64,000 bases of DNA from a virus, in the UHGV virus genome UHGV-2031204; one strand, written 5' to 3'. Both the position numbers and the translations under genes were made by a program. This document shows, one piece after another, positions 1 to 64,000 of this stretch. The notes under the pieces were generated by a model. That model made no database searches. It saw nothing but the letters and a program-made list of their open reading frames with translations, and was not told where the DNA came from. The number at the start of each line of letters is the position of its first letter. Within the stretch, counting starts at the first letter, position 1.

Positions 1-488
1 GAGCTATCTCGAGTGGTGTCCGAGATTCAGCGGTATCTGAGGGATCAATACGCCGTTATTGGCTAGACCCGAACGAGATCCCTTCGGATCATGTCATTAA
101 TACGCTTAAGCTTGATACCACCTCTCTGTTCAAACAACGTAGCACGCGCCCGATAACTTATCAGGAAGCTCACGATGAGCTTTTGGGTGCGTACGATTTA
201 TCGGTCGGTCTAGACACCGGGACGAGACATGTTGGCTTATCAGATTTCGAAAACCCCGAATATGGGAGTCTGTATGAAATCTGGATGGAAGTGTATCTGC
301 GTGAGCAGATAGGCGAGCATTTCAGAATGACCTTCGACGAGTGGTTAAATCGACCACGGTGGGAGATTATGATGATGCTCCGTGTGCTTAATCGTCGTAA
401 AGCTGCGATTAAGAAAGTCATGAGTGATGTTACTTCCGGTGACCCAGAGCTACAAGGTTTGGAGAAAGAACTTAAGCTGAAAAATTAA
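1..488 (+). CDS. hypothetical protein, 3' portion (gene starts upstream of window)
   Basis: Frame beginning at position 3 has no stop codon until TAA at 486-488; the ORF track only shows it from an internal TTG at 183. Followed directly by a hairpin and T-tract. Confidence 0.5.
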   Translation, partial: AISSGVRDSAVSEGSIRRYWLDPNEIPSDHVINTLKLDTTSLFKQRSTRPITYQEAHDELLGAYDLSVGLDTGTRHVGLSDFENPEYGSLYEIWMEVYLREQIGEHFRMTFDEWLNRPRWEIMMMLRVLNRRKAAIKKVMSDVTSGDPELQGLEKELKLKN

Positions 489-492
489 GTGT

Positions 493-535
493 AAGGGAGT
501 CGTAAAGACTCCCTTAGCTTTTTTCTTTTTTTTTC
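493..535 (+). terminator. intrinsic terminator (GC stem-loop plus T-tract)
   Basis: aagggagtcgtaaagactccctt followed by a long T-run, immediately after the stop at 488. Confidence 0.7.
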
Positions 536-569
536 GCTTTGGTATGAACCCCCTGTATTGGAAAAGGCT

Positions 570-1424
570 ATGATTGACATTTATACCGATTACGCCGCCG
601 TTCTTACCGTCAATCGTGCGGAAGAACGTGCTGCGCCTTTCCTGGACTTAGTAACGCTGTGCATGGATTACGGTTACGATGTTGCGTTAAGCGATGTGTA
701 TTGGCAACCGTCGTCTGATCCTGCCGACGAAACAGTAAGACTGGAAGGGATTATTGTAAAATGCGCCGTGGCGTTAGGCAACCGTTTAGGCGTTGCTTTA
801 AACCCACAAGAAGTTTTCCGTAAACCGAAAGAGACCGTACGTATTCTAGATGGTATTACGTCTAAATTCGAAGAGTTCGAAGACACTGATACGTTATACG
901 GTCTCGTGATGTCTGGAGAAACGCCAGAGTTTATCCTGGAAAGTATCTGCCGTTACGTATACGGTGATGACAATATCCATTTTGAAGATTTGGTCATTCG
1001 TGTTTCACCCCGTGTAATGACGGTGATGCGCAACTATCTTTCAGCTATGGTTGTGGATGAACAGCTTGCTGTAGGTAACGATGCGCGTCTGACGCGTATT
1101 GCAGAATACTTGCGTCTTTATCCGCAAAACCCTTCTGCGTTCGTATTCCTAAACCTACCTGAAGATCCCGATTTGACGGTTGTCCAACAATCGTTAGTGT
1201 TTGACGTCGAAGATTACAGCGAAACAGAATTACTCGAGATGTATACGGTAGGGCTTTCGATTATCGATAACGATGACTTCGATGACGCGTATGCCGATCT
1301 TTCGACGAACTTAGAGAAACTTAATAATGATGGGTTACAACCCATTACTGTTTTACAACCTGCATTAAAAAGCCTACGGCTGATTTATCAGGTTGAGGAG
1401 GCAGAGCACGATGACGAGGTTTGA
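570..1424 (+). CDS. hypothetical protein
   Basis: Long ORF; ATG at 570 preceded by ggaaaagg; the track start at 558 is a TTG. Confidence 0.75.
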   Translation: MIDIYTDYAAVLTVNRAEERAAPFLDLVTLCMDYGYDVALSDVYWQPSSDPADETVRLEGIIVKCAVALGNRLGVALNPQEVFRKPKETVRILDGITSKFEEFEDTDTLYGLVMSGETPEFILESICRYVYGDDNIHFEDLVIRVSPRVMTVMRNYLSAMVVDEQLAVGNDARLTRIAEYLRLYPQNPSAFVFLNLPEDPDLTVVQQSLVFDVEDYSETELLEMYTVGLSIIDNDDFDDAYADLSTNLEKLNNDGLQPITVLQPALKSLRLIYQVEEAEHDDEV

Positions 1425-2712
1425 GTTCTTAGTAGCGGCATGTAAAGCAGAGGCATGGCGACGTCTGGTCTGGCGCATTGCTATTTTTAACATGTCGGTA
1501 TTTCCAACAGGGCGCGAAGAACCCGAAGCGTTTGATATAACGTATATCGACGGCTTACCGCATTATTACGCTGTAGAAGACGGCAAGGGCAGTTGGGAAC
1601 CGATTACTGACGGCGTAAAGGACCAGGAGCTGTTTGTCCCTGAAGAACAGTTCGAGCTACGCCCTGACGATTATCCCGGTTTAGACGGTCCTATTCCCAC
1701 GACAGTAGGACGATACGTTTTTAACTGGATTGTTATCTGGTATGCATTTGGTACACGCTTACCCTATCTGGCGATTTCACAAAACCCGTTGGAATATCGC
1801 AAAGAGATGCATCGGCGTTGTTTAGACCATGAAACCGATGAGCCAGAAAACGAAGGTGCAATTCGACCGAGTATGATTGAGCGCTTTGTAAGCGGTTTAC
1901 ACGAACTCGCGCCACTTACGTCAGGGATTGCACCAACCGGTACGTTACGAAGTCTCACAGTGCATCCTGATGCGTATAAAATCCGCGATGCGTTACTGTT
2001 GAAGCACAAAGACGAGTTAGACGATCCTGCCGTTATCGTTAAGATTGAAAAAGCGTTGGATGAGTTAGACAAAGAATGGTTGTCGGGTGACCAATCTATT
2101 GAGTTTTATAACTCGCCGAAATCGCGGATGCGTCGACGTAAATTAATGCTGATGTACGGTATCGAATCGTCTTTTCAGGAAGGGGGTCATTACACGCTCA
2201 TTCCGAACGCGTTAGTTGAAGTTGATAAGGCGGGGATGGAAAACCTGGTTGCGAAATTCAACTCTATCCGTGAAGGTTCATTCTCTCGTGGTGCGGAAAC
2301 AGCGAAAGGGGGTGAGCAGGTACGTATTATCCAGATGATTTTCCAGAACCACCGAATCGTCCCTGGTGACTGCGGAACGAAACTAACGTACCCGGTTGTG
2401 ATTACCGAAGATAACGTAAAACGTTACGTTGGGATGAATGCGATGGTTAATGGTAAACTGACACCATTGACTGAGGAATATTTAAAACAACAGTTAGGTA
2501 AGGTGGTGCGGTTACGCCGACCCATCTTATGTCAGTATGGCCACATCGACACCTGCACAGCGTGTTCGTCTGCGAATAAAGGGGAAGAACCTCGCGCAAT
2601 CGCTGCGGATATATCCTCGGCGTTCTCTAACGTTATGTCCGTGGCAATGGCCGCGATGCATGGTAAAGAGACAGTGGTACACGAATTTAATCCATCGATC
2701 CACATTACGTAA
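1411..2712 (+). CDS. hypothetical protein
   Basis: 433-aa ORF; ATG at 1411 preceded by gaggagg; overlaps the upstream gene by 14 nt. Confidence 0.8.
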   Translation: MTRFEFLVAACKAEAWRRLVWRIAIFNMSVFPTGREEPEAFDITYIDGLPHYYAVEDGKGSWEPITDGVKDQELFVPEEQFELRPDDYPGLDGPIPTTVGRYVFNWIVIWYAFGTRLPYLAISQNPLEYRKEMHRRCLDHETDEPENEGAIRPSMIERFVSGLHELAPLTSGIAPTGTLRSLTVHPDAYKIRDALLLKHKDELDDPAVIVKIEKALDELDKEWLSGDQSIEFYNSPKSRMRRRKLMLMYGIESSFQEGGHYTLIPNALVEVDKAGMENLVAKFNSIREGSFSRGAETAKGGEQVRIIQMIFQNHRIVPGDCGTKLTYPVVITEDNVKRYVGMNAMVNGKLTPLTEEYLKQQLGKVVRLRRPILCQYGHIDTCTACSSANKGEEPRAIAADISSAFSNVMSVAMAAMHGKETVVHEFNPSIHIT

Positions 2713-2725
2713 GGATTATTAGCCA

Positions 2726-3235
2726 ATGGCAACTAAAGATATTTCGACACAAGATGAGCGCCCGGCAGCTGTAAGACGCGCTGAGGAAAATGCGGTAAAT
2801 TACAGCCAAGATGACGCGTACCAGGTGCGACTTATTGCTACTCAGCTCGATGAGGCTGGCGGGGCAATTAGCCAAAATAAACCGAAAGATACCCCAGAAG
2901 CTGACGACGCTTTCCGTAAGTTACATCAATCGTTCCGTACGTTGTTTGAACTTCGTGGTCAGGCATTCATTGATGCGTTCAATGTGTTCGTTGAGGCTGC
3001 AATTAAACACAAGCGTGGTATCTTCTACTATCCTAATGTGAACTACCATTTAGATTGGTTTTACGATTCTGCTGAACGTGAAACATATGTCGTGTTTATC
3101 AACATGTTAGTACGCTTCGCAAATTCTCAGGATAAAGCAAACTTTGCTCAGCGTGACAACGTTGGACGTTTGGTACAACGTGTGACCGATCCAGAGCTGC
3201 AACACTTGCTGGCTTACTGCTTCAACGCGGCATAA
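2726..3235 (+). CDS. hypothetical protein
   Basis: 169-aa ORF with ATG at 2726, followed by a bidirectional terminator. Confidence 0.8.
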   Translation: MATKDISTQDERPAAVRRAEENAVNYSQDDAYQVRLIATQLDEAGGAISQNKPKDTPEADDAFRKLHQSFRTLFELRGQAFIDAFNVFVEAAIKHKRGIFYYPNVNYHLDWFYDSAERETYVVFINMLVRFANSQDKANFAQRDNVGRLVQRVTDPELQHLLAYCFNAA

Positions 3236-3240
3236 AAGTA

Positions 3241-3283
3241 TTACCCTACTCCCGAAGGAGTAGGGTAACGTTTATTTTTTTAC
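3241..3283. terminator. bidirectional intrinsic terminator between convergent genes
   Basis: Stem-loop ttaccctactcccgaaggagtagggtaa with a T-run on the + side; lies between the + gene ending 3235 and the - gene ending 3280. Near-identical copy at 8599-8626. Confidence 0.7.
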
Positions 3284-5061
3284 CGTGCAGCTTTGATGTA
3301 TTCAAAAGGATCGGTAATCGTTTCTCCTTGTCTACGTAGAAAAGCTTCTAAGACGACATTTTTATCGGGCAATAGGAAGAAATCTGTCGCGATTTCCATT
3401 GCATTGACGCGCCCCGCAGTAAGGTTAATACCGACACGACGCCGTACCTCTTCAGGAACACCGTGAATGCTCAGTAGCTCGATTAACGTTGTTTCACGAG
3501 ACTGGTTCATCATGTTCGTTGCAGATGGGTATGCCTGGGTTAAGTCAGCATCCGCAGTTTGCCCACGGAAAGCCGTGTAGAAATCATCAACTTCTTTGAT
3601 GATGTTTCGTAGCCCATTCTCTGCGTTCATACACGCAGTCAATGTAACAATCCAACCATCCGTCCCAATGACTTCATTGTCGAAATCGTTACGCATCGCG
3701 CTACCCACACAACCGATAACCAGGCCCTGTTCATAGAGGTAATACGTGTATGCAATACAGATTCGCTTCGGCAGAGAAGGGAAAATATCATACATCGAAT
3801 AACCCGCCAAAACTGAAATAGCAGAAGACAGATCGTTCGTCTTTTTATCGAGCAGAACAATCATCAAGTTATCGAAGATGTTATAAACGCAGTATTCTAA
3901 CGGGAAATCTTTCTGCGCCTTTAAGTGCCATTCCAACTTCTCCTCGTAGGGCAGTTCCGGTAAGTCCAACTTGTTTAAACCCAACTCGGTTTCCAGTATC
4001 GCGTTAAGTTTGTAAGAGGGGCGTTGTCCCTCGTGTACACGCAATGAACGGAATAGACACATTGCATCTACACAGTAGAATGACGCCGTACAATAAAGAA
4101 TGTGCCACTGTTGCGAAGGCGCTTTTGTTAATGACTTTGATTCCGTTTTCTTCGATGCTTCGTCTTTCTTAAAGTAGACACGACGGTACTGTTTTGGCAC
4201 GTCAGGATGACAGAAGACGTCTTCCGGTGGAATCCCCGCAGCTTCTAAAGCTTCCAACATACGTGAAATATCGAACTCGTGGTTCCATGCGACGAGTAAG
4301 TCAGGAAGCCGAGGATGGATTTCCTCAAACATCCGTTGAATGCAACAACCTGAATTGAGGCATTCGTAAACGAAGATTTTGTAACCATCGATAACGTTTT
4401 TGTATTTAACGATAGGATTGTCGTTCTCGTCTTTTCCACGAAAAGCGATTTTAGAAAGCAATTCCTGAGCACGTTTGACGAGTCGCGCTTCAAAGTTTTC
4501 ACGCCCACAACGGGTGACGTAGTCTTTCGTAGCAAAGAAATGAATTTCGTCGTCTAAAACAAAACTCATAATCCAGGGGTCTCGAGACTTGTCTTCTTCT
4601 CGAGTTTCCACGTCGTATACACAGATGCGGTTAGGTGAAACAGCATTAGGCCATTTACGTATGTACTTTTCTTTAATCCAGCTAGTAATGGGCAAATCAG
4701 CCCAGTAAACATACGGTGAAGTACAAACCTGACGGAGTGGTTTCTTTTTATCGGGAAAACGAATCCCCAGACCCATCTGTATGGTTGAGGACATCATTAC
4801 GTCCGTTGTTAAATATTCCTGGCACTTACTACGTTCTTCGTATTCTTTCTTTTCCTTGTGATTACGATGTTGTGGTAAAGTAATGTAGATGGGCCGTTTC
4901 AGATTTTCACGCATGACAATTCGTGGGATATATCTGCCATCTTTAGTATGGACGACCTCCTTTATGAGCACGAAGTCGTTTTCTTTCTGCTGATCGGTTG
5001 CGTAAGAAACAAACTTGCACTCCTTGGCAATAACGTCTTCCGGTGCGTAATAGTTATTCAT
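3280..5061 (-). CDS. DEDD-type 3'-5' exonuclease domain protein (possible proofreading or split-polymerase subunit)
   Basis: Translation contains VYDVETREED (Exo I-like D-x-E), WNHEFDISRM (Exo II-like N-x-x-FD) and YCVDAMCL / YNIFDNL (Exo III-like Y-x3-D). No polymerase palm motifs (DxxSLYPS, YGDTDS) seen. Start set at the internal ATG (MNNYYAPED) rather than the track start at 5175. Confidence 0.5.
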   Translation of the reverse strand: MNNYYAPEDVIAKECKFVSYATDQQKENDFVLIKEVVHTKDGRYIPRIVMRENLKRPIYITLPQHRNHKEKKEYEERSKCQEYLTTDVMMSSTIQMGLGIRFPDKKKPLRQVCTSPYVYWADLPITSWIKEKYIRKWPNAVSPNRICVYDVETREEDKSRDPWIMSFVLDDEIHFFATKDYVTRCGRENFEARLVKRAQELLSKIAFRGKDENDNPIVKYKNVIDGYKIFVYECLNSGCCIQRMFEEIHPRLPDLLVAWNHEFDISRMLEALEAAGIPPEDVFCHPDVPKQYRRVYFKKDEASKKTESKSLTKAPSQQWHILYCTASFYCVDAMCLFRSLRVHEGQRPSYKLNAILETELGLNKLDLPELPYEEKLEWHLKAQKDFPLEYCVYNIFDNLMIVLLDKKTNDLSSAISVLAGYSMYDIFPSLPKRICIAYTYYLYEQGLVIGCVGSAMRNDFDNEVIGTDGWIVTLTACMNAENGLRNIIKEVDDFYTAFRGQTADADLTQAYPSATNMMNQSRETTLIELLSIHGVPEEVRRRVGINLTAGRVNAMEIATDFFLLPDKNVVLEAFLRRQGETITDPFEYIKAAR

Positions 5062-5132
5062 GATTTCACTCTCAAATCTAGCGGCTGCTATACTGATTTG
5101 TGGGTAATGTAATTTCTCAAAAGGAAACACAA

Positions 5133-6467
5133 ATGGGATATTGGCAAAATCACATTGCATCAGTTGCGGATGCAAAGGTTGTAGCCGCAGAATCGATTAA
5201 ATTCCAAGACAAAAAGAAGCTGGCAGAATTGGCTGATATTATTGCTAAGTTTCGTGGAGCAGGCGATTTCAGTCCTGCTGGCTACGAAAGTGCCGGGGTT
5301 TCGGATTGGGTATTTAAGAATATCGGCATTACGATTCACTTTAAGAACGGTGGTGAACTGGGTCTTGCTGACGTTGCTTTTGCAGGTGTGGAACCACCGA
5401 AATTGGATGCAAACAGTCCAATCATCGCATCGATGACTCGTGCGCTGTACGCAGGTAACAAAGACCTGGATATGTACAGTAAGTTCATCAAAGAAAACGA
5501 GCTAAACTCAACAATCGATGACAGCAGTGCAAAAATCAGTGGCGATCTGAGCAAAGTGGGTTCTCCGCTTTATCTTACCCCGGTGCTGTTGGAAAAATTA
5601 AATTTGACCGATCTGGAAATCGCCTCGGTGATTCTTCACGAAGTCGGGCACATCTACTATTATTTCCGCACTCTGATGCGCACTGTGGTGACTGATTTGC
5701 TGGCGGATGCTGCGGCTAACCGCATCATGGAAACGGAAGACCAGAATGTCCGCTTGCGTATCGTTAAAGACGTAGAGAAGATGCTGAACACGAAAGTGAA
5801 TCAGCCAGAAACGATTTGTACTGAGTACAAAAAAGAAAACGTCTACATGCACTTGGTCACACAGCTGTTATTAGATCGTCCGTTTATTAGTGGCAGTCAA
5901 GGCTTTGCTAACAGAACGTGGGAACGTGCTGCGGACGATTTTGCTTCCCGTTTCGGAGGCGCTCCTTATCTGGCTTCCGCACTGTATAAAATGGAAACCA
6001 GTTCGTTCTATTTGCTGCGGAACTCAGCGTATATGAACATGGGTGTCCATTTGACAGTAGAACTTTTCCGCGTGACTGCGCTGATAGTCTCTTCTACGAT
6101 TCCAATCATTCCGGTGATCTCCGTGACGTTCGGAATGATCTTAAATGACCCGGATAACACCATTTACGATCCGCCACAGCAGCGTTTTGAGGCAATGCGA
6201 CGTACACTCGTTGAAGAACTCAATACGATTAAAGACAAAAATACGAAAGCTGCTAACGAGCAACGTAAACGTATTTTAGATGGTATTGCGGTTATCGACA
6301 AGTTATTAGAAACCGTAAAAGATAAAGATAACTTGTACCAGTTTATCTGGAATACTTTAACGCCGAAGGGTCGTCGCTCACGTGCTGCAGTTGATTACCA
6401 GCGCGCGATTGGGAAGTATATGTCGAACGATCTTCGTATTGCTTCAGCCATGTTTAATGTCGAATAA
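5133..6467 (+). CDS. putative M48-like zinc metalloprotease with hydrophobic segment
   Basis: HExxH at ILHEVGHIYY, then downstream ERAADDFASRFGG resembling the M48/HtpX third-ligand E-x-x-A-D motif; probable TM stretch LIVSSTIPIIPVISVTFGMIL. ATG at 5133 preceded by aaaaggaaac. Confidence 0.45.
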   Translation: MGYWQNHIASVADAKVVAAESIKFQDKKKLAELADIIAKFRGAGDFSPAGYESAGVSDWVFKNIGITIHFKNGGELGLADVAFAGVEPPKLDANSPIIASMTRALYAGNKDLDMYSKFIKENELNSTIDDSSAKISGDLSKVGSPLYLTPVLLEKLNLTDLEIASVILHEVGHIYYYFRTLMRTVVTDLLADAAANRIMETEDQNVRLRIVKDVEKMLNTKVNQPETICTEYKKENVYMHLVTQLLLDRPFISGSQGFANRTWERAADDFASRFGGAPYLASALYKMETSSFYLLRNSAYMNMGVHLTVELFRVTALIVSSTIPIIPVISVTFGMILNDPDNTIYDPPQQRFEAMRRTLVEELNTIKDKNTKAANEQRKRILDGIAVIDKLLETVKDKDNLYQFIWNTLTPKGRRSRAAVDYQRAIGKYMSNDLRIASAMFNVE

Positions 6468-6481
6468 GTAAAGGTAAAATC

Positions 6482-6925
6482 ATGACGCATAAAGTTTCTT
6501 TAAATTCCCTGGTTCTGGACTTTAAACGTACGAACGAGGGTAAAGGTGTACAGGCACAACGCGCACTGACTGGCCTGGTCGCATTCGCATTGGCTTATAA
6601 TACCGATATGCCCGATAATGGTCCGTTTGGGTCGAATGAAGTGTCGCAGCTAAAGCTTCGCCCGCTGATGAAAAATGTTGTTTCGGACGTAAACGAGCTT
6701 TATTGTGTCGATCTGGGCAGTATTGAAGATTTGACAGTGGCACTGTTTTGTAACCGCTACGATAGCGCTTGGGGTGGTCGTCGCGCTATTGAAAACTTCT
6801 CTGTCCGTGAGATTTTCAATGAAGCCTTGGGCGACGATGTATGGGATACCGTTAATCTGTGGCTGGAACGTTTCATGGAAACGGTGAAATTCTATATGGA
6901 AGAAACGCGAGGCGAGCTGGTATGA
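6482..6925 (+). CDS. hypothetical protein
   Basis: 147-aa ORF; stop overlaps the next start (ATGA). Confidence 0.75.
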   Translation: MTHKVSLNSLVLDFKRTNEGKGVQAQRALTGLVAFALAYNTDMPDNGPFGSNEVSQLKLRPLMKNVVSDVNELYCVDLGSIEDLTVALFCNRYDSAWGGRRAIENFSVREIFNEALGDDVWDTVNLWLERFMETVKFYMEETRGELV

Positions 6926-8592
6926 GTATGGAGATGACAGCAAACATTGCGCAACCGCAGTGGAAACTCGATGAACTTCCTGCACTGTTAGAACAGCGTA
7001 TGGAAGAACGCATCGATTCTGTTAGCCAACTCAATCTCTACATGCAACGTAATGAAGCAGACCTGATTTACGGTTCTCGCCTTATCGCGCAAATTGAAGC
7101 GATCTTACGGGAAATACGTAATGCAGGGTTGAACCGTGATGTTGCTGTGGCGACTGAATCGTTGCGTCCTGGCACAATCCCGAAGGCGGTACAAAGTGTT
7201 CTGACGTCGAATTATTCCAAAACACACCAGAAAGAAACGGTGGTGGCATTAGAGTCTTACGCTAATTTTGGTAAGATTAGCCTTATCGTGATGGTGATGA
7301 TGGGGATAATGAAAATCCTCAGTTGGATTATCAGCAACGCCGTTCCTTTTGCAGGTGCTGCGAATATTGACGGGAACGACTATCGTGAGAAACTGGAAGA
7401 GAAGTTGGCCGATGTTCCTTTCACAGAGCGCCTGAAAACAACCGTACTGAAAGAAGTTTATCTGGTACTGTCAAAAGGTTTGAAAGACAGCGAGTTAAGC
7501 AACCTGGAGTTATCTCTTTCGCTGGCCGACGACGTTTTCGTGAACATGGAAGCTGAAGAGTTTCTAAATAAACTCGCCGCTGCGTTAGGTAAATCACCGT
7601 TTATCGATACGTTTAAGAACCATCTTAAACGTCGGCAGAATGAGTTGCAGGTTATTCAGGATCTGCTCGATACGCTGCTTCGGACGAATATCGGTTACGG
7701 TGTATTTGACTTCGGGGTTGCTGAGGAAGTCTATAACGGTTTGCCGCCTGATGTGAAACGTGCTGGAGTGAACATTCCGTCAGATATTCAGTTCAACTTA
7801 ATGAGCACGCTTCTTGACAGTTTTGCCGGTGCGCTTCAGGACTTAGACCAGTCGCTGAAAGACATCAAAACGTATTACCTGTCGAATAATCCGAAGGTAG
7901 GCACATCGCAAGAGAACCAAGTCGCCGCTGTGCATCTGGTTCGTGCGTTAGGCGAGATCAATGGCCGAATTGAATATACTGCCACGGAATTTGGACGACA
8001 GAAAGGTAGCCCGGGTCCAATTTTGCGTGTAAAAGACAAGGTTGAGCTTCTCGGCTATACCACACGTGAATTAGACAACGGTTGGATGATTGCGTCGATC
8101 GGTGCTAACTCTTTCTTTGGCTCCACAACAAATCTGGAGATGATGCGCCAGGAGTTGAGCTTAAGTAACGGGGATTACCGTGAGCTGTTGGCATGTCTGA
8201 TTACACTGGCACGTAGTGGTATCTCGGATGGTGTGGCGAACACCGCACTAGACAAGTATAAGGTGTTGGAGAAACGTGTCGATCAGGTTGTAAAAACCTT
8301 GAAAGATATGGCGCGCCAATCACGTTCTGGCGTCGACAGTCAGAAATGGCAGGCGATGGAACAGGCGTTTAAAGACCAGGTGACGCGAGGGGAGAACTTT
8401 AACCTTCATGGTCGTGAGCTGACCACGATGATGGTGTTAAACCCTGACCGTAATGTCTGGGATTCTGTTGCGCACAGTGCAAACATGATTAACATGTGGT
8501 GCAAGGCCGCAGGGTCTATGGCAACGGTGTTGAAGCGTGCCAAGTCCAACCCACTTGTGAAAGGCGGGAAGTTCAATAAATTGATTGATTAA
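6922..8592 (+). CDS. hypothetical membrane-associated protein
   Basis: Long ORF; the in-frame ATG at 6922 overlaps the upstream stop; hydrophobic segment ISLIVMVMMGIMKILSWIISNAVPFAGAA. Confidence 0.75.
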   Translation: MSMEMTANIAQPQWKLDELPALLEQRMEERIDSVSQLNLYMQRNEADLIYGSRLIAQIEAILREIRNAGLNRDVAVATESLRPGTIPKAVQSVLTSNYSKTHQKETVVALESYANFGKISLIVMVMMGIMKILSWIISNAVPFAGAANIDGNDYREKLEEKLADVPFTERLKTTVLKEVYLVLSKGLKDSELSNLELSLSLADDVFVNMEAEEFLNKLAAALGKSPFIDTFKNHLKRRQNELQVIQDLLDTLLRTNIGYGVFDFGVAEEVYNGLPPDVKRAGVNIPSDIQFNLMSTLLDSFAGALQDLDQSLKDIKTYYLSNNPKVGTSQENQVAAVHLVRALGEINGRIEYTATEFGRQKGSPGPILRVKDKVELLGYTTRELDNGWMIASIGANSFFGSTTNLEMMRQELSLSNGDYRELLACLITLARSGISDGVANTALDKYKVLEKRVDQVVKTLKDMARQSRSGVDSQKWQAMEQAFKDQVTRGENFNLHGRELTTMMVLNPDRNVWDSVAHSANMINMWCKAAGSMATVLKRAKSNPLVKGGKFNKLID

Positions 8593-8598
8593 AAAAGA

Positions 8599-8642
8599 TT
8601 ACCCTACTCCCGGAGGAGTAGGGTAACTTTTATTATTTTTTC
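8599..8642. terminator. bidirectional intrinsic terminator (copy of the 3241 hairpin)
   Basis: ttaccctactcccggaggagtagggtaa plus T-run; differs from the 3241 copy by one loop base; sits between convergent genes. Confidence 0.7.
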
Positions 8643-11597
8643 TTAATCGGCGGTAGTATCGTGACGGTTATAGACAATAACGATATCGTCTTTAAGTCCG
8701 ATGTCACCGCTGGCCTCAATGTCCAGCTTTTTACCTATAGTTGCTCTTGATGCTTCCGAAACAACGGTAAAGAGACGCATGTCTTTATCTGGTCCCATAG
8801 CATCGAGTTCAACACCGATAATAGACGCATCGAGGGTTTCACTCAACGCATTACCGATTTCTGTTGCAGAGATTGTTAGATGACTACCCAAGTAATCATT
8901 GATAACCTGAGACGTTTTCTTACGAATCTGCGTTAAGAGCTCGGTGTTATTACGGTTAGCAGCTGTTAGGTAATAACGCACGGTGAACTGGTTTTCCGCA
9001 GGGACAGGCGTCACTACCCCGTCCTCGGTACGGGCGTCGATATACCCCATTGTTGTAATCGGCACAAAGTAACCTTCGGTACGTTCTAACAACATAGGCT
9101 TCAAAGTTGGCAATATTACCGTAACGTAGTTAACGATGTTTTCGATAACTTCATTCAGATACGATTTTGCAGAAGGTGTCGTCGCGAATTTATATCGCGC
9201 ATCGAATACCGCCATCTCACTACGGAATTTGATAGAACGCGATTTCGCAATCTTCGGATTGCCGAATTCGTCTTTAACTAAGTCTCCTTCACGATGTAGG
9301 ACGATCTGTTGTCCAGCCTCGTCGAGTTTTGGATCACCTTTACGATGCTCGTACGTAATCTGAAGTGGTGGCGTGCGACCTGCGTCGTAGGTGTAGATTG
9401 GTACACCGTTCTCATCGCGTTTAACCACATCGATTTCCCACGTTGCCATCACGTCTTTTTCGTAATACTGGTAGTTAATGCTGTCAGTAACAGCACGCGC
9501 TTTACGCCAGTAGTACGTCATTGCTTTACCCAATTCGATTTTGAAAATCTCGTGAGTAATACCAATCGCATCGCGTGACGGGGCAGTGATTAACGCATCC
9601 ATTTCCGCACGTTCGTAATTACCAGGATAATAACCGGTGCAGCCGTAGAACAGGTTGAAGTCCGTCATCAACGGTACAGGCGTTTCCGTGGGTGTGCTAC
9701 TACTAATGCGTGTATTCGTTAGCATTAATTCGTCGTTACGGTCAACGTCTAGGTTGGTTTCCAGCAGGAATTCCCATACGCGCTCACTACCCTGTTTACC
9801 GACTAACGTACCGTTGATATACGCTAAAGTGTTGTCTGCGTTACGTGGACGGAACGATAGCTGTGCAAAAACTTGATCGTCAGTCAGTGCTTGATAAGGT
9901 GCCTCTGACTTCGTTACGGTACGCAATACATAACCGGCCTCGGTCTTTTCGATAGTGTAGTCGGCTGTTACCACACTGAGTTCCGTGCTTACGTTAGTGG
10001 CAATAAAGCGTTTGGAGTTTAACGTCGGTTTATCTAATTGATAAATACGAACGTCAATGGCTTTATTGTTGATATCCACAACGTAATGGAATGGTGTAAA
10101 GAGATAACGATTAGCGTTGGCCGCGTTAATCAAATCTTCTTTACGCATGGTTTTTGCCAAGACCGTCATCTCCGCATCAACCGTCAGGCTGGTGTCGGTG
10201 AACCGATAAAGTGTGTCAGGAAGAATCGTCAGGCGATTACCGTTAACCTTTACCGTCGGTAGATTAACCAATTCATTCCAGGAGAAATAGAACGGTGCCG
10301 TGATCGTCCCGATGGGAGAACTGACATTGGGAATTGTCGATTCGAGCATCGGTGCCGTTAAGAAGTATGTACGGCTAGTAACATAGTCGTTTGGCTTCGA
10401 CAACGTTAGACCGTAATCAGAAACCGTTGCTTCTAATTGTTTCTCCGTTACAGGGAGTTTTCGTGCACCTACAGCGTTATTGACTACACGTGTACGCAAA
10501 TCTTCGAACGTGAGCTGGCTACGACCACCTGACAACATTTTACCTGCTTTTGCAGCCATCTGTTTGATGGAAAAACTCTTAATCGGGTTAACGTAGTTTT
10601 CGTCGTATTCACCGTTTAAATCACGCAATGTAAACGTGTATTCGTCAGACGGATAAGCCGAGATATCGACACTTAAAGGTCCTAAGGTCGTGTAGATATC
10701 CATACGAATTTCACCACTGACCAAATTCTTCGCCATGTAGATCGAGGGGATAGTACACCGTATAACACCGTCACCGACCTGGATTAACGCGGTTGGGGTG
10801 TTGGGGTCGTAAACGTCACGACTGTGCGTATGCTGAATTTCAACCCACTTGTTATCGTTGGTTGATTTCATCCACACCCTTACGTAGAAAAATTTGTTAG
10901 TGTAATGGCGGGTCATGACAAAGGTATTTTTCCCTGCAACGGTGTCACTTTCGTTCTTCACCGCATACTGCATGACCGGGATATGGATTGCCAGTAGTTG
11001 CGAGGCCGTGGTGTTAGACGACGTCAACTCCCAATCCAGCGCATTCGTCGACACAGGAGAAATCGGTGACTGTGTTTCGGTAATCCAAAGAACTTGAAAC
11101 GCTGGGTTTTCATTGGTACCGTAAGGAAGTACCCTGATTTCAATCGGGTACTGGATGGCAAAGGTGTAACCTGACACCGTGAAAACTGTGTCACGTGGGA
11201 TAACAACCTTACGCACACCCGCAATCTGTAAAGGGTACGCCTTGGAGATTAAACTATCAACATCGATTAATAACAACAACTCGGTGGTTGAAGGTTGGGC
11301 GAACACATCAACGTAGTCCACATCGGACATATGTCGGAACAGGTCATCGTACGTTTGCGCCATCGATGGAAATGTCTTTGGCACTGATTCTTGCAACCCC
11401 ATAAGCGTTGCATGGCCCAACATTGTCCCCATTTCCGCCAAATAAACAACAGGGTCTGTTGGGTCACGTAACACTATTTGGCCTTCGGCGTCTTCTACAT
11501 CCAGAAGCTGATTCAAGAGCAGTGTTTGCATCGCTGCCGGATGGTGGGCAAACAACAATATGTTCTTTGCCAAAGTATCGTAAGTCGTAGAACTCAT
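8643..11597 (-). CDS. hypothetical large protein (984 aa), possibly structural
   Basis: Long uninterrupted ORF on the minus strand, start overlapping the stop of the upstream minus-strand gene at 11597. Confidence 0.8.
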   Translation of the reverse strand: MSSTTYDTLAKNILLFAHHPAAMQTLLLNQLLDVEDAEGQIVLRDPTDPVVYLAEMGTMLGHATLMGLQESVPKTFPSMAQTYDDLFRHMSDVDYVDVFAQPSTTELLLLIDVDSLISKAYPLQIAGVRKVVIPRDTVFTVSGYTFAIQYPIEIRVLPYGTNENPAFQVLWITETQSPISPVSTNALDWELTSSNTTASQLLAIHIPVMQYAVKNESDTVAGKNTFVMTRHYTNKFFYVRVWMKSTNDNKWVEIQHTHSRDVYDPNTPTALIQVGDGVIRCTIPSIYMAKNLVSGEIRMDIYTTLGPLSVDISAYPSDEYTFTLRDLNGEYDENYVNPIKSFSIKQMAAKAGKMLSGGRSQLTFEDLRTRVVNNAVGARKLPVTEKQLEATVSDYGLTLSKPNDYVTSRTYFLTAPMLESTIPNVSSPIGTITAPFYFSWNELVNLPTVKVNGNRLTILPDTLYRFTDTSLTVDAEMTVLAKTMRKEDLINAANANRYLFTPFHYVVDINNKAIDVRIYQLDKPTLNSKRFIATNVSTELSVVTADYTIEKTEAGYVLRTVTKSEAPYQALTDDQVFAQLSFRPRNADNTLAYINGTLVGKQGSERVWEFLLETNLDVDRNDELMLTNTRISSSTPTETPVPLMTDFNLFYGCTGYYPGNYERAEMDALITAPSRDAIGITHEIFKIELGKAMTYYWRKARAVTDSINYQYYEKDVMATWEIDVVKRDENGVPIYTYDAGRTPPLQITYEHRKGDPKLDEAGQQIVLHREGDLVKDEFGNPKIAKSRSIKFRSEMAVFDARYKFATTPSAKSYLNEVIENIVNYVTVILPTLKPMLLERTEGYFVPITTMGYIDARTEDGVVTPVPAENQFTVRYYLTAANRNNTELLTQIRKKTSQVINDYLGSHLTISATEIGNALSETLDASIIGVELDAMGPDKDMRLFTVVSEASRATIGKKLDIEASGDIGLKDDIVIVYNRHDTTAD

Positions 11598-12895
11598 CAG
11601 TTATTACCTGTCGGTAGTGAAGCGGCATTAGCGTTATCCAGTAATCCCGCTTTCTTGAGAATATGTTGGTAGTCTGCCTGGTAAACATACCAGGTAAGTT
11701 TGCGTCGTACGGAATCGATGTGTGGATAACCGTAATAGTTAAACAACGGTAGCAATTGTGGCGCGATGGGTACTAATTGGTCACTAGCAATCGGGATGAA
11801 GTTGCCCGATTGAATAGAGCCTGGTTGCGGGAGCATATCGGGATTAAAAATGGAAACGGTGCGGTTAAACATTTCCATGTATAATGGATCGTTAAACCGC
11901 GCACCGATAGCTTGCCAGTTAATAGTAATCGTAACATCGTCGTTTAACTGCGGTTTGGAGTTATCAACGTTCGCCATTTGTCCCGCGTTATCGTTCATCG
12001 GCCATGCGACACAAATCGTCCAGAAACGGGTGATGTTCCCTAAGGCATCGTAACGCATCCCGTAGATTCGCGATTGATAATCGATTCTGCGTTGAATGGA
12101 GTTACGCATTTTCGGACGGAACTTACCCATCTTCACACCAGACATATACTCCAGCCACACCCCCATCATTTTCATTAATGGGTCGCCATAGGGGTTGTTT
12201 AATGACATGCTGATGGAAAAGCTGTTGTTAACTTCATGGGTAGAGTCAACCATCCCCCACTGTTCACGCATTAAACCTTCACTTGCCATCCAGTTATCAA
12301 TAGATTGATCGGGTGCACCACTAAGGCTAATCAGCTGCGTACTGAGTATTGGTATGAACGCTTGTAGATTATCGAATTTTACTTGAGGCATAAACGGCGT
12401 ACCTAAGCGATTCTTCCGCCTACCGTTTTCCATAGGTGCGTCTGTAAACCCGAGTTCAAAATCAGGGTCAAGCGCAGCTAAAATCGAATAATCTATAGAG
12501 TCCTTTGGCTGCATTGCCATGTTCGACATTTTACGAGACTTAGCAATGTTGTCGTAACACAGGTTAAAATCGGGCCGGGTAATAAAAGTTAGTCCACCGT
12601 ATTCTCGGTTGATTGGCGTGGGGTTAGACGCCATCATATGGTTGAACCCCATGTAGGGGTTGGTCAAACGCTGCGCAGCAAGACCCAAACCTACAGTAAG
12701 ACGGATACGATCGTTCCATGCCGTAAGTTCAGTATTAGCGTCGTAAGGTGTCGGGGGGTTAGCATTACTAATCCGTCCGTCGAAATACCCTGCGACCGAA
12801 GGCACTGCGTCCGCATTATTCGGATTGTGGAGAGAATCGTCGTAATCAGTATTCGGGTCATACCCCGGATCGTTCTTATCTGTCTCGTCACTCAT
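11597..12895 (-). CDS. hypothetical protein (432 aa)
   Basis: Long minus-strand ORF; first gene of a two-gene minus-strand unit. Confidence 0.8.
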   Translation of the reverse strand: MSDETDKNDPGYDPNTDYDDSLHNPNNADAVPSVAGYFDGRISNANPPTPYDANTELTAWNDRIRLTVGLGLAAQRLTNPYMGFNHMMASNPTPINREYGGLTFITRPDFNLCYDNIAKSRKMSNMAMQPKDSIDYSILAALDPDFELGFTDAPMENGRRKNRLGTPFMPQVKFDNLQAFIPILSTQLISLSGAPDQSIDNWMASEGLMREQWGMVDSTHEVNNSFSISMSLNNPYGDPLMKMMGVWLEYMSGVKMGKFRPKMRNSIQRRIDYQSRIYGMRYDALGNITRFWTICVAWPMNDNAGQMANVDNSKPQLNDDVTITINWQAIGARFNDPLYMEMFNRTVSIFNPDMLPQPGSIQSGNFIPIASDQLVPIAPQLLPLFNYYGYPHIDSVRRKLTWYVYQADYQHILKKAGLLDNANAASLPTGNN

Positions 12896-12921
12896 CTTTA
12901 ACTCCGGAGTTCATTAGGAAA

Positions 12922-14028
12922 ATGTTAGAAAAAACGTTTGAGACAAGCGTTGTCTCTTTCCTCTCCAGACTTCCCATGCTGTTTCGTTCGCGTGCGGAGT
13001 CGATGGAGGAATTTAACTCAGTGCTCTATAACGAGCACATTACCTTAGTCGAACAAAGCCTGCTGGGTTTAGATTACCTTCCGGGAATTCTGGAGAAAAT
13101 CCAAATTTTGCTGGCAGGAAACCAATTAACGGCTATCTCACTGTTAACCGGTGTACCGGATGTTGACATTATCGGTACCCTGGATCAGGTCAGCACACGT
13201 CGTAGTGCGCTTGATAACGCAGTCCGCACCGGTTCCCGCTTAGCAGCGCTTGCAGTCGGCGAATCTGCCCGTTATGGTTTACCATCATACGATAAAATCG
13301 GCATTGCAGTCGGCGAATCTGCCCGACGGGTCGCCCAGGAATCAAAAGGTTCGGTCAGTGGCGGGAAAGGTGATCCGATTAAACAGCTTTTCGATCAAGA
13401 AGGGTTGTCCAACGGGAAAATGTTCTCAGTAACATTCGAACGTGACGGTAATAAAGTCGAACTCCCAATGCGTTTACGTTTGGATGTGAAATCCTTACCG
13501 ACCGAACAAATTGAAACACTGATTGCGTTCAGTGACCAGACGAAAACATTCTGGGAACGTTGGCTGCGTGCACGCGTTGGCGCGTTGAGTTACGTAAAAG
13601 ACATTGCGTTCTGTAACGACCTGGTAGAAGAATATCGTAAGAACCGTTATCGCGATAAGTCCGGTTATTACCGTAAGATGATGGAGAAGAAGAACGGTAA
13701 CTGGTTGTCTGGCCTGCTGTCTTTGGCACCGTCTATCAATAACGCCTCTTCCGTTATGGTGGTTTCTCAAGACACCATTGACGGCTTGACCGCACAACTA
13801 GGTGGTGAATTTGACGATTTCAATATCCGTCAGCGTGTGTTCAAAGACACCTTGACTGTCTACTATGTTGTTGTGGACACCACCTGGAATCGTGTCACTA
13901 TTTATACCCGTGGTCAGAACGGCTCTCAGGAACTCGATAAATCTGACTTTAGTAAATCGAAGTCTGGTAGCGCCGATGTAAATAAAATCATCGAAGCGTA
14001 TCGCTCTGGCGCTCAGCCAGTTCTTTAA
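12922..14028 (+). CDS. hypothetical protein
   Basis: 368-aa ORF with aggaaa RBS; contains an internal direct repeat encoding AVGESAR twice. Confidence 0.8.
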   Translation: MLEKTFETSVVSFLSRLPMLFRSRAESMEEFNSVLYNEHITLVEQSLLGLDYLPGILEKIQILLAGNQLTAISLLTGVPDVDIIGTLDQVSTRRSALDNAVRTGSRLAALAVGESARYGLPSYDKIGIAVGESARRVAQESKGSVSGGKGDPIKQLFDQEGLSNGKMFSVTFERDGNKVELPMRLRLDVKSLPTEQIETLIAFSDQTKTFWERWLRARVGALSYVKDIAFCNDLVEEYRKNRYRDKSGYYRKMMEKKNGNWLSGLLSLAPSINNASSVMVVSQDTIDGLTAQLGGEFDDFNIRQRVFKDTLTVYYVVVDTTWNRVTIYTRGQNGSQELDKSDFSKSKSGSADVNKIIEAYRSGAQPVL

Positions 14029-14038
14029 GGGGTAAGGC

Positions 14039-14974
14039 ATGGCAATCCCGAATATGCTCGCTATGTTGTTGCCGAGCTTTGAAGCAACAAACTTGAAAAA
14101 CCAACTCTCATCAAACTGCGATGCGATTGGTGAACAACTTTTACCGCGTTTCCAGTCTCTGCAAGAGCTGGTAGCGTCGAAAGAAGGCAAGCCGTTTAAA
14201 TCGAAAACGGTGCAGGACATGTCGGATGATTTGGTTAAATACCTGCGGAATTCCGGTCTGGAAGCCAAAGGTCTCCGTAATCCTTCGATGCTGGAATACA
14301 TCGTTGCCTCGATGGAAAACACGCTACAATTGCGTTCTTTCTTAGACCAATGTATTACGCGTGACATTGGTAAAGCGTTAGTCACGTCTTCAATGACGTT
14401 TAATAAATTAACGGTGCTCAGACTGCTTGACCTGATTGACTTCTTTACAGGTTACAGTGCCACCTTACTTAACTACGTAACCGCAGAAGAAATAGCCGCC
14501 GTAGAAGGCTCGAATATTGAAGTAAAAGGCGTCGGTCCGAATGACCTTCAATACCTCAATACTCGTTCTATTTCTTACTGCATTGCTGTCCGTGTGCTGG
14601 CAACGCCGCTGAATAAACTGAAAGCGGATTATGCGGAAATTCCTGAAGCGATCTTTAACGACGAAACTTACGGTGAGTTGGCGCAACAGTTCGGTTCGAG
14701 CTCCGTTGACCCACTGGGAATGAGCAGTGTACCGTTCCCAATCTCACTGATATTGCGCGTACGTTTGAATATCGCTGAACGGCAGATGGATAAGTACGAC
14801 GAGTGTGTAGAAGCGGCGAAAGCGGCGGAACTGCGTATCTTACTTTACAAAAAGCAAGTCGCAGAAGGTAAGGGTGATGCCCACATTGAGAAACTGATTG
14901 AAATCAGTGAAAAGCATCTGATGGAACTCAAGCACAAGCGTGAGCGTCTTGAAAAGAAATACGGTTTAGCGTAA
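14039..14974 (+). CDS. hypothetical protein
   Basis: 311-aa ORF with aagggg RBS; charged helical C-terminal region. Confidence 0.8.
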   Translation: MAIPNMLAMLLPSFEATNLKNQLSSNCDAIGEQLLPRFQSLQELVASKEGKPFKSKTVQDMSDDLVKYLRNSGLEAKGLRNPSMLEYIVASMENTLQLRSFLDQCITRDIGKALVTSSMTFNKLTVLRLLDLIDFFTGYSATLLNYVTAEEIAAVEGSNIEVKGVGPNDLQYLNTRSISYCIAVRVLATPLNKLKADYAEIPEAIFNDETYGELAQQFGSSSVDPLGMSSVPFPISLILRVRLNIAERQMDKYDECVEAAKAAELRILLYKKQVAEGKGDAHIEKLIEISEKHLMELKHKRERLEKKYGLA

Positions 14975-14991
14975 ACCGTTAGGAGAGGCGA

Positions 14992-15552
14992 ATGTTTGAG
15001 CACGATAGTCCTGAATTTAATGTTGCTGTAGAGCGCATTAAATCCTACATGTCGATTTTATCGAAAAACCCAATCGACACACACGATGACGAGGTTATTC
15101 ACAAAACACTGGAAGCCGCCGCCGTTATTTTACCGTACTTTCGTCTGATGGCTGCGGATTCTTTGCAGCAAGTATTATATGACGAATATCCGCAGGTCGG
15201 ATTTACCTTTAATACGTTTTATAACGAAAGTGTAGATTTCTTGCTGGATGGTAAGCGACGTAATGTGACGTTAGGGCAGTGGTCGACTTTGCTGTCGTCG
15301 TATATGAACGATGTTCGTAACACGAAGAATGTTGAACAGACGGGTGCATTAGGCTCGCGTCTATTAGCTGCTGCGTTTGGTCGCCGAGGTACTGTACGTA
15401 ATATGGGCTCTGCTCACCAATCCGTTGAGTGTAGCAAACGTCTTTTATCTTATGCAGACCATGAACTGCTGGCACGCTGGATGACGCGCCCGAACGGGTT
15501 GTCCGACATGATCTCGTCGTTAGCAGTGTTTTTGAAAATCGCACGTCCCTAA
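14992..15552 (+). CDS. hypothetical protein
   Basis: 186-aa ORF with aggagagg RBS. Confidence 0.8.
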   Translation: MFEHDSPEFNVAVERIKSYMSILSKNPIDTHDDEVIHKTLEAAAVILPYFRLMAADSLQQVLYDEYPQVGFTFNTFYNESVDFLLDGKRRNVTLGQWSTLLSSYMNDVRNTKNVEQTGALGSRLLAAAFGRRGTVRNMGSAHQSVECSKRLLSYADHELLARWMTRPNGLSDMISSLAVFLKIARP

Positions 15553-15611
15553 GGGGGCCCCTCATTCTAGGGGCGTGTAATTGGGTTATATAACCAAAGG
15601 AAATAAACGAA

Positions 15612-16883
15612 ATGGCAAATTTCGCAAAAACTCGCGCCGCTCGTGAATCGATGGAAGCGGCCGATGAAGTAATCGACGGTATCAGCAACGTTGAACCGGC
15701 AGAAGAGAACCTGGACGTCCAACTTGCGGACGTAGCATCTATCGACGGTCAGCTCGATCAGCTGGAAACCGACGGTGAAACCCTGGCTGCCGATACCGAG
15801 CGTACTGAAGACGCTATCGAACAGGCGGAAGAAGCCGTTGCTAACGGTGAAGAAATGCCGGAAGAAGCGGTTGCCCTGCACGAAGTGGCACAGGAATCCA
15901 TCGCACGTCGTTGGTGCCTGGAACGTACTAAACTGGCACGCGAATCCTATCGCCGTGGTCGTGGTATGACTGCTGCTGCCCAGGAAGGTTGGAAAGAAAC
16001 CCTGAAAGATCTTTACGATCGTTTCATTCAGTTCTGTAAAGAAGTGATTGCGAAGATCAAAGACCTGAAACTGAAATATTTCAACGTCGGTAAGACCGCA
16101 CAGAAACGTGCGAAGAAATATCAGGAAATGCTGCGTAAGCTGGGCAAACAGAAGAAAGATGAGATCTCTGGTGGCTTTATCACCAAGCTGTCTATCGAAG
16201 GTAAATTCGATGCCGCTGGCTCTATCGCTATTGCGAAAGAAGTTACCGCAGGTAAAGCTAAAGGTTCCATCGCTGTTCTGGAAAAACAAGCTGGTGAAGC
16301 TGTGACTGCCGTTACCAAAGGTGACGATGACGCATTCAAAGCAATGCGTGGCGATCAGCCGGTAGAACTGTTTGGTAAAGCTGCTTCTAAACTGCACACT
16401 CTGCCGAACTTTGAAAAAGGTGATGCGTCTAAACTCCTGGCTCTGCCGGGCAACGCTTACGTTCAGGCTGGTACTAAAGAACTGGCTGGCGGCCACAAGT
16501 TCACCGCAATTGCTTTCATGAGCACCGGTGACGCTTCTGACGATAAAGACGTGAAAACTCCGTCTGTTTCTGAAATGGCTGGTGCTGCTTCTGCTCTGGA
16601 AGCGATCGGTAAAGGTTTCGAAGCCGTACTGAAAGATTTCCGTGCTTACGATTCTGAAATCGTGAAGCTGCAACAGGCTGCTGAGAATGCTGCTAAGGCG
16701 CTGAACAACGAAAAAGACGATAGCAAGTGGGATGGCCTGCGTAACGCACGTCAAGCTGCCGATTGGTCTGTTAAGAACTACCAGACCCTGAACCGCGCAG
16801 TTAGCTATGTTGCTAACACCGTTATTAGCGGTCTGAATGGCTACCTGGGTGCTGGTATCGGTGCTTACGAAAAATCTAAATAA
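15612..16883 (+). CDS. abundant protein, paralog A of a tandem pair (probable virion component)
   Basis: 423 aa; strongly host-optimised codons (CGT, CTG, GGT, AAA, GAA); acidic N-terminal region; shares MANF..ARESME start, KLGKQKKDEISGGFI core and GYLGAGIGAYEKSK C-terminus with the next gene. Confidence 0.9.
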   Translation: MANFAKTRAARESMEAADEVIDGISNVEPAEENLDVQLADVASIDGQLDQLETDGETLAADTERTEDAIEQAEEAVANGEEMPEEAVALHEVAQESIARRWCLERTKLARESYRRGRGMTAAAQEGWKETLKDLYDRFIQFCKEVIAKIKDLKLKYFNVGKTAQKRAKKYQEMLRKLGKQKKDEISGGFITKLSIEGKFDAAGSIAIAKEVTAGKAKGSIAVLEKQAGEAVTAVTKGDDDAFKAMRGDQPVELFGKAASKLHTLPNFEKGDASKLLALPGNAYVQAGTKELAGGHKFTAIAFMSTGDASDDKDVKTPSVSEMAGAASALEAIGKGFEAVLKDFRAYDSEIVKLQQAAENAAKALNNEKDDSKWDGLRNARQAADWSVKNYQTLNRAVSYVANTVISGLNGYLGAGIGAYEKSK

Positions 16884-16965
16884 TCATTTAGATTCGTAGT
16901 TCCGTACAGTTCTTGAAATAAATCATCAGGGGAACAATACGTTCCCCTTAGAGGAAAAGCTTAAA

Positions 16966-18231
16966 ATGGCGAATTTCTACAAAAACAAAATTGCTCGTGA
17001 GTCTATGGAGTCTACTTCTACTGTAGTTCCAGACGGCATCGAACTGCCAGCAGAATCCGTAGAAGGCACTCTGGCCGATATCGAGCATGACACCAAACCG
17101 ATCGAAGCTCTGGACGCTGACGCTGAACTGCTGGCAGAAGACGGCGACGAAACTGACGCTCAGCTGGATGTTCTGGATGAAGCTCAGGCTGCTGCTGACG
17201 GTGAAGGTGCAGGCGAAGACGGTGAAGAACCGATGGATGCCGAAGAAGATATGCCGGACGACGCTGCGACTGCGCTGGACGTTGCTCAGGAATCTATCCG
17301 TTCTCGTTGGAACTTCGAACACCGTTCTTCTGTTGCACACGAATCCTACGGTTCTCGTAACCGTCGTCAGGTTGCTCGTGAATCCCTGTGGGAAGACATC
17401 AAAGCCTTCCTGGGCCGTATTCTCGATTGGCTGAAAGAACAAGGCCGCAAACTGAAAGATCGCTGGCTGAAATTCCACAACCAGGGTAAATCTATTCAGG
17501 CACGTGCTAAGAAATACGATGAAGTTATTCGTAAGCTTGGCAAACAGAAGAAAGATGAGATCTCTGGTGGCTTTATCAAGTCTCTGTCTATCGACGGCAA
17601 GTTCGTCGGTGATAATATTCCGAAACTGAAAGGTATCCTTAACCAGGTCTCCTCGTTCTATAGCGCTAAGATGCCTGCCATGGCCGCTAAAGCTGCTGAA
17701 GTGGTTTCCGATGTTACCAAAGGTAATGGCGTTAAAGTTGAAAAACTGAAAGCCGACTTTACCGAACTGTCCAAACAAGACAGTCTCCAAAACTTCAAGC
17801 TCGGTAACATGGCGGTGAAAACCGAGTATGACAACGAAGGCGGCTTCAGCTCCACCTTTGTTGAAGCTGAAAACAGCGTTGAAACTAGCGTGAAAACTCC
17901 GTCTGTTGGCGAACTGGCCAAAATCAATGCTCTCTTCAACGAAGTGGGTAAACAGATTGAGAAGAACGTTCAGGATTATCGTAAAGTCGAAAGCGCGCGG
18001 AAAACCTTTGAAGATAATATCGATAAGCTCCTGAAAGAAGTCGATAAAGTTAAGATCGACGAAAAACCGGAACTGACCGAAGGTGTACGTGCTGCCCGTC
18101 GTTTCATCACCAGCGTTAACCAGGGTCTGTCTCTGGGTGAGAAGGTTATTGCTTCTACTCAGAAACACCTGGCCGGTGGTCTGAACGGTTACCTGAGTGC
18201 CGGTATCGGCGCTTACGAAAAATCTAAATAA
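16966..18231 (+). CDS. abundant protein, paralog B of a tandem pair (probable virion component)
   Basis: 421 aa; same codon bias and shared blocks as 15612-16883, including a long near-identical nucleotide stretch around 17531-17606. Confidence 0.9.
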   Translation: MANFYKNKIARESMESTSTVVPDGIELPAESVEGTLADIEHDTKPIEALDADAELLAEDGDETDAQLDVLDEAQAAADGEGAGEDGEEPMDAEEDMPDDAATALDVAQESIRSRWNFEHRSSVAHESYGSRNRRQVARESLWEDIKAFLGRILDWLKEQGRKLKDRWLKFHNQGKSIQARAKKYDEVIRKLGKQKKDEISGGFIKSLSIDGKFVGDNIPKLKGILNQVSSFYSAKMPAMAAKAAEVVSDVTKGNGVKVEKLKADFTELSKQDSLQNFKLGNMAVKTEYDNEGGFSSTFVEAENSVETSVKTPSVGELAKINALFNEVGKQIEKNVQDYRKVESARKTFEDNIDKLLKEVDKVKIDEKPELTEGVRAARRFITSVNQGLSLGEKVIASTQKHLAGGLNGYLSAGIGAYEKSK

Positions 18232-18249
18232 TCCCTGATTGTTTAGTAA

Positions 18250-18297
18250 GAGAACCACCCTGTAATGGGGTGGTTCTCTCTTTTCTTTTTTTTTCGA
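18250..18297 (+). terminator. intrinsic terminator
   Basis: agagaaccaccctgtaatggggtggttctct followed by a long T-run. Confidence 0.75.
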
Positions 18298-18310
18298 TTA
18301 AAATAATTTT

Positions 18311-18334
18311 CAGATATATATTACCTAGGTGAGA
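18311..18334 (+). promoter_or_regulatory. conserved promoter-like motif, copy 1 (cagatatatattacctaggtgaga)
   Basis: Identical 24-mer recurs at 26567 and, with 2 mismatches, at 54090; always just after a terminator and about 50 nt before a start codon; followed by an inverted repeat gagattac/gtaatctc. Confidence 0.55.
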
Positions 18335-18384
18335 TTACACAGTAATCTCTTTACGACTTGTTTATTACGTTTAGGAGAAATATC

Positions 18385-19026
18385 ATGAGCCGCATTAATT
18401 TAACTGATTTTGTTGATGGTGTTGTGTCTACGGATAAAGGTGTTGTTACGATGGTGGCACCGAATAGTAAAGTTGTTACTTTAAATCCGGTAGAACTGAT
18501 TTCTATTTCTACCTGGTTGCGCTTACTTTCTGGTAAGAAACCTAAAGACCAAGCGAAGGGTGGCCTATTAGTTGGTACACGTGAGTTTGTTTTCAAAGAC
18601 ATAACCCAAGATAAACTGGACAGCATTGCTAAAGAACTGAACGGCAAGCATAAAACTCGCGACATCGGGTGTGCCGAATATGACGGAGTAACGTACCATG
18701 CGTTTCTTGATAGTCACGTAGCATTGCGTGAAAAAGAAAATGGGATGTACGATTCAGTTTGTTTCTTTCACTTAATCGCACCAACAGAAAACGAAGCTGT
18801 GTATGAAACCGTTGAAAAATCGGCGGAAGCTGTTATGGAAACGGTGTCAGAACTTATAGAAGGGATGAAAAGAATCCCACGTGTGTTGAAAGTTACTGAT
18901 GGGGCTTTCGATTGTTTTAAATTATTACCCCTAATAGCTAGTAAAGAATACGAAGATGAGAACACCTTCGGACTATTCGAAATTAGTCTTTCGGAAGCAG
19001 TTGTTACTTTCTTTGAAGATTTATGA
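18385..19026 (+). CDS. hypothetical protein
   Basis: 213-aa ORF; ATG at 18385 preceded by ttaggagaaa; the track start at 18358 lacks an RBS. Confidence 0.8.
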   Translation: MSRINLTDFVDGVVSTDKGVVTMVAPNSKVVTLNPVELISISTWLRLLSGKKPKDQAKGGLLVGTREFVFKDITQDKLDSIAKELNGKHKTRDIGCAEYDGVTYHAFLDSHVALREKENGMYDSVCFFHLIAPTENEAVYETVEKSAEAVMETVSELIEGMKRIPRVLKVTDGAFDCFKLLPLIASKEYEDENTFGLFEISLSEAVVTFFEDL

Positions 19027-19030
19027 GATA

Positions 19031-19060
19031 AAAAACCCTCTACGGAGGGTTTTATTTTTT
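19031..19060 (+). terminator. intrinsic terminator
   Basis: aaaaccctctacggagggtttt plus T-run. Confidence 0.7.
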
Positions 19061-19080
19061 CGACCTTTAGGAGAATAGAA

Positions 19081-19632
19081 ATGAATAAATTTAATATCTT
19101 AGACGCTGAAGTCGTATCTGAAACCAGTTTACAGCAGGAAATCTTTCGTATTCAGTTTGGCGATAAAACCATTATCGTCCCACGTCCGGTAATGATTGGA
19201 CTGGCTATTTTTATTAACTGTGCGCATTGTAATGGTTCTCAACTCTCCACGCTCACTTACAACAATTACGAATTCTATATTCCAGAACACCTGGAATACG
19301 ATCGCTTCATTGCTTCACGTCCGTTCTACAAGTTTATGTTAGACGCAGGTTATTCTACGCTGACGAAAACGTACATTCGTGATTATTCGAAGCTGGAAAC
19401 CTTTTACCGTCGTCGTGGTTATCGCGTTCCTGAGCCTATTGACGGTTTTCAAACCCGCGTTGTATTACTTAAACCGCTAGAAAAAGAACTGGCTTGTTAT
19501 AAACTTGATATCGAGCAGAAGTTACTGCGTGAAGATTTGTTGAATTTATACAACCAGCTTTCAGTTGTACCGAAAAACACAGTAGAAAACATTCTACCTG
19601 ATTACGGAATTAGACAATACCAGGAAGGTTAA
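19081..19632 (+). CDS. hypothetical protein
   Basis: 183-aa ORF with aggag RBS. Confidence 0.8.
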   Translation: MNKFNILDAEVVSETSLQQEIFRIQFGDKTIIVPRPVMIGLAIFINCAHCNGSQLSTLTYNNYEFYIPEHLEYDRFIASRPFYKFMLDAGYSTLTKTYIRDYSKLETFYRRRGYRVPEPIDGFQTRVVLLKPLEKELACYKLDIEQKLLREDLLNLYNQLSVVPKNTVENILPDYGIRQYQEG

Positions 19633-19634
19633 AA

Positions 19635-19940
19635 ATGAAACTCAAAGCCGATGCGATATGTGTTGTTAAGTTGCCGGAAAGTAATGTGGTGTACTGCGTA
19701 AAACGGCTAGACATTCGATTACTGATACCGAGACTTAATGAACCTGGTTGGAATGGGGATTTGATGATTCCTCTGATCAGACCACTCCCTACGAACGATG
19801 GCAATATAACGCATTTGCATATGGAAGCCAAAGGGCGGTACGTTACCGTTTACCATTTAGCCGATCAGTACAAAACGAGTCGGTATACCCGAAAAGATTT
19901 TATACGCCATTTAAGAGGCTCACTGGAGATAAAGAAATGA
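19635..19940 (+). CDS. hypothetical protein
   Basis: 101-aa ORF; stop overlaps the DHFR start (ATGA). Confidence 0.65.
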   Translation: MKLKADAICVVKLPESNVVYCVKRLDIRLLIPRLNEPGWNGDLMIPLIRPLPTNDGNITHLHMEAKGRYVTVYHLADQYKTSRYTRKDFIRHLRGSLEIKK

Positions 19941-20473
19941 CAATTACAGTTTCGATGATAGCTGCTGCTGGGTTGAATAACGAAATTGGGAAAGACAATA
20001 AACTACCGTGGCGTATTCCTGATGACTTAAAGAATTTTAAGGCACTTACATCAGGTAAGGTTATCGTGATGGGAAGCAAGACATGGGAATCGTTAGGGTA
20101 TAAACCCCTGCCTAATCGTCACCATGTCGTGTTGACGAGAAGACCTGGCGGTGTGCCCGAAATCGATGGGGTGCTTAACCTTAAGGGTGAAATGGGGTCG
20201 ATTATTGAGTTCCTCAAAACTGAGGTTGAGAAAAAGGGTTATCCTAAAGAAATCTTTATTATCGGTGGTGCAGAAATTTACCATCAGGCGTTACCTTACG
20301 TGGATAAGATTTACTTGTCACGCGTAGAAGTTAAAGTCGATGGTGCAGATGCGTTCTTTCCTGAAATCGATCGTAACAAGTTTAGACTGGTTTATAACTT
20401 AACGCACGCTTCCAAACCGGATAGTGATGTTCCACGTTGGCATTATCAAATTTGGAAAAGAGATGGGCACTGA
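19937..20473 (+). CDS. folA: dihydrofolate reductase
   Basis: Translation MTITVSMIAAAGLNNEIGKDNKLPWRIPDDLKNFKALT..VIVMGSKTWESLGYKPLPNRHHVVL..IIGGAEIYHQALPY..YLS matches the classical DHFR pattern (LPW, FK..T, IMG..TWES.G.PLP.R, IGG..Y). Start at the internal ATG of the longer track ORF. Confidence 0.9.
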   Translation: MTITVSMIAAAGLNNEIGKDNKLPWRIPDDLKNFKALTSGKVIVMGSKTWESLGYKPLPNRHHVVLTRRPGGVPEIDGVLNLKGEMGSIIEFLKTEVEKKGYPKEIFIIGGAEIYHQALPYVDKIYLSRVEVKVDGADAFFPEIDRNKFRLVYNLTHASKPDSDVPRWHYQIWKRDGH

Positions 20474-20759
20474 GTTTGTAACCTTAGAAAAGCTCTTTTT
20501 AGGTAGAGTTGCGAAAGGGAAAATAGCGCGCTTCACCTGGTGTCCTTCCCCTGTAAAGCACGCGTTTATACGCCGTTTACATCAAGAGAAAAGCGTCAGG
20601 TTGGTCTTGATAGTGTTGTTCGAAAACGACCGTGGGCTGTTGATTAACAATCAGCGTTTTGCGGCAGAGATTTGGGCAACCACATCTGGGGGTGAGGAAG
20701 CGTCTGTTGGCTTCGCTAACGATGAGATTATCTTTGAAGGTATACCTTATCTGTTATAG
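20463..20759 (+). CDS. hypothetical small protein
   Basis: ATG at 20463 with aaaagag upstream, overlapping the DHFR stop; terminator follows. Start choice uncertain. Confidence 0.4.
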   Translation: MGTEFVTLEKLFLGRVAKGKIARFTWCPSPVKHAFIRRLHQEKSVRLVLIVLFENDRGLLINNQRFAAEIWATTSGGEEASVGFANDEIIFEGIPYLL

Positions 20760-20772
20760 GTAGGTTAAACGT

Positions 20773-20806
20773 AAAAGGGGACTTCGGTTCCCTTTTATTT
20801 TTTTTT
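20773..20806 (+). terminator. intrinsic terminator
   Basis: ggggacttcggttccc hairpin followed by a long T-run. Confidence 0.7.
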
Positions 20807-20848
20807 CATTTCGCGCCTGTGATATGACTATAACGAAGGAACAAGCCA

Positions 20849-22357
20849 ATGCAACAGTATTTTGAAATTCCGTCGTTAGACGCGACCATTCGCAAACCAA
20901 TAATCGATGGCGTTATACAACGTGTACTTAATGAGTCCGGTATTGATACAGCAGCGGTTGTTTTCCTCGATGAATTCAATAGCGCCCATCAACCGGATTC
21001 TACTCTAGGTGACGGTACTGAAGTAGAGTACAGTTCACCTGAAAAGGTTTACGTTGAAGTAGAAGAAGAACGTGATGAGTGGGCAAGAATCAACCGTCAG
21101 GTTGGTCAGCAGGCTGAACCGTACTTCTTTGAAAACTCCGTCGATCAGGTACGCGCCTGGCCCGTTAGAACGATGTATAACGTAACAGTAACGTTACGAC
21201 GTACCAGTGCCTCACGTGATGAGTTATTGCGCTGGACGAACCGTTTAGACTCATTAGTGGACATGGGCCGTTATTCGACCATGACAGAGTCAGAAGCGTT
21301 CTATTATATCCCTAAACCCGCGTTAAAGTTGTTGAATGCCTGCTACGTTGCTGCAGGAACACGAGTACCAACGTTTGACGATTTTAAAGCCTATTTGAAA
21401 GCGTATTTTACGCCCGACGTATTTCGTGCAGCCAATGTTGCCGGGGGGCAGGAAACCATTGCGGTACGTTACGCACCTACGCGTTTAGAAACGGTATATG
21501 ACGTTCAAACACCGGCCTGGGATAAAGATGAAAACCACTGGGAGGCAACGTTCGTTATCCGTTTCTCTTATCAGCGCCCTGAAGAGATTGTGGTTTCGTA
21601 TCCGTATATCATCAATCAGACACCACTGCCTGATGAATATTGGCCGGAGATAGACCCACCGTGGGTATCTAACGAGGAGTTAGTTTACCGCCACCCACAA
21701 CAGAAGAATCTCGATTCAACCTGGTGGATTAACGAAACTCGTCAGTATATTCGTCTCCCGTATTTGTTATCTCCCACGGAACAGTTCCATCGTACGCACT
21801 CCCCGCTTAAAGATAAGCTCTTACCGATTTTCGGTACAGATGTTGTTTTTGAACCGGACAACATGTTATCGCCGAAGGTGATGTCTACGGAAGATTTACC
21901 TTACGAATGGAACGAAGCGTTGCTACCGTATATCGAACATTGTCGTGCGATTGACCCGACAGGACAGACGGGTGTTTTCCGTATCGAGTTGTTCGAAGAG
22001 GGACAGATTATCGAACCGCGTTTCTACCATTGGGAAGGAAATACGTTTTCGCTTAAAGGTCGTGACCTGAAAGTAAATAAGGGTTATTACTTAACCGAAT
22101 CGGTCATGTTTGACTGGCGTGGAATGAACCTCTGGCCATTACAGTTATATCCACAGGCAGCGAAAGTATTAATTGAGTGGTTGTTCCCGAAATGGGACGT
22201 TCCTGATTGGTGGTGGGATAAGCCGGTGTTACCGCCGAGTGTTATCGATGACATTAATAAACTGATTCCGAACGTAGAAGCCCGTGTGTTATTGACGGTG
22301 CTGAACTCGACCATTATTACCATGCGAGGAACAGAGAATGCTCAAAGCGAAGCGTGA
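20849..22357 (+). CDS. hypothetical protein
   Basis: 502-aa ORF with aaggaacaagcc RBS. Confidence 0.85.
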   Translation: MQQYFEIPSLDATIRKPIIDGVIQRVLNESGIDTAAVVFLDEFNSAHQPDSTLGDGTEVEYSSPEKVYVEVEEERDEWARINRQVGQQAEPYFFENSVDQVRAWPVRTMYNVTVTLRRTSASRDELLRWTNRLDSLVDMGRYSTMTESEAFYYIPKPALKLLNACYVAAGTRVPTFDDFKAYLKAYFTPDVFRAANVAGGQETIAVRYAPTRLETVYDVQTPAWDKDENHWEATFVIRFSYQRPEEIVVSYPYIINQTPLPDEYWPEIDPPWVSNEELVYRHPQQKNLDSTWWINETRQYIRLPYLLSPTEQFHRTHSPLKDKLLPIFGTDVVFEPDNMLSPKVMSTEDLPYEWNEALLPYIEHCRAIDPTGQTGVFRIELFEEGQIIEPRFYHWEGNTFSLKGRDLKVNKGYYLTESVMFDWRGMNLWPLQLYPQAAKVLIEWLFPKWDVPDWWWDKPVLPPSVIDDINKLIPNVEARVLLTVLNSTIITMRGTENAQSEA

Positions 22358-23708
22358 TAAACCGTCTTCTTTCGAACCGGTGGAACGCCCGATACCTGAG
22401 TTGAATAAACCGCAAGACGGTGTGAAGGAAACCACGAACGTGGTGACACAACCGACACGTACAACGGTGACGGATTTAGAACGTATACCGAAACAGTACC
22501 TGATGAAATACCTGGAAGGGTCTTCCTGGACAGTGGATTTCTTTAATTTCCTGAAAGGGCGTAACGACGCGAAGAAATTCTTCGATTCGAAGGTACTTAC
22601 GCCTGACCAGCAAGTAGAGAAAATCATCGGGTTAGAATTGCGGGTTACCACACCGCTAGATCGTTCTCAGGATACAACGAACAAAACATTCACCATGTCC
22701 GGTGCCGCAACAATGGCGAACTCGGTGATTCCCAACGAAGGGTGTTTTTTCGTTGCCCCGATTGGAGACGGACGGTTCGCGTTGTTCAATGTCACGAACG
22801 TCGTACGGATGTCCAATAACAAAATTGCAACGTATAACATTGAATATACGCTGTTGTTTGAAGTTGATCCAGAAGTTGCAGAAACCATTCGCCGGTGTAC
22901 GGTCCGTGAGTATTATTACGTTTCTGAACGTGCCTGGACGGGCGGTGATACGTTACTGACACCGAAAGAATACCGTGCGTTTTTGAAGGTTGTTGATGCG
23001 ATTGCCGACATTGAACAGACTTACGTAAAACGGTTTTACGATGGGGAAACGGCAACGTTGCTTTTCCCGCACGATCGGCACAGCGATGGGCTGCGTAGTC
23101 GCGCGTACTACGACGTGTTCTTAGCACAGTTCGTACGCTCTGTAGGCTTACGGACCGTCGGCAAAGATATTCAAATCTATCCGCACCCACCAACGCGTGT
23201 GGAAGATATTGAAACGGTCTGGACAGCGTTGTTAAATCAATCGCCAACGTTCTTAGCGGATTACAAACGCGATTCCAGTGTCTGGCAGGTAAAAACCTTC
23301 CGTACGATGCAGCATCGGAATTCTGTGACCTGGTCATTAATTTCGGATACCCGTTTCTTTACCGATGAATTAAAACCGGGCTATGGGATGGCGCAACGTT
23401 TCCCTGGACAGTGGCCGAAGTGGACGGAGTTTGAACCGGTTGAAGTGGAGAACTATCGGGGTAATGAAGGTGAATCTATCCCTGCATTTCTACCACTGAC
23501 CTACGAACCGTATTTGTTAAGCCCAACGTTCTACGAGGGCTCGTACAGTTCGTTATTAGAATACGGTTTATATCTCTATCTGAATAAACGCCCACTGTCA
23601 ACGGTAATTGCATTACGGTTGTTTGAAGAAGTTTACCGTTTACCGAAGGATGCGCAATTCTATTATATTCCGATGGTGTATTTGTTGTTACGGTATGCGA
23701 GGGATTAA
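22338..23708 (+). CDS. hypothetical protein
   Basis: 456-aa ORF; start overlaps the end of the upstream gene. Confidence 0.85.
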   Translation: MLKAKRDKPSSFEPVERPIPELNKPQDGVKETTNVVTQPTRTTVTDLERIPKQYLMKYLEGSSWTVDFFNFLKGRNDAKKFFDSKVLTPDQQVEKIIGLELRVTTPLDRSQDTTNKTFTMSGAATMANSVIPNEGCFFVAPIGDGRFALFNVTNVVRMSNNKIATYNIEYTLLFEVDPEVAETIRRCTVREYYYVSERAWTGGDTLLTPKEYRAFLKVVDAIADIEQTYVKRFYDGETATLLFPHDRHSDGLRSRAYYDVFLAQFVRSVGLRTVGKDIQIYPHPPTRVEDIETVWTALLNQSPTFLADYKRDSSVWQVKTFRTMQHRNSVTWSLISDTRFFTDELKPGYGMAQRFPGQWPKWTEFEPVEVENYRGNEGESIPAFLPLTYEPYLLSPTFYEGSYSSLLEYGLYLYLNKRPLSTVIALRLFEEVYRLPKDAQFYYIPMVYLLLRYARD

Positions 23709-23709
23709 C

Positions 23710-24249
23710 GTGGCTGAAAAACGTAGCGCAGCATTTATGCTGTTTCACAAGTGGGTGGGATGGCGTGTTCCTGAATGGACGACGATTTCAACGTACATGT
23801 CCCAGGAACATGGGCTGTTCTTACCGGAAGACGAGAAAAAAGCACGCGCGATACTACTCAATAAAAAGACTGTATACATGCGACCTTTCGAAGTTGCGGT
23901 TTATGCAGAATCGGGCGCGGCGTTAGACGTCCACGACCCACATGACGGGATCATTGTGTACGGGTATATCATGGAACACTTAGCTGATTGGCTAAATTAC
24001 ATGCAGACCCCACACCTGACAACACGTAAAGTCCCTATGGAGGGCTTGCGTCAGTTTAATGCGTTAGCGCGTAAACTGTTCCCGGTAGCGAACCGTTACG
24101 GTTACTTTAAGAAACCCGAAGTAACAATGGCGGTTTCCGTACAAGCGTTATTTGGCGAAGTTCGATTGGAAACAGAACGGCATCAGTTCAACGATACGAT
24201 TATGCACCGTATTGAACAGATATACCGTAGACGTGGAGGAATTCTGTAA
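23710..24249 (+). CDS. hypothetical protein
   Basis: In-frame GTG at 23710 one nt after the upstream stop, preceded by gaggga; the track start at 23608 lies inside the upstream gene. Start uncertain (ATG at 23695 is the alternative). Confidence 0.55.
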   Translation: MAEKRSAAFMLFHKWVGWRVPEWTTISTYMSQEHGLFLPEDEKKARAILLNKKTVYMRPFEVAVYAESGAALDVHDPHDGIIVYGYIMEHLADWLNYMQTPHLTTRKVPMEGLRQFNALARKLFPVANRYGYFKKPEVTMAVSVQALFGEVRLETERHQFNDTIMHRIEQIYRRRGGIL

Positions 24250-25568
24250 TGTCGTTTGGTCGGTTACAGAACATAGCAAACGTGCACATTGCACAGGCGG
24301 CGGGATTACCGGCCATCGACTACGTACCCCTTATCACGGTTCGTGGGGTGACGATTGACGTTTACAAAACCATGTCGATAATCCATGCCAGTAATTTCGC
24401 TCAGGATTTAACGACCATCACGCACCTCAGTGTGGTGATTCCACTGAGCCAGCAACGTATTCTTACGTCGTCGGCAGAAGGGGATTTATCAGTTAAAATC
24501 CTGATGCGGACAATGAACAAGAAAACCATTGCGCAACTGAACTACCGAGGAATTGTGGTTAACAACCACGATCCTGATATGGAATCACCTACAATGTTTT
24601 TGGGTGAATCTGACCAAAAAGGGTTGGGTGTGGTAACGTTGGAACTGATGGACGAATCGATGTGGTTCCTTCGTTGTCGCCAGGTAGGCGGGATTTACCA
24701 CGAAACTGACGGGTTAAGTGTCGTTCGTGCATTACTTGCTGACACATTACCTACCGGGGATGCACCAGAAGGTCAGTTGGTTGGTGTTGAATACGAGGAA
24801 GAGGAACAACAACCTTATCGCGACATTTTGATTCCCGATTCGCAAAGTTTTCTTTCGGTTTTCGATTTCATTCAGAACCGCTACGGTGTGTATAGCCAAG
24901 GATTAGGTGTCTTCTTGTATAAACACCGTTGGCATATCTTTCAACCGTGGGATTCTAAGAAATTCTCTACGGCAAAAAAGAAACTGGTGGTAATTAACCT
25001 TCCAAGAGAGAAAGTTGCCTATTTAGATAAAACGTGTCACATTGCAGGTGACGTCATTTATCTGATTTGTGGTGGCGATGTTCACACCTTCGAAGACAAA
25101 GACGCTCTTGCGCTAAATCAGGGAACGGGTTACCGCGTGGGTTCAATCCGTGCCTTAGATGGACGTGCAAGTTCTTTCTCTCCAGGCGACGTTTCAGCAA
25201 CGACGTCAGATTCGTTTGTTTCGGCAGCAGACCCTACACAGTACCCCGGCGGTGTTGTTAATGCACCTATTGATCCAAACGAGCACTTCAGCGACACGGA
25301 TAAGCCTCGTCGTTCTAAGTTGGCTGCCGCCAGAGGGACACTGACCGCAACGACCTGGAACCGTTCAGCGTACGGTTTATTGCAGCCGGGTATGGCAGTA
25401 AAATATCTGTATGCGAATAATTACGGTGTATACACTCGTTATGGGACGTTGGTTGGTGAAGTTTTCCAAGCTGCCGTTGACGGTGGTTCGATGGCGTCCC
25501 CACAATTTAATACCATTAGTCAATTGACGTTGTGGTTGACTAATGAAAAATTTACAACCGCTACGTAA
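24249..25568 (+). CDS. hypothetical protein
   Basis: 439-aa ORF; start overlaps the upstream stop (TAATG). Confidence 0.85.
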   Translation: MSFGRLQNIANVHIAQAAGLPAIDYVPLITVRGVTIDVYKTMSIIHASNFAQDLTTITHLSVVIPLSQQRILTSSAEGDLSVKILMRTMNKKTIAQLNYRGIVVNNHDPDMESPTMFLGESDQKGLGVVTLELMDESMWFLRCRQVGGIYHETDGLSVVRALLADTLPTGDAPEGQLVGVEYEEEEQQPYRDILIPDSQSFLSVFDFIQNRYGVYSQGLGVFLYKHRWHIFQPWDSKKFSTAKKKLVVINLPREKVAYLDKTCHIAGDVIYLICGGDVHTFEDKDALALNQGTGYRVGSIRALDGRASSFSPGDVSATTSDSFVSAADPTQYPGGVVNAPIDPNEHFSDTDKPRRSKLAAARGTLTATTWNRSAYGLLQPGMAVKYLYANNYGVYTRYGTLVGEVFQAAVDGGSMASPQFNTISQLTLWLTNEKFTTAT

Positions 25569-25600
25569 ATTATGTCGTCCGTAACCTAAAGGATTTGTTA

Positions 25601-26401
25601 ATGAGTAATCTACTTACTTTCAGAATGTCTGGTCAAACGTTAATCCAAATCGACAAGTTCGAAGAAGAGAATTTTTCGAAACCGTCGAAGTTGTTAGAAC
25701 GTTGCCTTAATGTTATTCCTGGTGGCGAACAACGCCAGTTGGACTACATCATGGCGTCCAGTGCTGACAAAACGATTTCTGTTATCTATACCGTAGACGG
25801 TGTACAGAATTGTCGCTTATTACCAATCGAAGAAAAAGGGACGTTAGGTCATTTGTTGTTCCTGCACGCGATCACAACCGCCGTGGTGTCTGGTGCTTTA
25901 GAAGCGCAATACGGCTTTGCTTATTGTTACTTCTATGCTCAGAAATTAGCTGCAGCGGTTGTTCCAGGGCAACAAGAAACCTATCCTCAGTATATTGAAC
26001 GTATTCTCCCTTCACACTTTAGTGAGTCGGAAGACTACGACTTCAATGCGTTTCGTTTTACCGTGGTGGGTGAAGCCCGCGATCCTGAATACACAACAGC
26101 GGTTCGTGCGGTGGTGCGCTATTCTGTTATTTCTACAGACAGCGGTACATCAAATAACTTTAATGAAGTGTATCCGGTCTTGCAGTTAGGTCCTTATGTG
26201 ACTTTCAACAGCTATGTGCCATTCAGTTGCCAGCTTGTGGGTCCGCAGGATAACGATTCTATTCTCCCTGTTGCGGAAGAAAAGTCATTGTTTATTCGCG
26301 AATCTGTAGAAGCTATTAGCGATAAGCGCTTTATGATTTCTTCGAAGACGGGCATTAACGATCCTGAAATCGCTGTAATGGATAAGATGCAAGGTCTGTA
26401 A
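25601..26401 (+). CDS. hypothetical protein
   Basis: ATG at 25601 preceded by aaaggatttgtta; the track start at 25595 is a TTG. Confidence 0.85.
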   Translation: MSNLLTFRMSGQTLIQIDKFEEENFSKPSKLLERCLNVIPGGEQRQLDYIMASSADKTISVIYTVDGVQNCRLLPIEEKGTLGHLLFLHAITTAVVSGALEAQYGFAYCYFYAQKLAAAVVPGQQETYPQYIERILPSHFSESEDYDFNAFRFTVVGEARDPEYTTAVRAVVRYSVISTDSGTSNNFNEVYPVLQLGPYVTFNSYVPFSCQLVGPQDNDSILPVAEEKSLFIRESVEAISDKRFMISSKTGINDPEIAVMDKMQGL

Positions 26402-26407
26402 AAACTT

Positions 26408-26447
26408 CCCGTTACCTCTATGGGTAACGGGAATACCTTTTATTTAT
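26408..26447 (+). terminator. intrinsic terminator
   Basis: cccgttacctctatgggtaacggg followed by a T-rich tract. Confidence 0.7.
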
Positions 26448-26566
26448 TCCTAAACGACACGCAGAAGTCATTTAACCGTTAAGACGACTAATTACCCTTT
26501 AAAAAGAAAATTGCGTCAGAATGCGTTTTAGAGCGTTCTAGAGGGTATATGGATTCAAAAAGATTT

Positions 26567-26590
26567 CAGATATATATTACCTAGGTGAGA
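26567..26590 (+). promoter_or_regulatory. conserved promoter-like motif, copy 2 (cagatatatattacctaggtgaga)
   Basis: Exact copy of the 18311 24-mer, about 45 nt upstream of the small ORF at 26637. Confidence 0.55.
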
Positions 26591-26636
26591 GTTTACGTAA
26601 TACTCATTTATCGAATACCTAATTAGGAGTTATATC

Positions 26637-26780
26637 ATGATTTCTGTAAAACACAAAAAAGCTATCTTCGCTGTTGTTATCGCTGTTGTTCTGGGTTGCC
26701 TGTATCTGGACATCGACAAAGGCTACGACACTTGCATCGACAACGGTAATTCCGTTGCACAGTGCACTGGTCGTGGTTAA
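26637..26780 (+). CDS. small membrane protein (47 aa, one predicted TM helix, Cys-containing C-terminus)
   Basis: Below the ORF-track size cutoff. RBS ttaggag before ATG; strongly optimised codons; hydrophobic AIFAVVIAVVLGCLYL; bracketed by promoter-like motif and terminator. Confidence 0.6.
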   Translation: MISVKHKKAIFAVVIAVVLGCLYLDIDKGYDTCIDNGNSVAQCTGRG

Positions 26781-26785
26781 TGTAT

Positions 26786-26817
26786 AAGGCACCTTCGGGT
26801 GCCCTTAATTTTTTTAT
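26786..26817 (+). terminator. intrinsic terminator
   Basis: aaggcaccttcgggtgccctt followed by a T-run. Confidence 0.75.
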
Positions 26818-26834
26818 TAATTGGAGCATAAAAG

Positions 26835-27650
26835 ATGATTACCATTAAAGATTATTTTCCGCGTGGACTGAGCAATGAAAACTTCGTTCCAACTGAAGAC
26901 ATTGCCATCGTAACAGAGTCTAGTGATAAGTCTTTTAAACTCTACTTGAGTACGGCAGCAGGAAAATCCACTCTTATCCTTCGCGAACCTGAAGTGATAA
27001 GCATCTGCTCGTTTGGGGGTGGTGTAGAAGGAACGATTAATTGGTTGAAATCCAGAATGCATCGTTTGCTTATCGTGAACACCGATCCTGTGATTCGTTT
27101 ACAGCAATTGAAATCGTTGAATGAAGTTATCGTCGGATTATTGGAACATGAAACGTTCGGTAATGCAGCGATTGCGGAAGAGATTAAATCTGTAGAACTA
27201 ATCGAGTGGAGTGATATCGAATACGAACGTGCTGCGTTATTCGCAATGTACGGTGACGATAATCCTGTTGTGTTTGCACAAACATTAGATAACGTTACAG
27301 TAACAGCGCGCGTATTGTTTGGCTTACAGCGTGTTGAGTTTGAACTGAAACACGTTTATGTAAGTAATACTCCAGAGATGGTGGAAACGTTGACTCGTGC
27401 GTTCGCTTACCCGTTAGACGGAGAATGGGAACAGCAGATTAATGAAGCGTTAGGCGCGATGCTGTTCTTAGCAGGCACACTAAGGAAAGAAGAGAAATTA
27501 GAAGGTCGTGTTTATCCAGAATACGATTTTGTTTGTGAAGAATGTGGAGCACAGTATCAAATACGTGTTCCTTTAACCGGCCTGACAATCCCGAAAGCCA
27601 ACGTGCAATGTAAGGAATGTGGCCATGTTCAATACGTAGCGACTAAATAA
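26835..27650 (+). CDS. hypothetical protein with C-terminal zinc-ribbon-like Cys pairs
   Basis: 271-aa ORF with ggag RBS; C-terminus has CEECG...CKECG (two CxxC pairs). Confidence 0.8.
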   Translation: MITIKDYFPRGLSNENFVPTEDIAIVTESSDKSFKLYLSTAAGKSTLILREPEVISICSFGGGVEGTINWLKSRMHRLLIVNTDPVIRLQQLKSLNEVIVGLLEHETFGNAAIAEEIKSVELIEWSDIEYERAALFAMYGDDNPVVFAQTLDNVTVTARVLFGLQRVEFELKHVYVSNTPEMVETLTRAFAYPLDGEWEQQINEALGAMLFLAGTLRKEEKLEGRVYPEYDFVCEECGAQYQIRVPLTGLTIPKANVQCKECGHVQYVATK

Positions 27651-27656
27651 AAGCAA

Positions 27657-27699
27657 CCCCTAATCCCGAAAAGGATTAGGGGTACACTTTATTTATTTT
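27657..27699 (+). terminator. intrinsic terminator
   Basis: cccctaatcccgaaaaggattagggg followed by a T-rich tract. Confidence 0.7.
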
Positions 27700-27947
27700 C
27701 GCAAATTCAACAACTTGGATTAAATAAAAGGCTTAAAGCCACTAACAATCATCGAGTACAGATCTTCACCGAAAGGAGAAGTAACTACTAAATAAAATAA
27801 AGGGGTGTGACAGCACCCCTTATCAAAGCTTTAACTTTTCGAAAAGAGAAGTTAAAGCAGGGTACGCTGTAGCACCAGCGTACCCTTTACAGCACCACCA
27901 CGTTTCCGTAGTGGATTTCTTTAATCACCCTACAAAGAGGGCTTACC

Positions 27948-28121
27948 ATGAACAATGGTTACTACTTTACTGACAAAATGCTTGCAGAACAGAGTGCAGC
28001 AAAGACCAATTTACAGCAACGTATCTACAAGTATAGTCAGCTCGGCATGGATAAACGGTTAAAACCGTCTACCAACCGTTTCACGCAGATATTCACCGAA
28101 AAGAGGAGTGAACACTACTAA
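27948..28121 (+). CDS. small protein (57 aa), cassette family member 1
   Basis: Below the ORF-track cutoff. ATG at 27948 preceded by aaagaggg; translation MNNGYYFTDKMLAEQSAAKTNLQQRIYKYSQLGMDKRLKPSTNRFTQIFTEKRSEHY; shares Q-R-I/M-x-x-Y-x-x-LG with the next small ORF. Confidence 0.5.
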   Translation: MNNGYYFTDKMLAEQSAAKTNLQQRIYKYSQLGMDKRLKPSTNRFTQIFTEKRSEHY

Positions 28122-28345
28122 CAAATAAAGAGGAGGCGTGTCAGCGCCTCCCCTCCTCGTACAGTAACCTGCCGAGATGGTGGTCGTAGGTATAATAAAA
28201 AGGGGTGCACCACCACCCCTTTTCTTAGCTTTAACTTTTCCGAAGAGAAGTTAAAGCAGTAGAGACTGTTCCATCAGTCTCTACTGTACGGTGACAACGC
28301 ATAAAGTTGTTGACGTTTTTACAACATTACAAAAGGTAATGAAAA

Positions 28346-28507
28346 ATGAACGAATATCAAATACAGATGTTCAATACCGCGATGCGAAATCGTGAAAAAC
28401 AAATTCAGTTTAACCAACGCATGGACGAATATGTTCGTCTCGGCCTCGTTGCGGCACCGAAAACGGTTAACAATCACAATGTTCACCAACCACCTGTAAG
28501 GAGATAA
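28346..28507 (+). CDS. small protein (53 aa), cassette family member 2
   Basis: Below the ORF-track cutoff. Translation MNEYQIQMFNTAMRNREKQIQFNQRMDEYVRLGLVAAPKTVNNHNVHQPPVRR; same cassette context as 27948-28121. Confidence 0.5.
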   Translation: MNEYQIQMFNTAMRNREKQIQFNQRMDEYVRLGLVAAPKTVNNHNVHQPPVRR

Positions 28508-28650
28508 GTTACTAACTAATAAAGGGGGTGGCAGCAACACCCCCTACTTAGTTCAGTAGTTGTTTCCCGTTCATAATTAATAGCCTTCTGTTTTTTTTTG
28601 TTTTTCGAGACGCATAAGGGGTCATAAGGGGGAGCCGAAGCTCCCCAGAC

Positions 28651-30213
28651 TCAAAAGAGTTCGTCACCCATGCCGCCGGTAAATACGTTAATCGACGAGG
28701 CTGTTACAGTTTCTTCTTTATCACAATCCCATGGCAAAATGCCAACATCACGGAAAGGTATTACAGTATAATGATAAGCTTCTTTGGTATCAATAATGGT
28801 ACGGTGTTTACCGCGTTGTACTTCTAAATAGCTGTGTCCGCTGACGACACGTTTGTTAAAATACATCTCACCGTCAGCTTCGTTGTCTAAGCTAGAGCAG
28901 TTGTCGTAAAGACCACGACCAGGTAAGCTCTTACAGAAACTTGCTGGGTCGAGTGCTTTTAATTTTTTGCCTTCTGGTGAGATTTGGTGTGGTGCTAAGA
29001 GGAAACCACGATTACGTACCACTTGGATGTTTCGCGCGATACGATAAATTTCTTTAATGTCACTACCCGCAATACCGTTACCGTGCCCTGCTTTGCTGAT
29101 AGTACCGAAATAGTCTCCGCGTATTCCAGCTACATGATAACCTCGACGTTTTAGATCTAAAATCAAATCATTCAAATAGTGAATTTTAAAATCGGAGTTT
29201 GTGTGTTTTTGGAAAATATACTCCCAACCGTTTGCCCGCATTTTACTACAGAGGTAATCTGACATTTGTGCATTGTGTAGCGCTTTTTCTTCGTCAGTTG
29301 CCGTTTCAGGTGCAACCATTACCGGAGCTGTACCTTCAAAGTGTCCGTAAAGTGCTTGATACGCGTAAGCCAAGTTAACATCTAATTCGTTTTCTAAACT
29401 TAAATCCAGAATAACCGGTTGTAAGTCACCTTTAACATTTGCCATCACCTTTTCTGGGGTGTTGAATACAGGAATGCTAATAGAGAGCAATAAACTGAAT
29501 AATGACTTACAGTTAAAGGGTAGTGCGGGCATTAGCCAGAGTTCTTCGGTGATCCCTTTGTTACAGCCAAGCATTTGGTTAATTGCTTTCCACCCCGTAC
29601 GTAACCCATTACCTGCCGCTTTCTTACTGATAGAGTCGAATACATGTACGAAGGGTGCTTTATTGTCAGTAATCAATTCCCCTACCAGAGAAGGAATCTT
29701 ATTATGAGAGCGTTCACTGAACGTGGATAAGGTATCCTTAAGGTCGTTGAGCGCCGTTTGTAAATCAACACGCGTTTCAGTGCCGTTCAGTGCGCCTAAC
29801 GTACGACCCAATTTTTGTTTCAGTTGTACGCCTTGAATAGCTTGACGTAACTGAAAGTAGTATTGTGCTACTTGGCGATTAAGATGCTCGATGCGTGCTT
29901 CTGGTTCTTCTGGAATATCATCTTCCAGGAATTTGGTAATCGTATCGTATAGAGGACGTATTTGCGTAGTGGCCAGTTTCAAACGTTTCATGACGTTTGT
30001 GTGGTCGTAAGGCATACCGCCGTCTATGATGGATGTGATGATATCCTTGATTTCGACGAGGGCGGCACGTTCGTCACCTTCTTCTGCGTAATCAGGAAGC
30101 TTAGCCTCTAACAGCACTTTTCTTATGATGTCGTGGTCCTTTTCAGGATCGGTCAGAAGACTTTCAGCGTATAATGTGGCTAAGGCGGTTATCAACATCA
30201 TTTTGTTATTCAT
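28651..30213 (-). CDS. hypothetical protein (520 aa)
   Basis: Long minus-strand ORF; no recognisable catalytic motif found by eye. Confidence 0.8.
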   Translation of the reverse strand: MNNKMMLITALATLYAESLLTDPEKDHDIIRKVLLEAKLPDYAEEGDERAALVEIKDIITSIIDGGMPYDHTNVMKRLKLATTQIRPLYDTITKFLEDDIPEEPEARIEHLNRQVAQYYFQLRQAIQGVQLKQKLGRTLGALNGTETRVDLQTALNDLKDTLSTFSERSHNKIPSLVGELITDNKAPFVHVFDSISKKAAGNGLRTGWKAINQMLGCNKGITEELWLMPALPFNCKSLFSLLLSISIPVFNTPEKVMANVKGDLQPVILDLSLENELDVNLAYAYQALYGHFEGTAPVMVAPETATDEEKALHNAQMSDYLCSKMRANGWEYIFQKHTNSDFKIHYLNDLILDLKRRGYHVAGIRGDYFGTISKAGHGNGIAGSDIKEIYRIARNIQVVRNRGFLLAPHQISPEGKKLKALDPASFCKSLPGRGLYDNCSSLDNEADGEMYFNKRVVSGHSYLEVQRGKHRTIIDTKEAYHYTVIPFRDVGILPWDCDKEETVTASSINVFTGGMGDELF

Positions 30214-30226
30214 GGAGCATCCTTAA

Positions 30227-30751
30227 ATGCAAATTCGTTTTAGTCCACCGTGGGAAGTTCAACCTAACATAGATAAAGGCGCTGCCGTTAAAAGTATAGA
30301 ATTGCTCCAGGCAGGGTTCTTTAACTGGTTATATGACTGTCCGAATGGTTTCAGTTCTATTATCTTACCTGAAGTAAGTCGTTCTGCTATTTATAAAGCG
30401 TTAATGGCTCCGCCTGTGCTTCCAGGTAAATATTATGATCAGGTGTTACGTCTGGTCGAATCAGGCGAAAAGGTTTCCCTTGACGATTTATATGGGGAAA
30501 CAATTCCTTGTCGCGTACGTTGGGTGTTTACTCAACGTGGTGATACGATTGTGGCGTCATTTGCAGAAGCGAAGTCCGGTTCGGGTTTTTCTTCGGGTGA
30601 AGACCACGCTGCGAAAAAGATGTTCTGCGCAGAACTTTTTAAATATATGCGTACCAAGACTCGCGTCGTGGATGACTGCTTCAGTACCTCAACGCAGTTT
30701 GCCGCTAACGAAGTGCTGACGCAATTATACGCATGTCATTTATCTCATTAA
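30227..30751 (+). CDS. hypothetical protein
   Basis: 174-aa ORF; ATG only 13 nt from the start of the divergent minus-strand gene. Confidence 0.7.
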   Translation: MQIRFSPPWEVQPNIDKGAAVKSIELLQAGFFNWLYDCPNGFSSIILPEVSRSAIYKALMAPPVLPGKYYDQVLRLVESGEKVSLDDLYGETIPCRVRWVFTQRGDTIVASFAEAKSGSGFSSGEDHAAKKMFCAELFKYMRTKTRVVDDCFSTSTQFAANEVLTQLYACHLSH

Positions 30752-30763
30752 GGTATTAAACAA

Positions 30764-33058
30764 ATGAAAGATACCCGAATCTCTAATCTGGAGAAACTCG
30801 TACAAGCTGGTAACTCGCTGGTACAAAGCGTCATTAGTAACAACAGTGCTGGCGAAATGTGGAACACCATCGTTGCTGGTGAGTCTGTACGTAGCAACAC
30901 GAAAGTTTTTGGTACCCTGCGTGACGATGCTGCACAGCACTACGCAAACGCGTTTGCTGGCGGTAAGAAAATGTCCCACGCTGCGGAAGTTGCTTCTGCA
31001 ATGATTCTGGGTGCTGCTGGTCACGGTATGGACCTGCAAGAAAAAGTAGCGCAAGAATACGCTAAGCCAGAATTCCATAGCCGTTTTAACCTGGACGTTG
31101 CGATTCCTGGTTCCCAAGCTGGTAACGGCGACTGGGGCAAAGAGCGTATGGTTGTTGCTCAGGAATACTACACCAACAAAGATTACGACAAAAACCTGGG
31201 TCTGACCTGGACGCTGAACGTACGTGCTCTGGAAACTCAGTCTCGTTTTGCTGAGACTCTGTTCCCGACCATCACCGTTGACACCAACGATGTTGGTATT
31301 ACCGTACGTACCAAAGTGACCACCGTTTCTCGTGGTGTCATGCACGCGTTACTGACCAAAGACGTTGTTGAAGATCATCGTCGTAACCTGCACGAAGCGC
31401 TGACTGACCACACCGTTCTTCAGGACGAAGCGATCAACATCGTTCCTTACGTAATGGAAACCGGTGAAAACGCTGAATACTTCGTAAGCGAAGATCTGGT
31501 ACCGAACGAATCTGTTCGTCTGGGCCGCGTACCTCCGTACCCGACTAACTACCTGAGCTTTGCTAAAGACACTCTGAACCTGTTCCAGCTGTCTGCGCAT
31601 CCGGGTATCGTTCAGGAAGGTTACGACGAAACTGATGAAATCGCACCGGGTTGTGCTCTGGGCAGCCTGCTGATTTCCGTACGTAAACCGACCGAAGAAG
31701 CGAAAGCAGGTAAATTCATCAAACTGCACGTTCGTGACATGCAGTTCGCAACCTTCCAGCGTCCTGCTGAAGGTGATGGTCGTGAGCTGGTACTGCAATT
31801 CCGTCGTACTGCGTTCTCTCTGAATGCGAAAACTACCGACTGGAAAGGCGAAGCTATTCCGGCACTGAAATCACTGGAACAGAACTCCTACACCCTGCGT
31901 TATGTGATCACCATCAACATGTCTCTGTTCACTACCGGTCAGTTCGGTGGCAAAGTTGACATCGCTGGTCACAAACTGGAAATCGAAGGTCTGTACGACG
32001 CTACCGGTAACAAAGTTGATACCAAATCTGGTACCGGCAAAGTTATCCTGGACGGTCTGAAACTTGAACTGATGGGCTGGCGCTTCGATGGTACTCGTAC
32101 CAACGAAAACCGTCGTACCCAGGGTCTGCTGCTCGACCCAATCTGGGAACAAGAAAACTACAAGCTGCAATACGGTTCTCCGATTCTGACCAAGTCTCCG
32201 GTTGGCGTTGAATACGACGATACCGAACGTCTGGACGACCTGATTTCCGCAGTTAACATCCGTAACGAACAGCTGGCTATCACTCAGACGCTGTCTTACA
32301 CCGAAGCGGTACGTAACGCTGCTGCAAGCATGATCACTCCGTGGGACAAACCGGCCATTCGTGGTCTGGGCCGTCACTGGGTTGCTCCGTGGTTCAAAGA
32401 GTCTGACTACAACGTTGATGAAGTTGTACAGTCCCTGGATACCAAAGATGCACTGATCAACGCTCGTCAGGGCCTGGTACAGCGTATCGGTAATCAGGTA
32501 ACTCAGGCTATCCAGGAATCTCGCTTCATTCCTGCGCTGCGTCTGTACACTGCCGATCCGGACATTCTGCCGAAAGTTGTTATTGCAACTGACGAACCGA
32601 CTGCATCTATGCTGCTGCTGGTACAGGGCGACCAACGTCTGCTGGGCGATCGCTACGAATACGAAGTGATCACCACCAACGATGACCGCTGGCGTATCTA
32701 CAACGCAGCTGACGGTTCCTGGACTCGTCGTCTGCAATGGTTCCTGAAAGTTCCGACTGCGGACGATGGTTCCTACAACGTGCTGAACTGGGGTAACCAC
32801 TTCTGGTCTCCGATCATGGTTACCAACATCAACATTCAGCGTAACGGTTCTACCTCTAAAGAGCTGGCCGTACAGCCGCGTAACGCGCACATCTGCCACT
32901 GCCCGATCACTGGTCTGATCTGGGTTAAAGGCATCACCAAACTGGTTGAAGAAAAACTGGCTTACAATGTTTCTGTTGAACAGAACGGTCAGAAACAAAC
33001 CGAAGGTGGTGTAGCAGGTAACGTTGCTGGCGAAGGCAAAGCTGCTGCTGGTAAGTAA
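30764..33058 (+). CDS. highly expressed 764-aa protein; candidate major capsid protein (alternatively tail sheath or phage-nucleus shell protein)
   Basis: Very strong host-optimised codon usage over the whole ORF, unlike neighbouring genes; size compatible with the large capsid proteins of jumbo myoviruses; terminator follows. Function is inferred, not motif-based. Confidence 0.6.
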   Translation: MKDTRISNLEKLVQAGNSLVQSVISNNSAGEMWNTIVAGESVRSNTKVFGTLRDDAAQHYANAFAGGKKMSHAAEVASAMILGAAGHGMDLQEKVAQEYAKPEFHSRFNLDVAIPGSQAGNGDWGKERMVVAQEYYTNKDYDKNLGLTWTLNVRALETQSRFAETLFPTITVDTNDVGITVRTKVTTVSRGVMHALLTKDVVEDHRRNLHEALTDHTVLQDEAINIVPYVMETGENAEYFVSEDLVPNESVRLGRVPPYPTNYLSFAKDTLNLFQLSAHPGIVQEGYDETDEIAPGCALGSLLISVRKPTEEAKAGKFIKLHVRDMQFATFQRPAEGDGRELVLQFRRTAFSLNAKTTDWKGEAIPALKSLEQNSYTLRYVITINMSLFTTGQFGGKVDIAGHKLEIEGLYDATGNKVDTKSGTGKVILDGLKLELMGWRFDGTRTNENRRTQGLLLDPIWEQENYKLQYGSPILTKSPVGVEYDDTERLDDLISAVNIRNEQLAITQTLSYTEAVRNAAASMITPWDKPAIRGLGRHWVAPWFKESDYNVDEVVQSLDTKDALINARQGLVQRIGNQVTQAIQESRFIPALRLYTADPDILPKVVIATDEPTASMLLLVQGDQRLLGDRYEYEVITTNDDRWRIYNAADGSWTRRLQWFLKVPTADDGSYNVLNWGNHFWSPIMVTNINIQRNGSTSKELAVQPRNAHICHCPITGLIWVKGITKLVEEKLAYNVSVEQNGQKQTEGGVAGNVAGEGKAAAGK

Positions 33059-33073
33059 TCTTGCTTAAAAAGA

Positions 33074-33115
33074 GTCTAAGCCCTTCGGGGCTTAGACCTT
33101 TTATTTTTTTTTCTT
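33074..33115 (+). terminator. intrinsic terminator
   Basis: gtctaagcccttcggggcttagac followed by a long T-run. Confidence 0.8.
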
Positions 33116-33240
33116 TCTATTATTTTTTGGATAGATATTATTAAAGGGAGACGGCCAGTTGGTTTTAAAGGAGTATGTATGGAAAAAATACAGTTTAAAC
33201 TAAAGATATGTGTCATCATTAAAATTTAGCTTGGGTTCCC

Positions 33241-34251
33241 ATGAAACGTCTTGATATTGATGTGGTGCCCAGTATCTCTGAACGCTCGTTATGTCAAACG
33301 TCTGGATTGAGGAAACTTGTTACGTTTGAAAATAACACTGGCGTGCCTATCCACGTCACTGAAACCAGTGGCGGTAGCTTTATTTTAAATGCTTCGAAAA
33401 ACCCCGCTGATGAGCATGGGGTTATCGTTTACGTGACGTATCAATCATACGGAAGATGCGCGAATCTCAATGGGTTTGCTGAACTGATGCCGGGAAAACA
33501 GTTTTCTCGCTTTTGCGACCAATTGAAAGAAAAAGGGGAGGTAACGTTAGAGTATGCAGTAAACGACGTTGGTGCGTTGCTGCGAGGAGATTTGGTTGTA
33601 CTAAAGCAGTTAGGCTTTGCTTTCTCAACAACACCGATACGCTTAGATAGTAAACCCCCAACTATGCGCCCTGGAGGTGAGCGCACTGAATTTACATTGG
33701 GTGTTGTTGTTGTGCAACGCTACGACGAGCCCGACAATTATCGGTGGCTACGTTTCTACGGTACGAAAATGAAAATCGAACCAATAACGTCACGCTATTA
33801 TGAACCGGGCGTTTACATGATAATAGGAGGTGGAACGAGGGTGGAAGGGAGTCGAATGATTCATTTTGAATTTGACGACATTACTTCACCGTTTAGATTA
33901 TTTAAGGATGAGGCAGCGGCGGACGCGTTTCGATGGCAAGAAGCAGTTCCCGGTCTCTTTGAGATTAAGCAGCGTTTAGAAGAGCAGTACAAAGAAAAAT
34001 TAGAAAGCTTGGATTCGGCAAAAGACAAGTTAGAATTGGAACACAAGAAACAACTACAGAGCATGGCTTTAGAAAAGGAGCGATTGACTTTAGCATTCAA
34101 GCAACAGGAATTGGAAGCGAAGTCACGGGCTGAGGCGCGTAAAGAATTCTACGAGACGCGTTCTTACATTCGTAAGGACGGCTCAGACCTATTTAAATCT
34201 GTCCCTGCGTATTTGGCGGCGGGTGTCGCATTTATAGGGATGCTAACGTAA
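33241..34251 (+). CDS. hypothetical protein with coiled-coil region and C-terminal hydrophobic segment
   Basis: 336-aa ORF; C-terminal part is K/E/L-rich and ends with AYLAAGVAFIGMLT; weak RBS, preceded by a 16-codon upstream ORF. Confidence 0.75.
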   Translation: MKRLDIDVVPSISERSLCQTSGLRKLVTFENNTGVPIHVTETSGGSFILNASKNPADEHGVIVYVTYQSYGRCANLNGFAELMPGKQFSRFCDQLKEKGEVTLEYAVNDVGALLRGDLVVLKQLGFAFSTTPIRLDSKPPTMRPGGERTEFTLGVVVVQRYDEPDNYRWLRFYGTKMKIEPITSRYYEPGVYMIIGGGTRVEGSRMIHFEFDDITSPFRLFKDEAAADAFRWQEAVPGLFEIKQRLEEQYKEKLESLDSAKDKLELEHKKQLQSMALEKERLTLAFKQQELEAKSRAEARKEFYETRSYIRKDGSDLFKSVPAYLAAGVAFIGMLT

Positions 34252-34261
34252 GGAGCATGGC

Positions 34262-36037
34262 GTGTTTAAAGATGCAATCAAAAAGCTTAAAGAGAATGGT
34301 AAAATAGTACCCTTTAACCGTGCGATTGCGGAAGGAGTCGGTTATACACAAGCCAAAGATGGTATTCACGATCGTGTACATCGTATCTTGAAACGTGAGC
34401 TAGATTACCATCCTGTAGAGAACCCTCGTGTTCCTGAAGGTTTGGCCGTGTTGGGTGTTCGTTTAATGTCGCCGTTCGAAACTTTTATCTATAAGCTGTC
34501 TCGTTCAGAGAGCAGCAGGATGGATAAGCGTCGTGGGGTGATGTCAATCGCGAATACAGATGCGTATATGGTCATGTCGTCGTTCCGTATTCCTGGAGAC
34601 TCAAGACCAATCTCAAGACCGATTAACTTGCCATTCATTCGTCGTGGTGGGTTGATGAACTATTACGGAACAACGTATCATGTTGCACCTGTTATTCATC
34701 AGCCGGGTATCTGTCGTGAGCACGGCGGGGTGTTTGTTAATTTTGACTTTAAACGTAAAGCGTCATTAAAATTCTGTAAGCACCCGGTACGGATTTTAGT
34801 GAATGGGAAGAAAGAAGAGTTGTTCTTACCCGGAACAAACAATTTGTTTAAAGCCAAAAACGCCACACATCCTGATACGGACGAAAAGCCGTTAATGTAC
34901 TGGCTATTCGGACGTTATGGATTTAAGGAAGCCATCAAACGTTATACCGGCGTGGATGTAGAGATATATCCTGCATTCAAAGTACCTGAAATCGATCTCG
35001 ATAAAAAAGTAGTAATCAGTTCAGGTGAGCCTAAACATAATCGGTCGATTATGTACGTAGTGACGGTTCCTGCAGAGGCTTTACCAAATCTCGATAAAGC
35101 GGGATGGGATCAAAACGAGCACTTATTACTCGTGGCGATTTCTGCATTCTTTAAAGCAGCGCACTATTATTGCGGAAAGCAAGCGATTAAAAACGGCAAC
35201 GTTGTTCCTTTACCGCCGTTGTTTACCGCGATTAACGAACTTGCAATGGAGGACGATGTTGTAAACCTGAATTCCTCCGCAATTTGGCGGGAGATTTTGG
35301 GGAGAAGTATTGTTGGACTTAAACCGTCCGATATTGAACTGGCGCACAGCATGACGAAACACTATACGGAGTGTGAACGCTACGTTAACTCAACATTCCG
35401 TGGTGAGTTAATGATGTCAGATCCCGATATCCCGGACGATATGGATATGTTTGATTTCTTCTGGTACGCGACGAAGTTGATGGTGAGAACGCGCCTTACG
35501 AAACAAGGTGATATTCCGTCAATGTATGGAAAACGTCTGACCGTAACAGATTACCTGTTATTGGGTGAACGTGGCTTTACACCTACCATCGCTGCGATTC
35601 GTTTCCACTTGGGACAAACGGAAAATCGAACACCGGAGTCTTGTGCGAACATGATACGCAGTGCGTTGAATAAAGACATTGTAACCAGCCTGGTATTACG
35701 CAACATTACCGGCAATGGCGGTGTAAGTTATTTCAACGCTTCTACTGAGTCTATGGTGCTGGGGGTTTCAACCCATGCTATCAGCCAGACAGAAACAGAA
35801 TCAAAACGTAACAGCAAGGGCGGTAAGACGGTTAACCTTAATGACCGGACAAAACATGCCTCTGCATCTCATCTGGAATGTGGTAACGTGTATTACATTC
35901 CGAAGTCATCACCGTTCAAATCGGGTATTCTCAATCCGTATATGAAGACGAACACCCAACTGGTGATGGTACGTAATCCAAAACTCAACGAGTTGATCCA
36001 AGCAACCGAAGAAGACATTGCGAAGATTGGCCGTTAA
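34262..36037 (+). CDS. hypothetical protein (591 aa)
   Basis: Long ORF starting at GTG 34262, 6 nt after aaggag. Confidence 0.8.
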   Translation: MFKDAIKKLKENGKIVPFNRAIAEGVGYTQAKDGIHDRVHRILKRELDYHPVENPRVPEGLAVLGVRLMSPFETFIYKLSRSESSRMDKRRGVMSIANTDAYMVMSSFRIPGDSRPISRPINLPFIRRGGLMNYYGTTYHVAPVIHQPGICREHGGVFVNFDFKRKASLKFCKHPVRILVNGKKEELFLPGTNNLFKAKNATHPDTDEKPLMYWLFGRYGFKEAIKRYTGVDVEIYPAFKVPEIDLDKKVVISSGEPKHNRSIMYVVTVPAEALPNLDKAGWDQNEHLLLVAISAFFKAAHYYCGKQAIKNGNVVPLPPLFTAINELAMEDDVVNLNSSAIWREILGRSIVGLKPSDIELAHSMTKHYTECERYVNSTFRGELMMSDPDIPDDMDMFDFFWYATKLMVRTRLTKQGDIPSMYGKRLTVTDYLLLGERGFTPTIAAIRFHLGQTENRTPESCANMIRSALNKDIVTSLVLRNITGNGGVSYFNASTESMVLGVSTHAISQTETESKRNSKGGKTVNLNDRTKHASASHLECGNVYYIPKSSPFKSGILNPYMKTNTQLVMVRNPKLNELIQATEEDIAKIGR

Positions 36038-36076
36038 CGAATTAAATTATAGAAAAGACGTAACAGGAGTATAATA

Positions 36077-37729
36077 ATGGCAACTGTCAATAAAGACGTA
36101 ATTCGTAACCACATCTATAGCACGATCTCCAGTGGTCGTGATGAACTTTTATCGTATCTTTGTAATCAAGCACGTGCTGCTGGATTGAATGACGACAAAT
36201 ACATGGATAATGCCGTTACCGTCGCCACGTGGTTTGTATACAACCGTCGTCCAGATAACGAAACTGCATCGGCGATTCTGGCAACTTTTAAATCGACGCT
36301 GTATAGTGACTTACTGGGGCGTGGTATGCAGCCATTGGACCCGCGTATTCACAGCCAGCTGGAACAGGAATTCCGTACGGCAAATCAGTATGCGGTACAA
36401 GCTAAACAGCTTATGGCGCAATCGAGCACTTTTGGTGGCCCAGCAATGGGTGGGTCTCCGAGCTTAGCGATGCCTGCGTCTGGCTTCCCAGGCAACGGCT
36501 ATGGTAGTCCACAACCAGCACCAGCGGTACAAGGGGGTTCTATCCCAATGTCAACTTACGATCCGCGCACAGCGGCACAGAAGCAAACAGCGCAACCGCA
36601 AGGTAACTTCGGCCAGCCAGCACAACAACCAGCACAACAACCCGTGCAACAGGTACAGCCTAAACCGACTGTTTCGCAGTCTATGGTGGAAGCTAACAAG
36701 CCGCGTGAGCTCGACGAGAAAACTATCGAAGAACTTGTCGAACGTTACAATAAACCTATCATCGATCATTTCCGGGTGGAAATTGTGGAAGACTATTTAG
36801 ATCACGAACTTAGAGAACAGATTAAGAAAAATATTCTTACGCCGAAAGAACTCAATGAACGCATCAAAAATTCACCGTATTCTAGCCATCACAATTGGTC
36901 AGAAAAGGTTGACGAAATCATCGATAATGAAGACGTCGATTATTGCGTTTATGATGAAGCGGATGTGATGGTGAAAACCGAAAGCGAGTATAAATTGTTC
37001 CCGATGGTGAGTACGGATTCGAGCAAAACTTACCTTCAAGAATTTTATACTGCCGCCCGCCAGGCAATCGACGGTATCGAAGATATTCGCGATATTGACG
37101 ATCCGGAAGAAATGCTGAAGCGTACGATCGATGAGGTGTTCCGCATCCGTAAAATGTCTGAACGCCTACTGCAATATTTCAATACTCAGGCAGAAGAGCC
37201 GGATACATTGAAACAAAGCTGTGTGGAGTTTTGTCAGCAGTTTAACGCAACGCTCACTGTTTTGGTTCATAACGCGATTTCTGTTGCGACAAACTACGGT
37301 AAAGGAATCCCAGGTACGAAATTTGTACAATTCGATTGTAACTTAAGCGATCTCGAATACTTCCGTGACACGCTGTTCCCGCGCACTATCGGTGAAAATG
37401 GTGTAACCACGGCTGCGGATTTCTTCCGCGAACTGTGCTTGCTGGTTGCACGTTCTGTTCGTAAGCTGCATTTCCGTCTGAAATCTAACGATCGTGCTAT
37501 TGAAATTTGCCGCGTAACTTACACTATCCAACTACCTGCGGATTACCCGTCTGCAAAAGGTCGCAATATCGTAGAGATTTCCTCCTTCGGTAATGCGTTT
37601 GAACCTATTGTCGGTATCTATGAAGCAATTAACCAACGCGCACCTGAAGCTATTGTGAAGCTGGCTACCCCGTCGGCATCCTATACACTGCTTAGCAATG
37701 GTGAAATTACCGCACCGGTGCGTTACTAA
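36077..37729 (+). CDS. hypothetical protein with low-complexity Q/P/A/G-rich linker
   Basis: 550-aa ORF with aggag RBS; central stretch GGPAMGGSPSLAMPASGFPGNGYGSPQPAPAVQGG...QPAQQPAQQPVQQVQPKP. Confidence 0.85.
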   Translation: MATVNKDVIRNHIYSTISSGRDELLSYLCNQARAAGLNDDKYMDNAVTVATWFVYNRRPDNETASAILATFKSTLYSDLLGRGMQPLDPRIHSQLEQEFRTANQYAVQAKQLMAQSSTFGGPAMGGSPSLAMPASGFPGNGYGSPQPAPAVQGGSIPMSTYDPRTAAQKQTAQPQGNFGQPAQQPAQQPVQQVQPKPTVSQSMVEANKPRELDEKTIEELVERYNKPIIDHFRVEIVEDYLDHELREQIKKNILTPKELNERIKNSPYSSHHNWSEKVDEIIDNEDVDYCVYDEADVMVKTESEYKLFPMVSTDSSKTYLQEFYTAARQAIDGIEDIRDIDDPEEMLKRTIDEVFRIRKMSERLLQYFNTQAEEPDTLKQSCVEFCQQFNATLTVLVHNAISVATNYGKGIPGTKFVQFDCNLSDLEYFRDTLFPRTIGENGVTTAADFFRELCLLVARSVRKLHFRLKSNDRAIEICRVTYTIQLPADYPSAKGRNIVEISSFGNAFEPIVGIYEAINQRAPEAIVKLATPSASYTLLSNGEITAPVRY

Positions 37730-37773
37730 GGGGCTTCGTGCCCCCTAATCTATAGACACCACAGGACAGTATC

Positions 37774-38022
37774 ATGGCAGCCTATGTTGATTACAGTAAT
37801 ACAAAAATTGAGTTAAAGGAGATTGATACCGCCGCTCGTTTAAAGCAACAGCTTAATCTGGAGTTATACCAACTCCAAGTTCGGATGCACGAACGCGAAC
37901 AGTTCATTGAAAAACGCCCAATTTTCATTGACGATCGCCAAGTGAAACTGATCACTGCGGAACTGGAGGTAATGGCCGCAGAGAAGTTGTTGTTAGAAGA
38001 ACGTATTGCCGCTATTGTCTAA
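37774..38022 (+). CDS. hypothetical small coiled-coil protein
   Basis: 82-aa ORF; heptad-like charged sequence; terminator follows. Confidence 0.7.
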   Translation: MAAYVDYSNTKIELKEIDTAARLKQQLNLELYQLQVRMHEREQFIEKRPIFIDDRQVKLITAELEVMAAEKLLLEERIAAIV

Positions 38023-38032
38023 TCGCCCCACA

Positions 38033-38064
38033 GGAGAGCTTCGGCTCTCCTCCTTTATTTTTAT
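38033..38064 (+). terminator. intrinsic terminator
   Basis: ggagagcttcggctctcc followed by a T-rich tract. Confidence 0.7.
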
Positions 38065-38109
38065 TCCCCAATTTATTATAGCCGCCCACTATAGTGAGGG
38101 AATGAGGAA

Positions 38110-38409
38110 ATGATTAAATATGTCGTTATTAATGTAGACTACGAACGTAGCCCACGTTTTCGTTTTGAGTTACCTGAAACCAAAGCAACCATGGAGTTTA
38201 ATCGCTACTTATTAGAGCATTCAAACACCAAAATCAATCACGGTAGATACTGGCTTATCTACTATAATGCCCGCAATGAGCTACTGAAAGCCGTCAAGAA
38301 ATCAGGTCAGTCGGAACTGTTAGCGAAACTGACGGCGTTTGATAACGATCCCTTAGCAATAGGAGTGATGCTAGACCTTGCTATTAAGAAAGACGAGATA
38401 GCGTGGTGA
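38110..38409 (+). CDS. hypothetical protein
   Basis: 99-aa ORF with gagggaatgagg RBS. Confidence 0.75.
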   Translation: MIKYVVINVDYERSPRFRFELPETKATMEFNRYLLEHSNTKINHGRYWLIYYNARNELLKAVKKSGQSELLAKLTAFDNDPLAIGVMLDLAIKKDEIAW

Positions 38410-38425
38410 AAAAAAGAAAAGCCAC

Positions 38426-38470
38426 TCCGACCCCAGAAGGGTCGGAGTAAGCTCGAATTATTTTTTTTTG
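38426..38470. terminator. bidirectional intrinsic terminator between convergent genes
   Basis: ctccgaccccagaagggtcggag flanked by an A-run upstream and a T-run downstream; between the + gene ending 38409 and the - gene ending 38475. Confidence 0.7.
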
Positions 38471-38474
38471 CTAT

Positions 38475-41192
38475 TTAGAGAGTTTCGTCGGCGTTGTCGT
38501 CTGTACCGGTATCCGTCTCGTCTGTGTCTTCAGCAGAAACGTCTTCTTCCGTTGTCGTATCGGTTTCCGTCGTTTCATCATCAGACATGTCCAAGTCTTC
38601 ATCACCGCCCATATCGTCACCACCTAAGTCCTCATCGCCCCCTAAGCCACCGTCGTCTTCAGAGCCGCCATCGAAGACGCTGCCCCCGCCGAAGTTATTG
38701 GCGTCTTCAGGATTCAAATCAGCCGCTTTTGCTAAGGTTTCAACTTTACCTGTTGTGCGTTTAGCTAACTGAATCAGCGTCTTCGATGCTGCTGCGATTT
38801 CATCAGAAATCATCTTGACGTTTTCACCACGTTTATCTTCGTCGTAGATCAAATCAAACAGATCGGTTTCGATGCCTTGATTGCGTAGCCAGTTACGCGT
38901 ATAGAACGATTTAATCATCGTCTTGAGATCATCAGGCTGCATTTCGATACCTTCATTCTGAAGCATATTCGAAATATCGTCGGTAACAACCAGATCCGCC
39001 AGTTTCTCAATGAACTCATAGCGTTTATCAAACAGATCCGCTTGTGAAGAAGAAGCTGATGTGTCTGGTGGTGGTAAGGTGACTTTCATGCCATTGATGA
39101 ACTTCGCCAGATACTCCGACGTTTGTTTGGTCAAGTCTTCGCCTGTTACATTAGGATTCTGATTGCGAATATATTCAACGATAACACGAATCAGCTCTGC
39201 TTGTAACTTAGGAGAGGCTTGCAAACTGTTTGTCACGTAGCGTGTTAACGGCGTAGACAGAATTTCTTGTTTCTTCACGATTTGCTGAGTGACCAGCAGT
39301 GACTTGGAATAAATCTGCGAAGCAAATTCCAGGTTTTCCGGCGTCAAAACAAGATCCGGGTCTACACACGCGATGTGACAAGTACGACGGAGTAAGTTTT
39401 CATCGATTTGTTGATCAGGCACTTTATACTCAGGCGTTGTGTCCGAAACTGACACTTTATGACTGGCGTAGTATTCATTACCTGTCACGTTAAATGCAAT
39501 CCCGGCATTAGCCCCCATTGACCAAGCGTCATTGATATCACCCCACATCGGTAAACGACGGTTATAGGAGTTAAGGATATCTGATTTAACTTGGTCAACC
39601 GTTTTCTGACCGTTCATGTCATCTGGCGATAACTCGATGTCGTATTGCATGTGACGTGCTGAGTTCAACACTGAAGAGTTCATCGTTGCGAACAACAGCG
39701 CCATCCTGACCGTAGAGATGATAAAGGAACGTTCAGTGATAGACACCCCAATACCATCTTCGTTAAAGTCCGTTGCAAAGTAGCACAAGTTATTAGCCGG
39801 GATATAGACAACCTGTGTGTGACGTTTTGCGAGGTGACGTGCCAGCAGAATACGACCGAAAGTTTCGGTAATTTTCATGCTGATTTCAGCTCCACCCAAT
39901 GCCTGGCTTAACGCACGGGTAAATTCGTTCTCAGCAATCTCGCTACAACGGGCACTTAAACGATTGGCGATTTCCGGCGTTATACGAGAGGTATTACCCA
40001 AACCCAAATTAGAGCGGTTGATAATACTGTCTGTCATGCCATCGTTGTTAAGGTAGTTCATAAAGTTCGCGTCCCCGTAAAGTGAAGAACGTGAGTTGAT
40101 GAAGTTACCCATATCGTCAATAATGGTCAGAAACCCAATAGGGTTGCGAACGTCGTCGCCGATAACCAACGGTGCGGTAGACTCAGCAGGGAGTAAACAT
40201 TCGAAATATTCGATTTGGTTGTTTTCATTCATCGAAATAATCGGAATATCACCATAAGTCTGAGTTTTTGGTGTACCTTTGTACGCTTCGTTCAGATCGC
40301 CTAAGTTAATGAAGCCTTTTTCAGCCGCGTCACGCTGACGATCGTTAAACTGTTGATTAACTTCATACGGCGTAGCACCTGTCGGTGTGGCAGGCTTTTC
40401 ATATGCGGCTTGCTCTAATTGGCCGTAGAGACCAGTACGTGCGTTCTCATGAGCGATTCGACGATAAGCATGGGGTAGTAACGTGATACGTGGGTTGTCA
40501 GTGATCGAGATGTCCATTTCGAACTTATCTGAGAACATCTTATCGTGGTTACTGAAATTGATTTTCAGCGACTGCGGTCCTTTAACAGGCCCACGGACAC
40601 GACTCAGAATAGATTCCACACCCACCCGTTGCCCGTCTTCTTGCCCGTTGATTGGACCGAGAATACCGAGCTGGTCTTCGAAAAAGGCAGCTTGAGAACG
40701 ACGTACGGATTCGGTAGCGACTTTGGCGTCTAAACCGAACAGCTGGTCAAATCCGTTGTCCGAGATTATCATCACTGGACTTGCGCCTTTTGTTTTTAAC
40801 GCGTCGTAAATCCACTGATATAATTTCTTAGGTAATTGACGTACGTTATCATGATAATCACGCGTTGGTGCCAGTAGGTCATTACGTAAGTCAATTGGAA
40901 TGTCTGCGATGTTGTCGTAAATCAACGTGGTGTTGATTAAGTCTTTTGTCGACAGCAAGCTCGAAGTTGCAATGGTAACAATCGTTTCGAGTTCAGGTAA
41001 CGCATCAAAGATACGTTCCGCATTTTTGATAGTACGAATACGCGAACTTACAATTCCTGCAAGTTCCTGACGTGTTGGCGTAGAACCACCCTCGCTACGC
41101 GTACCGCGTTGTTGCTGGGGTGCTGGGCCCGTAGTTTTACGAAGAATTGCAGCTACGGCGGGGTCGCCCGTTAATTTACTAATATCGTCCAT
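38475..41192 (-). CDS. hypothetical large protein (905 aa) with acidic D/E/T-rich C-terminal tail
   Basis: Long minus-strand ORF; C-terminal ~80 residues are G/D/E/T-rich (DEDLGGDDMGGDEDLDMSDDETTETDTTTEEDVSAEDTDETDTGTDDNADETL). Confidence 0.85.
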   Translation of the reverse strand: MDDISKLTGDPAVAAILRKTTGPAPQQQRGTRSEGGSTPTRQELAGIVSSRIRTIKNAERIFDALPELETIVTIATSSLLSTKDLINTTLIYDNIADIPIDLRNDLLAPTRDYHDNVRQLPKKLYQWIYDALKTKGASPVMIISDNGFDQLFGLDAKVATESVRRSQAAFFEDQLGILGPINGQEDGQRVGVESILSRVRGPVKGPQSLKINFSNHDKMFSDKFEMDISITDNPRITLLPHAYRRIAHENARTGLYGQLEQAAYEKPATPTGATPYEVNQQFNDRQRDAAEKGFINLGDLNEAYKGTPKTQTYGDIPIISMNENNQIEYFECLLPAESTAPLVIGDDVRNPIGFLTIIDDMGNFINSRSSLYGDANFMNYLNNDGMTDSIINRSNLGLGNTSRITPEIANRLSARCSEIAENEFTRALSQALGGAEISMKITETFGRILLARHLAKRHTQVVYIPANNLCYFATDFNEDGIGVSITERSFIISTVRMALLFATMNSSVLNSARHMQYDIELSPDDMNGQKTVDQVKSDILNSYNRRLPMWGDINDAWSMGANAGIAFNVTGNEYYASHKVSVSDTTPEYKVPDQQIDENLLRRTCHIACVDPDLVLTPENLEFASQIYSKSLLVTQQIVKKQEILSTPLTRYVTNSLQASPKLQAELIRVIVEYIRNQNPNVTGEDLTKQTSEYLAKFINGMKVTLPPPDTSASSSQADLFDKRYEFIEKLADLVVTDDISNMLQNEGIEMQPDDLKTMIKSFYTRNWLRNQGIETDLFDLIYDEDKRGENVKMISDEIAAASKTLIQLAKRTTGKVETLAKAADLNPEDANNFGGGSVFDGGSEDDGGLGGDEDLGGDDMGGDEDLDMSDDETTETDTTTEEDVSAEDTDETDTGTDDNADETL

Positions 41193-41203
41193 TGGGGTCT
41201 CCG

Positions 41204-43387
41204 ATGCAGAGATTTAACATATTTCGTGATCAGAACATCGCGTTGGCGAAATCGCTGATTATTAAATCAGAATCAATCGCACAACAGATGAATCTGGCAA
41301 TAACCGAGAACGGCGGTTTCGTTTCCGATAACCGTAGTACGTGGCGATACTACCTGCATTTAGCAGGACAACGTCACGAAATGGATAAACCCATTTACAT
41401 CACGTCGCTCGACACGCAAGAGCAGATAGAATTAACGACAGCCAACCTGTCCCGTCATAAAAAGACCTCTAACGTTTTTCGTTCGAATGTCGAGTATATC
41501 GAGGCGTTGATCGCAACTTATCCCGAATACGCGGTTTATATTCGCGGCGTCTTTACGCCAATCGATTTAAATTACGCGTTACGTGTAGACGATTGTTCTA
41601 TTTTGTACTACGACAGCTCGTTAGTAGAATCACAAGAGACGTCATTGATTAGCCGACTGGAAGCGAGAATTCGTGCAGCCCACGTCCGGTATATGGCTGA
41701 GGGTTGGAAGGTCCACAACGATGCGTTTGTGTTAGCTTTCTATTGCATGTTGTTTCCGCAGCTACCGGGTATAATTGGTTATATTCGTTCTTCTTTACAG
41801 CATACGACAGAAACACACTCTTTCTTCGTTACCGAGTTTTTAGCTTCGCATCAGGAACTGCATGAGTTTATGCCGTATCTGACTCAGAAACAAAAATTCA
41901 TTCTTTATCGAAATATTCGATACTGGGAACGTAATTCAGGGAAAGAGGAGATCTTCGATTGGCAAATCGATGCGTTACTGACAGGCTGGGGAATGCCTGC
42001 GGTTGGGTATAATGTTGCGCAGCAGATTCACGAGCCGAAAGATGATGACGATTCAACCTTAACACCGTTGCCTATCGGTTATCAGCAATCTTTAAACTAC
42101 ACAGAGAAAGACTCTGGACGCGATTTGGATATTGTTACCACTACGGACATAATCCAAAAAGAGGTGGGGTTAGCGTATAACAACCCGGCGTACGAACCAG
42201 AGTACCAAGAAGACTTAGACACACGACTGAGGCTGACACAATACCCCAACTTAACGACGAAACTCGTAGAAGTAACCGCCGTTGACCCAGAAGCTATTGA
42301 GCGTTTTGAATACACACATAACCTCTTTAATGAATGGGTACATTTGGTAGCGAAAGGAAAGTATAACATCTATCACGAGATTCTTAACCCAACGAACGGC
42401 GATACATTAAAGTTAAGTTCGAAAGAACTGTTGGCACTGTTTTTGTACGCGGCGTATAAAGGTTACTCCGATGTTGCCCTTGAAGAAATCCCCGTATTTA
42501 ACGTTTTTGATGTCTTGATTAAACGTTGGGTGCCCTTCGATGAGATGGAACAACATCTTATCCCGAGTTGGGAGCACCGTTTCGACGCGCTGATTAACTA
42601 CTATACCGACACCCACACCGAGGTAGTCGGGACCATTCTCAGTGCCGACGAACTTTACGATACGATTAATGAAATTATCTTACAGAAGCGACGCCGTTGG
42701 CGTTACAGCCAAAACCGCCGTAAGATTCCCGATCGTGCTGCGGGCTTAATGCTGTTCGATTACCATTATCGTGATTATCGCTGTGATTTAAAGTTAAAGT
42801 ATCGTAACTACGACGAGTTCTTTAAGACCTTTGGGTTAGACTATACGTTGGTCTCTGCAGAGACGTGGCAAGATATTGCAGTCGATGCATTGAACACCGC
42901 AACAAACCTTGAAACGCGTGCAACCATTTCGCAATCTGAAATACAGCGCGCGATGGTTCGATTAATGACCACACTTTCGTCGTATACCGTACATTTTGCT
43001 GCGCGAATGGGGTCAGATTCTTACGACGTTATGGACCCGCTTTGTCCAATCTTAGGGGATATCCCTATGAGTGGGGAGGGTACAGTTACCATCATTGAAC
43101 CTCTCTTAGGCGTACAGTCAGTTACGCGACACCAATACATGACGACGGACAAAGTGCTCCCCGCAGCGCCGGTGATTAAAGAGCTGTCCATGCCGCAACA
43201 CATCAAACTACGGATGAACATTTACATGGGTATCCGTGTGAGAGTGAATCGGCAAGTCGTGGTGGATATTAATGAACCGACCACCGGGGTTGTTAAGGTC
43301 AAGTCTTCACTTGACGACTGGGCGTTAAACGAACAGGTGAAAATTAACGATCTCGAAGGGTTTACGTTAGACCAGCTACCTAAGTGA
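41204..43387 (+). CDS. hypothetical protein (727 aa)
   Basis: Long ORF; first ATG at 41204 (track start 41192 is a TTG); start lies 12 nt from the divergent minus-strand start. Confidence 0.8.
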   Translation: MQRFNIFRDQNIALAKSLIIKSESIAQQMNLAITENGGFVSDNRSTWRYYLHLAGQRHEMDKPIYITSLDTQEQIELTTANLSRHKKTSNVFRSNVEYIEALIATYPEYAVYIRGVFTPIDLNYALRVDDCSILYYDSSLVESQETSLISRLEARIRAAHVRYMAEGWKVHNDAFVLAFYCMLFPQLPGIIGYIRSSLQHTTETHSFFVTEFLASHQELHEFMPYLTQKQKFILYRNIRYWERNSGKEEIFDWQIDALLTGWGMPAVGYNVAQQIHEPKDDDDSTLTPLPIGYQQSLNYTEKDSGRDLDIVTTTDIIQKEVGLAYNNPAYEPEYQEDLDTRLRLTQYPNLTTKLVEVTAVDPEAIERFEYTHNLFNEWVHLVAKGKYNIYHEILNPTNGDTLKLSSKELLALFLYAAYKGYSDVALEEIPVFNVFDVLIKRWVPFDEMEQHLIPSWEHRFDALINYYTDTHTEVVGTILSADELYDTINEIILQKRRRWRYSQNRRKIPDRAAGLMLFDYHYRDYRCDLKLKYRNYDEFFKTFGLDYTLVSAETWQDIAVDALNTATNLETRATISQSEIQRAMVRLMTTLSSYTVHFAARMGSDSYDVMDPLCPILGDIPMSGEGTVTIIEPLLGVQSVTRHQYMTTDKVLPAAPVIKELSMPQHIKLRMNIYMGIRVRVNRQVVVDINEPTTGVVKVKSSLDDWALNEQVKINDLEGFTLDQLPK

Positions 43388-43394
43388 GAGAATC

Positions 43395-43922
43395 ATGGCA
43401 TATCGTGTCGATTTAACGAAAGCACCTAAACAAATTTTAGTAGACCGGATTAACTACGTATTTAGTCTATCCTATACTGCTGATAACATCGAGTTTAACG
43501 CAAACGGCGTTCAACCACTAACTTTAGCAGAACGTCAACGTTACGGACTAGAATCAAAGGTTGCTGCCGTCTTCCGTAACGGCGTTGTCGGAAACCAGGA
43601 ATTCATTTTAACTCGCGTTGATTTGGCAACGTTCCTGGCCGATGAACCGGTGAGTGTACCGAAAGGCGCAGTAACGTCCAGCGAAGAGTTGGCTGATTAT
43701 ATCGTTGCACAAACAGGGATTGACCTGCGTGCTGACGACATTATGATTGAGCCGATTTCAGAGGAGCTGGATTCTTATGATGTTCGTCTCGTCCCGAATC
43801 ATTTGTCTTTTAAAGGAACGATTCCGGTCGTATTTACTGATTCCACCCCACGCAAATTGGCGTCTCTTGTGACGAAATTAGCGTTGGATGGGTTCCGCCC
43901 AGGAGAATTAATCAATGTCTAA
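43395..43922 (+). CDS. hypothetical protein
   Basis: 175-aa ORF with gagag RBS. Confidence 0.8.
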   Translation: MAYRVDLTKAPKQILVDRINYVFSLSYTADNIEFNANGVQPLTLAERQRYGLESKVAAVFRNGVVGNQEFILTRVDLATFLADEPVSVPKGAVTSSEELADYIVAQTGIDLRADDIMIEPISEELDSYDVRLVPNHLSFKGTIPVVFTDSTPRKLASLVTKLALDGFRPGELINV

Positions 43923-44802
43923 TGTCAAAGTTTACGACGGTAAACTCTCGACGGTAACGCTTAATGCGATGCGCTTGGCTACCGCATTAATTACCGGTGC
44001 TGACGTGCAATACCCGCAAAAATCCACACTGAATGAGTTCTATAAACTCATGCAAACACCAGTGCCGGACGGTAAAGCGCGTCCTCATTTGCAGTACATG
44101 GCAATTGGTAACCGTGGCCATATGGTCGACACCTCTGATGTGGTGGCTGACGTTGTGCCTGTAGGTAAAGAACCTATTGCTTCCGGGATGTTTTCCCGCG
44201 TTCCGTTTGTCCTGCGTACAAAAGACAATGATCTGTCTGACGAACAACGTAAGAACTACGCTTTTCGTACTTTGGAAACGTTTAACAAACGCGAATACTG
44301 GGCGTATTATTTAAAACGCATCGACATGCGCGCTGTAAAAACGACGGATTACGATATCAGGCGTGAGAACGGTGTTGAGACCGTCGAAGACTTTGTGTAC
44401 ACAGACACGGAATTAAACCCCGTACCGAAAGTATTGCCGGACTACGATTACGACGACGATGGCACCGTTGCAATCCCAGATGGCCGTTATGTGGAGTCAG
44501 GTGCTGACCTGGTTATTCCGTGGACAGACTTTGATGTTCAGGAATATATGAACGTAACGAGCATTATGCGCGGTAGCCCGCGTAGTTCAATTATCTCTGA
44601 ACTGGCACTCTGCTCAGGGTTAGACCAGGTCGCGTCCGGGGACTCTGCAACTGGGTCTAAATTCAGCTATAACGAGGCGATCGGTGTTCAGGCGTTGTAC
44701 TATATTTCGATGTTTACCAACCTGGCACAGACGAATGACAAACTGTCTTTGACCATTCGTATCGGACAGCCTGCACCGTTCTTCCTGGGGACAGCTAACT
44801 GA
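43915..44802 (+). CDS. hypothetical protein
   Basis: 295-aa ORF; overlaps the upstream gene by 8 nt. Confidence 0.8.
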   Translation: MSNVKVYDGKLSTVTLNAMRLATALITGADVQYPQKSTLNEFYKLMQTPVPDGKARPHLQYMAIGNRGHMVDTSDVVADVVPVGKEPIASGMFSRVPFVLRTKDNDLSDEQRKNYAFRTLETFNKREYWAYYLKRIDMRAVKTTDYDIRRENGVETVEDFVYTDTELNPVPKVLPDYDYDDDGTVAIPDGRYVESGADLVIPWTDFDVQEYMNVTSIMRGSPRSSIISELALCSGLDQVASGDSATGSKFSYNEAIGVQALYYISMFTNLAQTNDKLSLTIRIGQPAPFFLGTAN

Positions 44803-45446
44803 TGTTGATACCCGAGCCGAGACTTCCAGATAAGATGGTAAGAATCGCGGCAATAGACCCCGGTACGAGCCATCTTGGTATGGCTGTATTGGATTGGGAA
44901 TACGGCAGCGATCAAGCCGAAGTGGTTTGGGCTGATACCATGCATGTATTAGACCCAACGCATCCAAATGCGTTTGCAGAGTGTGTCGGTAAGCGTGACG
45001 ATCGTTTAGTTAAGCTCGAAGCTTGTTACCGTGAATTTCTTCGGATTGCCTGCCCAACTTTCGTTGCAACAGAGACACCGTTTATGCGGAGAGCAAAACT
45101 CTCCGCTTATGAATCTGGTGTCGAACTACAATTAATGTTGCGACGTACTTTGTGGGACGTTTACCCGGAGAAAATTTTACACGGCTTCAATCCTATCATT
45201 GTAAAATCATTCGTTGGGGTGGAAGCGAAGGGGACGGATAAAACCGATATGTTTCGGGCCGTGACCAAGCTCTATCGTGAACATGCTTTGTTTGATATTA
45301 CGACGTTAGATGAGCACAGTATTGATGCTGTGGCGGTGGGAAATATTTTCGTCAGGGTAAATCTGTTAAACTTAAACAGCCTGCTACCGCCTAAACAAAA
45401 GTCGACTAAGACCTCCAGGCGGAGAAGGCGTCGGAGAAAACGATAA
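44802..45446 (+). CDS. RuvC-like Holliday junction resolvase with basic C-terminal tail
   Basis: IAAIDPGTSHLGMAV resembles the RuvC N-terminal motif (ILGIDPGSRVTGYGV in E. coli RuvC, recalled from memory); FVATETPFM resembles YFAIEQVFM; HSIDAVAVG resembles the D-A-x-A-I-A-x-x-H block; ends with RRRRRRRKR. An alternative start at M12 (44835) matches RuvC better. Confidence 0.6.
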   Translation: MLIPEPRLPDKMVRIAAIDPGTSHLGMAVLDWEYGSDQAEVVWADTMHVLDPTHPNAFAECVGKRDDRLVKLEACYREFLRIACPTFVATETPFMRRAKLSAYESGVELQLMLRRTLWDVYPEKILHGFNPIIVKSFVGVEAKGTDKTDMFRAVTKLYREHALFDITTLDEHSIDAVAVGNIFVRVNLLNLNSLLPPKQKSTKTSRRRRRRRKR

Positions 45447-46024
45447 TGGAACCGAGCACACAAGCACTACCCACTGAAATACTTGACTTATTGATCCAAG
45501 CTGGAAACAGAAAGTTAAGTAAAGAACAGTCTGAACAGTTAACGAAACTCTTGAAAGCGGCGTATGGGGATGACGTCGACGTTGACGTTACCCGTTCGGG
45601 AACAAAGATTCTTTCCGACTTACGCCCGACGCTAATCGATAACTTAGGCAAACTGTCAGAACAATTCCATCAGCAGGCAACTGACGCTGTGGAATCTCTA
45701 GGGGATGAGATTAGCAAAGAAACCATGCTAACCTTATGGCCGAAATTATCTGCTCCCCAGAAGTTCATTATTGCCCTTCTGACGTTAGCGACGGTTGTTG
45801 TAACCGGTTTCCTGGGTTACGACACGCATCAACATTTTCCAGAAGACAGTTTAGATGTTCTGATTGTGACGTTGGTACCGTTCTTTGCGTTGGTTGTTTT
45901 TGCGACTTGGCCGATTAAAACGTTGGCTTATAAGTCTCTTGAGATAGCCACAAAAGTTGTTGAGAAGAAGCTTGAGAAATCAGGCCAGCTTAAGTCGAAG
46001 ACAGAAAGCCCGACAACGAAATAA
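45446..46024 (+). CDS. hypothetical membrane protein
   Basis: 192-aa ORF; two hydrophobic segments (FIIALLTLATVVVTGFLGY and VLIVTLVPFFALVVFATWPI). Confidence 0.8.
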   Translation: MEPSTQALPTEILDLLIQAGNRKLSKEQSEQLTKLLKAAYGDDVDVDVTRSGTKILSDLRPTLIDNLGKLSEQFHQQATDAVESLGDEISKETMLTLWPKLSAPQKFIIALLTLATVVVTGFLGYDTHQHFPEDSLDVLIVTLVPFFALVVFATWPIKTLAYKSLEIATKVVEKKLEKSGQLKSKTESPTTK

Positions 46025-46028
46025 CATT

Positions 46029-46066
46029 AACCTCTACCTTCGGGTAGAGGTTACTTCTTTTTATTT
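46029..46066 (+). terminator. intrinsic terminator
   Basis: aacctctaccttcgggtagaggtt followed by a T-rich tract. Confidence 0.75.
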
Positions 46067-46113
46067 TTACAATTTTTAAACATACTGTGAGACTTAAAAG
46101 AAGGAGTGCTATT

Positions 46114-46767
46114 GTGGAACCATTACGCTTAATGACCAGAACGTTACTGATACCTATTCAGGACCTGAAGGTTGGACCGTTGGTCACCTCCAATGGGGAA
46201 ATTGTTGATTTCGTTAAAGAGGAAAAAATTGTTACGGCGGCTTTTCAAGAGACGCTCCATCGCCATTATCGTGCAGTACCTTTATCTGGCAGTCTAGATT
46301 GTCCGGGTGTAGAGGGGAGTACGTCTGCGTTAATAGCGGAGCATTTAGAAAAGAAAGGGTTTGGGGTCGGGAAAGGACAGGTTTTTGTAGACACTGCCAC
46401 ACTGAACAAATACCAAAACGACCTAATGTTACAGATAAGGAGATTACTTGCCCGTTATGGTCTTTTCTCGATTAATTGTAAGTTTGACGACGTTCGGATG
46501 TTAGACCACGGTTTTACTACCAGCCTTAAAATCTGTCGTGGTAAAAGATTCATACAGTTTACCTGGTGGGTGCCATCCCTACGAGGTGAGAGAAAAACGG
46601 TGGAAGGGCTGTATGGTTGGGCTTTATGGGCCGAAGTTCCAGTAACGAAACTCGATGCGATTATTCCACAGCATCGAAACGTTCCACTTAGCAGTTTATT
46701 TACTTCTGGTGGGAACACCACGTGGGATGAATTTGTTAAAAACGTTTTATCGATAGGGGAACAATAA
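46114..46767 (+). CDS. hypothetical protein
   Basis: GTG at 46114 about 8 nt after aaggag; the track start at 46087 would put the RBS inside the ORF. Confidence 0.7.
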   Translation: MEPLRLMTRTLLIPIQDLKVGPLVTSNGEIVDFVKEEKIVTAAFQETLHRHYRAVPLSGSLDCPGVEGSTSALIAEHLEKKGFGVGKGQVFVDTATLNKYQNDLMLQIRRLLARYGLFSINCKFDDVRMLDHGFTTSLKICRGKRFIQFTWWVPSLRGERKTVEGLYGWALWAEVPVTKLDAIIPQHRNVPLSSLFTSGGNTTWDEFVKNVLSIGEQ

Positions 46768-47243
46768 TGCAGCAGTTAGATATTACCGAAGACAAAATTT
46801 CCGCTAAATTTCCTGAATTACGTGAATACGTCAAAGACTTAAATTCGATTCGGGAAACGCCAGTTAGAATCACGTTGGCTGTTGAAGACGATATTACACA
46901 TGGGGTTGCAATCTGGGAGCCGGGGAATCTTATCTATCTGGTAGTGGCCGAAGGTTCTCGTCGTAGCGGTGTAGGTTCCTTTTTACTGAAATACGTTCAA
47001 CTTAATTCAGATCGTCAAATGGTGATGTGTCGTGTCCATCCCTCAAACATAGACGGGCTGTGTTTCTTTTCCAAAAAAGGCTTCCAAATAGACCGATGGT
47101 TTATTGCCAGTGACTCCCGTCGGTATTTTCGTATGACGAACAGTAACGTTGATTCGTCATACGCCCCGCCGGAAGAAGGATATTTGGTGGATTTTATTGA
47201 AAACACCCCCATCTTTCTCTCTGTTGCGGATAAGATTTATTAG
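46767..47243 (+). CDS. putative GNAT-family acetyltransferase
   Basis: IYLVVAEGSRRSGVGSFLLKYVQ resembles GNAT motif A (R-x-x-G-x-G), at the usual position in a ~160-aa protein. Confidence 0.5.
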   Translation: MQQLDITEDKISAKFPELREYVKDLNSIRETPVRITLAVEDDITHGVAIWEPGNLIYLVVAEGSRRSGVGSFLLKYVQLNSDRQMVMCRVHPSNIDGLCFFSKKGFQIDRWFIASDSRRYFRMTNSNVDSSYAPPEEGYLVDFIENTPIFLSVADKIY

Positions 47244-47262
47244 AAACAGTTGAGAGCCCAAA

Positions 47263-47742
47263 ATGATTCGTGTCGAATATGAGACGCGGTGCTTGGAAGG
47301 CAATAAAGCAAAAGTGTTACGTTGCGTTGAAGTTATCCCCGCACACGAGGTTGATTTACGTACAGGTCGTGTTCGGGGAGTTCCTGTAACGATACTACAA
47401 CATAATCCTTGTTCGCAATTTAAAGGGAAGGCAACTCCAGCAGTACGTTCTCGTCGTCGAGAGGACTTTTCTGATCTCCGCAAATCTTTTACACGGCACT
47501 ACCGACGCAGTAAATGGAAAGTGTTGGTATTAATTTTAGTGGATGATTTTATTAAAGACTTGGTTTGGGAGGAGGTGCTAAAAGAGCGCGGTTTTACACC
47601 CAAACCTTTCTCGTATCACTGGGAACGTTTCAAAAAGAAATATCGTGAAGCGCTATGGTTTTCGCCGAACACACGGAATATGATTCCGCGCTTAGAGTCG
47701 ATGCCATGGCTACGCGATCATCTTGATGAGGTAGACCGATGA
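47263..47742 (+). CDS. hypothetical protein
   Basis: 159-aa ORF with gagag RBS. Confidence 0.75.
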   Translation: MIRVEYETRCLEGNKAKVLRCVEVIPAHEVDLRTGRVRGVPVTILQHNPCSQFKGKATPAVRSRRREDFSDLRKSFTRHYRRSKWKVLVLILVDDFIKDLVWEEVLKERGFTPKPFSYHWERFKKKYREALWFSPNTRNMIPRLESMPWLRDHLDEVDR

Positions 47743-48131
47743 AACGAACTGTCATTACCCTATTTCTAACGTTACTTTCATTTTCCGCGTTCGCGGAATT
47801 TAAACCGCACGATATTAGTCGTTTTGAACCTACAGTGCCGGGCGATAAACCCGTCGTTTTTAAATCTACCGACCAGCCAGTTGTTGCAGTTCAAAACGAT
47901 GAGTTCGCCACGGTAAATTACGGTAAAACCGAATTGTGCCCGGCAGGTGGCTACTATTTGGTAAACATCAAACGGCGTACATATCAGTTTGTTGATCCGG
48001 GTAGTTGTTCTGCCAGTGTAAAGGTAACGTTAGAAACTGTACCCTACGCAAATAAAAGTATTAATATCCAACGTTTAACTTTCTATGTTGGTGATGAGAT
48101 CACCGCACGGTACCCATTATACGGGTATTAG
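47739..48131 (+). CDS. putative secreted protein with N-terminal signal peptide
   Basis: N-terminus MKRTVITLFLTLLSFSAFA-EF has a positive n-region, hydrophobic core and AFA-like cleavage site; two Cys in the mature part. Confidence 0.7.
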   Translation: MKRTVITLFLTLLSFSAFAEFKPHDISRFEPTVPGDKPVVFKSTDQPVVAVQNDEFATVNYGKTELCPAGGYYLVNIKRRTYQFVDPGSCSASVKVTLETVPYANKSINIQRLTFYVGDEITARYPLYGY

Positions 48132-48154
48132 TGATTAACCCCCGCGGAGTTTGT

Positions 48155-48793
48155 ATGTCTTTTGTAATTGATTTTGAAGTTGGTCATAGACAGAACTTAC
48201 TCAACCTCGTTAGTTACTGTAATAGCGGCAGTGTACGTAAAAAGCTTTCGGCTGAGAAAGTGGATGTTTCTTTAATAGGCGCACCCACACCGGAAGGTCG
48301 GTATCGGGTAAAGTTAACTAATCGCAACGATATTAACGACGCGGTGATGATATCTTACACGAAACTTCAATTGAATGACTTTCTTGATATTCCCGGTAAG
48401 TATCTGGATTGGTTCGATTTCGAAAACGGCCAACCTAAAAATTACGATAAATGGGCAGAGTCCGCGAAAGTGTCGGTGGAGAAGATGTGTCAAGACCGTG
48501 GTATGGTTTTGTCGCGTGCATGGGACACGGGCTCGCAGTGTCATGTTGAGTATGATGAGGATCTCGAGCGCTATGTGGTAATTTACGAATGTGATTCGTT
48601 TATTTATAGCGCACGAAATCGATTTATTCTACCGCTTCATATCGGGCAAATTATTACGAATAAAACCCTTGACGGACTTAATTACAACAACGAACTGAAT
48701 AAACGTCCTTTAGGGGGCTTAGATGGTGAGTTGGACGTCTGGATGGGCAAAGCGTTACTCGAGACCGTCGTTTTAAGTGGTTTAGAAGCGTGA
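48155..48793 (+). CDS. hypothetical protein
   Basis: ATG at 48155 preceded by gcggag; the track start at 48131 is a GTG overlapping the upstream stop. Confidence 0.75.
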   Translation: MSFVIDFEVGHRQNLLNLVSYCNSGSVRKKLSAEKVDVSLIGAPTPEGRYRVKLTNRNDINDAVMISYTKLQLNDFLDIPGKYLDWFDFENGQPKNYDKWAESAKVSVEKMCQDRGMVLSRAWDTGSQCHVEYDEDLERYVVIYECDSFIYSARNRFILPLHIGQIITNKTLDGLNYNNELNKRPLGGLDGELDVWMGKALLETVVLSGLEA

Positions 48794-48807
48794 TAACATC
48801 ACCGATA

Positions 48808-48850
48808 GGAGAGAACCCTGAAAAGGTTCTCTCCTGCTTTCTTTTTTTTT
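48808..48850 (+). terminator. intrinsic terminator
   Basis: ggagagaaccctgaaaaggttctctcc followed by a long T-run. Confidence 0.8.
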
Positions 48851-48880
48851 CACTTCACAACTTCAGTATGGAGGTGACAA

Positions 48881-49429
48881 ATGTATAAAATTGCTATTAT
48901 TGGTTCTCGAGAAACGCCCGAAGACACGATGCAAGAAATGTTGGATGTGTTGCAACGTGGGTTCAAAATTCTTCGTAATAAACAGCACAGTATCGAAACC
49001 CGATCAGGGGGTTGTTATAAAGGACCAGACCAACTACAGTTTATGTTAGCACGTACTGAACCAGGTCTACATATTTGCTATTTGCCCGACGATCGTAAGT
49101 TGTGGTTACGTAAGTTACATCCGAATGTGGATTTTCGCGTTATTCCACAAGACGTCCGTTATCGTGGGATTGTGGCATCGCTTCACCCTAATCCTGATAA
49201 GCTATCGGAAATAGCTTGGGCGTTGCATGGACGAAACTTAAATATTGTATCCGGTGATTCTTTGGACGATCATGTAGACGCCGTCTATTATTACGCCGAG
49301 CATGATAAAAAGGGAAATCCAAAAGGGGGTACGGCGATGGGTGTCCGCTACGCACAGTCACTGAACATCCCTTGCTATTATCATGTTACGGATGCATCTA
49401 AGTGGTTAGAAGACCTACGCTTATTATGA
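48881..49429 (+). CDS. DprA/Smf-like (SLOG-type) Rossmann-fold protein
   Basis: IAIIGSRETPED followed by RSGGCYKGPDQL resembles the GSR ... SGG-x-x-G-x-D pattern of DprA/LOG-like nucleotide-binding domains; weak, motif-level only. Confidence 0.35.
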   Translation: MYKIAIIGSRETPEDTMQEMLDVLQRGFKILRNKQHSIETRSGGCYKGPDQLQFMLARTEPGLHICYLPDDRKLWLRKLHPNVDFRVIPQDVRYRGIVASLHPNPDKLSEIAWALHGRNLNIVSGDSLDDHVDAVYYYAEHDKKGNPKGGTAMGVRYAQSLNIPCYYHVTDASKWLEDLRLL

Positions 49430-49479
49430 AGTTAGTCAGGGCGGGCTTCTCCCCGCTTTAGCTTAAAATGGGGTAAAGG

Positions 49480-50613
49480 ATGTCAACATTAGATTCCGAT
49501 TTAGAAGTCCTTTGCGATGACTACGATCGATTGGTCGCGTTAGAATCGCTTAATGTTAAAGACAACTATCCGGCGGTTGTCGCTATCCGAAAACGGTGGG
49601 CTTTAGATGATGTCCACGTTGCGTTGGAGTCCGCAGCGATGATGGAACGCGCGCAATTTGTTGCGGACACCGAGCCTTACGCAGGGGTAGGTAAAGCGGT
49701 CGCACGCGCGACCGGCAGAGCGGTTAAGGGAGTTGGACGCGTTGCTGGAAAAGCAGCAGTGGCAGGAGCCAAAGCGTCTGGAAAATTCGCAGGTAAACAT
49801 TCTAAGCAACTGGCCTTACGTTTTATCGACTTCGCGGAAGCCGCTGGTAAAGAAGTTATTAATGAACTGAAAGAAGCGACGTCCAAAGCATCGTCGTTAG
49901 AGCGGAAGCTACAGAAGTTAGAAGCACGTTTAAGTTTACTCGGTATCAAGGACACCTTAAAACCGGTTGACTGTGACACAGGAAGTTGGACAACCAAAGT
50001 TTGTTTAGAAGACAAGCCTAACGTAAAAGCATGTATTGAGTTCAGTAAGAACCTGAGCGCAATGGATGCGATGGTCAACGAGTATACTGTTAAAACACGT
50101 ACGTTAATCGGTAAGAGCAAGAAAGTTACCGAGAGCGGTTTGGAGAAAGTGGGCCGGTCAACGAACTGGGCGATTAAACGAAGCGCAGGACTGTTCGGTA
50201 TTATCGATCCGTTTAAAACGGTGAAAGCATATCCGTGGCCAGGTAACGTGGTGGTCGTTGAACACGACAGCGGTAAGATTGAGTGGGCGATTGCCCGCGA
50301 TGGTGATTTTGGCCACACAATTAAATCTCTGAACTTGCACGAAATCGGTTCAGCATTCGACGCCGTTAGAAACATTATCCGAGCGTTACGTCAGCGTGGT
50401 GCGAAACGACGTAGTGTTGGGTATACAGGAATTTATGATGAAATTCAACGTATGCGTAAGGAACTTAAGTCGCTTGAAGGGCGGGAGTTACGCGACGCTA
50501 CCGTACGTTATAAAAACGCACTGCGTTTAGAAGATGCGTTTACTACCTCGTTAGTGCGCGTTGCGGAAGGGTTACTGGAATGGTGCAGGTTGTCGCTGAT
50601 TGAGGTTAAATAA
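49480..50613 (+). CDS. hypothetical protein with Gly/Ala/Lys-rich repeat region
   Basis: 377-aa ORF; region GKAVARATGRAVKGVGRVAGKAAVAGAKASGKFAGK. Confidence 0.8.
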   Translation: MSTLDSDLEVLCDDYDRLVALESLNVKDNYPAVVAIRKRWALDDVHVALESAAMMERAQFVADTEPYAGVGKAVARATGRAVKGVGRVAGKAAVAGAKASGKFAGKHSKQLALRFIDFAEAAGKEVINELKEATSKASSLERKLQKLEARLSLLGIKDTLKPVDCDTGSWTTKVCLEDKPNVKACIEFSKNLSAMDAMVNEYTVKTRTLIGKSKKVTESGLEKVGRSTNWAIKRSAGLFGIIDPFKTVKAYPWPGNVVVVEHDSGKIEWAIARDGDFGHTIKSLNLHEIGSAFDAVRNIIRALRQRGAKRRSVGYTGIYDEIQRMRKELKSLEGRELRDATVRYKNALRLEDAFTTSLVRVAEGLLEWCRLSLIEVK

Positions 50614-51080
50614 TGCGTATTACTATTATTCTCAAACCCGACAGTAAATACGGAAAGTTATACGGCGACCAGGTACTCAAACTGCACAACATGCTGTTCG
50701 CAGAAGAGAAAGTGCGTATTAGTCAGTTAACCGGTCGCGACACGTTCAACCCAATTGAACACTTAGAAGAGATTTGGCCCCAAGATTATCTCTGTGCGTG
50801 TGCCGTGGATGTCAACGAACAACTTCTGGGTTTCATGACGTTCTCAATAGGTTCTTGCTCGAAGGACACATTTGTTTATATTGGGAACTACTATGTGATT
50901 CCCGAAGCGCGTTCTCAGGGGGTAGGGCGTGCGCTTATGGACAAAGTCCGTGAATACGGAAAGTCCAAAGGTTGCGGTTGGATGAGTTTGGATGTGCTGG
51001 ACAACAACGTTAAAGCTATCTCCTTGTATGAGAAAATGGGATTCCGTACTGAATGCAGGGAAATGATAAAGGAAATCTAA
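50613..51080 (+). CDS. GNAT-family N-acetyltransferase
   Basis: YVIPEARSQGVGRALMDKVREYGKSKGCGWMSLDVLDNNVKAISLYEKMGF matches GNAT motifs A and B (Q/R-x-x-G-x-G/A ... Y-x-K-x-GF). Confidence 0.7.
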   Translation: MRITIILKPDSKYGKLYGDQVLKLHNMLFAEEKVRISQLTGRDTFNPIEHLEEIWPQDYLCACAVDVNEQLLGFMTFSIGSCSKDTFVYIGNYYVIPEARSQGVGRALMDKVREYGKSKGCGWMSLDVLDNNVKAISLYEKMGFRTECREMIKEI

Positions 51081-51081
51081 A

Positions 51082-51714
51082 ATGGCTGCAAGATTAGTAC
51101 CGTTTCATGACGGGTCTAGATATACTTTTGGTGTAGAGCGTTACGCTGTGGGTTTTCGTCCTGGTTGGAGAGTGGTACGAATCGATAAAGCGTGTTGGTG
51201 TTTACCGACCGGCATTTTTGATTACTTTACACCTGAAGCTTTAACGCGGTTTGTTTCTCTGGGTTCACCCACTCAACGTGCGGCGTGGGAAAAGAATATC
51301 CGTTGCCGTTATTTGGGTAAAACACGAAACGCGACAGTCCGTGGCGTTTATCACGTAAGAAGTCGTTGGTTACACGTCGAGCCGACACACCCACGATGTG
51401 CAGTCACACCCTTTAATGGGGAGTATAAAGGTCAGGTATACACAGGATTGCATTTTGCTTTTCCAGACAACCCCGATCTTAATTACTTTTTAGCCACCCA
51501 GAAAAACGTTACGTTGTCTACGTTCTATAAATACCTTTTGTTCTATCCTGCGTATGTCGTTGCAGAATTTGAACACAAAGCATTTCCTCTGCCATACGGT
51601 AGAGACAGGAGATTAGCAGGATGTTCTATCGAGAACTTCAGCAATACACCGACGCTCTCCGAAAAGCGACCATCGATGCAGACAACAACCTCAGAGATGT
51701 CGTTAGCACTATAG
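51082..51714 (+). CDS. hypothetical protein
   Basis: 210-aa ORF with aaggaaatc RBS; its last ~94 nt overlap the next gene in another frame, so the 3' end is uncertain. Confidence 0.55.
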   Translation: MAARLVPFHDGSRYTFGVERYAVGFRPGWRVVRIDKACWCLPTGIFDYFTPEALTRFVSLGSPTQRAAWEKNIRCRYLGKTRNATVRGVYHVRSRWLHVEPTHPRCAVTPFNGEYKGQVYTGLHFAFPDNPDLNYFLATQKNVTLSTFYKYLLFYPAYVVAEFEHKAFPLPYGRDRRLAGCSIENFSNTPTLSEKRPSMQTTTSEMSLAL

Positions 51715-51992
51715 AACAGTGTTCGGATGTATTGTATGCGGAAACGATTGAATCACCAACTCACGACGGTGTGAAATCGCTCCAGCTACACGTTTGTAGT
51801 AAACACGGGAGTCTGTCGTTAAACTTCCGTGTAGGTTTAGATTATTACATGGTTCGTAAGAGCTATTTAAGTTGCGACGGCGACCTCTATCCGGTTGTCT
51901 GGAACAACGACTATTCTAAGTTTGTTTATCCGCTTGAAGAACACCGACGCACGGTTTACGAATTTGTGAAAGCTGTTCTTGAGGGGTTCTAA
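51621..51992 (+). CDS. hypothetical protein
   Basis: 123-aa ORF; ATG at 51621 preceded by acaggagattagcagg. Confidence 0.7.
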   Translation: MFYRELQQYTDALRKATIDADNNLRDVVSTIEQCSDVLYAETIESPTHDGVKSLQLHVCSKHGSLSLNFRVGLDYYMVRKSYLSCDGDLYPVVWNNDYSKFVYPLEEHRRTVYEFVKAVLEGF

Positions 51993-52006
51993 GAGAGGGC
52001 CTTGTA

Positions 52007-52612
52007 ATGTCAGAGATGATTCTCGATTCATTACTATTGATTACAGTATCGTATATCAACAAAACGGGCAAGTTGCCTAAGCGTGGCGTTACTATCGAAC
52101 GCGACGGGTTTAAACATCGCTATCCCTTAACGAAAATTTTGGATTTAGCTGCACGTTTAGCCAAGATGCGTCGTCCGAATAGCGAAGCGGCACCGAAATA
52201 CGTTTTACTAGTTTTACAACGCGCGATTTCTGAGGTGCGTCGTAAACGCCGTCGTGCCGCGTTTCGATTTTATCCCAATTCGACGCAACAAGTGGTGGGG
52301 GAATACAACGATATGGTTGTCGATCTTCGTGCAGGTCGGAGTAATGTAACCGGGCTGGCGTATAACCGCCTTAAACGCATTCTGGACGACAGTGATGCTT
52401 TAACCACGCCACAGGAGGGACAAGCGGCTCTAACGCTTCTACGTGGCGCTGAGCTCGTTATTGTGGACACTGCCGTGCAGGCAGCAAGAATGCAACACTA
52501 TCTTGCTAAACAAGGGTTAGTCTTGCTGTGCGTAACGTCTGCACAGGCTGCTAATCTCACCGCACCACAAACGTCAGAAGTGTGGAGTGATCCGATTGTT
52601 GATCACCAATAA
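52007..52612 (+). CDS. hypothetical protein
   Basis: 201-aa ORF; terminator follows. Confidence 0.8.
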   Translation: MSEMILDSLLLITVSYINKTGKLPKRGVTIERDGFKHRYPLTKILDLAARLAKMRRPNSEAAPKYVLLVLQRAISEVRRKRRRAAFRFYPNSTQQVVGEYNDMVVDLRAGRSNVTGLAYNRLKRILDDSDALTTPQEGQAALTLLRGAELVIVDTAVQAARMQHYLAKQGLVLLCVTSAQAANLTAPQTSEVWSDPIVDHQ

Positions 52613-52619
52613 AACCTTA

Positions 52620-52654
52620 CCCCTACTTAACGGTAGGGGCGGGTTTCTTTTTTT
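52620..52654 (+). terminator. intrinsic terminator
   Basis: cccctacttaacggtagggg followed by a T-run. Confidence 0.75.
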
Positions 52655-52742
52655 ACCCTAAATTTTATTACAGATTGATATTATCAATGTGACAACCGTA
52701 GTGAGTCGGTAACTCACCAATTTAAAAAAAGAGAGATAAATT

Positions 52743-53357
52743 ATGGAAATTAAGCGCTTTGAACTCCCTAACAACTACACTTTAGTTGAAGTTGCTGAAA
52801 ATGAAATTGGCGAAAATAGAAAGAATGCGGGCTTTGTCTCGAAAAATTCGCTTTTGATTTATGAAGGTGAGAAATTAAAGTATACCGTCGGTCATCTCTT
52901 CACTGAAAATGGAAAACTCTGGGAATCGCAGTACGAAAGACTGTTGTCGAAATTCCGTTCCCAATTATTGCTGAGATACCTTCGCGATGAGGAAGACTAT
53001 AAACTCTTTGTAACAAAAGAACAACTATTGGCTGATAAATATCCCGCTTATACTGCATGTTTAGCAGCTCTTAAATTGGTCGGCGGTTATGAGGAGTTCG
53101 TGGCGGGCAGTAGCAATTTTGCTATCTCACGACACAGAGATCGCGTCATCATCAAAGATTTTGAGGTGACCCATATACGTACTGTCACGCTCAGCCTCAA
53201 GCATCCTGAAAAGGTGAGTATCGATGACCGGTACGTCATTGCAAACAAGGCCATTTCTTTTACAGCGAAATACCATACCGTCGGTTACCCTACGAGTAAG
53301 GAAGTGTACGAAGAACGTAACCTTGAGAGCTTAATTTCCACATATTTTGAATTGTAA
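52743..53357 (+). CDS. hypothetical protein
   Basis: 204-aa ORF with aagagagat RBS. Confidence 0.8.
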   Translation: MEIKRFELPNNYTLVEVAENEIGENRKNAGFVSKNSLLIYEGEKLKYTVGHLFTENGKLWESQYERLLSKFRSQLLLRYLRDEEDYKLFVTKEQLLADKYPAYTACLAALKLVGGYEEFVAGSSNFAISRHRDRVIIKDFEVTHIRTVTLSLKHPEKVSIDDRYVIANKAISFTAKYHTVGYPTSKEVYEERNLESLISTYFEL

Positions 53358-53365
53358 GTAAAACT

Positions 53366-53395
53366 AAGGGGTGTTTTTTACACCCCTTTTATCTA
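53366..53395 (+). terminator. intrinsic terminator (short T-tract)
   Basis: aaggggtgttttttacacccctt followed by ttttatct. Confidence 0.55.
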
Positions 53396-53419
53396 AAAGC
53401 GCGTAAAGGTAAAACAATA

Positions 53420-54043
53420 ATGCTTAAGACCGTGTCTATTGATGGTCCTGATTTTTCTGGGAAATCAACGTTGTGTAAAATGGTAAAAGCGATGTTGGAG
53501 TCCGCAGGATTAAAAGTGTGTATTCGGAACCATCCGACGTCTGAAACCGAGGCGGGTATTCGTGCACGTAGCTTGGTTGTACAGTCTGCTTCGAAAACAA
53601 AAATTGCTGAAGCAATGTGTGATGACTTCCTTCACACGTTAGACCATGTTGTTGACGAGTACGATGTTGTTATTTTCGATCGCTTCTGCCCTTCAACGAT
53701 TGTTTATCAGGGGACAGATGGCAAGGACGTGGTTTTCCAACGTAAGCTAACTCGTCATTTCCACGCACCCGACCTTTATGTTTGGACAGATGTTGATTAC
53801 CCAACAGCGTTAGCGCGATTTAAGAAACGTGTAGAAGAACAAGGTAAGAATTGGGACGATGAGGTACTTACGGTTAAGTACCTAAAGGACAACCAATCTT
53901 GGGATGGCTTACGCGACCATTATCGTTTCGCGCATCACATCTTAACAGAAGGTGGTTGTCTTCACGCATTATTACCAGTAACGCAGAATGACGATTACCG
54001 TTTGAAAGCCGCTGAGATTGTTACGCACATTTTAGCAAACTAA
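53420..54043 (+). CDS. thymidylate kinase-like P-loop nucleotide kinase
   Basis: N-terminal P-loop SIDGPDFSGKSTL resembles the Tmk G-x-x-G-x-G-K-S-T motif; DRF at the expected DRY/DRF position; length (207 aa) fits. Substrate specificity not determinable by eye. Confidence 0.55.
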   Translation: MLKTVSIDGPDFSGKSTLCKMVKAMLESAGLKVCIRNHPTSETEAGIRARSLVVQSASKTKIAEAMCDDFLHTLDHVVDEYDVVIFDRFCPSTIVYQGTDGKDVVFQRKLTRHFHAPDLYVWTDVDYPTALARFKKRVEEQGKNWDDEVLTVKYLKDNQSWDGLRDHYRFAHHILTEGGCLHALLPVTQNDDYRLKAAEIVTHILAN

Positions 54044-54050
54044 CCGCTTA

Positions 54051-54088
54051 GGTACCACCCAACGGTGGTACCTATATTTTATTTTTTC
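54051..54088 (+). terminator. intrinsic terminator
   Basis: ggtaccacccaacggtggtacc followed by a T-rich tract. Confidence 0.75.
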
Positions 54089-54089
54089 T

Positions 54090-54113
54090 CAGATATATTT
54101 TACTTAGGTGAGA
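54090..54113 (+). promoter_or_regulatory. conserved promoter-like motif, copy 3 (cagatatattttacttaggtgaga)
   Basis: Matches the 18311/26567 24-mer with 2 mismatches; directly after a terminator; followed by inverted repeat agagtta/taactct; about 50 nt before the HTH gene start. Confidence 0.5.
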
Positions 54114-54163
54114 GTTATGATTAACTCTTTACACCGACTTGTTAACCTAAAGGAGTATTTACA

Positions 54164-54523
54164 ATGGCTTACAATCACAATTCCATCGTTCTGGCAAAAC
54201 GTAAATTCGGTCTTCACTTGTCTTACGTAATTCGTCATTTGACCACAAAAGACATTACCCAGCGTGAACTTGCCCAGCTTGCGAAAGTTTCACAACCTGT
54301 TATCTCGTCTATTAAGAACGATCACTCAGAACGTTTAAGTTTACCGATTATGATGAAAGTTGCTGATGCGATTCGTCTGAAATACCAGATTAGTTTTAAT
54401 TCCGTTAAGGGTCGTTGCTCAGTAACCGTTCACGTAGAGTCCGCGTTAGACTACGTTGCAAACACGTCCATTAAACGCACCACGAAGAATGTGCGTTTTA
54501 TCACTAACACCGCAACACACTAA
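54164..54523 (+). CDS. XRE-family helix-turn-helix DNA-binding protein (putative transcriptional regulator)
   Basis: ITQRELAQLAKVSQPVISSIKNDHSE fits the Cro/C1-type HTH pattern (Q-x-x-LA-x-x-x-x-VS-x-x-x-IS-x-x-E). Confidence 0.55.
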   Translation: MAYNHNSIVLAKRKFGLHLSYVIRHLTTKDITQRELAQLAKVSQPVISSIKNDHSERLSLPIMMKVADAIRLKYQISFNSVKGRCSVTVHVESALDYVANTSIKRTTKNVRFITNTATH

Positions 54524-54544
54524 TCAACCTTAAGGAGTATTATC

Positions 54545-55216
54545 ATGCCACCGAAAATTGGTAAAACTGTAATTGAAGAAACTGTAAAGAACGAGACTAA
54601 AGCCAATGAAGTTCAACATGCTGCGAAGGTTGAACTTTTACCCTGCGTTAATGAAATACTCGGGGTGAAATTCTTAACTTTTAGCCCGCATACTGACCTG
54701 GTTTTCGATCTTTATCAAGACCAGCCTTTCAACCTATTCACACTTGTCTGTACTTATAATGGCGATGTTCTGGCAGTTGCTCCTGCTCTTAATAGAGACA
54801 AGTTACTTACAGGTACGGTTATTACTGAAATTCTTCTGCGGTTAATGCATAAGTTTGAAGGGCCTGAACTTGACAAAATCGCTGTTAAGTTAGCTGACCT
54901 ACTAGTCAATGCTGCCGTCTGGTTGAGTTTTAACCCTTCTATCTATTTCCATTTCAATACAAATATTCTTCACGCCGTAACAGACGATGGTAAAAAGTAT
55001 CGCATCTTAATTAAGGGTGGGGTGCAACAACCTTTGTTCTCTAGACAAAACTGCCATATTAAGTTTTCGCCTGACTTGGTAGAAGTTTACGGCCAGCGAG
55101 TAGCGGATGGCCACTACGAGGTCCATCTCAGATTTTTCAATTACCTGTATGAAAAATTAGGGAAAGCTGGCTTGACACCCAATCTTGCTTTCACAAGTTC
55201 TGCCCCTTTTGCGTGA
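54545..55216 (+). CDS. hypothetical protein
   Basis: 223-aa ORF with taaggag RBS. Confidence 0.8.
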   Translation: MPPKIGKTVIEETVKNETKANEVQHAAKVELLPCVNEILGVKFLTFSPHTDLVFDLYQDQPFNLFTLVCTYNGDVLAVAPALNRDKLLTGTVITEILLRLMHKFEGPELDKIAVKLADLLVNAAVWLSFNPSIYFHFNTNILHAVTDDGKKYRILIKGGVQQPLFSRQNCHIKFSPDLVEVYGQRVADGHYEVHLRFFNYLYEKLGKAGLTPNLAFTSSAPFA

Positions 55217-55228
55217 TGTTTAATAATT

Positions 55229-55260
55229 GGGGAACTTCGGTTCCCCTTTCTTTTTTTGTT
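55229..55260 (+). terminator. intrinsic terminator
   Basis: ggggaacttcggttcccc followed by a long T-run; related to the 20773 hairpin. Confidence 0.75.
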
Positions 55261-55311
55261 TTTACAGCTTTAGCGTATTGTTTTGAGACGACCTTTTAAG
55301 GAGTAATTAAC

Positions 55312-56310
55312 ATGGCTTTTAGGATGATTATAAAACATACCGCCACAGATTTAACAGTAGGTCGGTTAGCACGTAGAGATATTCGCAACCCTCAACTTCA
55401 GGCATGTTTATCGGGCCCTAACGGTGCTGTGATTCGTGAGGCGTTGTGCAATAGTGAACTGAATACGTTCTCTTTACAAAAAGGAAAAACAATTCAAGGG
55501 TTTATCATCACAAAACACATTTACGGTGACCCAACGTTACACTGCTTGTATATGCATGAAATTGTACCGGGCTGTTTGAACAAACTGAACCTACTATTGG
55601 TACTCGACTATACCGGTTTTACGTATCTTAATCGAATCGCCAGTGGTGTAGAAGAAATCGCCGAACTTAATGACTTAGGATTTAAACACACCCGCACTAC
55701 GTACCGTTTAGGTACACGCTCGTTGTTGGATATCGCTCTACCAACAAACGTGAAGAACGTCTCCGGCGATTTTTATAAAGAGTTAACCGCCGCACAACGC
55801 GAACAGCTTATGTTGCTTTTGGGTACGAGCGTCGTTGAAAACATCAACGCTGACCCTGTGGGCCGCACACGACAAATAATGCCGCAAGTCGAAACGTTGG
55901 TGGAGCTAGTACGCCACGTCAACCACCACACTTACGTTTGGATGGACGCTAACGATGTTGTGGGTGTGGTGCAAGTTAAATTGCGTAATCTTAACGAGTG
56001 TGAATTAAAAGCCATTGCGGTAAATGAAACACATCGTGGTCGTGGTATCGGACGGACTTTGTTGTATCGTGCTCTACAGATTGCTTCGACAACAGCGGCA
56101 CCATTAGAGATAGGGTGTTTCAATAACAACGCACCGTTTAGACACTTGGCCGTCGATTTATTTAAATTTCGACCTTTCGAATACGAATTTGTTTTAGTGC
56201 GCGACGAAAACGTCGTCAGTTGGGAGCGTCAGAAAAATCATGTCAAGTTGGTGTTAGACGACGAAGTGTCATCGTTACAAGGCGGATATAATGCGGAAAC
56301 CAATTATTAA
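55312..56310 (+). CDS. two-domain protein with C-terminal GNAT acetyltransferase domain
   Basis: C-terminal region LKAIAVNETHRGRGIGRTLLYRALQIAS is GNAT motif A-like; the N-terminal ~170 residues have no motif I recognise; 3' end overlaps the dam start by 20 nt. Confidence 0.5.
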   Translation: MAFRMIIKHTATDLTVGRLARRDIRNPQLQACLSGPNGAVIREALCNSELNTFSLQKGKTIQGFIITKHIYGDPTLHCLYMHEIVPGCLNKLNLLLVLDYTGFTYLNRIASGVEEIAELNDLGFKHTRTTYRLGTRSLLDIALPTNVKNVSGDFYKELTAAQREQLMLLLGTSVVENINADPVGRTRQIMPQVETLVELVRHVNHHTYVWMDANDVVGVVQVKLRNLNECELKAIAVNETHRGRGIGRTLLYRALQIASTTAAPLEIGCFNNNAPFRHLAVDLFKFRPFEYEFVLVRDENVVSWERQKNHVKLVLDDEVSSLQGGYNAETNY

Positions 56311-57106
56311 GTGGATGGGTGGGAAAACACGCGTTTTAGGGGAATTACAAAAGGTCTTACCTAAACGTACAACCTTTGTAGAACCGTTTGTGGGTGCAGG
56401 GTCTGTTTTCCTAAATACGAATTACAGCCGGTATATTTTATCGGATTCTAACCCCGATTTGATACGCTTACTTTGTGTTGCGCGTGAACAGCCTGAAGAA
56501 CTGATCGCCGCGTCGCAGCCGTTGTTCTTAGACGGTAATACCGCCGTAAAGTATATGGAACGTCGTGAGCTCTTTAATAGCGGTAAATCGATGTCAGAAG
56601 TTGAACGGGCAGCGATGTTTTTATACTTAATGCGTCACGGCTATAACGGGATGTGTCGCTATAACAGTAGTGGTGGGTTCAATGTTCCGTTTGGTCGTTA
56701 CCCGAATGGGGTTTATTACCCATTAGAAGAAATTCGGGATTGGGCTAAACGTTGCGCAGAAGTTGATTATCTGGAAATTGTTTGTGAGGACTTTCGTTCT
56801 GTATTAGCGCGGACACCTGAGGATGCTGTGATTTATGCTGATCCTCCTTATATTCCGTTATCGGATACCGCGAAACATGCGCAATACCACCGTAAAGAAT
56901 TCTCACAAACGGATCATCGAGAATTAGCCAAGTTACTACAGCAGCAGGTGGAACGTGGCAACAGCGTCGTGCTGTCAAATGCAGACACCCTGCTCACCCG
57001 AGAAATTTATTACGGTTTTGAGTGGCGCAGTATTGAGGTCGGTCGCTATATGGGTGCGTCTGGTGCCGCTCGGAAAACAGTGACTGAACTACTGGGAGTG
57101 CTCTAA
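56291..57106 (+). CDS. dam: DNA adenine (N6) methyltransferase, Dam family
   Basis: KWMGGK, EPFVGAGSVFLNT, LYLMRHGYNGMCRYN..GGFNVPFGRY and the catalytic DPPY are all present and collinear with E. coli Dam (comparison from memory). Confidence 0.9.
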   Translation: MRKPIIKWMGGKTRVLGELQKVLPKRTTFVEPFVGAGSVFLNTNYSRYILSDSNPDLIRLLCVAREQPEELIAASQPLFLDGNTAVKYMERRELFNSGKSMSEVERAAMFLYLMRHGYNGMCRYNSSGGFNVPFGRYPNGVYYPLEEIRDWAKRCAEVDYLEIVCEDFRSVLARTPEDAVIYADPPYIPLSDTAKHAQYHRKEFSQTDHRELAKLLQQQVERGNSVVLSNADTLLTREIYYGFEWRSIEVGRYMGASGAARKTVTELLGVL

Positions 57107-57879
57107 TGCGCATAGTGGATATCCACGATTATCGTAATGACCATTTAGCAATTGGTGTGGACGGGAAAATGGTTTCACTAACCCGTGTACGGAAAGGGTT
57201 ATTGGAAAAGGACGTCATACGCGAGTCTGAAGACCCGACCTTTATCATTCTTTCGAACACGAATCAGCTACAAGGAATCTTCTCCGGTCGTGTCGATGGT
57301 AAGTTTTTCTACATGTCGGCAATCGTTGTGTTTGCGAAGAAGAAAATTAATTTCGCACAACTCAAACGTTTGTTAAAAGTGGAGATGTTTGATGTCACAT
57401 ACCCTGCCAATGACCTAAAACGTCGTGACCAGTTAATGGTGTATTTGGGTATGCAGCCGACGTCCATCGACTATGACCTGACGTTTACTGAAGAACCCGA
57501 AGTTCGCACCGATTTACCTGATGTAGTTGATATTGAATCTCTAACGTTAGAAGAAACGTTTACGATCCCTAAGGTGGTTAATGTCAGTTTGGATACATAC
57601 TGCCTGGGATTGTTAGCTATTGGGGCTGCTGAGGGGCTGTGCTGTCGTAAAGACGGTAAAGTTGAAGGTATCTTAGTCTATTCGAAAATCAACGAAAAGA
57701 CGTTTGCAACCGAAGGTTTCTTCTATAACGACTGTACATACGGGATTGCGCTCTTGACCACATACTACCGTATTGCGTATTTAAAGGGTGCATCCGTGCG
57801 TCTTACTTTTCCATACTCAGCACCTCCAGCAATGTCTGGTGTTGAAGTAGAAGCATTAACTGGCCATTTTATCTTTTAA
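57106..57879 (+). CDS. hypothetical protein
   Basis: 257-aa ORF; start overlaps the dam stop. Confidence 0.8.
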   Translation: MRIVDIHDYRNDHLAIGVDGKMVSLTRVRKGLLEKDVIRESEDPTFIILSNTNQLQGIFSGRVDGKFFYMSAIVVFAKKKINFAQLKRLLKVEMFDVTYPANDLKRRDQLMVYLGMQPTSIDYDLTFTEEPEVRTDLPDVVDIESLTLEETFTIPKVVNVSLDTYCLGLLAIGAAEGLCCRKDGKVEGILVYSKINEKTFATEGFFYNDCTYGIALLTTYYRIAYLKGASVRLTFPYSAPPAMSGVEVEALTGHFIF

Positions 57880-57888
57880 GGACATTGA

Positions 57889-58116
57889 ATGGAAATCAAA
57901 CGTATTGTAACCAAAGACAAAAAGATTACTTATGTTGCAGGCGATAACGAATTCTCGGCGGTTATTAATGACGAGAACGTGCTGATTATCGGTTATCCAG
58001 GTAAAGTCATTACTCGTAGCCATCAGCGCGTGATTGACAAACTCATCGCCAAAGCAAAAGCACGCGATGGTGTTGGTTCAGTACAAACCCATACCGGGTT
58101 AACGTTGGCACTCTAG
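57889..58116 (+). CDS. hypothetical small protein
   Basis: 75-aa ORF with aaggacattga RBS. Confidence 0.65.
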   Translation: MEIKRIVTKDKKITYVAGDNEFSAVINDENVLIIGYPGKVITRSHQRVIDKLIAKAKARDGVGSVQTHTGLTLAL

Positions 58117-58154
58117 CCAGCAGGTAATATGACCTCTTAACTGGAGACTTAGAG

Positions 58155-58661
58155 ATGAAAGAGACTCTGGATTTTAATCAGCTGGAGCAGCACGATTTTG
58201 ATCTCGGTGTTCGCAACTTAGAAGCTGACTACGAAACACGTTGTAAAGAATTCTTTAATCGCTACGGGCAATTGATTACCGGGGCGTCTGAAGACACCGA
58301 ATTCTCGTTAGACGATTTCGAAAAGATTCTGTCTTGCTTTATCACCGACAGCTTAGCGAAACAGGCGTTGCTGGTAGAACAGAACCTGCAAATGGTGGAG
58401 CCTACGGATGCTCACGCCGTACTAAAAGAATCCATTATTCCGAATGACGAAATTATGGATGCGGTAGCAGGTATTCGCGGTACGTTCGACACAGCTGTGG
58501 AAGACTATACCGAACAGCTTCGTGAGTCTGGGTTAACGTTGTGTGCACCTGCGGGCGAACAGTTACCTTCTGAAGAAGAAACGGAAGAAGCACGCAGTCG
58601 CTTAGCGCGCTATGTGATTACTTCTATTTTAGTAGACGATCGCGAAGAAAACGTACTGTAA
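58155..58661 (+). CDS. hypothetical acidic protein
   Basis: 168-aa ORF, D/E-rich; terminator follows. Confidence 0.75.
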   Translation: MKETLDFNQLEQHDFDLGVRNLEADYETRCKEFFNRYGQLITGASEDTEFSLDDFEKILSCFITDSLAKQALLVEQNLQMVEPTDAHAVLKESIIPNDEIMDAVAGIRGTFDTAVEDYTEQLRESGLTLCAPAGEQLPSEEETEEARSRLARYVITSILVDDREENVL

Positions 58662-58665
58662 ACTT

Positions 58666-58706
58666 CCCCTCTCTCCGTTTGGAGAGAGGGAGTATTTATT
58701 TTTACG
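58666..58706 (+). terminator. intrinsic terminator
   Basis: cccctctctccgtttggagagaggg followed by a T-rich tract; identical stem-loop recurs at 59713. Confidence 0.75.
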
Positions 58707-58759
58707 CTTTCGTGTCTAATTATGCACACGTAAACAAAATTAATTGAGGAACAGCTTAA

Positions 58760-59077
58760 ATGTGGTTAAGTGCGATTCACCGTGATTTACCAAAACAAGA
58801 AATGGTATTTACCGTTGGGGAACCAGCAACTGTAGTAGGTGTTGCTAAGTTCGAAAGGGTAGAAGAAGGTCAATTCGTCGTAGTGGACGACAACGAAAAC
58901 GAATTCATGCTGTTCCACCCTGAGGTCGATACCTCTGAAATCTGTGAGGGTTCTCTTTTGTTATCCTGGCAAAACCCTGAAACTAAAGAATGGAAGTGGT
59001 GCGTTGCTAAACCGACAAATGAAGCCGGAACCGCATACGTGTTTGGGGAAATTTATGTCGAGCCAGAACCACACTAA
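58760..59077 (+). CDS. hypothetical protein
   Basis: 105-aa ORF with gaggaacagc RBS. Confidence 0.7.
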   Translation: MWLSAIHRDLPKQEMVFTVGEPATVVGVAKFERVEEGQFVVVDDNENEFMLFHPEVDTSEICEGSLLLSWQNPETKEWKWCVAKPTNEAGTAYVFGEIYVEPEPH

Positions 59078-59363
59078 TGCTGATGAGACTAATTTACAGC
59101 GTTTGCAACGGGTACTAACTGCACCGCTAGGTGGTGAGATTCACGAACGTTGGGTAATTGCGAGGGTAGTAGAAATTGACTATTCTCGAGATCAGTTGCT
59201 GTTAAATAACTGCTCGACGAACGTGCCTTTCACGTTATCGCGTGCTGTATTCCGCCTTACGCCCAACGTTGATGAAATACTGACTATTGACAGGAAGCTT
59301 CTATCGATAGAGCTTCAGCATTTCCCGCTACCTGGTAAGTCGGTTAATATTGCGCTGTGTTAA
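59055..59363 (+). CDS. hypothetical protein
   Basis: ATG at 59055 overlapping the end of the upstream gene; the upstream in-frame extension to 58944 is probably not used. Confidence 0.55.
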   Translation: MSSQNHTNADETNLQRLQRVLTAPLGGEIHERWVIARVVEIDYSRDQLLLNNCSTNVPFTLSRAVFRLTPNVDEILTIDRKLLSIELQHFPLPGKSVNIALC

Positions 59364-59380
59364 TGACAGTCTAAAAAACT

Positions 59381-59405
59381 TAAGATATATTTCATCTATG
59401 TGAGA
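59381..59405 (+). promoter_or_regulatory. degenerate copy of the promoter-like motif, overlapping a perfect palindrome
   Basis: taagatatatttcatctatgtgaga shares the GATATAT and GTGAGA blocks; GTGAGAATTCTCAC (59398-59411) is a perfect 14-bp palindrome; about 30 nt before the ATG at 59437. Confidence 0.35.
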
Positions 59406-59436
59406 ATTCTCACTTAACTAAATGGAGTAATCTAAA

Positions 59437-59706
59437 ATGGCTAAGATTTACATTGTTGAGAAACGTGCGGCTAATGTTCTTTCTTATTACGAAGAAGGTA
59501 AGCCTGAGAAAATCAAAACACTCAAACTCGACGGGTATGATGTGAAGAGTTTACGTAAGGGTGTGAAGATTACCTTTAAAGGTCTGACTCGCGTAAGTAA
59601 CTTACACATTGTTAAAGCCGATGGTACGATGGTTGCGTTAGCACCTGTCAGTGCTGCGAAAACGACAGCAGGTCGTGGCTGCTACGGTAGCAGTCGTAAG
59701 ATTTAA
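59437..59706 (+). CDS. hypothetical protein
   Basis: 89-aa ORF with aatggagtaatc RBS; terminator follows. Confidence 0.7.
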   Translation: MAKIYIVEKRAANVLSYYEEGKPEKIKTLKLDGYDVKSLRKGVKITFKGLTRVSNLHIVKADGTMVALAPVSAAKTTAGRGCYGSSRKI

Positions 59707-59712
59707 GCAGTG

Positions 59713-59752
59713 CCCCTCTCTCCGTTTGGAGAGAGGGTACTTTTATTTTTAT
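59713..59752 (+). terminator. intrinsic terminator (copy of the 58666 hairpin)
   Basis: cccctctctccgtttggagagaggg followed by a T-rich tract. Confidence 0.75.
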
Positions 59753-59764
59753 TCGAGGTGTGTG

Positions 59765-60253
59765 ATGACAACAGTTTTAGTAACAAAGGATTACATTTTA
59801 GCCGATCGGTTGGTTGACTACGGCGGTACAGTTAAAGCGGCACCTAAATTACACAAGTACAAAAACAAATTCGTTGTTTATACTGGGGAACGCATATTGG
59901 ACTCGGATCTCTGGAAAAAGACGATAATGGTCGCAGCAGAAAAATATTTGATTGAAGAAAAGCGAGCCAAGATTGAAGGGTTATTTAAAGATCTTATCGA
60001 AAAAGAACAGTTTTACGATCAGATTATTATTTTTACAGCCGAGGAAACACACTGGCTCGGGCTGCTAGAGGGTAAATTTGAATCTCGTGTACTGAATAAA
60101 AACACGGTTTGGGCAACGGGTTCAGGTCAAGCTTTTGCTCGTGCGGCCTGGGCATCTGGTATAAGCGAAAAGAATATTATTCCTTTAGTAGGATCTATTG
60201 ATACCGCCACATCGGAGACGTATGACTTATTTTACAGGAAGCACTTACGATGA
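59765..60253 (+). CDS. hypothetical protein
   Basis: ATG at 59765 just after the terminator; the track start at 59651 would read through the terminator hairpin. Confidence 0.75.
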   Translation: MTTVLVTKDYILADRLVDYGGTVKAAPKLHKYKNKFVVYTGERILDSDLWKKTIMVAAEKYLIEEKRAKIEGLFKDLIEKEQFYDQIIIFTAEETHWLGLLEGKFESRVLNKNTVWATGSGQAFARAAWASGISEKNIIPLVGSIDTATSETYDLFYRKHLR

Positions 60254-60771
60254 AGATAAACGCTGTCTTAATTGGCGATGAAATATTCGTTAATACAAAA
60301 ACACAACATTTGTATTACGAAGGTATTACTGTAATAGACGATTATTACGGTAAGTACGGTTGGTGGATTCCGTCCCCTAATTCTTTACGATTAGAAGAAG
60401 CATTAACTGCTGAAGAGAACAAACTGGAAAAGGAGTGGTGCTATATCAGTTCCGTAATTGACGTCAGTGGTCGAATTAAAGATGTTTACTGGGCTAAGGA
60501 ATCAGGGTGGCGGGTTACACTTCACCAATCTGCACCAGTAAGACTGCTGTACGACCACTCGGACACATCGGAGTTAGCGTTTACCATTGAGACGCTCTCG
60601 CTACGTAAAGATTTAGATAACGTGGGTAAAGGGAAGTGGTCTATTGAACGCGTGGAGGAGATTCTCAGTCACTTTAAAGCCAACAACAAATTTAAACCTT
60701 GGTGTACATTACCTGAGTTAGTAGAAGAGTTGAAAAAGCGGGATTGCAAACCGCTACCTTTTAACCCGTAG
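60250..60771 (+). CDS. hypothetical protein
   Basis: 173-aa ORF; start overlaps the upstream stop. Confidence 0.8.
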   Translation: MKINAVLIGDEIFVNTKTQHLYYEGITVIDDYYGKYGWWIPSPNSLRLEEALTAEENKLEKEWCYISSVIDVSGRIKDVYWAKESGWRVTLHQSAPVRLLYDHSDTSELAFTIETLSLRKDLDNVGKGKWSIERVEEILSHFKANNKFKPWCTLPELVEELKKRDCKPLPFNP

Positions 60772-60816
60772 TCTTTTTTACAACTGCGGCTATTTTAATG
60801 ATTAGGAGAAAAGAAA

Positions 60817-61281
60817 ATGAAATGTTTTGAATCTAAAGAAATTGTTGAGTTGTTTAAGCAGCGTGAGAAAACCGCTTTCCGTGACCTGTACGATTCTGAT
60901 TATCGTCCACTGTTTGCGGTATTGTTGAAACTGGATAAAGAACCCGAAGTCGCGTTAGCAGAGGTACAGCACCACCACGTCAGTTTCGTATTAACCGAAA
61001 ACATGAGCCGGTGGGTAGATGCTATGCTGATCCGTATCGGGCTCTTGGAAACGCCGCACCGTTGGGAAGTGGTTATTCAGAAATCATTATTCCCACGGGA
61101 AGACATTTTTAACAAATATCGTCCGAAACAGTATTACAACCACGACGGGTCGCCAAAACGTGCTTTTCTGGCACCACAACACTTCGTAACCTACGTAACG
61201 TTGCGTTACAAAGACACCGTGGTACCGTTTGACACCTACCTGGAAATGCGTGAGATAATTTTAGGGAAGAATCCGTCATGA
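60817..61281 (+). CDS. hypothetical protein
   Basis: 154-aa ORF with ttaggagaaaag RBS. Confidence 0.8.
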   Translation: MKCFESKEIVELFKQREKTAFRDLYDSDYRPLFAVLLKLDKEPEVALAEVQHHHVSFVLTENMSRWVDAMLIRIGLLETPHRWEVVIQKSLFPREDIFNKYRPKQYYNHDGSPKRAFLAPQHFVTYVTLRYKDTVVPFDTYLEMREIILGKNPS

Positions 61282-61760
61282 TTCAATTTTCTGTTGACGC
61301 AGAAAGATTGGCGTCATTTAAAGAGCGTGCTCAGTTTGCAGTTAAAAACGGCTATATTGAAAAAGGAGTTCGCGACACCTGTAAACTAATCAACGACCAT
61401 CCGCACCTGGCGACAATGTGGAGTTGTGAAGGTCACGGTATGTATTCTAAGTCACCTGGAAATTTGCATATCGTTTTTGCAACAGACGCTATTGGAAGTC
61501 AGATTCCAATGCAGGTTATGACCGAACTTGCAAAATCAGATTTACCGAATTTCTGGAATCTTAGTTTGTGTCGTCTTTATATACCTGACGCATACACGGA
61601 TTTGGTATATCTTGAACCTGACTATGGATTGAATACCGACGACACTTCTTACTGGTCTTGGAAAATCGGATACATGTGCTTGATTAATCGCCCTGCGTTA
61701 GTTGAGACACGTCAAGCTCTTTATAAAGCATTTCACACCGTATTAGTTGAGAATAAATAA
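61278..61760 (+). CDS. hypothetical protein
   Basis: 160-aa ORF; overlapping start/stop. Confidence 0.8.
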   Translation: MIQFSVDAERLASFKERAQFAVKNGYIEKGVRDTCKLINDHPHLATMWSCEGHGMYSKSPGNLHIVFATDAIGSQIPMQVMTELAKSDLPNFWNLSLCRLYIPDAYTDLVYLEPDYGLNTDDTSYWSWKIGYMCLINRPALVETRQALYKAFHTVLVENK

Positions 61761-62452
61761 TGGCTACCAAACAAAAGAAACCTCGTAACAAAAAGTATAA
61801 CCCGAAAGCGGCTGCTAACCGTACTGCGCACACCATTGCTGAGAATGCGCTAAACCGCATTACTTTCGTCGGTAGCTCAATTCGTCCTATCGGCCCGTAC
61901 GCAGGTCGTGGTTTCCAGTTTACAACGTCACCGCGTATGCGCATGGCAGCCACCGACATGTTAATCGGTGGTTTGTTTGACGAACCGCGTAACTGGAAAC
62001 TTTGGGTTGCACATCTGTACGAAACAGATAACGGTGTACAAGCAGAAACCATCGTTGCAACGCTTGACGACTACACGTTAAGTGATTTCTGTCAACACGG
62101 TGACAAAATCATCAAGTCGCTACGTGAGACGGAAGAAAACTATTTCGGTTACGCTTTCGTTGCTGCACCTAACGAACGTTATGATTTCGACCAGGGAGAA
62201 GAACGCTTACTGGAAAACTTCATGCATTCGGGTCTGTTAGACAAATCCTTACACTTACCTGAAGAAGAACTGATGGTTTCGCGTAAGGATATGGTAACGT
62301 TGCTGTTAGCCGATCGTGGTCGTTTTGATGTTACCGAATCCCATGTACGTAAAGTACAGAAACTCGTGGATAAGGTAGACGAAACTGACCTGGACACTAG
62401 CGAAGCCGCAACCCGTATCCAATCGGTAGTCAATCAGGAAGAGGATTACTAA
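61760..62452 (+). CDS. hypothetical protein with basic N-terminus
   Basis: 230-aa ORF; N-terminus MATKQKKPRNKKYNPK. Confidence 0.8.
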   Translation: MATKQKKPRNKKYNPKAAANRTAHTIAENALNRITFVGSSIRPIGPYAGRGFQFTTSPRMRMAATDMLIGGLFDEPRNWKLWVAHLYETDNGVQAETIVATLDDYTLSDFCQHGDKIIKSLRETEENYFGYAFVAAPNERYDFDQGEERLLENFMHSGLLDKSLHLPEEELMVSRKDMVTLLLADRGRFDVTESHVRKVQKLVDKVDETDLDTSEAATRIQSVVNQEEDY

Positions 62453-62454
62453 AC

Positions 62455-62976
62455 GTGATAGCGCGACTTGCGAGTTGGTTTAAGCAACGTCGGGCAAAGG
62501 CGGTCGAATGGCCGCCTATTACGCACGATGAAAAGGTGATTGCTTTTCTGAATTATAACAAAGACTTGAAGAGATTGGGCGAAATAATGCACCTAAAGGA
62601 AACCCAAGTCTTTGCTAAGATTTCAAGTAGTGCTTTACGTAAACAGGTAATTCCCCACCTATCCTTTTCAGGGCAGGTTTATGCAATAACCGCAGAGAAA
62701 TTTTTATCGATGGCGGGCAATGAAACCCCACACATACGGTTCTCGGTTACAGATTCATCTGATGCGGTCGGTACCGTTGATTTCGGACGATTCTATCGAT
62801 GCATTAAAGACGTGGGCCATATACATGTTAAACGGGTATCAGAAACTTCTGTAGTGATTTATCACCGTACTGAGAATGATTTGTTAGGGCGTGTTATAAC
62901 GTTAACAAATTTACATAGTTTTTACGTTGATTTACTCACTGAGTTTTATCCAGAACCATGGTGTTTTATACGATGA
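62455..62976 (+). CDS. hypothetical protein
   Basis: 173-aa ORF with GTG start. Confidence 0.7.
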   Translation: MIARLASWFKQRRAKAVEWPPITHDEKVIAFLNYNKDLKRLGEIMHLKETQVFAKISSSALRKQVIPHLSFSGQVYAITAEKFLSMAGNETPHIRFSVTDSSDAVGTVDFGRFYRCIKDVGHIHVKRVSETSVVIYHRTENDLLGRVITLTNLHSFYVDLLTEFYPEPWCFIR

Positions 62977-63185
62977 ACAGAGCTAATGGATATATCATCT
63001 CGGCAATTGTTTCAACCGTGCTGATTGTGACGATGTTGATGTTTTATGTCCGAGTGTCAGATGACTCACGCAAAGAAAGTCTTTATCGTGAATGTATGTC
63101 GGGAACGTCCGTGGACAATCCGCGTTACAGCGAATTAGTAATAGCGTGCACAGAACATGCTAAGCTAATGGGAGATGGTCGATGA
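62958..63185 (+). CDS. small membrane protein
   Basis: 75-aa ORF; hydrophobic segment ISAIVSTVLIVTMLMFYV. Confidence 0.6.
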   Translation: MVFYTMNRANGYIISAIVSTVLIVTMLMFYVRVSDDSRKESLYRECMSGTSVDNPRYSELVIACTEHAKLMGDGR

Positions 63186-63379
63186 AAATTTGGTTACCGA
63201 TTGTAGCTTTTATTCTTATCGCAGGGGCACTAGCAAGTGCCGAGTGTGACAATCGTGTTTTAGAAAAGAAAAGCGAATTGTATCTGGATTGCATAAAGGA
63301 TTACACGCCAGGTACAGAGCTTCATGCGCAGGCTGTAAAAAGTTGTGCGTTGATGGCTGAATCGCAGACCCGTTCCTAA
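63182..63379 (+). CDS. small protein with N-terminal hydrophobic/signal-like segment
   Basis: 65-aa ORF; N-terminus MKIWLPIVAFILIAGALASA. Confidence 0.6.
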   Translation: MKIWLPIVAFILIAGALASAECDNRVLEKKSELYLDCIKDYTPGTELHAQAVKSCALMAESQTRS

Positions 63380-63753
63380 TGCGTATCTGGACGTTACAAC
63401 TCGCTAAGTGGCGGTTAGCTAAGCAGAAAGGATTTCACGCAGTGGATATCACTGTGAAGTCAGGGCGAAAGGAACTCGCCCCCGACTGGGATTTCCTAAT
63501 GGCGTACAAAGCCTCTGCCCAGGACGCTGTCGCTGAACGTGAGTACACGATAAAGTATTTGTACAAACTCGAACGACTGTTAGATACCGATGCCGAAGTT
63601 TTAGTGTCATTACTCAGACACGAAGACTTGGTTTTGATGTGTTATTGTCCCGCAGGTAAGTTTTGTCATCGCCACCTACTGGCAAGTAAACTTCAAGAGG
63701 TGGGAATGATGTTCGGTTTTGACGTTGAGTTATGTGGAGAATTAATCGAATGA
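63379..63753 (+). CDS. hypothetical protein
   Basis: 124-aa ORF; start overlaps the upstream stop. Confidence 0.75.
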   Translation: MRIWTLQLAKWRLAKQKGFHAVDITVKSGRKELAPDWDFLMAYKASAQDAVAEREYTIKYLYKLERLLDTDAEVLVSLLRHEDLVLMCYCPAGKFCHRHLLASKLQEVGMMFGFDVELCGELIE

Positions 63754-64000
63754 AAGTAAAAGCAGAAATAACGGTGATACCTGAAAGACAAGATATTAAA
63801 GTTAAAGGGTTATTATTGACATTACCTCGTTCAGATTTCTACGATCCTGAAAACCCCGCCGCAGCGTTTGCACGCCTACTAAGATATCACATGAGCGTTT
63901 GTGAGGCTATTAAAGATCCTACAAAATTCAATTCTGACTTTCCAAAAACTGTCAGAATTGAATTTTCTGGTGGTCATCTTACTGACATTATGGTGACAGC
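63750..64000 (+). CDS. hypothetical protein, 5' portion (continues beyond window end)
   Basis: ATG at 63750 overlapping the upstream stop; frame stays open to the end of the window. Confidence 0.65.
   Translation, partial: MKVKAEITVIPERQDIKVKGLLLTLPRSDFYDPENPAAAFARLLRYHMSVCEAIKDPTKFNSDFPKTVRIEFSGGHLTDIMVT

Follow-up and report, generated by a model that had tools for sequence, protein, structure and literature searches.

Sequence-specific palindromes that are reused at the 3' ends of many genes include the REP/BIME elements of enterobacteria and the DUS/USS inverted repeats, which serve Neisseria and Haemophilus as terminators; the former require RAYT transposases, and the latter are tied to the machinery of DNA uptake. 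The context of the REP elements has been given elsewhere (PMC1525189). In the phage phiKZ, 61 intrinsic terminators with a C-rich/G-rich stem followed by YTTAT have been mapped, six of them bidirectional and placed between convergent genes, with the motif 5'-BCCYCCCCHWWDGGGRRGGBYTTATKYYGT-3' (PMC10914365), and the same pattern has been found in 201phi2-1, as motif A with 59 terminators (PMC11512511). The PeSL cassettes of T4-type phages consist of an early promoter and a stem-loop, and bound indels in the hyperplastic regions (PMC2839356, PMC4122927). Template-switch mutations have been described in the hairpins of rRNA and microRNA genes, with the events taking place within a single hairpin (Monttinen & Loytynoja 2022, PMC8794818).

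Here, two pairs of hairpins were studied in a 64-kb stretch of viral DNA (the window), together with fragments of its relatives, among them contig 113438 (220 kb, 94% identical) and contig 078609; 17 genomes were compared for the hairpin structure and the gene order between the two sites of the first pair, 1A and 1B. The source of the window is assigned by sequence comparison to an SPN3US/Erskinevirus-like jumbo phage of the phiKZ type (Chimalliviridae), with Erskinevirus and Seoulvirus (SPN3US) as the closest characterised relatives. The window is collinear with the region 39-110 kb of the Erwinia phage Stratton (Erskinevirus), with 40-85% amino-acid identity over most of the clearly homologous genes, and both Erskinevirus and Phikzvirus are classified in Chimalliviridae. 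All four hairpins are likely to be Rho-independent terminators of a type characteristic of this clade of Chimalliviridae jumbo phages, homogenised by ectopic copying.

The hairpins of pair 1, TTACCCTACTCC-CGAA-GGAGTAGGGTAA at 3241-3268 (1A) and TTACCCTACTCC-CGGA-GGAGTAGGGTAA at 8599-8626 (1B), have perfect 12-bp stems identical in both copies and loops that differ at one position, and their likeness extends over 48 nt (3234-3281 versus 8592-8639, 90%). The module 1A (3234..3281, both strands) comprises ATAAAAGTA, the stem 3241-3252/3257-3268 with the loop CGAA and the tail CGTTTATTTTTTT, folding with a dG of -25.0 kcal/mol on the plus strand and -26.4 on the minus strand, and the module 1B (8592..8639, both strands) comprises AAAAAAGA, the stem 8599-8610/8615-8626 with the loop CGGA and the tail CTTTTATTATTTT. 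A plus-strand gene of unknown function (2726-3235, 169 aa, phrog_7825) and the minus-strand DNA polymerase gene (3280-5175, phrog_3011) end at 1A from the opposite sides; at 1B, these are the plus-strand gene 6859-8592 (577 aa, phrog_8131) and the minus-strand gene 8643-11597 (984 aa, phrog_3248), a virion structural protein homologue whose product is 80% identical in amino acids to the putative virion structural protein gp64 of Stratton. Both sites were called on both strands by the terminator scan, and in each the palindromic stem is accompanied by an upstream A-tract mirroring the downstream T-tract, so that the convergent genes with an A-run and a T-run of the original prediction were confirmed, with the reservation that the A-run upstream of 1A is short. 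A diverged relative of this family, ACCCCTAATCC-CGAAAA-GGATTAGGGGT with the flanks ATAAA and TTTAT, lies at 27656..27683, and collinearity places the hairpin ACCCTACTCC-TTCG-GGAGTAGGGT of Stratton at the orthologous position.

The two copies of CCCCTCTCTCCGTTTGGAGAGAGGG at 58666-58690 and 59713-59737 form pair 2; they agree in all 25 nt, and over 39 nt their likeness is 90%. The terminator 2A (58666..58704, plus strand) has the stem CCCTCTCTCC/GGAGAGAGGG, the loop GTTT and the tail AGTATTTATTTTTA, and stands 5 nt past the stop codon of the plus-strand gene 58155-58661 (168 aa, phrog_8221); 2B (59713..59751, plus strand) has the same 25-nt hairpin and the tail TACTTTTATTTTTA, 7 nt past the stop codon of the plus-strand gene 59437-59706 (89 aa, phrog_12339). 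This pair is unidirectional (plus strand), its neighbouring genes being co-directional and the upstream A-tract absent. Accordingly, both hairpin pairs of the original prediction were found in place and near-identical.

By analogy with the mapped terminators of the family, all four hairpins are classed as intrinsic (Rho-independent) terminators, i.e., ordinary stop signals, those of pair 1 being bidirectional. All are intergenic, at a distance of 5-7 nt from the stop codon (3235, 8592, 58661, 59706), with perfect stems of 10-12 bp, dG of -22 to -28 kcal/mol and z-scores of -5.2 to -7.5 against shuffles, and with a T-rich tail that begins 0-4 nt from the stem and carries the TTTAT signature. 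TTTAT is found in 13 of 26 terminator tails, compared with 5.1 expected (shuffle maximum 11), and the G fraction of the 5' arms is 0.11 in the bidirectional hairpins. The G-poor 5' arm, the G-rich 3' arm and the TTTAT tail are traits of the class both genome-wide and across the clade, in agreement with the phiKZ-type architecture, in which the 5' arm is C/Y-rich, the 3' arm G/R-rich and the YTTAT tail recurrent; nowhere in the window was an Rfam 15 family matched at the gathering threshold. The nascent RNA would fold into the perfect 10-12-bp stem, directly followed by the U-rich tract with TTTAT, which may lead to the release of the polymerase; since pair 1 is a perfect palindrome between an A-tract and a T-tract, convergent transcription would be stopped from both strands by one DNA element. 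The original prediction had opposed the repeats to generic termination, which found no support, these being typical intrinsic terminators of a clade-wide class whose architecture has been mapped experimentally in phiKZ and 201phi2-1 (PMC10914365, PMC11512511).

That the copies became identical by coincidence, or by converging independently on one very stable stem, is exceedingly improbable. The restricted composition of the arms, with a G-poor 5' arm, does raise random similarity, and the 8-bp core CCTACTCC..GGAGTAGG alone occurs in many unrelated viral contigs among the matches listed in an IMG/VR scan. However, under a column shuffle that preserves the C-rich arm composition, 0.0002 identical-arm pairs would be expected among the 13 terminator-like hairpins of the window with arms of at least 10 nt, and two were found; in Stratton, there were 8 against 0.016 expected, whereby chance is effectively refuted. 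The loops, spacers and tails are common to the copies as well, and 100 shuffles gave an expectation of 0 copies with up to 3 mismatches. A core of 8-10 bp is expected to recur, because natural hairpins number millions, and therefore only enrichment within a genome is informative; for this reason, the presence of the 8-bp core in EL and other contigs was not used as evidence.

No additional copies of pair 1 or pair 2 were found in the window with up to 3 mismatches, and the pair 1 stem is carried by only 2 of its approximately 21 terminator-like hairpins. In the relatives, the 11-bp stem TACCCTACTCC/GGAGTAGGGTA occurs at at least five junctions of contig 113438 and five sites of contig 078609, and about 14 of the 41 Stratton hairpins whose stem measures 9 bp or more represent variants of the pair 1 stem, which indicates that pair 1 belongs to a family and is not an isolated pair. 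ACTC is carried by 15 of 40 Stratton arms against 2.9 expected, CTAC is also strongly over-represented in them, and the stem words CTAC, ACTC and TACC are retained across genera. This persistence across genera is not an obvious prediction of conversion alone.

In the 17 genomes, the hairpin structure is kept by means of compensatory pair changes, and the loops vary freely. At the orthologous site 1B, where the hairpin is kept across genera, 9 of the 12 stem pairs bear changes on both sides across 14 genomes, a pattern indicating that selection acts on the structure and not on the sequence. The 1B stem CTACCCACTCC is common to Stratton, pEa_SNUABM_29 and pEa_SNUABM_9/_4. At site 1A, Seoulvirus has the stem CCTCTCTACCC, Caitlin and pEa_SNUABM_9 have ACCTCACTACCC, and Erskinevirus and the window lineage have the 1B-type stem of the same genome. 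A search for a simple rearrangement that would connect the stem of 1A type, CCTCACTACCC, with that of 1B type, CTACCCACTCC, gave only a low-complexity resemblance. The members of pair 2 are alike in the window lineage only, their Stratton orthologues being unlike each other and unlike family 2. The orthologues of the Stratton junctions gp174/175 (ATTACCCACTCC) and gp222/223 (CTACCTACTCC) all carry TACCCTACTCC in the window lineage; TACCCACTCC has four copies in phiEaH2, three in ChrisDB and two in SPN3US, and no copy of it was found in the window lineage. As to the divergence among related genomes that the original prediction had named as evidence against itself, the loops and some whole hairpins have indeed diverged freely, but the stems stay perfect.

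The same comparison bears on the reading of the stem as a specific RNA or DNA recognition element of a phage factor, with the copies alike because all must fit it; the candidates would be a factor with which the phage RNA polymerases terminate, or a protein for 3'-end binding, stability or export in nucleus-forming phages, and lineage-specific variants would reflect co-evolution with the factor. Such a reading is rather unlikely. The parallel shift of several sites within a lineage, the strong over-representation of CTAC and ACTC in the Stratton arms and the virtual absence of the hairpin from 185,579 bacterial and archaeal species genomes are in its favour, but at least three stem variants and many unrelated stems coexist within one genome, the pair 1 stem serves so small a part of the window hairpins, the orthologous stems change by compensation, and the loops vary and flip. 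Moreover, the stems at 1A are unrelated in sister genera despite the same flanking genes, and the unpaired spacers, loops and tails shared by the copies fit copying better than selection. Thus, little support was left for the phage-factor binding site suggested originally. In its narrower form, a lineage-specific element co-evolving with a Chimalliviridae factor (a termination cofactor of the multisubunit RNA polymerase, or a 3'-end binding or export protein), the proposal is unlikely; if true, it would explain the joint switching of several junctions to the same stem variant and the family-wide existence of conserved terminator motifs. Likewise, if a factor read the sequence and co-evolved with it, several sites of a lineage would be expected to change in parallel.

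The preferred reading, that of copying between sites, is favoured by the non-paralogous flanking genes, the different hairpins of the outgroup genomes at the orthologues of 1A and 2A/2B and the lineage-specific stem variant at several sites, in support of the duplication or recombination proposed originally. An origin of the repeats by gene duplication was rejected, as the genes flanking the four sites are all in different PHROG families. Parts that are not constrained are common to the copies, namely the loops CGAA/CGGA, GTTT/GTTT and TTTGCG/CGCAAA (four Stratton sites), besides spacers and tails. The loops are flipped at most of the sites compared between close relatives, with exact reverse-complement inversions (e.g., CGGA to TCCG) in five pairs between close relatives and in one within Stratton. 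Each phage may hold a small pool of hairpin variants with the consensus TACC(C/T)(T)ACTCC-loop-GGAGT(A)(G/A)GGTA, from which entire modules, some 40-48 nt long and composed of A-tract, stem, loop and T-tract, would be copied repeatedly onto other terminator sites, presumably through short-patch gene conversion between similar modules or through template switching between them during replication, and the concerted evolution of the paralogous terminators would follow from it. Template switching or arm-to-arm recombination inside the palindromes could also yield the perfectly paired stems and the exactly inverted loops. Elsewhere in the window, the paralogues 15612-16883 and 16966-18231 share 36% amino-acid identity, yet their last 56 nt are 91% identical, which is counted for copying as a probable case of local conversion. 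The small ORFs in the repeat at 27.8-28.6 kb show a weak paralogy (E = 0.025).

It is very unlikely that the repeats serve recombination in the manner of the PeSLs, by shuffling or inverting gene cassettes, with the copies marking the ends of mobile modules at 3.2-8.6 kb and 58.7-59.7 kb. Each pair does form direct repeats around a segment, the copies being also inverted repeats because their stems are palindromic, and the pair 2 interval is variable among the relatives, with a 278-bp indel in contig 078609 and three genes in Stratton, the middle one of which (gp129) is without a counterpart among the window ORFs of at least 50 aa. However, the gene order between 1A and 1B is kept in all 17 genomes examined, the indels of the pair 2 interval are internal and not bounded by the hairpins, and deletion, inversion or replacement of an interval was found in none of the relatives examined. 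Besides, pair 1 lies between convergent genes, and no promoter motif is fused to the hairpins, the AT-rich promoter-like motif of the window being adjacent to none of the four.

The hairpins might also be taken for a small mobile palindromic element (REP/BIME- or MITE-like), spread by a transposase or derived from the host, as would be suggested by their nature as short palindromes in multiple copies at the 3' ends of genes, often convergent ones, and by the GTAG/CTAC word, which they contain and which is typical of REP heads as well. This is extremely unlikely, as in the bacterial and archaeal species genomes only two matches were found, each of a single copy and in an unrelated MAG, by which a host-derived REP-like element was ruled out; moreover, no transposase is present among the 288 annotated features of Stratton, and the copies take the place of terminators already present at fixed, syntenic positions and are not inserted elsewhere.

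For annotation, the repeats are to be read as terminators and not as a new element, and the SPN3US-like phages gain a usable terminator signature in the G-poor arm, the TACCYACTCC-type stems and the TTTAT tail. For evolution, they illustrate, cleanly and on a small scale, the concerted evolution of non-coding regulatory hairpins in one phage genome, palindromic terminators with high-frequency loop flips, and the upkeep of perfect stems with no mismatched intermediates in sight; all this is relevant to the question why the terminator motifs of the phiKZ-type phages are so strikingly conserved.

Among the known systems, the REP and DUS elements resemble the hairpins in their reuse at the 3' ends of many genes, frequently convergent ones, but neither of their machineries applies here, the hairpin being essentially absent from bacterial genomes and Stratton being without an annotated transposase. 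With the PeSL cassettes, the hairpins share the character of short repeated regulatory stem-loops scattered in a large virulent phage genome, with homology enough for recombination between unrelated sites; however, there is no attached promoter, pair 1 is located in a conserved core region, and the outcome is the replacement of the terminator itself and not of the genes between the copies. The exact loop inversions, one-step multi-base compensatory changes and maintained perfect stems resemble the template-switch mutations, except that phage terminators are involved and that copying between different sites is also required. The nearest counterpart described before is the terminator motif conserved in phiKZ and 201phi2-1. 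The published phiKZ consensus had no match in the window with up to 3 mismatches, the stem sequence being clade-specific (TACCYACTCC instead of CCYCCCC), and the stems are longer here (10-12 bp); the phiKZ terminators are transcript-mapped and the SPN3US-like ones predicted from the sequence, and the papers on both phages report the motif without inter-site copying or loop inversion (PMC10914365, PMC11512511). Nevertheless, the phages are of the same family, and a 5' arm rich in pyrimidines/C, a 3' arm rich in purines/G, a short loop and a T-tail with TTAT in it are common to them, as are the many copies per genome and the bidirectional copies between convergent genes.

Two pairs of near-identical hairpins are present in the window at the positions originally predicted. 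The hairpins 1A (3241-3268) and 1B (8599-8626) of the first pair have the same stem, TTACCCTACTCC/GGAGTAGGGTAA, with the loop CGAA at 1A and CGGA at 1B, and their likeness extends, at 90%, over 48 nt (3234-3281 vs 8592-8639), the A-rich leader and the T-rich tail included. The second pair, 2A and 2B, is an identical 25-mer on the + strand (58666-58690 and 59713-59737), with 90% identity across 39 nt, and makes up a family of two copies within the window lineage, that is, the window and close IMG/VR contigs. No further copy of either pair with up to three mismatches was found in the window, and none in the shuffles. All four hairpins begin 5-7 nt 3' of a stop codon and consist of a perfect stem of 10-12 bp (-22 to -28 kcal/mol, z -5.2 to -7.5) and, 3' of it, a T-rich tail, the first pair being scored as a terminator on both the + and - strands. 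In the census of terminator-like hairpins, TTTAT was found in 13 of 26 tails (5.1 expected), and the 5' arms of the bidirectional hairpins were G-poor (G fraction 0.11). Because the terminator 5' arms of this genome are compositionally restricted, the null for identical arms was obtained by shuffling of the arm columns, with the compositional bias retained; among the 13 terminator-like hairpins of the window whose arms measure 10 nt or more, two identical arm pairs were observed vs 0.0002 expected, which effectively excludes chance identity. Site 1A is flanked by a 169-aa gene (+) and the DNA polymerase gene (-). At site 1B, the convergent neighbours are a 577-aa gene (+) and a gene for a 984-aa virion protein (-), while 2A and 2B are each 3' of a small gene in a co-directional + strand series. 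The genes flanking the four hairpins are each of a different PHROG family; therefore, the repeats are not remnants of gene duplication, and such an origin is ruled out.

A third reused terminator family, GGGRAC-TTCG-GTTCCC with a T-tail, is located at 20777-20804 and 55230-55257, with a weaker copy at 26788-26815; the 20777 copy contains a G.U wobble, and wobbles occur here only in unidirectional terminators. The unidirectional terminators of the Erwinia phage Stratton at 98470, 138574, 164641 and 170116 (L033:48470, L034:38574, L035:14641 and L035:20116 in the retrieved stretches) have the consensus AGGnGACC-TTCG-GGTCnCCT, and the similar window stems AGGAGAGC-TTCG-GCTCTCCT at 38032 and AGGAGAGAACC..GGTTCTCTCCT at 48807 suggest that the clade has a second terminator family. 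A conserved AT-rich motif, roughly AGATATATATTACCTAGGTGAGA, probably represents a phage promoter class; it occurs on the + strand only (18296-18334, 26552-26590, 52656-52694, 54075-54113, 59367-59405, and a weaker 33113-33151), always intergenic and upstream of a + strand gene, directly 3' of a terminator at 18296, 33113 and 54075 and farther from any terminator at 26552, 52656 and 59367. A ~400 bp tandem repeat (27790-28600), flanked by a + gene and the helicase gene, is built of stacked hairpins, AAGGGGTG..CACCCCTT as well as GCTTTAACTT..AAGTTAAAGC with another 11-12-bp stem after it, and contains two small, weakly similar + ORFs (27948-28121 and 28346-28507; E = 0.025). The ORF 12922-14028 contains an exact in-frame 22-nt direct repeat (13250-13271 and 13304-13325, 54 nt apart), which would encode a repeated peptide.

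No close relative was found among the deposited phages, the top DNA matches being Erwinia jumbo phages at 75-79% identity. The window is collinear with the region at ~39-110 kb of Stratton, most of the clearly homologous genes having an amino-acid identity of 40-85%; Stratton is an Erskinevirus, a member of the phiKZ family Chimalliviridae. The IMG/VR contig 113438 (220 kb) is ~93-94% identical to the window, and the contigs 078609 and 095954 are ~80-96% identical, varying by segment. Pair 1 belongs to a wider family in these genomes. When IMG/VR was scanned with a variable loop, the 11-bp stem TACCCTACTCC/GGAGTAGGGTA turned up at five junctions each in 113438 and 078609, mostly between convergent genes. 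The whole Stratton genome contains 41 perfect hairpins with a stem of at least 9 bp, ~14 of which are variants of one theme: TACCCACTCC in four copies, (TA)CCCTACTCC in four copies, one of them exactly the window stem, and a third group of TACCTACTCC-type stems. According to the annotation tables, such variants occupy 11 of ~15 convergent junctions in Stratton; identical arm pairs number 8 vs 0.016 expected, and the words ACTC, CTAC and TACC are each present in 13-15 of 40 arms vs ~2.8 expected. The hairpin is virtually absent from bacterial and archaeal genomes (185,579 species scanned) and is, therefore, not a host element, so that a REP/MITE element is effectively excluded. In a distant jumbo-phage contig of the size of Pseudomonas phage EL, IMGVR_UViG_638276680_000001 (211,215 bp), two CC(C)TACCCACTCC..GGAGTGGGTAGG(G) hairpins lacking a T-rich tail were seen (L165:3148-3175 and L185:4105-4132), and CCTACCCACTCC stems in several other unrelated contigs; these may be chance occurrences, as the arm composition is restricted, or belong to a wider motif.

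Sites 1A and 1B were compared across 17 genomes with conserved gene order. The 1A and 1B stems are, respectively, TACCCACTCC and CTACCCACTCC in Stratton, TACCCACTCC and CTACCTACTCC in Asesino, CCTCTCTACCC and CTACCCACTCC in pEa_SNUABM_29, CCTCTCTACCC and CTACCCTCTCC in SPN3US, ACCTCACTACCC and CTACCCACTCC in pEa_SNUABM_9/_4, ACCTCACTACCC and CACCCACTCC in Caitlin, CCCTACTACTC(C) and CCCACCTCC in Wellington, CTACCTACTCC and ACCTACTCTCC in Machina, and TTACCCTACTCC and T(T/G)ACCCTACTCC in the window lineage. At 1B, 9 of 12 stem pairs have changed on both sides among 14 genomes; such compensatory evolution, therefore, indicates selection on the structure and not on the exact sequence. Site 1A turns over and, in Erskinevirus and the window lineage, has the 1B-type stem of its own genome. 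In Derbicusvirus, site 1A has an extra small gene between the convergent genes (CR5 L014:7054-7376; Phobos L153:2320-2627) with its own terminator AGGGTGGTG-TTAGCG-CACCACCCT, and in the Cronobacter phage CR5 a promoter-like GGATAGATATCATCAGGGTGACA, similar to the AT-rich motif of the window, follows the 1A terminator (L014, ~7110). The Stratton gp174/175 site has ATTACCCACTCC and the gp222/223 site CTACCTACTCC, as also in SPN3US, while both orthologous sites of the window lineage have TACCCTACTCC; TACCCACTCC has no copy in the window-lineage contigs and is present in four copies in phiEaH2, three in ChrisDB and two in SPN3US. The 2A and 2B orthologues in Stratton are unlike each other and unlike family 2. 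The turnover of 1A, the parallel TACCCTACTCC sites and the distribution of variants therefore identify concerted evolution, in which a locally dominant variant repeatedly overwrites sites within one genome, and the originally suggested duplication or recombination between sites is borne out.

Factor recognition of the stem is the main rival, because co-evolution with a reader also gives parallel change at several sites and certain words persist across genera. However, several variants coexist in one genome, sister genera have unrelated stems at the same junction, and the loops are free to vary, which makes a recognized stem improbable. Moreover, the copies have like loops in the window (CGAA/CGGA in pair 1, GTTT/GTTT in pair 2), four Stratton sites have TTTGCG or its reverse complement as the loop, two ChrisDB sites have TTTACG, and the spacers and tails are also common to the copies. 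For parts without obvious constraint, copying of the whole module (40-48 nt) fits better than convergence. Copying between sites could proceed via gene conversion of short patches or via template switching from site to site; a UvsX-like recombinase, gp239 in Stratton, is present in these phages. Two tandem paralogues, 15612-16883 and 16966-18231, correspond to Stratton gp69 and gp70 by orthology; they have 36% protein identity, but the final 56 nt of the two genes, stop codon included (16830-16885 vs 18178-18233), are 91% identical, which looks like local, short-patch gene conversion. PeSL-like shuffling, in turn, lacks its defining features, no promoter being attached to the hairpins and no indel being bounded by them.

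Comparison of close relatives shows that the loop of one is often the exact reverse complement of the loop of the other, with unchanged flanks. CGGA in the window is TCCG in 113438 at 1B; between 078609 and 095954, CGAGA is TCTCG at 1A and TTTTCG is CGAAAA at 1B; between the retrieved stretches L020 and L023, TTTTCG is CGAAAA at the gp222/223 site and CGGA is TCCG in the neighbouring hairpin; and within Stratton, 1A has TTTGCG and 1B CGCAAA. A flip with one substitution distinguishes Machina from pEa_SNUABM_6 at 1A, and L017 from L024 and L027. No flips were seen at the unidirectional pair 2 in four genomes. Replication template switching leaves such footprints (PMC8794818): exact loop inversion within a palindrome that is perfect, compensatory changes made in one step and lastingly perfect stems. 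Recombination of one arm of a hairpin with the other would have the same outcome. The evidence for concerted evolution of terminators and frequent loop inversion in SPN3US-like jumbo phages is mildly new, and copying could likewise account for the conserved terminator motifs previously described in phiKZ-type phages.

The hairpins are, by anatomy and position, ordinary terminators typical of the clade, and the original prediction of something other than generic termination is not upheld, since they have the architecture of clade-typical intrinsic terminators. No match for the hairpins was found in Rfam, nor for the literal phiKZ terminator consensus in the window. In phiKZ, ONT-cappable-seq has revealed 61 intrinsic terminators with the common BCCYCCCC-loop-GGGRRGG-YTTAT, six of them bidirectional and located between convergent genes (PMC10914365), and in 201phi2-1 the motif A is common to 59 terminators, with 15 bidirectional sites (PMC11512511). 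By analogy, the phage or host polymerase would terminate at the window hairpins. Their architecture is like that of the phiKZ and 201phi2-1 terminators; the stem sequence is clade-specific, unlike that of phiKZ, whereas the terminator class is the same.

Follow-up and report, generated by a model that had tools for sequence, protein, structure and literature searches.

The gene at positions 3280-5061 on the minus strand of the 64-kb stretch of viral DNA analyzed here (the window) very likely codes for one half of the two-chain replicative DNA polymerase, a highly divergent member of family B, that phiKZ-like jumbo phages possess. Its product is orthologous to phiKZ gp82, EL gp51, 201phi2-1 gp144 and SPN3US gp44. 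The window is part of an SPN3US/Asesino-like phiKZ-type jumbo phage (Chimalliviridae) and also encodes a capsid protein of the phiKZ type, a subunit of the nvRNAP and a DnaB-like helicase. The initial annotation, made from the sequence alone, had offered the exonuclease half of a split polymerase as one possible identity, and this is supported by a match to PHROG 3011, by synteny among jumbo phages, by a family-B fold and by published split pairs. The gene is of a known kind, and the refinement proposed here is a modest one, the presence of polymerase motif A on the proofreading half.

Gene structure and genomic setting

The gene and the elements bordering it are as follows.

3280..5061, minus strand: coding sequence of the putative exonuclease-bearing chain of a split PolB, 593 aa plus stop, ATG start; laid out as N-terminal domain, DEDDy 3'-5' exonuclease, first palm segment with motif A, and lineage-specific helical C-terminus
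5062..5132, no strand assigned: divergent intergenic region upstream of the gene, 71 bp, with a conserved block TTACCCACAAATCAGTATAG and a GAGAG ribosome-binding-like element
3240..3269, no strand assigned: G+C-rich hairpin resembling a bidirectional terminator, 13-bp stem, 4-nt loop, T-runs on both strands, by consensus scan only

The reading frame is uninterrupted. A longer version, starting with a TTG at 5175, was dropped in favor of the ATG because all homologues begin at that ATG. A mere 71 bp separate this codon from the ATG of the neighboring gene at 5133, and this region, presumed to hold the promoter(s), is conserved in the E. coli p98232 element, SPFM21 and ChrisDB. The gene had been described as an isolated minus-strand unit, and so it is, being flanked by plus-strand genes, with the hairpin lying between it and the convergent gene 2726-3235 (plus strand), and with the same layout found in relatives. 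Both the neighbors and the strand inversion recur in the E. coli p98232 element, in SPFM21 and in ChrisDB; in synteny with the latter two, the gene has a virion-RNAP beta-like gene on one side and a gene for a virion protein on the other.

Family membership and distribution

The protein matches the PHROG 3011 profile ('DNA polymerase') over its full length (E=5e-250; residues 3-583 to profile positions 2-573 of 576). Homologues are carried by 300 phage (jumbo) records, of which 287 cover at least 80% of the query, and a protein of identical sequence is encoded on two contigs of 0.2-1 Mb. Amino acid identity is 75-80% to the syntenic proteins of Erwinia and Salmonella jumbo phages and about 34% to the phiKZ protein, and 201phi2-1 gp144 is itself annotated as 'similar to phiKZ gp82 and EL gp51'. 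As many as 748 cluster representatives match the exonuclease-chain profile at E<=1e-30; the best 150 of these are nearly all 545-630 aa in length and match the whole profile, while three over-length matches checked among the cluster representatives carry no Pfam domain. Hundreds of clusters at 50% identity show this 545-630 aa architecture, and the full-length homologues that were aligned all stop at nearly the same position. Judged by these sequences, the two-chain split appears to be general for the clade.

Some irregular matches were also followed up. A weak (28%) match in Salmonella phage SPFM6, considered as a paralogue, is really a syntenic orthologue whose protein is badly diverged or error-laden. 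Two-piece tblastn matches in phiKZ and 201phi2-1, considered as evidence of introns, belong to unbroken ORFs that carry in-frame insertions. Truncated homologues, about 480 aa long, were rejected as a shorter natural form, the one looked at being interrupted by a group I intron.

The exonuclease site and the predicted fold

Conservation in the exonuclease-bearing chain was assessed over 51 homologues of 25-95% identity. The exonuclease motifs, as numbered in the protein, are these.

4603..4617, minus strand: Exo I, Y149-D150-V-E152-T153, with the DxE metal ligands; aligns with RB69 D114/E116 'FDIEV'
4270..4287, minus strand: Exo II, W259-N260-H-E-F-D264; aligns with RB69/T4 'WNvEsFDi'
3871..3885, minus strand: Exo III, Y393-N-I-F-D397, Yx3D, DEDDy type; aligns with RB69 'YISYNIID'

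The initial annotation had recognized Exo I, II and III in the expected order, and the comparison with homologues bears this out, as the motifs can be aligned to those of RB69 and T4 and their acidic residues are invariant or nearly so: D150, E152, Y393 and D397 are kept in 51/51 homologues, N260 and D264 each in 50/51. These alignments show a complete predicted DEDDy 3'-5' proofreading exonuclease site (D150, E152, D264, Y393, D397) within the chain encoded at 3280-5061.

The AF2 model of the 593-aa chain has a pLDDT of 82, with residues 1-450 mostly above 90 and the C-terminal 140 residues poorly modelled. Its top Foldseek matches are all family-B polymerases, RB69 gp43, Pol epsilon and Tgo (E about 1e-12, probability 1.00, about 470 columns), so the predicted fold is that of the family-B N-terminal and exonuclease domains. 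The case for homology is built on profiles and a predicted structure: no model reached threshold in a Pfam and NCBIfam scan of the protein, PF03104 and RNase_T/DnaQ included, and a single-sequence search of PDB sequences returned no match. A distant homologue (P0063) does pass PF03104, scoring 26.8 bits where the cut-off is 23.

Motif A on the exonuclease-bearing chain

Two further stretches lie downstream of Exo III in the protein.

3523..3552, minus strand: polymerase motif A, D504-A-D506-L-T-Q-A-Y511-P512-S513 (canonical form DxxSLYPS)
3487..3507, minus strand: N519-Q-S-R-E-T524-T525, counterpart of the family-B 'N-I-S-P-E-T'; aligns with RB69/T4 'NISPET'

The initial annotation saw no palm motifs in this protein. 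Its statement holds for motifs B and C, which are absent from the ORF, but not for motif A: residues 504-525 (DADLTQAYPSATNMMNQSRETT) constitute a family-B motif A, collinear with 'DLTSLYPSIIRQVNISPET' of RB69/T4, D504-x-D506-LTQAYPS...N-x-S-x-ETT corresponding to DLTSLYPS...NISPET of the T4/RB69 motif A (RB69 405-430). Residues D504, D506, Y511, P512 and T524 are invariant in 51/51 homologues, and N519 is kept in 50/51. The family profile matches RB69 gp43 (E=2.5e-7) in three collinear stretches that represent Exo I/II, Exo III and motif A, and hhalign against T4 gp43 gives a probability of 96.2% over one continuous alignment, of query residues 212-523 to T4 residues 173-429, the alignment stopping at T4 residue 429. 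By itself, the motif-A stretch scores 3.4 bits only (hmmsearch against RB69 gp43), and the proposed assignment draws its weight from the hhalign alignment, from collinearity and from the invariance of the residues. In the single-chain AF2 model the pLDDT is below 50 over residues 495-533, the motif-A segment, which would be consistent with a folding that needs the partner chain. As the chain ends about 80 residues past motif A, the 593-aa protein is not purely an exonuclease domain. In the published accounts consulted, motif A on this chain is not mentioned, and the chain is described there only as an exonuclease.

The partner chain

The partner in SPFM21 (SPFM21_00148) matches PF20286 (divDNApol) at E=6e-284 and, weakly and over the fingers, PF00136. 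In relatives (phiKZ gp50, SPN3US gp18) the fingers of this chain carry motif B (QxxxKxxxNNxxSG), and the chain further has a helical insert 200 residues long, motif C (SDTDS), a KxY motif and a thumb. Across the 32 family members compared, motif B, motif C and KHY are invariant (32/32), as is a further aspartate, D288 (32/32), and no conserved motif A is found. The partner profile matches the fingers of Pol zeta, its hhalign match to the single T4 gp43 sequence being weak (E=0.019, KKRY region only), and the partner model matches RB69/T4 gp43 in Foldseek, with the motif-C region modelled as coil at reduced confidence; the assignment as a probable polymerase chain is based on Pfam, the Pol zeta finger match and Foldseek. 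The position of EL gp21 D229 is occupied by Asn in 9/32 members, the SPN3US-type clade included, and sits in a confidently helical insert of the model.

In relatives, the partner gene is found about 27-29 kb off and on the opposite strand. SPFM21 and the E. coli p98232 element (NZ_CP173450.1), the relatives checked, both carry it, and the closest complete relative (85.5% nt identity) possesses both genes, 26.8 kb apart. For matches to the exonuclease-bearing chain and to the partner, the longest contigs are of equal size in six cases. In the 64-kb window itself the partner was not found, either with regular expressions for motifs B and C or by tblastn with the SPFM21 and E. coli partners and T4 gp43, which gave no match outside the exonuclease-chain gene, and PHROG scans of 20 further ORFs of the window gave no DNA polymerase match. 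As the divDNApol gene lies outside the window, we infer its presence in this genome from the relatives, and by synteny it would be located upstream of the window start. A 100-kb contig carrying a partner cluster (P0069) was considered, and no link between it and the window was established. The ORF 34262-36037 (plus strand), considered as a partner for its match to PHROG 2943 ('polymerase') and its DTD, was rejected, being a homologue of phiKZ gp123, a non-virion RNA polymerase subunit (E=4e-18 to PDB 7ogp_E).

A proposed catalytic centre shared by two chains

With motif A on the exonuclease-bearing chain and none conserved in the partner, the gene break most likely falls after motif A, and the active site of the polymerase would therefore be built from both chains. 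The two chains would associate, probably via the helical extensions that each bears at the break point, the motif-A strand would complete the palm beta-sheet beside the motif-C hairpin of the partner, and the resulting polymerase centre would be composite, while the exonuclease site, whole within the chain encoded at 3280-5061, would proofread the 3' end. On balance, we consider it likely that the Chimalliviridae catalytic centre is formed in trans, with D506 of motif A, along with the lineage-specific invariant D504, contributed by the chain labelled 'exonuclease' or 'hypothetical', and motif C contributed by divDNApol. If so, neither chain polymerises alone, and the published placement of the catalytic residues of EL gp21, D229/D398, is wrong for D229.

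This proposal goes against two published accounts. Iyer et al. (PMC7824862) call the exonuclease stand-alone and encoded elsewhere, and Kazlauskas and Venclovas (PMC3201878, 2011) name D229 of EL gp21 as a catalytic Asp, giving both catalytic aspartates to the polymerase chain. According to such a scheme, a proofreading exonuclease would dock on a catalytically complete chain, and the segment resembling motif A would be vestigial, with a structural or docking role. The extra invariant Asp of the partner, D288, and the weak score of the motif-A stretch alone would fit this. However, the D229 position is not only Asn in 9/32 members but also falls in a helical insert past motif B, the wrong order for a family-B palm, and invariance of D504, D506, Y511 and P512 in 51/51 homologues, down to 25% identity, would not be expected of a vestige. 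One environmental relative even has a group I intron just upstream of the motif-A exon, with the exon intact. We thus consider a stand-alone exonuclease unlikely.

Far less probable still is a DEDD nuclease acting outside the replicase, whether DnaQ/RNase T-like, degrading host DNA or serving in recombination, the other identity that the initial annotation had left open. The gene is monocistronic and far from the polymerase gene, and no curated Pfam or NCBIfam family covers the protein, but Exo III is of the polymerase-type DEDDy form (Yx3D) and not Hx4D, the 593 aa include a family-B N-terminal domain with all top structural matches to family-B polymerases, motif A is present and invariant, and the divDNApol partner occurs in those relatives that could be checked. 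Hallmarks of DnaQ/epsilon-like DEDDh enzymes, an Hx4D Exo III, a domain of about 180-250 aa and a match to the RNase_T/DnaQ profile, are not seen. That the gene is a degenerate, non-functional remnant of a once complete polymerase gene, as its being shorter than T4/RB69 gp43 and its poorly modelled C-terminal 140 residues might suggest, is barely credible, given the intact frame, the invariance of all catalytic residues and the same 545-630 aa form in hundreds of clusters.

Implications

As one chain of a two-chain polymerase, the protein belongs to the ordinary replication core of phiKZ-like jumbo phages, and the known gene content of such phages is unchanged. Curated resources serve the exonuclease-bearing chain poorly, Pfam and NCBIfam being without a model for it, and in the RefSeq E. 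coli record (NCBI pipeline) the orthologue is a 'hypothetical protein', only the partner being called 'family B DNA polymerase'. Because the exonuclease-bearing chain is unmodelled or labelled 'hypothetical', the genomes of the clade seem to possess a polymerase without proofreading. If motif A truly resides on this chain, reconstitution of the replisome of nucleus-forming phages will need both proteins, and any work on active-site mutations or inhibitors will face a catalytic centre made of two chains.

Comparison with known polymerases

The description of these proteins as a 'split subunit' reportedly goes back to Cornelissen et al. 2012. The pairs SPN3US gp18 and gp44 and phiKZ gp50 and gp82 are treated as a split polymerase (PMC5694885; bioRxiv 10.1101/2024.03.24.586471), with gp50 and gp82 taken as the phiKZ DNA polymerase in the latter, and a split polymerase is also found in PMC5105663. 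phiKZ gp82, EL gp51, 201phi2-1 gp144 and SPN3US gp44 share with the protein described here PHROG 3011, length class, synteny, and exonuclease and motif-A residues, and differ from it in sequence divergence only. phiKZ gp50, EL gp21 and SPN3US gp18 are the partners, in each case a PF20286 protein encoded on the opposite strand, tens of kb off.

The single-chain polymerases of T4 and RB69 (gp43, about 900 aa) likewise possess the N-terminal domain, the DEDDy exonuclease and motif A, collinear and in a fold that superposes, whereas the chain described here stops about 80 residues past motif A, with the fingers, motifs B and C and the thumb on a separate protein. Another difference from gp43 is the presence, around the break, of about 170 residues that are specific to the lineage and for the most part helical.

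Natural splits are known elsewhere in family B. One example is the split gp43 (43A/43B) of the T4-like phages 133, 44RR, 31, 25 and 65, also made of two separately translated chains, the N-terminal one likewise carrying the exonuclease and motif A (PMC3061061, PMC2988022). There, however, the chain is broken in the fingertip, past the first helix of the fingers, and only 2 bp to 3 kb separate the two neighboring genes, whereas the phiKZ-type break would precede the fingers, its two genes lie on opposite strands with about 27-29 kb between them, and the split is apparently clade-wide. Other examples are the split PolB of Methanothermobacter thermautotrophicus and that of Rhodothermus phage RM378, both of them natural two-gene family-B polymerases. 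The M. thermautotrophicus genes are 85 kb apart (PMC3061061), so here too the distance between the genes can be large, but that polymerase is split within the palm, on the C-terminal side of the fingers, while the phiKZ-type break would be between motif A and the fingers. If the catalytic centre is indeed built in trans, this break point is unlike those of the other natural PolB splits named in PMC3061061.

Gene and Phage Identity

The gene for the exonuclease-bearing chain stands alone on the minus strand with plus-strand genes on either side, as initially described, and the same inverted arrangement is found in relatives.

Features of the window discussed in the text
3240-3269: hairpin, 13-bp stem, T-runs on both strands, between the exonuclease-chain gene and the convergent upstream gene
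3280-5061, minus strand: exonuclease-chain ORF, uninterrupted, 593 codons plus stop, ATG start
28651-30213, minus strand: DnaB-like replicative helicase (phrog_3213, E=9e-199)
30764-33058, plus strand: phiKZ-type major head protein (phrog_3231, E=7.5e-281)

A longer TTG start reaching 5175, listed mechanically, is rejected because all homologues use the ATG. Likewise, homology places the start of the plus-strand neighbour (444 aa) at the ATG at 5133, and not at the mechanically listed GTG at 5100. The two ATGs are separated by only 71 bp of conserved sequence, with a GAGAG ribosome-binding-like element at the end of this spacer. One block in this divergent intergenic region (window 5062-5132), TTACCCACAAATCAGTATAG, is kept in the Escherichia coli element p98232, in the Salmonella phage SPFM21 and partly in ChrisDB, and may act as a phage promoter.

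From end to end, the chain matches PHROG 3011 ‘DNA polymerase’ (E=5e-250). By tblastn, 300 phage records contain it; nearly all are jumbo phages infecting Pseudomonas, Erwinia, Salmonella, Vibrio, Serratia, Aeromonas, Klebsiella, or Ralstonia. Erwinia phage Asesino (79.6% amino acid identity) and SPN3US-like Salmonella phages (75%) match best. The gene order of the window agrees with SPFM21 and ChrisDB, and a virion-RNAP beta-like protein is encoded directly beside the gene. The helicase and head protein genes lie side by side, the replication genes of this phage being scattered among structural genes. Its position identifies the gene as SPN3US gp44, and the annotation of 201phi2-1 gp144 states its equivalence with phiKZ gp82 and EL gp51. 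As SPN3US gp18 and gp44 have been named ‘a split subunit DNA polymerase’ (PMC5694885; also PMC5105663), and phiKZ gp50 and gp82 have been treated as DNA polymerase (bioRxiv 10.1101/2024.03.24.586471), the gene is an already known one, the orthologue of a published component. The first of the two initial proposals, the exonuclease half of a split DNA polymerase, is thus correct on the grounds of PHROG 3011, synteny and these orthologues, and was already in the literature; the initial annotation of this gene was largely right.

Six SPFM orthologues (SPFM6, SPFM7, SPFM10, SPFM12, SPFM20, SPFM1) are covered by BLASTP over only 4–23% of the query length and score about 260–290 bits in HMMER (for example, locus L003, 3362-5044). 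The SPFM6 orthologue is confirmed as syntenic, and the sister phage SPFM21 keeps 75% identity along the whole protein; the six records look like error-laden or frameshifted assemblies.

Exonuclease Motifs and Motif A

Single-sequence searches of the chain against Pfam, NCBIfam and PDB sequences gave no match, a behavior described for this clade in PMC3201878. A profile of 51 homologues (25–95% identity) has RB69 gp43 as its best PDB match (E=2.5e-7), in three collinear stretches: profile 128-273 with RB69 91-232, spanning Exo I and II; 329-448 with 270-380, spanning Exo III; and 498-523 with 405-430, polymerase motif A. Against T4 gp43, hhalign joins query 212-523 to T4 173-429 in one alignment (96.2% probability). 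The AlphaFold2 model (mean pLDDT 82, confident over residues 1-450) finds by Foldseek only family-B polymerases among its best PDB matches (RB69 gp43, Pol epsilon, Tgo; E about 1e-12, about 470 aligned columns), and in the viral structure library jumbo-phage orthologues match best, Bacillus phage AR9 among them.

All three exonuclease motifs initially reported are present in the 593-aa protein, Exo I as Y149-D150-V-E152-T, Exo II as N260-H-E-F-D264, and Exo III as Y393-N-I-F-D397. Across the 51 homologues D150, E152, D397, and Y393 are invariant, while D264 and N260 are each kept in 50.

The initial statement that palm motifs are missing does not hold, the third collinear stretch being family-B motif A. 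The segment Q-T-A-D504-A-D506-L-T-Q-A-Y-P-S-A-T-N-M-M-N-Q-S-R-E-T-T has as its RB69/T4 counterpart M-S-F-D-L-T-S-L-Y-P-S-I-I-R-Q-V-N-I-S-P-E-T; D504, D506, Y511, P512, and T524 are invariant (51/51), N519 is present in 50 of 51, and the spacing from Exo III (D397-D506, 109 residues) resembles the RB69 spacing (D327-D411, 84 residues). The chain therefore runs past the exonuclease domain and includes the first palm strand; its end, about 80 residues farther on, is modeled as four helices. D504 (window 3547-3552), two residues before the motif-A aspartate, gives motif A a D-x-D form and has no clear equivalent in canonical family-B polymerases.

In one orthologous gene (locus L007, a contig of JGI metagenome 3300035493) a group I intron (5443-5864; Rfam RF00028, 51.4 bits, E=4.8e-12) separates ‘...GWI’ from ‘VTLPA...’, immediately before the motif-A exon, and four other ‘truncated’ homologues of about 480 aa in the aligned set (P0042, P0044, P0060, P0029) end at this point. 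An environmental homologue of 894 aa (P0191) has about 330 extra C-terminal residues past the usual end point; the extension has no Pfam match, and the partner is not fused to this protein.

The Partner Chain

The separate polymerase gene that the initial annotation proposed looking for is not found in the 64-kb window, and is present in the relatives SPFM21 and the E. coli 98232 element, where it was located through synteny; gene order places it upstream of the window start. An ORF at 34262-36037 (plus strand, 591 aa; phrog_2943 ‘polymerase’, with a DTD) could easily be mistaken for the missing half; it is rejected because it is homologous to the non-virion RNA polymerase subunit gp123 of phiKZ (PDB 7ogp_E, E=4e-18).

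The SPFM21 partner, SPFM21_00148 (759 aa), matches PHROG 2927 ‘DNA polymerase’ and PF20286 ‘Divergent Family B DNA polymerase’ (E=6e-284), and its residues 85-189 weakly match PF00136 at profile positions 97-190, the fingers; the family profile also matches the finger helices of Pol zeta. Invariant in 32 family members are motif B (Q153-x3-K157-x2-N160-N161-x2-S164-G165), motif C (S418-D419-T420-D421-S422), and K497-H498-Y499, which aligns with KKRY of T4. The model (pLDDT 83) has RB69/T4 gp43 as best PDB matches, the motif-C region being coil at lowered confidence. The long helical insert holds another invariant aspartate, D288 (partner-family position, P0064 numbering), in a Y-x-G-D...N block; it, too, has no clear equivalent among canonical family-B enzymes.

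Immediately upstream of the partner gene a small SH3-fold protein is encoded (PF20287 SH3DP, ‘phage DNA polymerase-associated SH3 family protein’; L012 9487-9900, L014 32953-33366), a neighborhood that Iyer et al. pointed out, and this protein may be a third subunit. No equivalent adjoins the exonuclease-chain gene in the window.

The closest complete record, the E. coli 98232 element (85.5% nucleotide identity across the gene), carries both genes, 26.8 kb apart on opposite strands. This 221,873-bp circular ‘plasmid’ (NZ_CP173450.1, p98232-contig_4, locus L014), part of a RefSeq complete genome of a urine isolate from Egypt, shares the syntenic jumbo-phage gene block; in the 38-kb stretch examined, 35 of 37 features are labeled ‘hypothetical protein’. 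The replicon may be carried (pseudolysogeny) or may be a co-assembled contaminant. NCBI's pipeline names the partner there ‘family B DNA polymerase’ and the exonuclease-chain orthologue ‘hypothetical protein’; it is worth noting that annotation by Pfam, NCBIfam and PGAP leaves a gap for this chain.

A Proposed Two-Chain Active Site

Mapped on gp43, the exonuclease chain comprises the N-terminal domain, the exonuclease and motif A, and the partner proceeds from about 85 lineage-specific residues through the finger region, an all-helical insert of about 200 residues, motif C and the KxY strand to the thumb; the break thus falls between motif A and the fingers. Kazlauskas and Venclovas (PMC3201878) have the EL polymerase chain hold ‘both aspartates (D229 and D398)’. 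In EL gp21, D398 is the second aspartate of SDTD, motif C, and D229 is found in ‘QFADRDLIQ’, following motif B in a confidently modeled helix; 9 of 32 family members, the SPN3US-type clade included, have Asn at its position. Family-B motif A lies before the fingers, at the end of a beta-strand. Variable, helical and after motif B, D229 is unfit for this role, which argues that the motif-A aspartate would come from the exonuclease-bearing chain, making the polymerase active site a composite of both chains. The low pLDDT of residues 495-533 (below 50) when the chain is modeled alone, together with the coil at partner motif C, is consistent with such a site and does not prove it.

It is possible that the chain is a docking-only exonuclease whose motif A is vestigial, which fits the invariance data poorly. 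The second initial proposal, a DEDD nuclease independent of replication, is excluded by the polymerase-type Yx3D of Exo III, by the PolB N-terminal domain and motif A in the same protein, and by the occurrence of the partner gene in those relatives that were checked. Decay into a pseudogene is also excluded, as the reading frame is intact and 748 clusters (50% identity) match the profile at E<=1e-30, nearly all of the best 150 over the whole profile and at 545–630 aa.

The sole point that may add to what was known is the placement of motif A on the exonuclease chain and its proposed consequence, a two-chain active site. Other natural PolB splits are known: in the T4-like phages 133, 44RR, 31, 25, and 65 the break is at the fingertip and the genes are adjacent, and in M. 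thermautotrophicus PolB it is in the palm, C-terminal to the fingers (PMC3061061). Compared with the splits in that paper, the phiKZ-type break, as interpreted here, is in a fourth place, with the same approximate end point in every full-length exonuclease-chain homologue aligned, and, unlike the adjacent genes of the T4-like phages, the two phiKZ-type genes occupy opposite strands with tens of kb between them.

Follow-up and report, generated by a model that had tools for sequence, protein, structure and literature searches.

Why would nucleus-forming jumbo phages carry an apparent zinc protease in their heads, and where could such an enzyme act? The question is raised by a 444-aa protein encoded in the window, a 64,000-nucleotide stretch of viral DNA (UHGV virus genome UHGV-2031204) in which a sequence-only reading had seen a phage-encoded M48-like protease with a membrane segment. 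Among the core virion genes of these phages, it belongs to the few with a clear enzymatic signature, and its invariant, putatively catalytic residues provide a precise handle on function.

The gene, its orthologues and its neighbourhood

The plus-strand open reading frame can be read from GTG 5100 or ATG 5133 to position 6467. We consider ATG 5133 the likely start and rejected GTG 5100, given that the spacing of an AAGGA motif 7-8 nt 5' of the ATG and the MG[YH]W N-terminus of all close orthologues both favour the former (Table 1). By tblastn, the protein is 70% identical to gp45 of the Salmonella phage SPN3US (ACQ60_gp221) and 70-73% identical to proteins of SPN3US-like and Erwinia phages, relatives missed by megablast, which returned no match among phage genomes with the gene as query. 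BLASTP connects it to gp84 of phage phiKZ (PHIKZ084; 1e-19, 26% identity), PHROG 2767 covers its residues 1-442 (E 8e-151), 1431 representatives matched at E<=1e-3, and an identical protein is already public as EBX3776453.1 and DAY66673.1. In the nucleus-forming Chimalliviridae, gp084 is core gene cg22 (PMC10299810 supplement). Database names of the family are mostly "virion structural protein", the annotation "integral membrane metallopeptidase" exists too, and a zincin-like metallopeptidase appears in the literature; the family and its protease appearance are already on record and not new. The analysis adds to this record by detailing how the motifs are conserved, how the protease site coincides with a module boundary and how the apolar hairpin is inserted; the element itself is of no new kind.

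Our literature search on phiKZ gp84, PHIKZ084 and jumbo phages together with M48 found no functional study. The gene of the gp84 family is probably essential: phiKZ orf84 carries no transposon insertions after trimming, in a dataset where polar effects occur, and orf85-86 downstream of it can be deleted (PMC12676376). This deletability is not carried over to the gp46- and gp47-like genes of the window, because BLASTP detected no homology between their products and phiKZ gp85/gp86.

Table 1. Features at and around the metallopeptidase-like gene; positions refer to the whole window.
Feature	Position	Strand	Remarks
DNA polymerase gene, SPN3US gp44-like, divergent neighbour	3280..5061	-	phrog_3011, E 6e-250; SPN3US annotation agrees
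Shine-Dalgarno-like AAGGA	5121..5125	+	upstream of ATG 5133
Coding sequence, 444 aa + stop	5133..6467	+	orthologue of SPN3US gp45 / phiKZ gp84 (PHROG 2767); predicted divergent M48-like zinc metallopeptidase
N-terminal propeptide, aa 1-20 (predicted)	5133..5192	+	ends V-A-A-E20/S21; motif at nt 5184-5192
M48 motif 1, aa 143-173	5559..5651	+	strand-turn and active-site helix, GSPLYLTPVLLEKLNLTDLEIASVILHEVGH
M48 motif 2, aa 260-273	5910..5951	+	NRTWERAADDFASR; E264 predicted third zinc ligand
Hydrophobic stretch, aa 303-337	6039..6143	+	helices 303-320 and 325-337 in AF2 model
C-terminal motif YDPPQQR, aa 345-351	6165..6185	+	collinear with M48 HPxxxxR; greedy hhalign alignment
C-terminal helical region, aa 352-444	6186..6464	+	specific to the phage family; AF2 secondary structure
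SPN3US gp46-like gene, phrog_8529	6482..6925	+	downstream, same operon; 147 aa
SPN3US gp47 orthologue, phrog_8131	6922..8592	+	large head gene, same operon
Bidirectional hairpin terminator	8598..8627	.	shared end of the gp45-46-47-like operon and of the convergent gene (984 aa)

On its other side the gene faces what the sequence-only reading had called an exonuclease gene; the divergent placement stands, but the neighbour encodes a DNA polymerase and not just an exonuclease. The phrog_3011 match begins at residue 41 of the TTG-started polymerase frame, and the gene probably starts at ATG 5061, which would leave a divergent intergenic region of 71 bp. The order of polymerase gene (-), gp45-like gene (+), 147-aa gene, large head gene and convergent gene of ~980 aa is common to the window, SPN3US and phage Moabite, and it matches SPN3US gp44-gp48 as well as phiKZ gp84-87; in phiKZ, gp83 separates gp84 from the polymerase gene gp82, and the order from gp84 on is unchanged. 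The head protein gp47 of SPN3US is essential and a candidate for ejection (PMC5694885); its orthologue in the window has a TM-like stretch (aa 119-137) and the protease motifs ATE-79 and ALE-111. In some phages the gp45-like and gp47-like families are fused. We counted these fusions, and the operon shared with a TM-bearing candidate ejection protein, for a role at the membrane or in ejection.

The protein shares with SPN3US gp45 and phiKZ gp84 full-length homology, the polymerase-adjacent position upstream of gp46/gp47-like genes, the A-x-E20 site, the catalytic motifs and the apolar stretch. There is no difference of substance; the protein is the orthologue in another SPN3US-related phage, and we hold both this identity and the packaging of the protein in the head to be very likely.

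Catalytic motifs and relationship to M48 peptidases

HEVGH occupies aa 169-173 (nt 5637-5651) within helix 160-200 of the AF2 model, and the glutamate motif that the sequence-only reading had placed about 100 residues further on, ERAADDFASRFGG, indeed begins at aa 264 (nt 5922), 95 residues past HEVGH. The surrounding NRTWERAADD (aa 260-269) fits the (S/N)RxxExxAD pattern. Among 161 relatives at ~25% identity, H169, E170, G172, H173, E264 and D268 are conserved in 100%; we rejected a chance occurrence of HExxH on the strength of this invariance. Together with R351, likewise at 100%, this makes seven invariant residues (counted over 140-161 relatives), next to which Y345 and D346 are kept in 95% and 98%, respectively. 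The predicted roles are those of zinc ligands for H169 and H173, general base for E170 and third ligand for E264. All of these putative catalytic residues are kept, as are D268 and the Y345-D346-x-P348-x-x-R351 motif, in which Tyr-Asp takes the place of the His of M48 HPxxxxR.

Searched against the PDB with hmmsearch, the family profile found ZMPSTE24 (E 1.4e-5) across both ligand helices, aligning HExxH with H335-E336-H339 and E264 with the Glu of RRFEFQADAFA, which we take from the published structure to be the third zinc ligand E415. Compared by hhalign with the jointly aligned E. coli M48 proteases YcaL, LoiP, BepA and HtpX, it reached a probability of 93.5% (E 2.4e-7), obtained over motif 1, with three collinear motifs, motif 2 falling on YcaL SRDKESEADDFS (SRDKESEAD); scores against single E. 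coli sequences were lower (78% for HtpX, to which motif 1 aligned, and 30% for BepA). Pfam M48 (PF01435) matches the protein at 17.0 bits (E 0.0054), below the gathering cut-off of 20.3, and the Moabite homologue, for which a GenBank note records an HHpred match of 98% to HtpX 3CQB, at 20.4 bits, just over it. Across the gp45/gp84 family, 33 of 101 members match Pfam M48 at E<=0.01 (best 3.4e-6), phiKZ gp84 giving no Pfam M48 match, and BFVD matches carry the names "Zincin protease" and "Peptidase M48". A phmmer search of the single protein against the PDB returned noise only, an NCBIfam search no usable match and Foldseek of the model against the PDB no significant match, its best-scoring entries all being ZMPSTE24/Ste24.

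M48 was favoured over the other families proposed for comparison. Membership in M56 was rejected on the lack of any match for the protein (E<=1) and for all 101 family members, and WLM/SprT-like membership on the lack of a WLM match at E<=1 and on SprT-like matches that were weak and confined to 2 of 101 members (best E 0.0016). A peptidase match and a conserved HExxH, the two points on which the sequence-only reading had staked itself, were thus both found, and its M48-like arrangement of zinc ligands is borne out by the ZMPSTE24, hhalign and Pfam results. As far as can be judged from sequence, these comparisons support placing the protein, as a divergent member, in the Ste24/HtpX/BepA (M48) branch of the zinc metallopeptidases.

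Our comparison covered ZMPSTE24/Ste24 (M48A), HtpX, BepA, YcaL and LoiP (M48B/C) and minigluzincins such as proabylysin. With M48 peptidases the protein shares the HExxH helix after a typical strand and an LxxxExxAV(I/L) lead-in, a helix of the pattern (S/N)RxxExxAD that holds the third-ligand Glu, an xPxxxxR motif collinear with theirs towards the C-terminus and, as the model suggests, a small sheet ahead of the active-site helix; with ZMPSTE24 it shares a hydrophobic segment that follows the Glu helix and precedes the C-terminal motif. It differs from them in lying below or at the Pfam cut-off, in the Y-D in place of the HPxxxxR His and in N-terminal (~140 residues) and C-terminal (90 residues) regions that are specific to the phage proteins. 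For the C-terminal one (aa 352-444), we found no match beyond the gp45/gp84 family, within which E427 is kept in 98% of relatives. Signal peptide, lipobox, N-terminal TM helices and seven-helix chamber are all absent from the phage protein. A further difference is that the phage protein is packaged in the capsid and has a propeptide that a serine protease of the phage removes, for which we know of no counterpart among cellular M48 proteins.

Propeptide, head packaging and the hydrophobic stretch

SPN3US gp45 has been detected in virions and tailless heads, cut at ASE-20 by the prohead protease gp245 (PMC10052503 Table 2), where it is entered as "Head, unknown function"; this cleavage was seen by mass spectrometry for SPN3US gp45 only, and the corresponding motif in the window is read from the sequence. 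The phiKZ gp84 record likewise labels its protein a "structural head protein". The predicted site has the form [S/A/G]-x-E/[A/S]-I and is conserved in >90% of the 161 relatives, with E20 kept in 158, S/A/G at P3 in 147 and A/S at P1' in 139. In fusion proteins of 800-1240 aa, the [S/A/G]-x-E motif falls exactly at the module boundary. Head packaging and processing by the prohead protease are context that the sequence-only reading lacked, and they narrow where and when the protease can act.

The gp45 propeptide is the sole one of SPN3US with the length of those of the T4 CTS proteins, to which gp45 has been likened (PMC5694885). Like IPI-III and Alt of T4, gp45 has an N-terminal peptide of 10-20 residues that ends in Glu and is cut by the prohead protease, the mature protein remaining in the head. 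In contrast to gp45, the T4 CTS proteins are not metallopeptidases, and there is no sequence relationship between them; the T4 proteins are packed and injected, a step that for gp45/gp84 is a proposal.

The hydrophobic segment noted by the sequence-only reading is present at aa 303-337, where a 19-aa Kyte-Doolittle window peaks at 1.96, the maximum of the protein. At the equivalent place, 96% of the 161 relatives have a 19-aa window of >=1.6 (median 2.15). The median length of the uncharged run is 22 residues, with P or G near its center in 145 of 161 relatives. In the hhalign alignment, the periplasmic M48 proteases of E. coli lack the stretch, which is inserted after the Glu helix and ahead of the C-terminal motif. 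Its sequence is poorly conserved despite the kept apolar character, and we counted this pattern, too, for a role at the membrane or in ejection. Being only moderately hydrophobic and containing two prolines, the segment may alternatively form a buried or oligomer-interface hairpin.

Where a head-packaged protease might act

The location of the protein in the head raises the question of whether the phages have, for maturation, a second protease in the head or whether they inject one to act on the host membrane during formation of the early-infection (EPI) vesicle. As an overall explanation we favour, with a probability of roughly 0.6, a zinc protease that is packed in the head and probably ejected to become active at the host membrane. 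The parts of this reading differ in strength: from its residues the protein is likely to be an active zinc endopeptidase, and its ejection and action at a membrane are proposed tentatively, at somewhat less than even odds. The 20-residue propeptide would serve as a targeting tag like those of the T4 CTS proteins, and possibly as a latency device, until the prohead protease removes it after A-x-E20 inside the head. The mostly helical protein might then leave the head with other ejection proteins after DNA ejection, the apolar hairpin could anchor it at the inner membrane or the EPI vesicle, and the anchored protease would, soon after infection begins, cut a protein of the host or a phage protein ejected with it. 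The envelope or defence proteins that the sequence-only reading offered as targets are speculation. We found no report of gp45/gp84 ejection, and gp84 goes unmentioned, in the main texts of the phiKZ papers on injected proteins, EPI vesicles, virion cryo-EM and the structural atlas, and our literature search found no activity, zinc binding or substrate on record for any family member.

The main rival, which we regard as unlikely, is an accessory peptidase of head maturation that becomes active in the prohead once its propeptide is removed and need not exit the head. It would degrade scaffold or propeptide fragments left by the prohead serine protease for their exit from the capsid, or make extra cleavages, exactly as Iyer et al. 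proposed in 2021 for a "conserved, uncharacterized zincin-like metallopeptidase" found in jumbo phages of group 1 (PMC7824862), though their accession AMR59696.1 could not be tied to the gp45/gp84 family. The presence of gp45 in proheads and heads, where it is itself processed, fits this role, as do the propeptides of 111-254 residues that SPN3US heads lose and that need breakdown, and a gene that is core and probably essential in the way of head-assembly genes. However, all 14 mapped SPN3US head cleavages fit the A-x-E motif of gp245, so that a second protease is not called for by them, and a conserved apolar stretch of TM length has no obvious use in a DNA-filled capsid.

An improbable elaboration of the ejected protease is a membrane-inserting enzyme on which opening or remodelling of the inner membrane would depend during the first minutes of infection. 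It might, for example, cut host inner-membrane proteins or co-ejected phage proteins such as the gp47-like TM protein, and the genome and virion RNA polymerase might thereby become enclosed in the EPI vesicle; if true, this would be the first enzyme assigned to the enclosure step. Also improbable is a membrane-tethered assembly factor whose hairpin would keep it, and through it the nascent prohead core or portal complex, on the inner membrane, with the peptidase domain freeing the protein or a partner. Capsids of phiKZ-like phages form at the cell membrane and then dock on the phage nucleus, and in T4 the prohead is initiated on the membrane via gp20; both precedents, the conserved apolar stretch and the incorporation of gp45 into proheads speak for such a factor. 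Yet the mature head protein loses its N-terminal 20 residues only, carrying the hairpin into the capsid. A catalytically dead structural head protein descended from an M48 peptidase is very improbable: it would suit the prevailing database names, the lack of recorded activity and the replaced C-terminal His, but seven putative active-site residues that are strictly invariant at ~25% overall identity form the pattern expected of an enzyme and not of a pseudo-enzyme.

A zincin-type HExxH is also found in another packaged and ejected protein, in the C-terminal part of the virion RNA polymerase of phage N4 (PMC13434306); both this protein and its phage family are unrelated to those described here, and the likeness is one of motif only.

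A divergent M48-like peptidase family of giant phages

The gp45-like gene encodes a 444-aa protein of the gp45/gp84 family (PHROG 2767), which comprises gp45 of Salmonella phage SPN3US, gp84 of phiKZ (PHIKZ084) and their relatives in giant phiKZ-like phages. The sequence-only reading had described it as an M48-like metalloprotease, and its three sequence observations, the HEVGH, a second motif ca. 100 residues downstream and a hydrophobic segment, are all correct (see table). The protease identification is a correct rediscovery of a family already on record: Iyer et al. reported a conserved uncharacterized zincin-like metallopeptidase among phiKZ-like structural proteins (PMC7824862), which may be the gp45/gp84 family; within the protein's 90% cluster, one entry bears the name "integral membrane metallopeptidase"; the record of Serratia phage Moabite calls its homologue "M48 family lipoprotein protease" and adds an HHpred note; and another phage record has "beta-barrel assembly-enhancing protease".

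The exact sequence is already public (EBX3776453.1, DAY66673.1): 77 contigs carry it, none longer than 225.5 kb, and its cluster has 384 members. The contigs derive from assemblies of Salmonella (Chester, Enteritidis, Braenderup, Newport), E. coli and Shigella isolates, suggesting a widespread phage of ca. 225 kb that accompanies or contaminates enterobacterial cultures. The window phage is a jumbo phage related to SPN3US, and none of the deposited phage genomes is close to it: its best megablast match among them has ca. 75% identity over 25% to 35% of the first 20 kb. With tblastn, the protein matched 223 jumbo-phage records, ranging from 70% to 73% identity in SPN3US, its relatives and Erwinia phages to ca. 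25% in Moabite, Ralstonia phage RSL2 and phiKZ-like Pseudomonas phages, while an exhaustive HMMER search returned 1431 cluster representatives (E<=1e-3), almost all of 410 to 450 aa. PHIKZ084, a "structural head protein" (BLASTP 1e-19), retains HEIGH and E-Q-L-A-D; in the family of nucleus-forming phages it counts as core gene cg22 (PMC10299810 supplement).

The M48-like assignment holds at the level of the family, whereas the protein by itself scores 17.0 bits against Pfam M48, below the 20.3 cut-off (E 0.0054), and so falls short of strict membership. Pfam PF01435 is matched singly by 33 of 101 family members (best E 3.4e-6), with the Moabite homologue exceeding the cut-off; among the same 101, M56 found no match and SprT-like just two. 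H169, E170, G172, H173, E264, D268 and R351 are invariant across 140 to 161 relatives with a mean identity to the query of ca. 25%. In the PDB, the family profile finds human ZMPSTE24 (E 1.4e-5) in two collinear stretches, its HELGH helix and RRFEFQADAFA aligned with R-s-w-E-q-l-A-D-q-F-A of the family; the Glu opposite E264 is E415, the third zinc ligand of the published structure. Against an alignment of E. coli YcaL, LoiP, BepA and HtpX, hhalign gives 93.5% probability (E 2.4e-7), and its greedy mode is collinear across three motifs: a strand plus LxxxExxAViLHExGH, (S/N)RxxExxAD, and the C-terminal HPxxxxR of M48, which in the phage family is Y-D-x-P-x-x-R with the His replaced. Structure searches lend weaker support than these profiles. 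The AF2 model (pLDDT 74.5, pTM 0.76) has a small sheet, then a long helix with HExxH and, further on, a helix with the Glu; its top Foldseek matches in the PDB are all ZMPSTE24/Ste24, yet not significant, and its BFVD matches are jumbo-phage virion proteins, among them the "Zincin protease" of Bacillus phage AR9 and a "Peptidase M48 domain-containing protein". From sequence comparison, we conclude that the family is probably a divergent M48-like gluzincin with catalytic residues under strict selection.

Homologues from Salmonella phages SPFM1 to SPFM20 (P0029-P0035) align to the query only as numerous short segments (as many as 19), with one or the other catalytic motif missing; frameshift errors in the assemblies seem a likelier cause than real variation.

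The gp45-46-47-like unit

The single long plus-strand open reading frame opens at GTG 5100, and the gene likely starts at ATG 5133, because AAGGA lies 7 to 8 nt upstream, all close orthologues share the N-terminus MG[YH]W, and the PHROG 2767 match spans residues 1 to 442 of the product from this ATG. The neighbor is divergently placed as had been noted, but it is a DNA polymerase gene and not simply an exonuclease. Its mechanically called reading frame (3280-5175), with TTG 5175 as start, would run into the gp45-like gene; a start at ATG 5061 fits the PHROG match from residue 41 on and the length of SPN3US gp44 and would leave a divergent intergenic region of 71 bp (5062-5132) in which the promoters of both genes should lie.

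Features of the gp45-like gene, its product and its neighborhood
Feature	Position	Strand	Details
DNA polymerase gene	3280..5061	-	phrog_3011, E 6e-250; "DNA polymerase" in SPN3US
gp45-like gene	5133..6467	+	444 aa
HEVGH	aa 169-173, nt 5637-5651	+	motif 1
NRTWERAADDFASRFGG	from aa 260	+	motif 2; E264 is 95 residues past H169
Most hydrophobic stretch	aa 303-337	+	best 19-aa Kyte-Doolittle window 1.96
gp46-like gene	6482..6925	+	directly after gp45-like gene
gp47 orthologue	6922..8592	+	phrog_8131; follows gp46-like gene
Hairpin, terminator-like	8598-8627	both	12-13 bp, G+C-rich, T-runs on each strand

Gene order is the same in SPN3US (DNA polymerase on the minus strand, gp45-like gene, 147-aa gene, large gene and a convergent gene of ca. 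980 aa), where the orthologue is ACQ60_gp221, "putative virion structural protein 1"; by the reversed numbering of that record (266-221) this is gp45, adjoining polymerase gp44. The gp47 orthologue really starts at ATG 6922 and not GTG 6859, with a 4-nt overlap with the preceding gene. ATE-79 and ALE-111 are its prohead-protease motifs, and a TM-like stretch (aa 119-137, Kyte-Doolittle 2.31) comes immediately after them. Its SPN3US counterpart gp47, a head protein that is essential and has a predicted TM helix, is a candidate for ejection (PMC5694885). The hairpin, located between the convergent gp47-like gene and a 984-aa virion gene, looks like a bidirectional terminator closing the unit.

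Head packaging and propeptide

The sequence-only reading was silent on packaging; data on the orthologue place it in the head, as a substrate of the prohead protease gp245. SPN3US gp45 (50.3 kDa; "Head, unknown function") was detected by mass spectrometry in virions and tailless heads and loses a 20-residue N-terminal propeptide at ASE-20 to gp245 (PMC10052503 Table 2), showing that it is packed in the head and cut after A-x-E20. The authors of the SPN3US work remark that gp45 is the sole processed SPN3US protein with a propeptide of the length of T4 capsid-targeting sequences (PMC5694885). gp245 cleaves after A-x-E with V preferred at P4 and S at P1', and the corresponding site here is V-A-A-E20|S. 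Among 161 relatives, P1 is E in 158, P3 is S/A/G in 147, P1' is A/S in 139 and P2' is I in 133, with propeptides of 6 to 21 residues. In rare proteins of 800 to 1240 aa, the M48-like module begins exactly at the protease site (GME|AI, AME|AI, STE|SI), which is therefore a module boundary. The propeptide would resemble a capsid-targeting sequence that delivers the protein to the prohead, and it may also hold the peptidase latent.

Five long metagenomic proteins (P0052, P0054, P0125, P0100, P0131) have the module at their C-terminal end, always retaining [S/A/G]-x-E|[A/S/G]-I at the junction. In two of the long proteins, part of the gp47 family (phrog_8131; E 1.5e-6 and 1e-4) is found N-terminally, one contains part of phrog_18338 ("virion structural protein"), and an N-terminal TM-like stretch is also present in P0052 and P0125.

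Hydrophobic segment and site of action

Compared with periplasmic M48 enzymes of E. coli, the phage family has its hydrophobic segment inserted between motifs 2 and 3. The most hydrophobic 19-aa window falls here in 157 of 161 relatives, and 96% of all relatives reach a Kyte-Doolittle value >=1.6 here (median 2.15), while individual residues are poorly conserved (top-residue frequency 0.26 versus 0.39 overall and 0.62 to 0.64 at the catalytic motifs). Uncharged residues run for a median of 22 positions, with Pro or Gly near the center in 145 of the 161, and the AF2 model places helices at 303-320 and 325-337 with moderate confidence. By alignment, the stretch is conserved in its apolar character, a pattern that fits a putative lipid-facing hairpin or helix of TM length; the window protein itself shows only moderate hydrophobicity here, with two prolines in the stretch.

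The protein is probably an active zinc endopeptidase. As to where it would act, we favor, with a probability of about 0.4, ejection with the DNA and work on the inner membrane or early-infection vesicle, because TM-like segments typify ejection proteins, no use inside a DNA-filled capsid is evident, the gene shares an operon with a gp47-type TM ejection candidate to which it is fused in some phages, and gp245 already accounts for all mapped head cleavages. Cargo injected by phiKZ associates with membrane-derived lipid (bioRxiv 10.1101/2024.03.24.586471). The main rival, with a lower probability, is a maturation peptidase working within the head, which Iyer et al. proposed in 2021 (PMC7824862). 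Less likely still are a membrane-tethered assembly factor, which the apolar stretch would also suit, and a dead structural protein, at odds with the invariant catalytic residues.

Transposon sequencing of phiKZ left no insertions in PHIKZ084 after trimming (nine raw sites in 1242 bp) while downstream orf85-86 can be deleted (PMC12676376), suggesting, in a dataset where polar artefacts exist, that orf84 itself may matter. gp85 and gp86 (13217-14945 of the phiKZ record) occupy positions equivalent to the gp46/gp47-like genes, yet BLASTP finds no similarity between the products, so that dispensable orf85-86 and essential SPN3US gp47 need not conflict.
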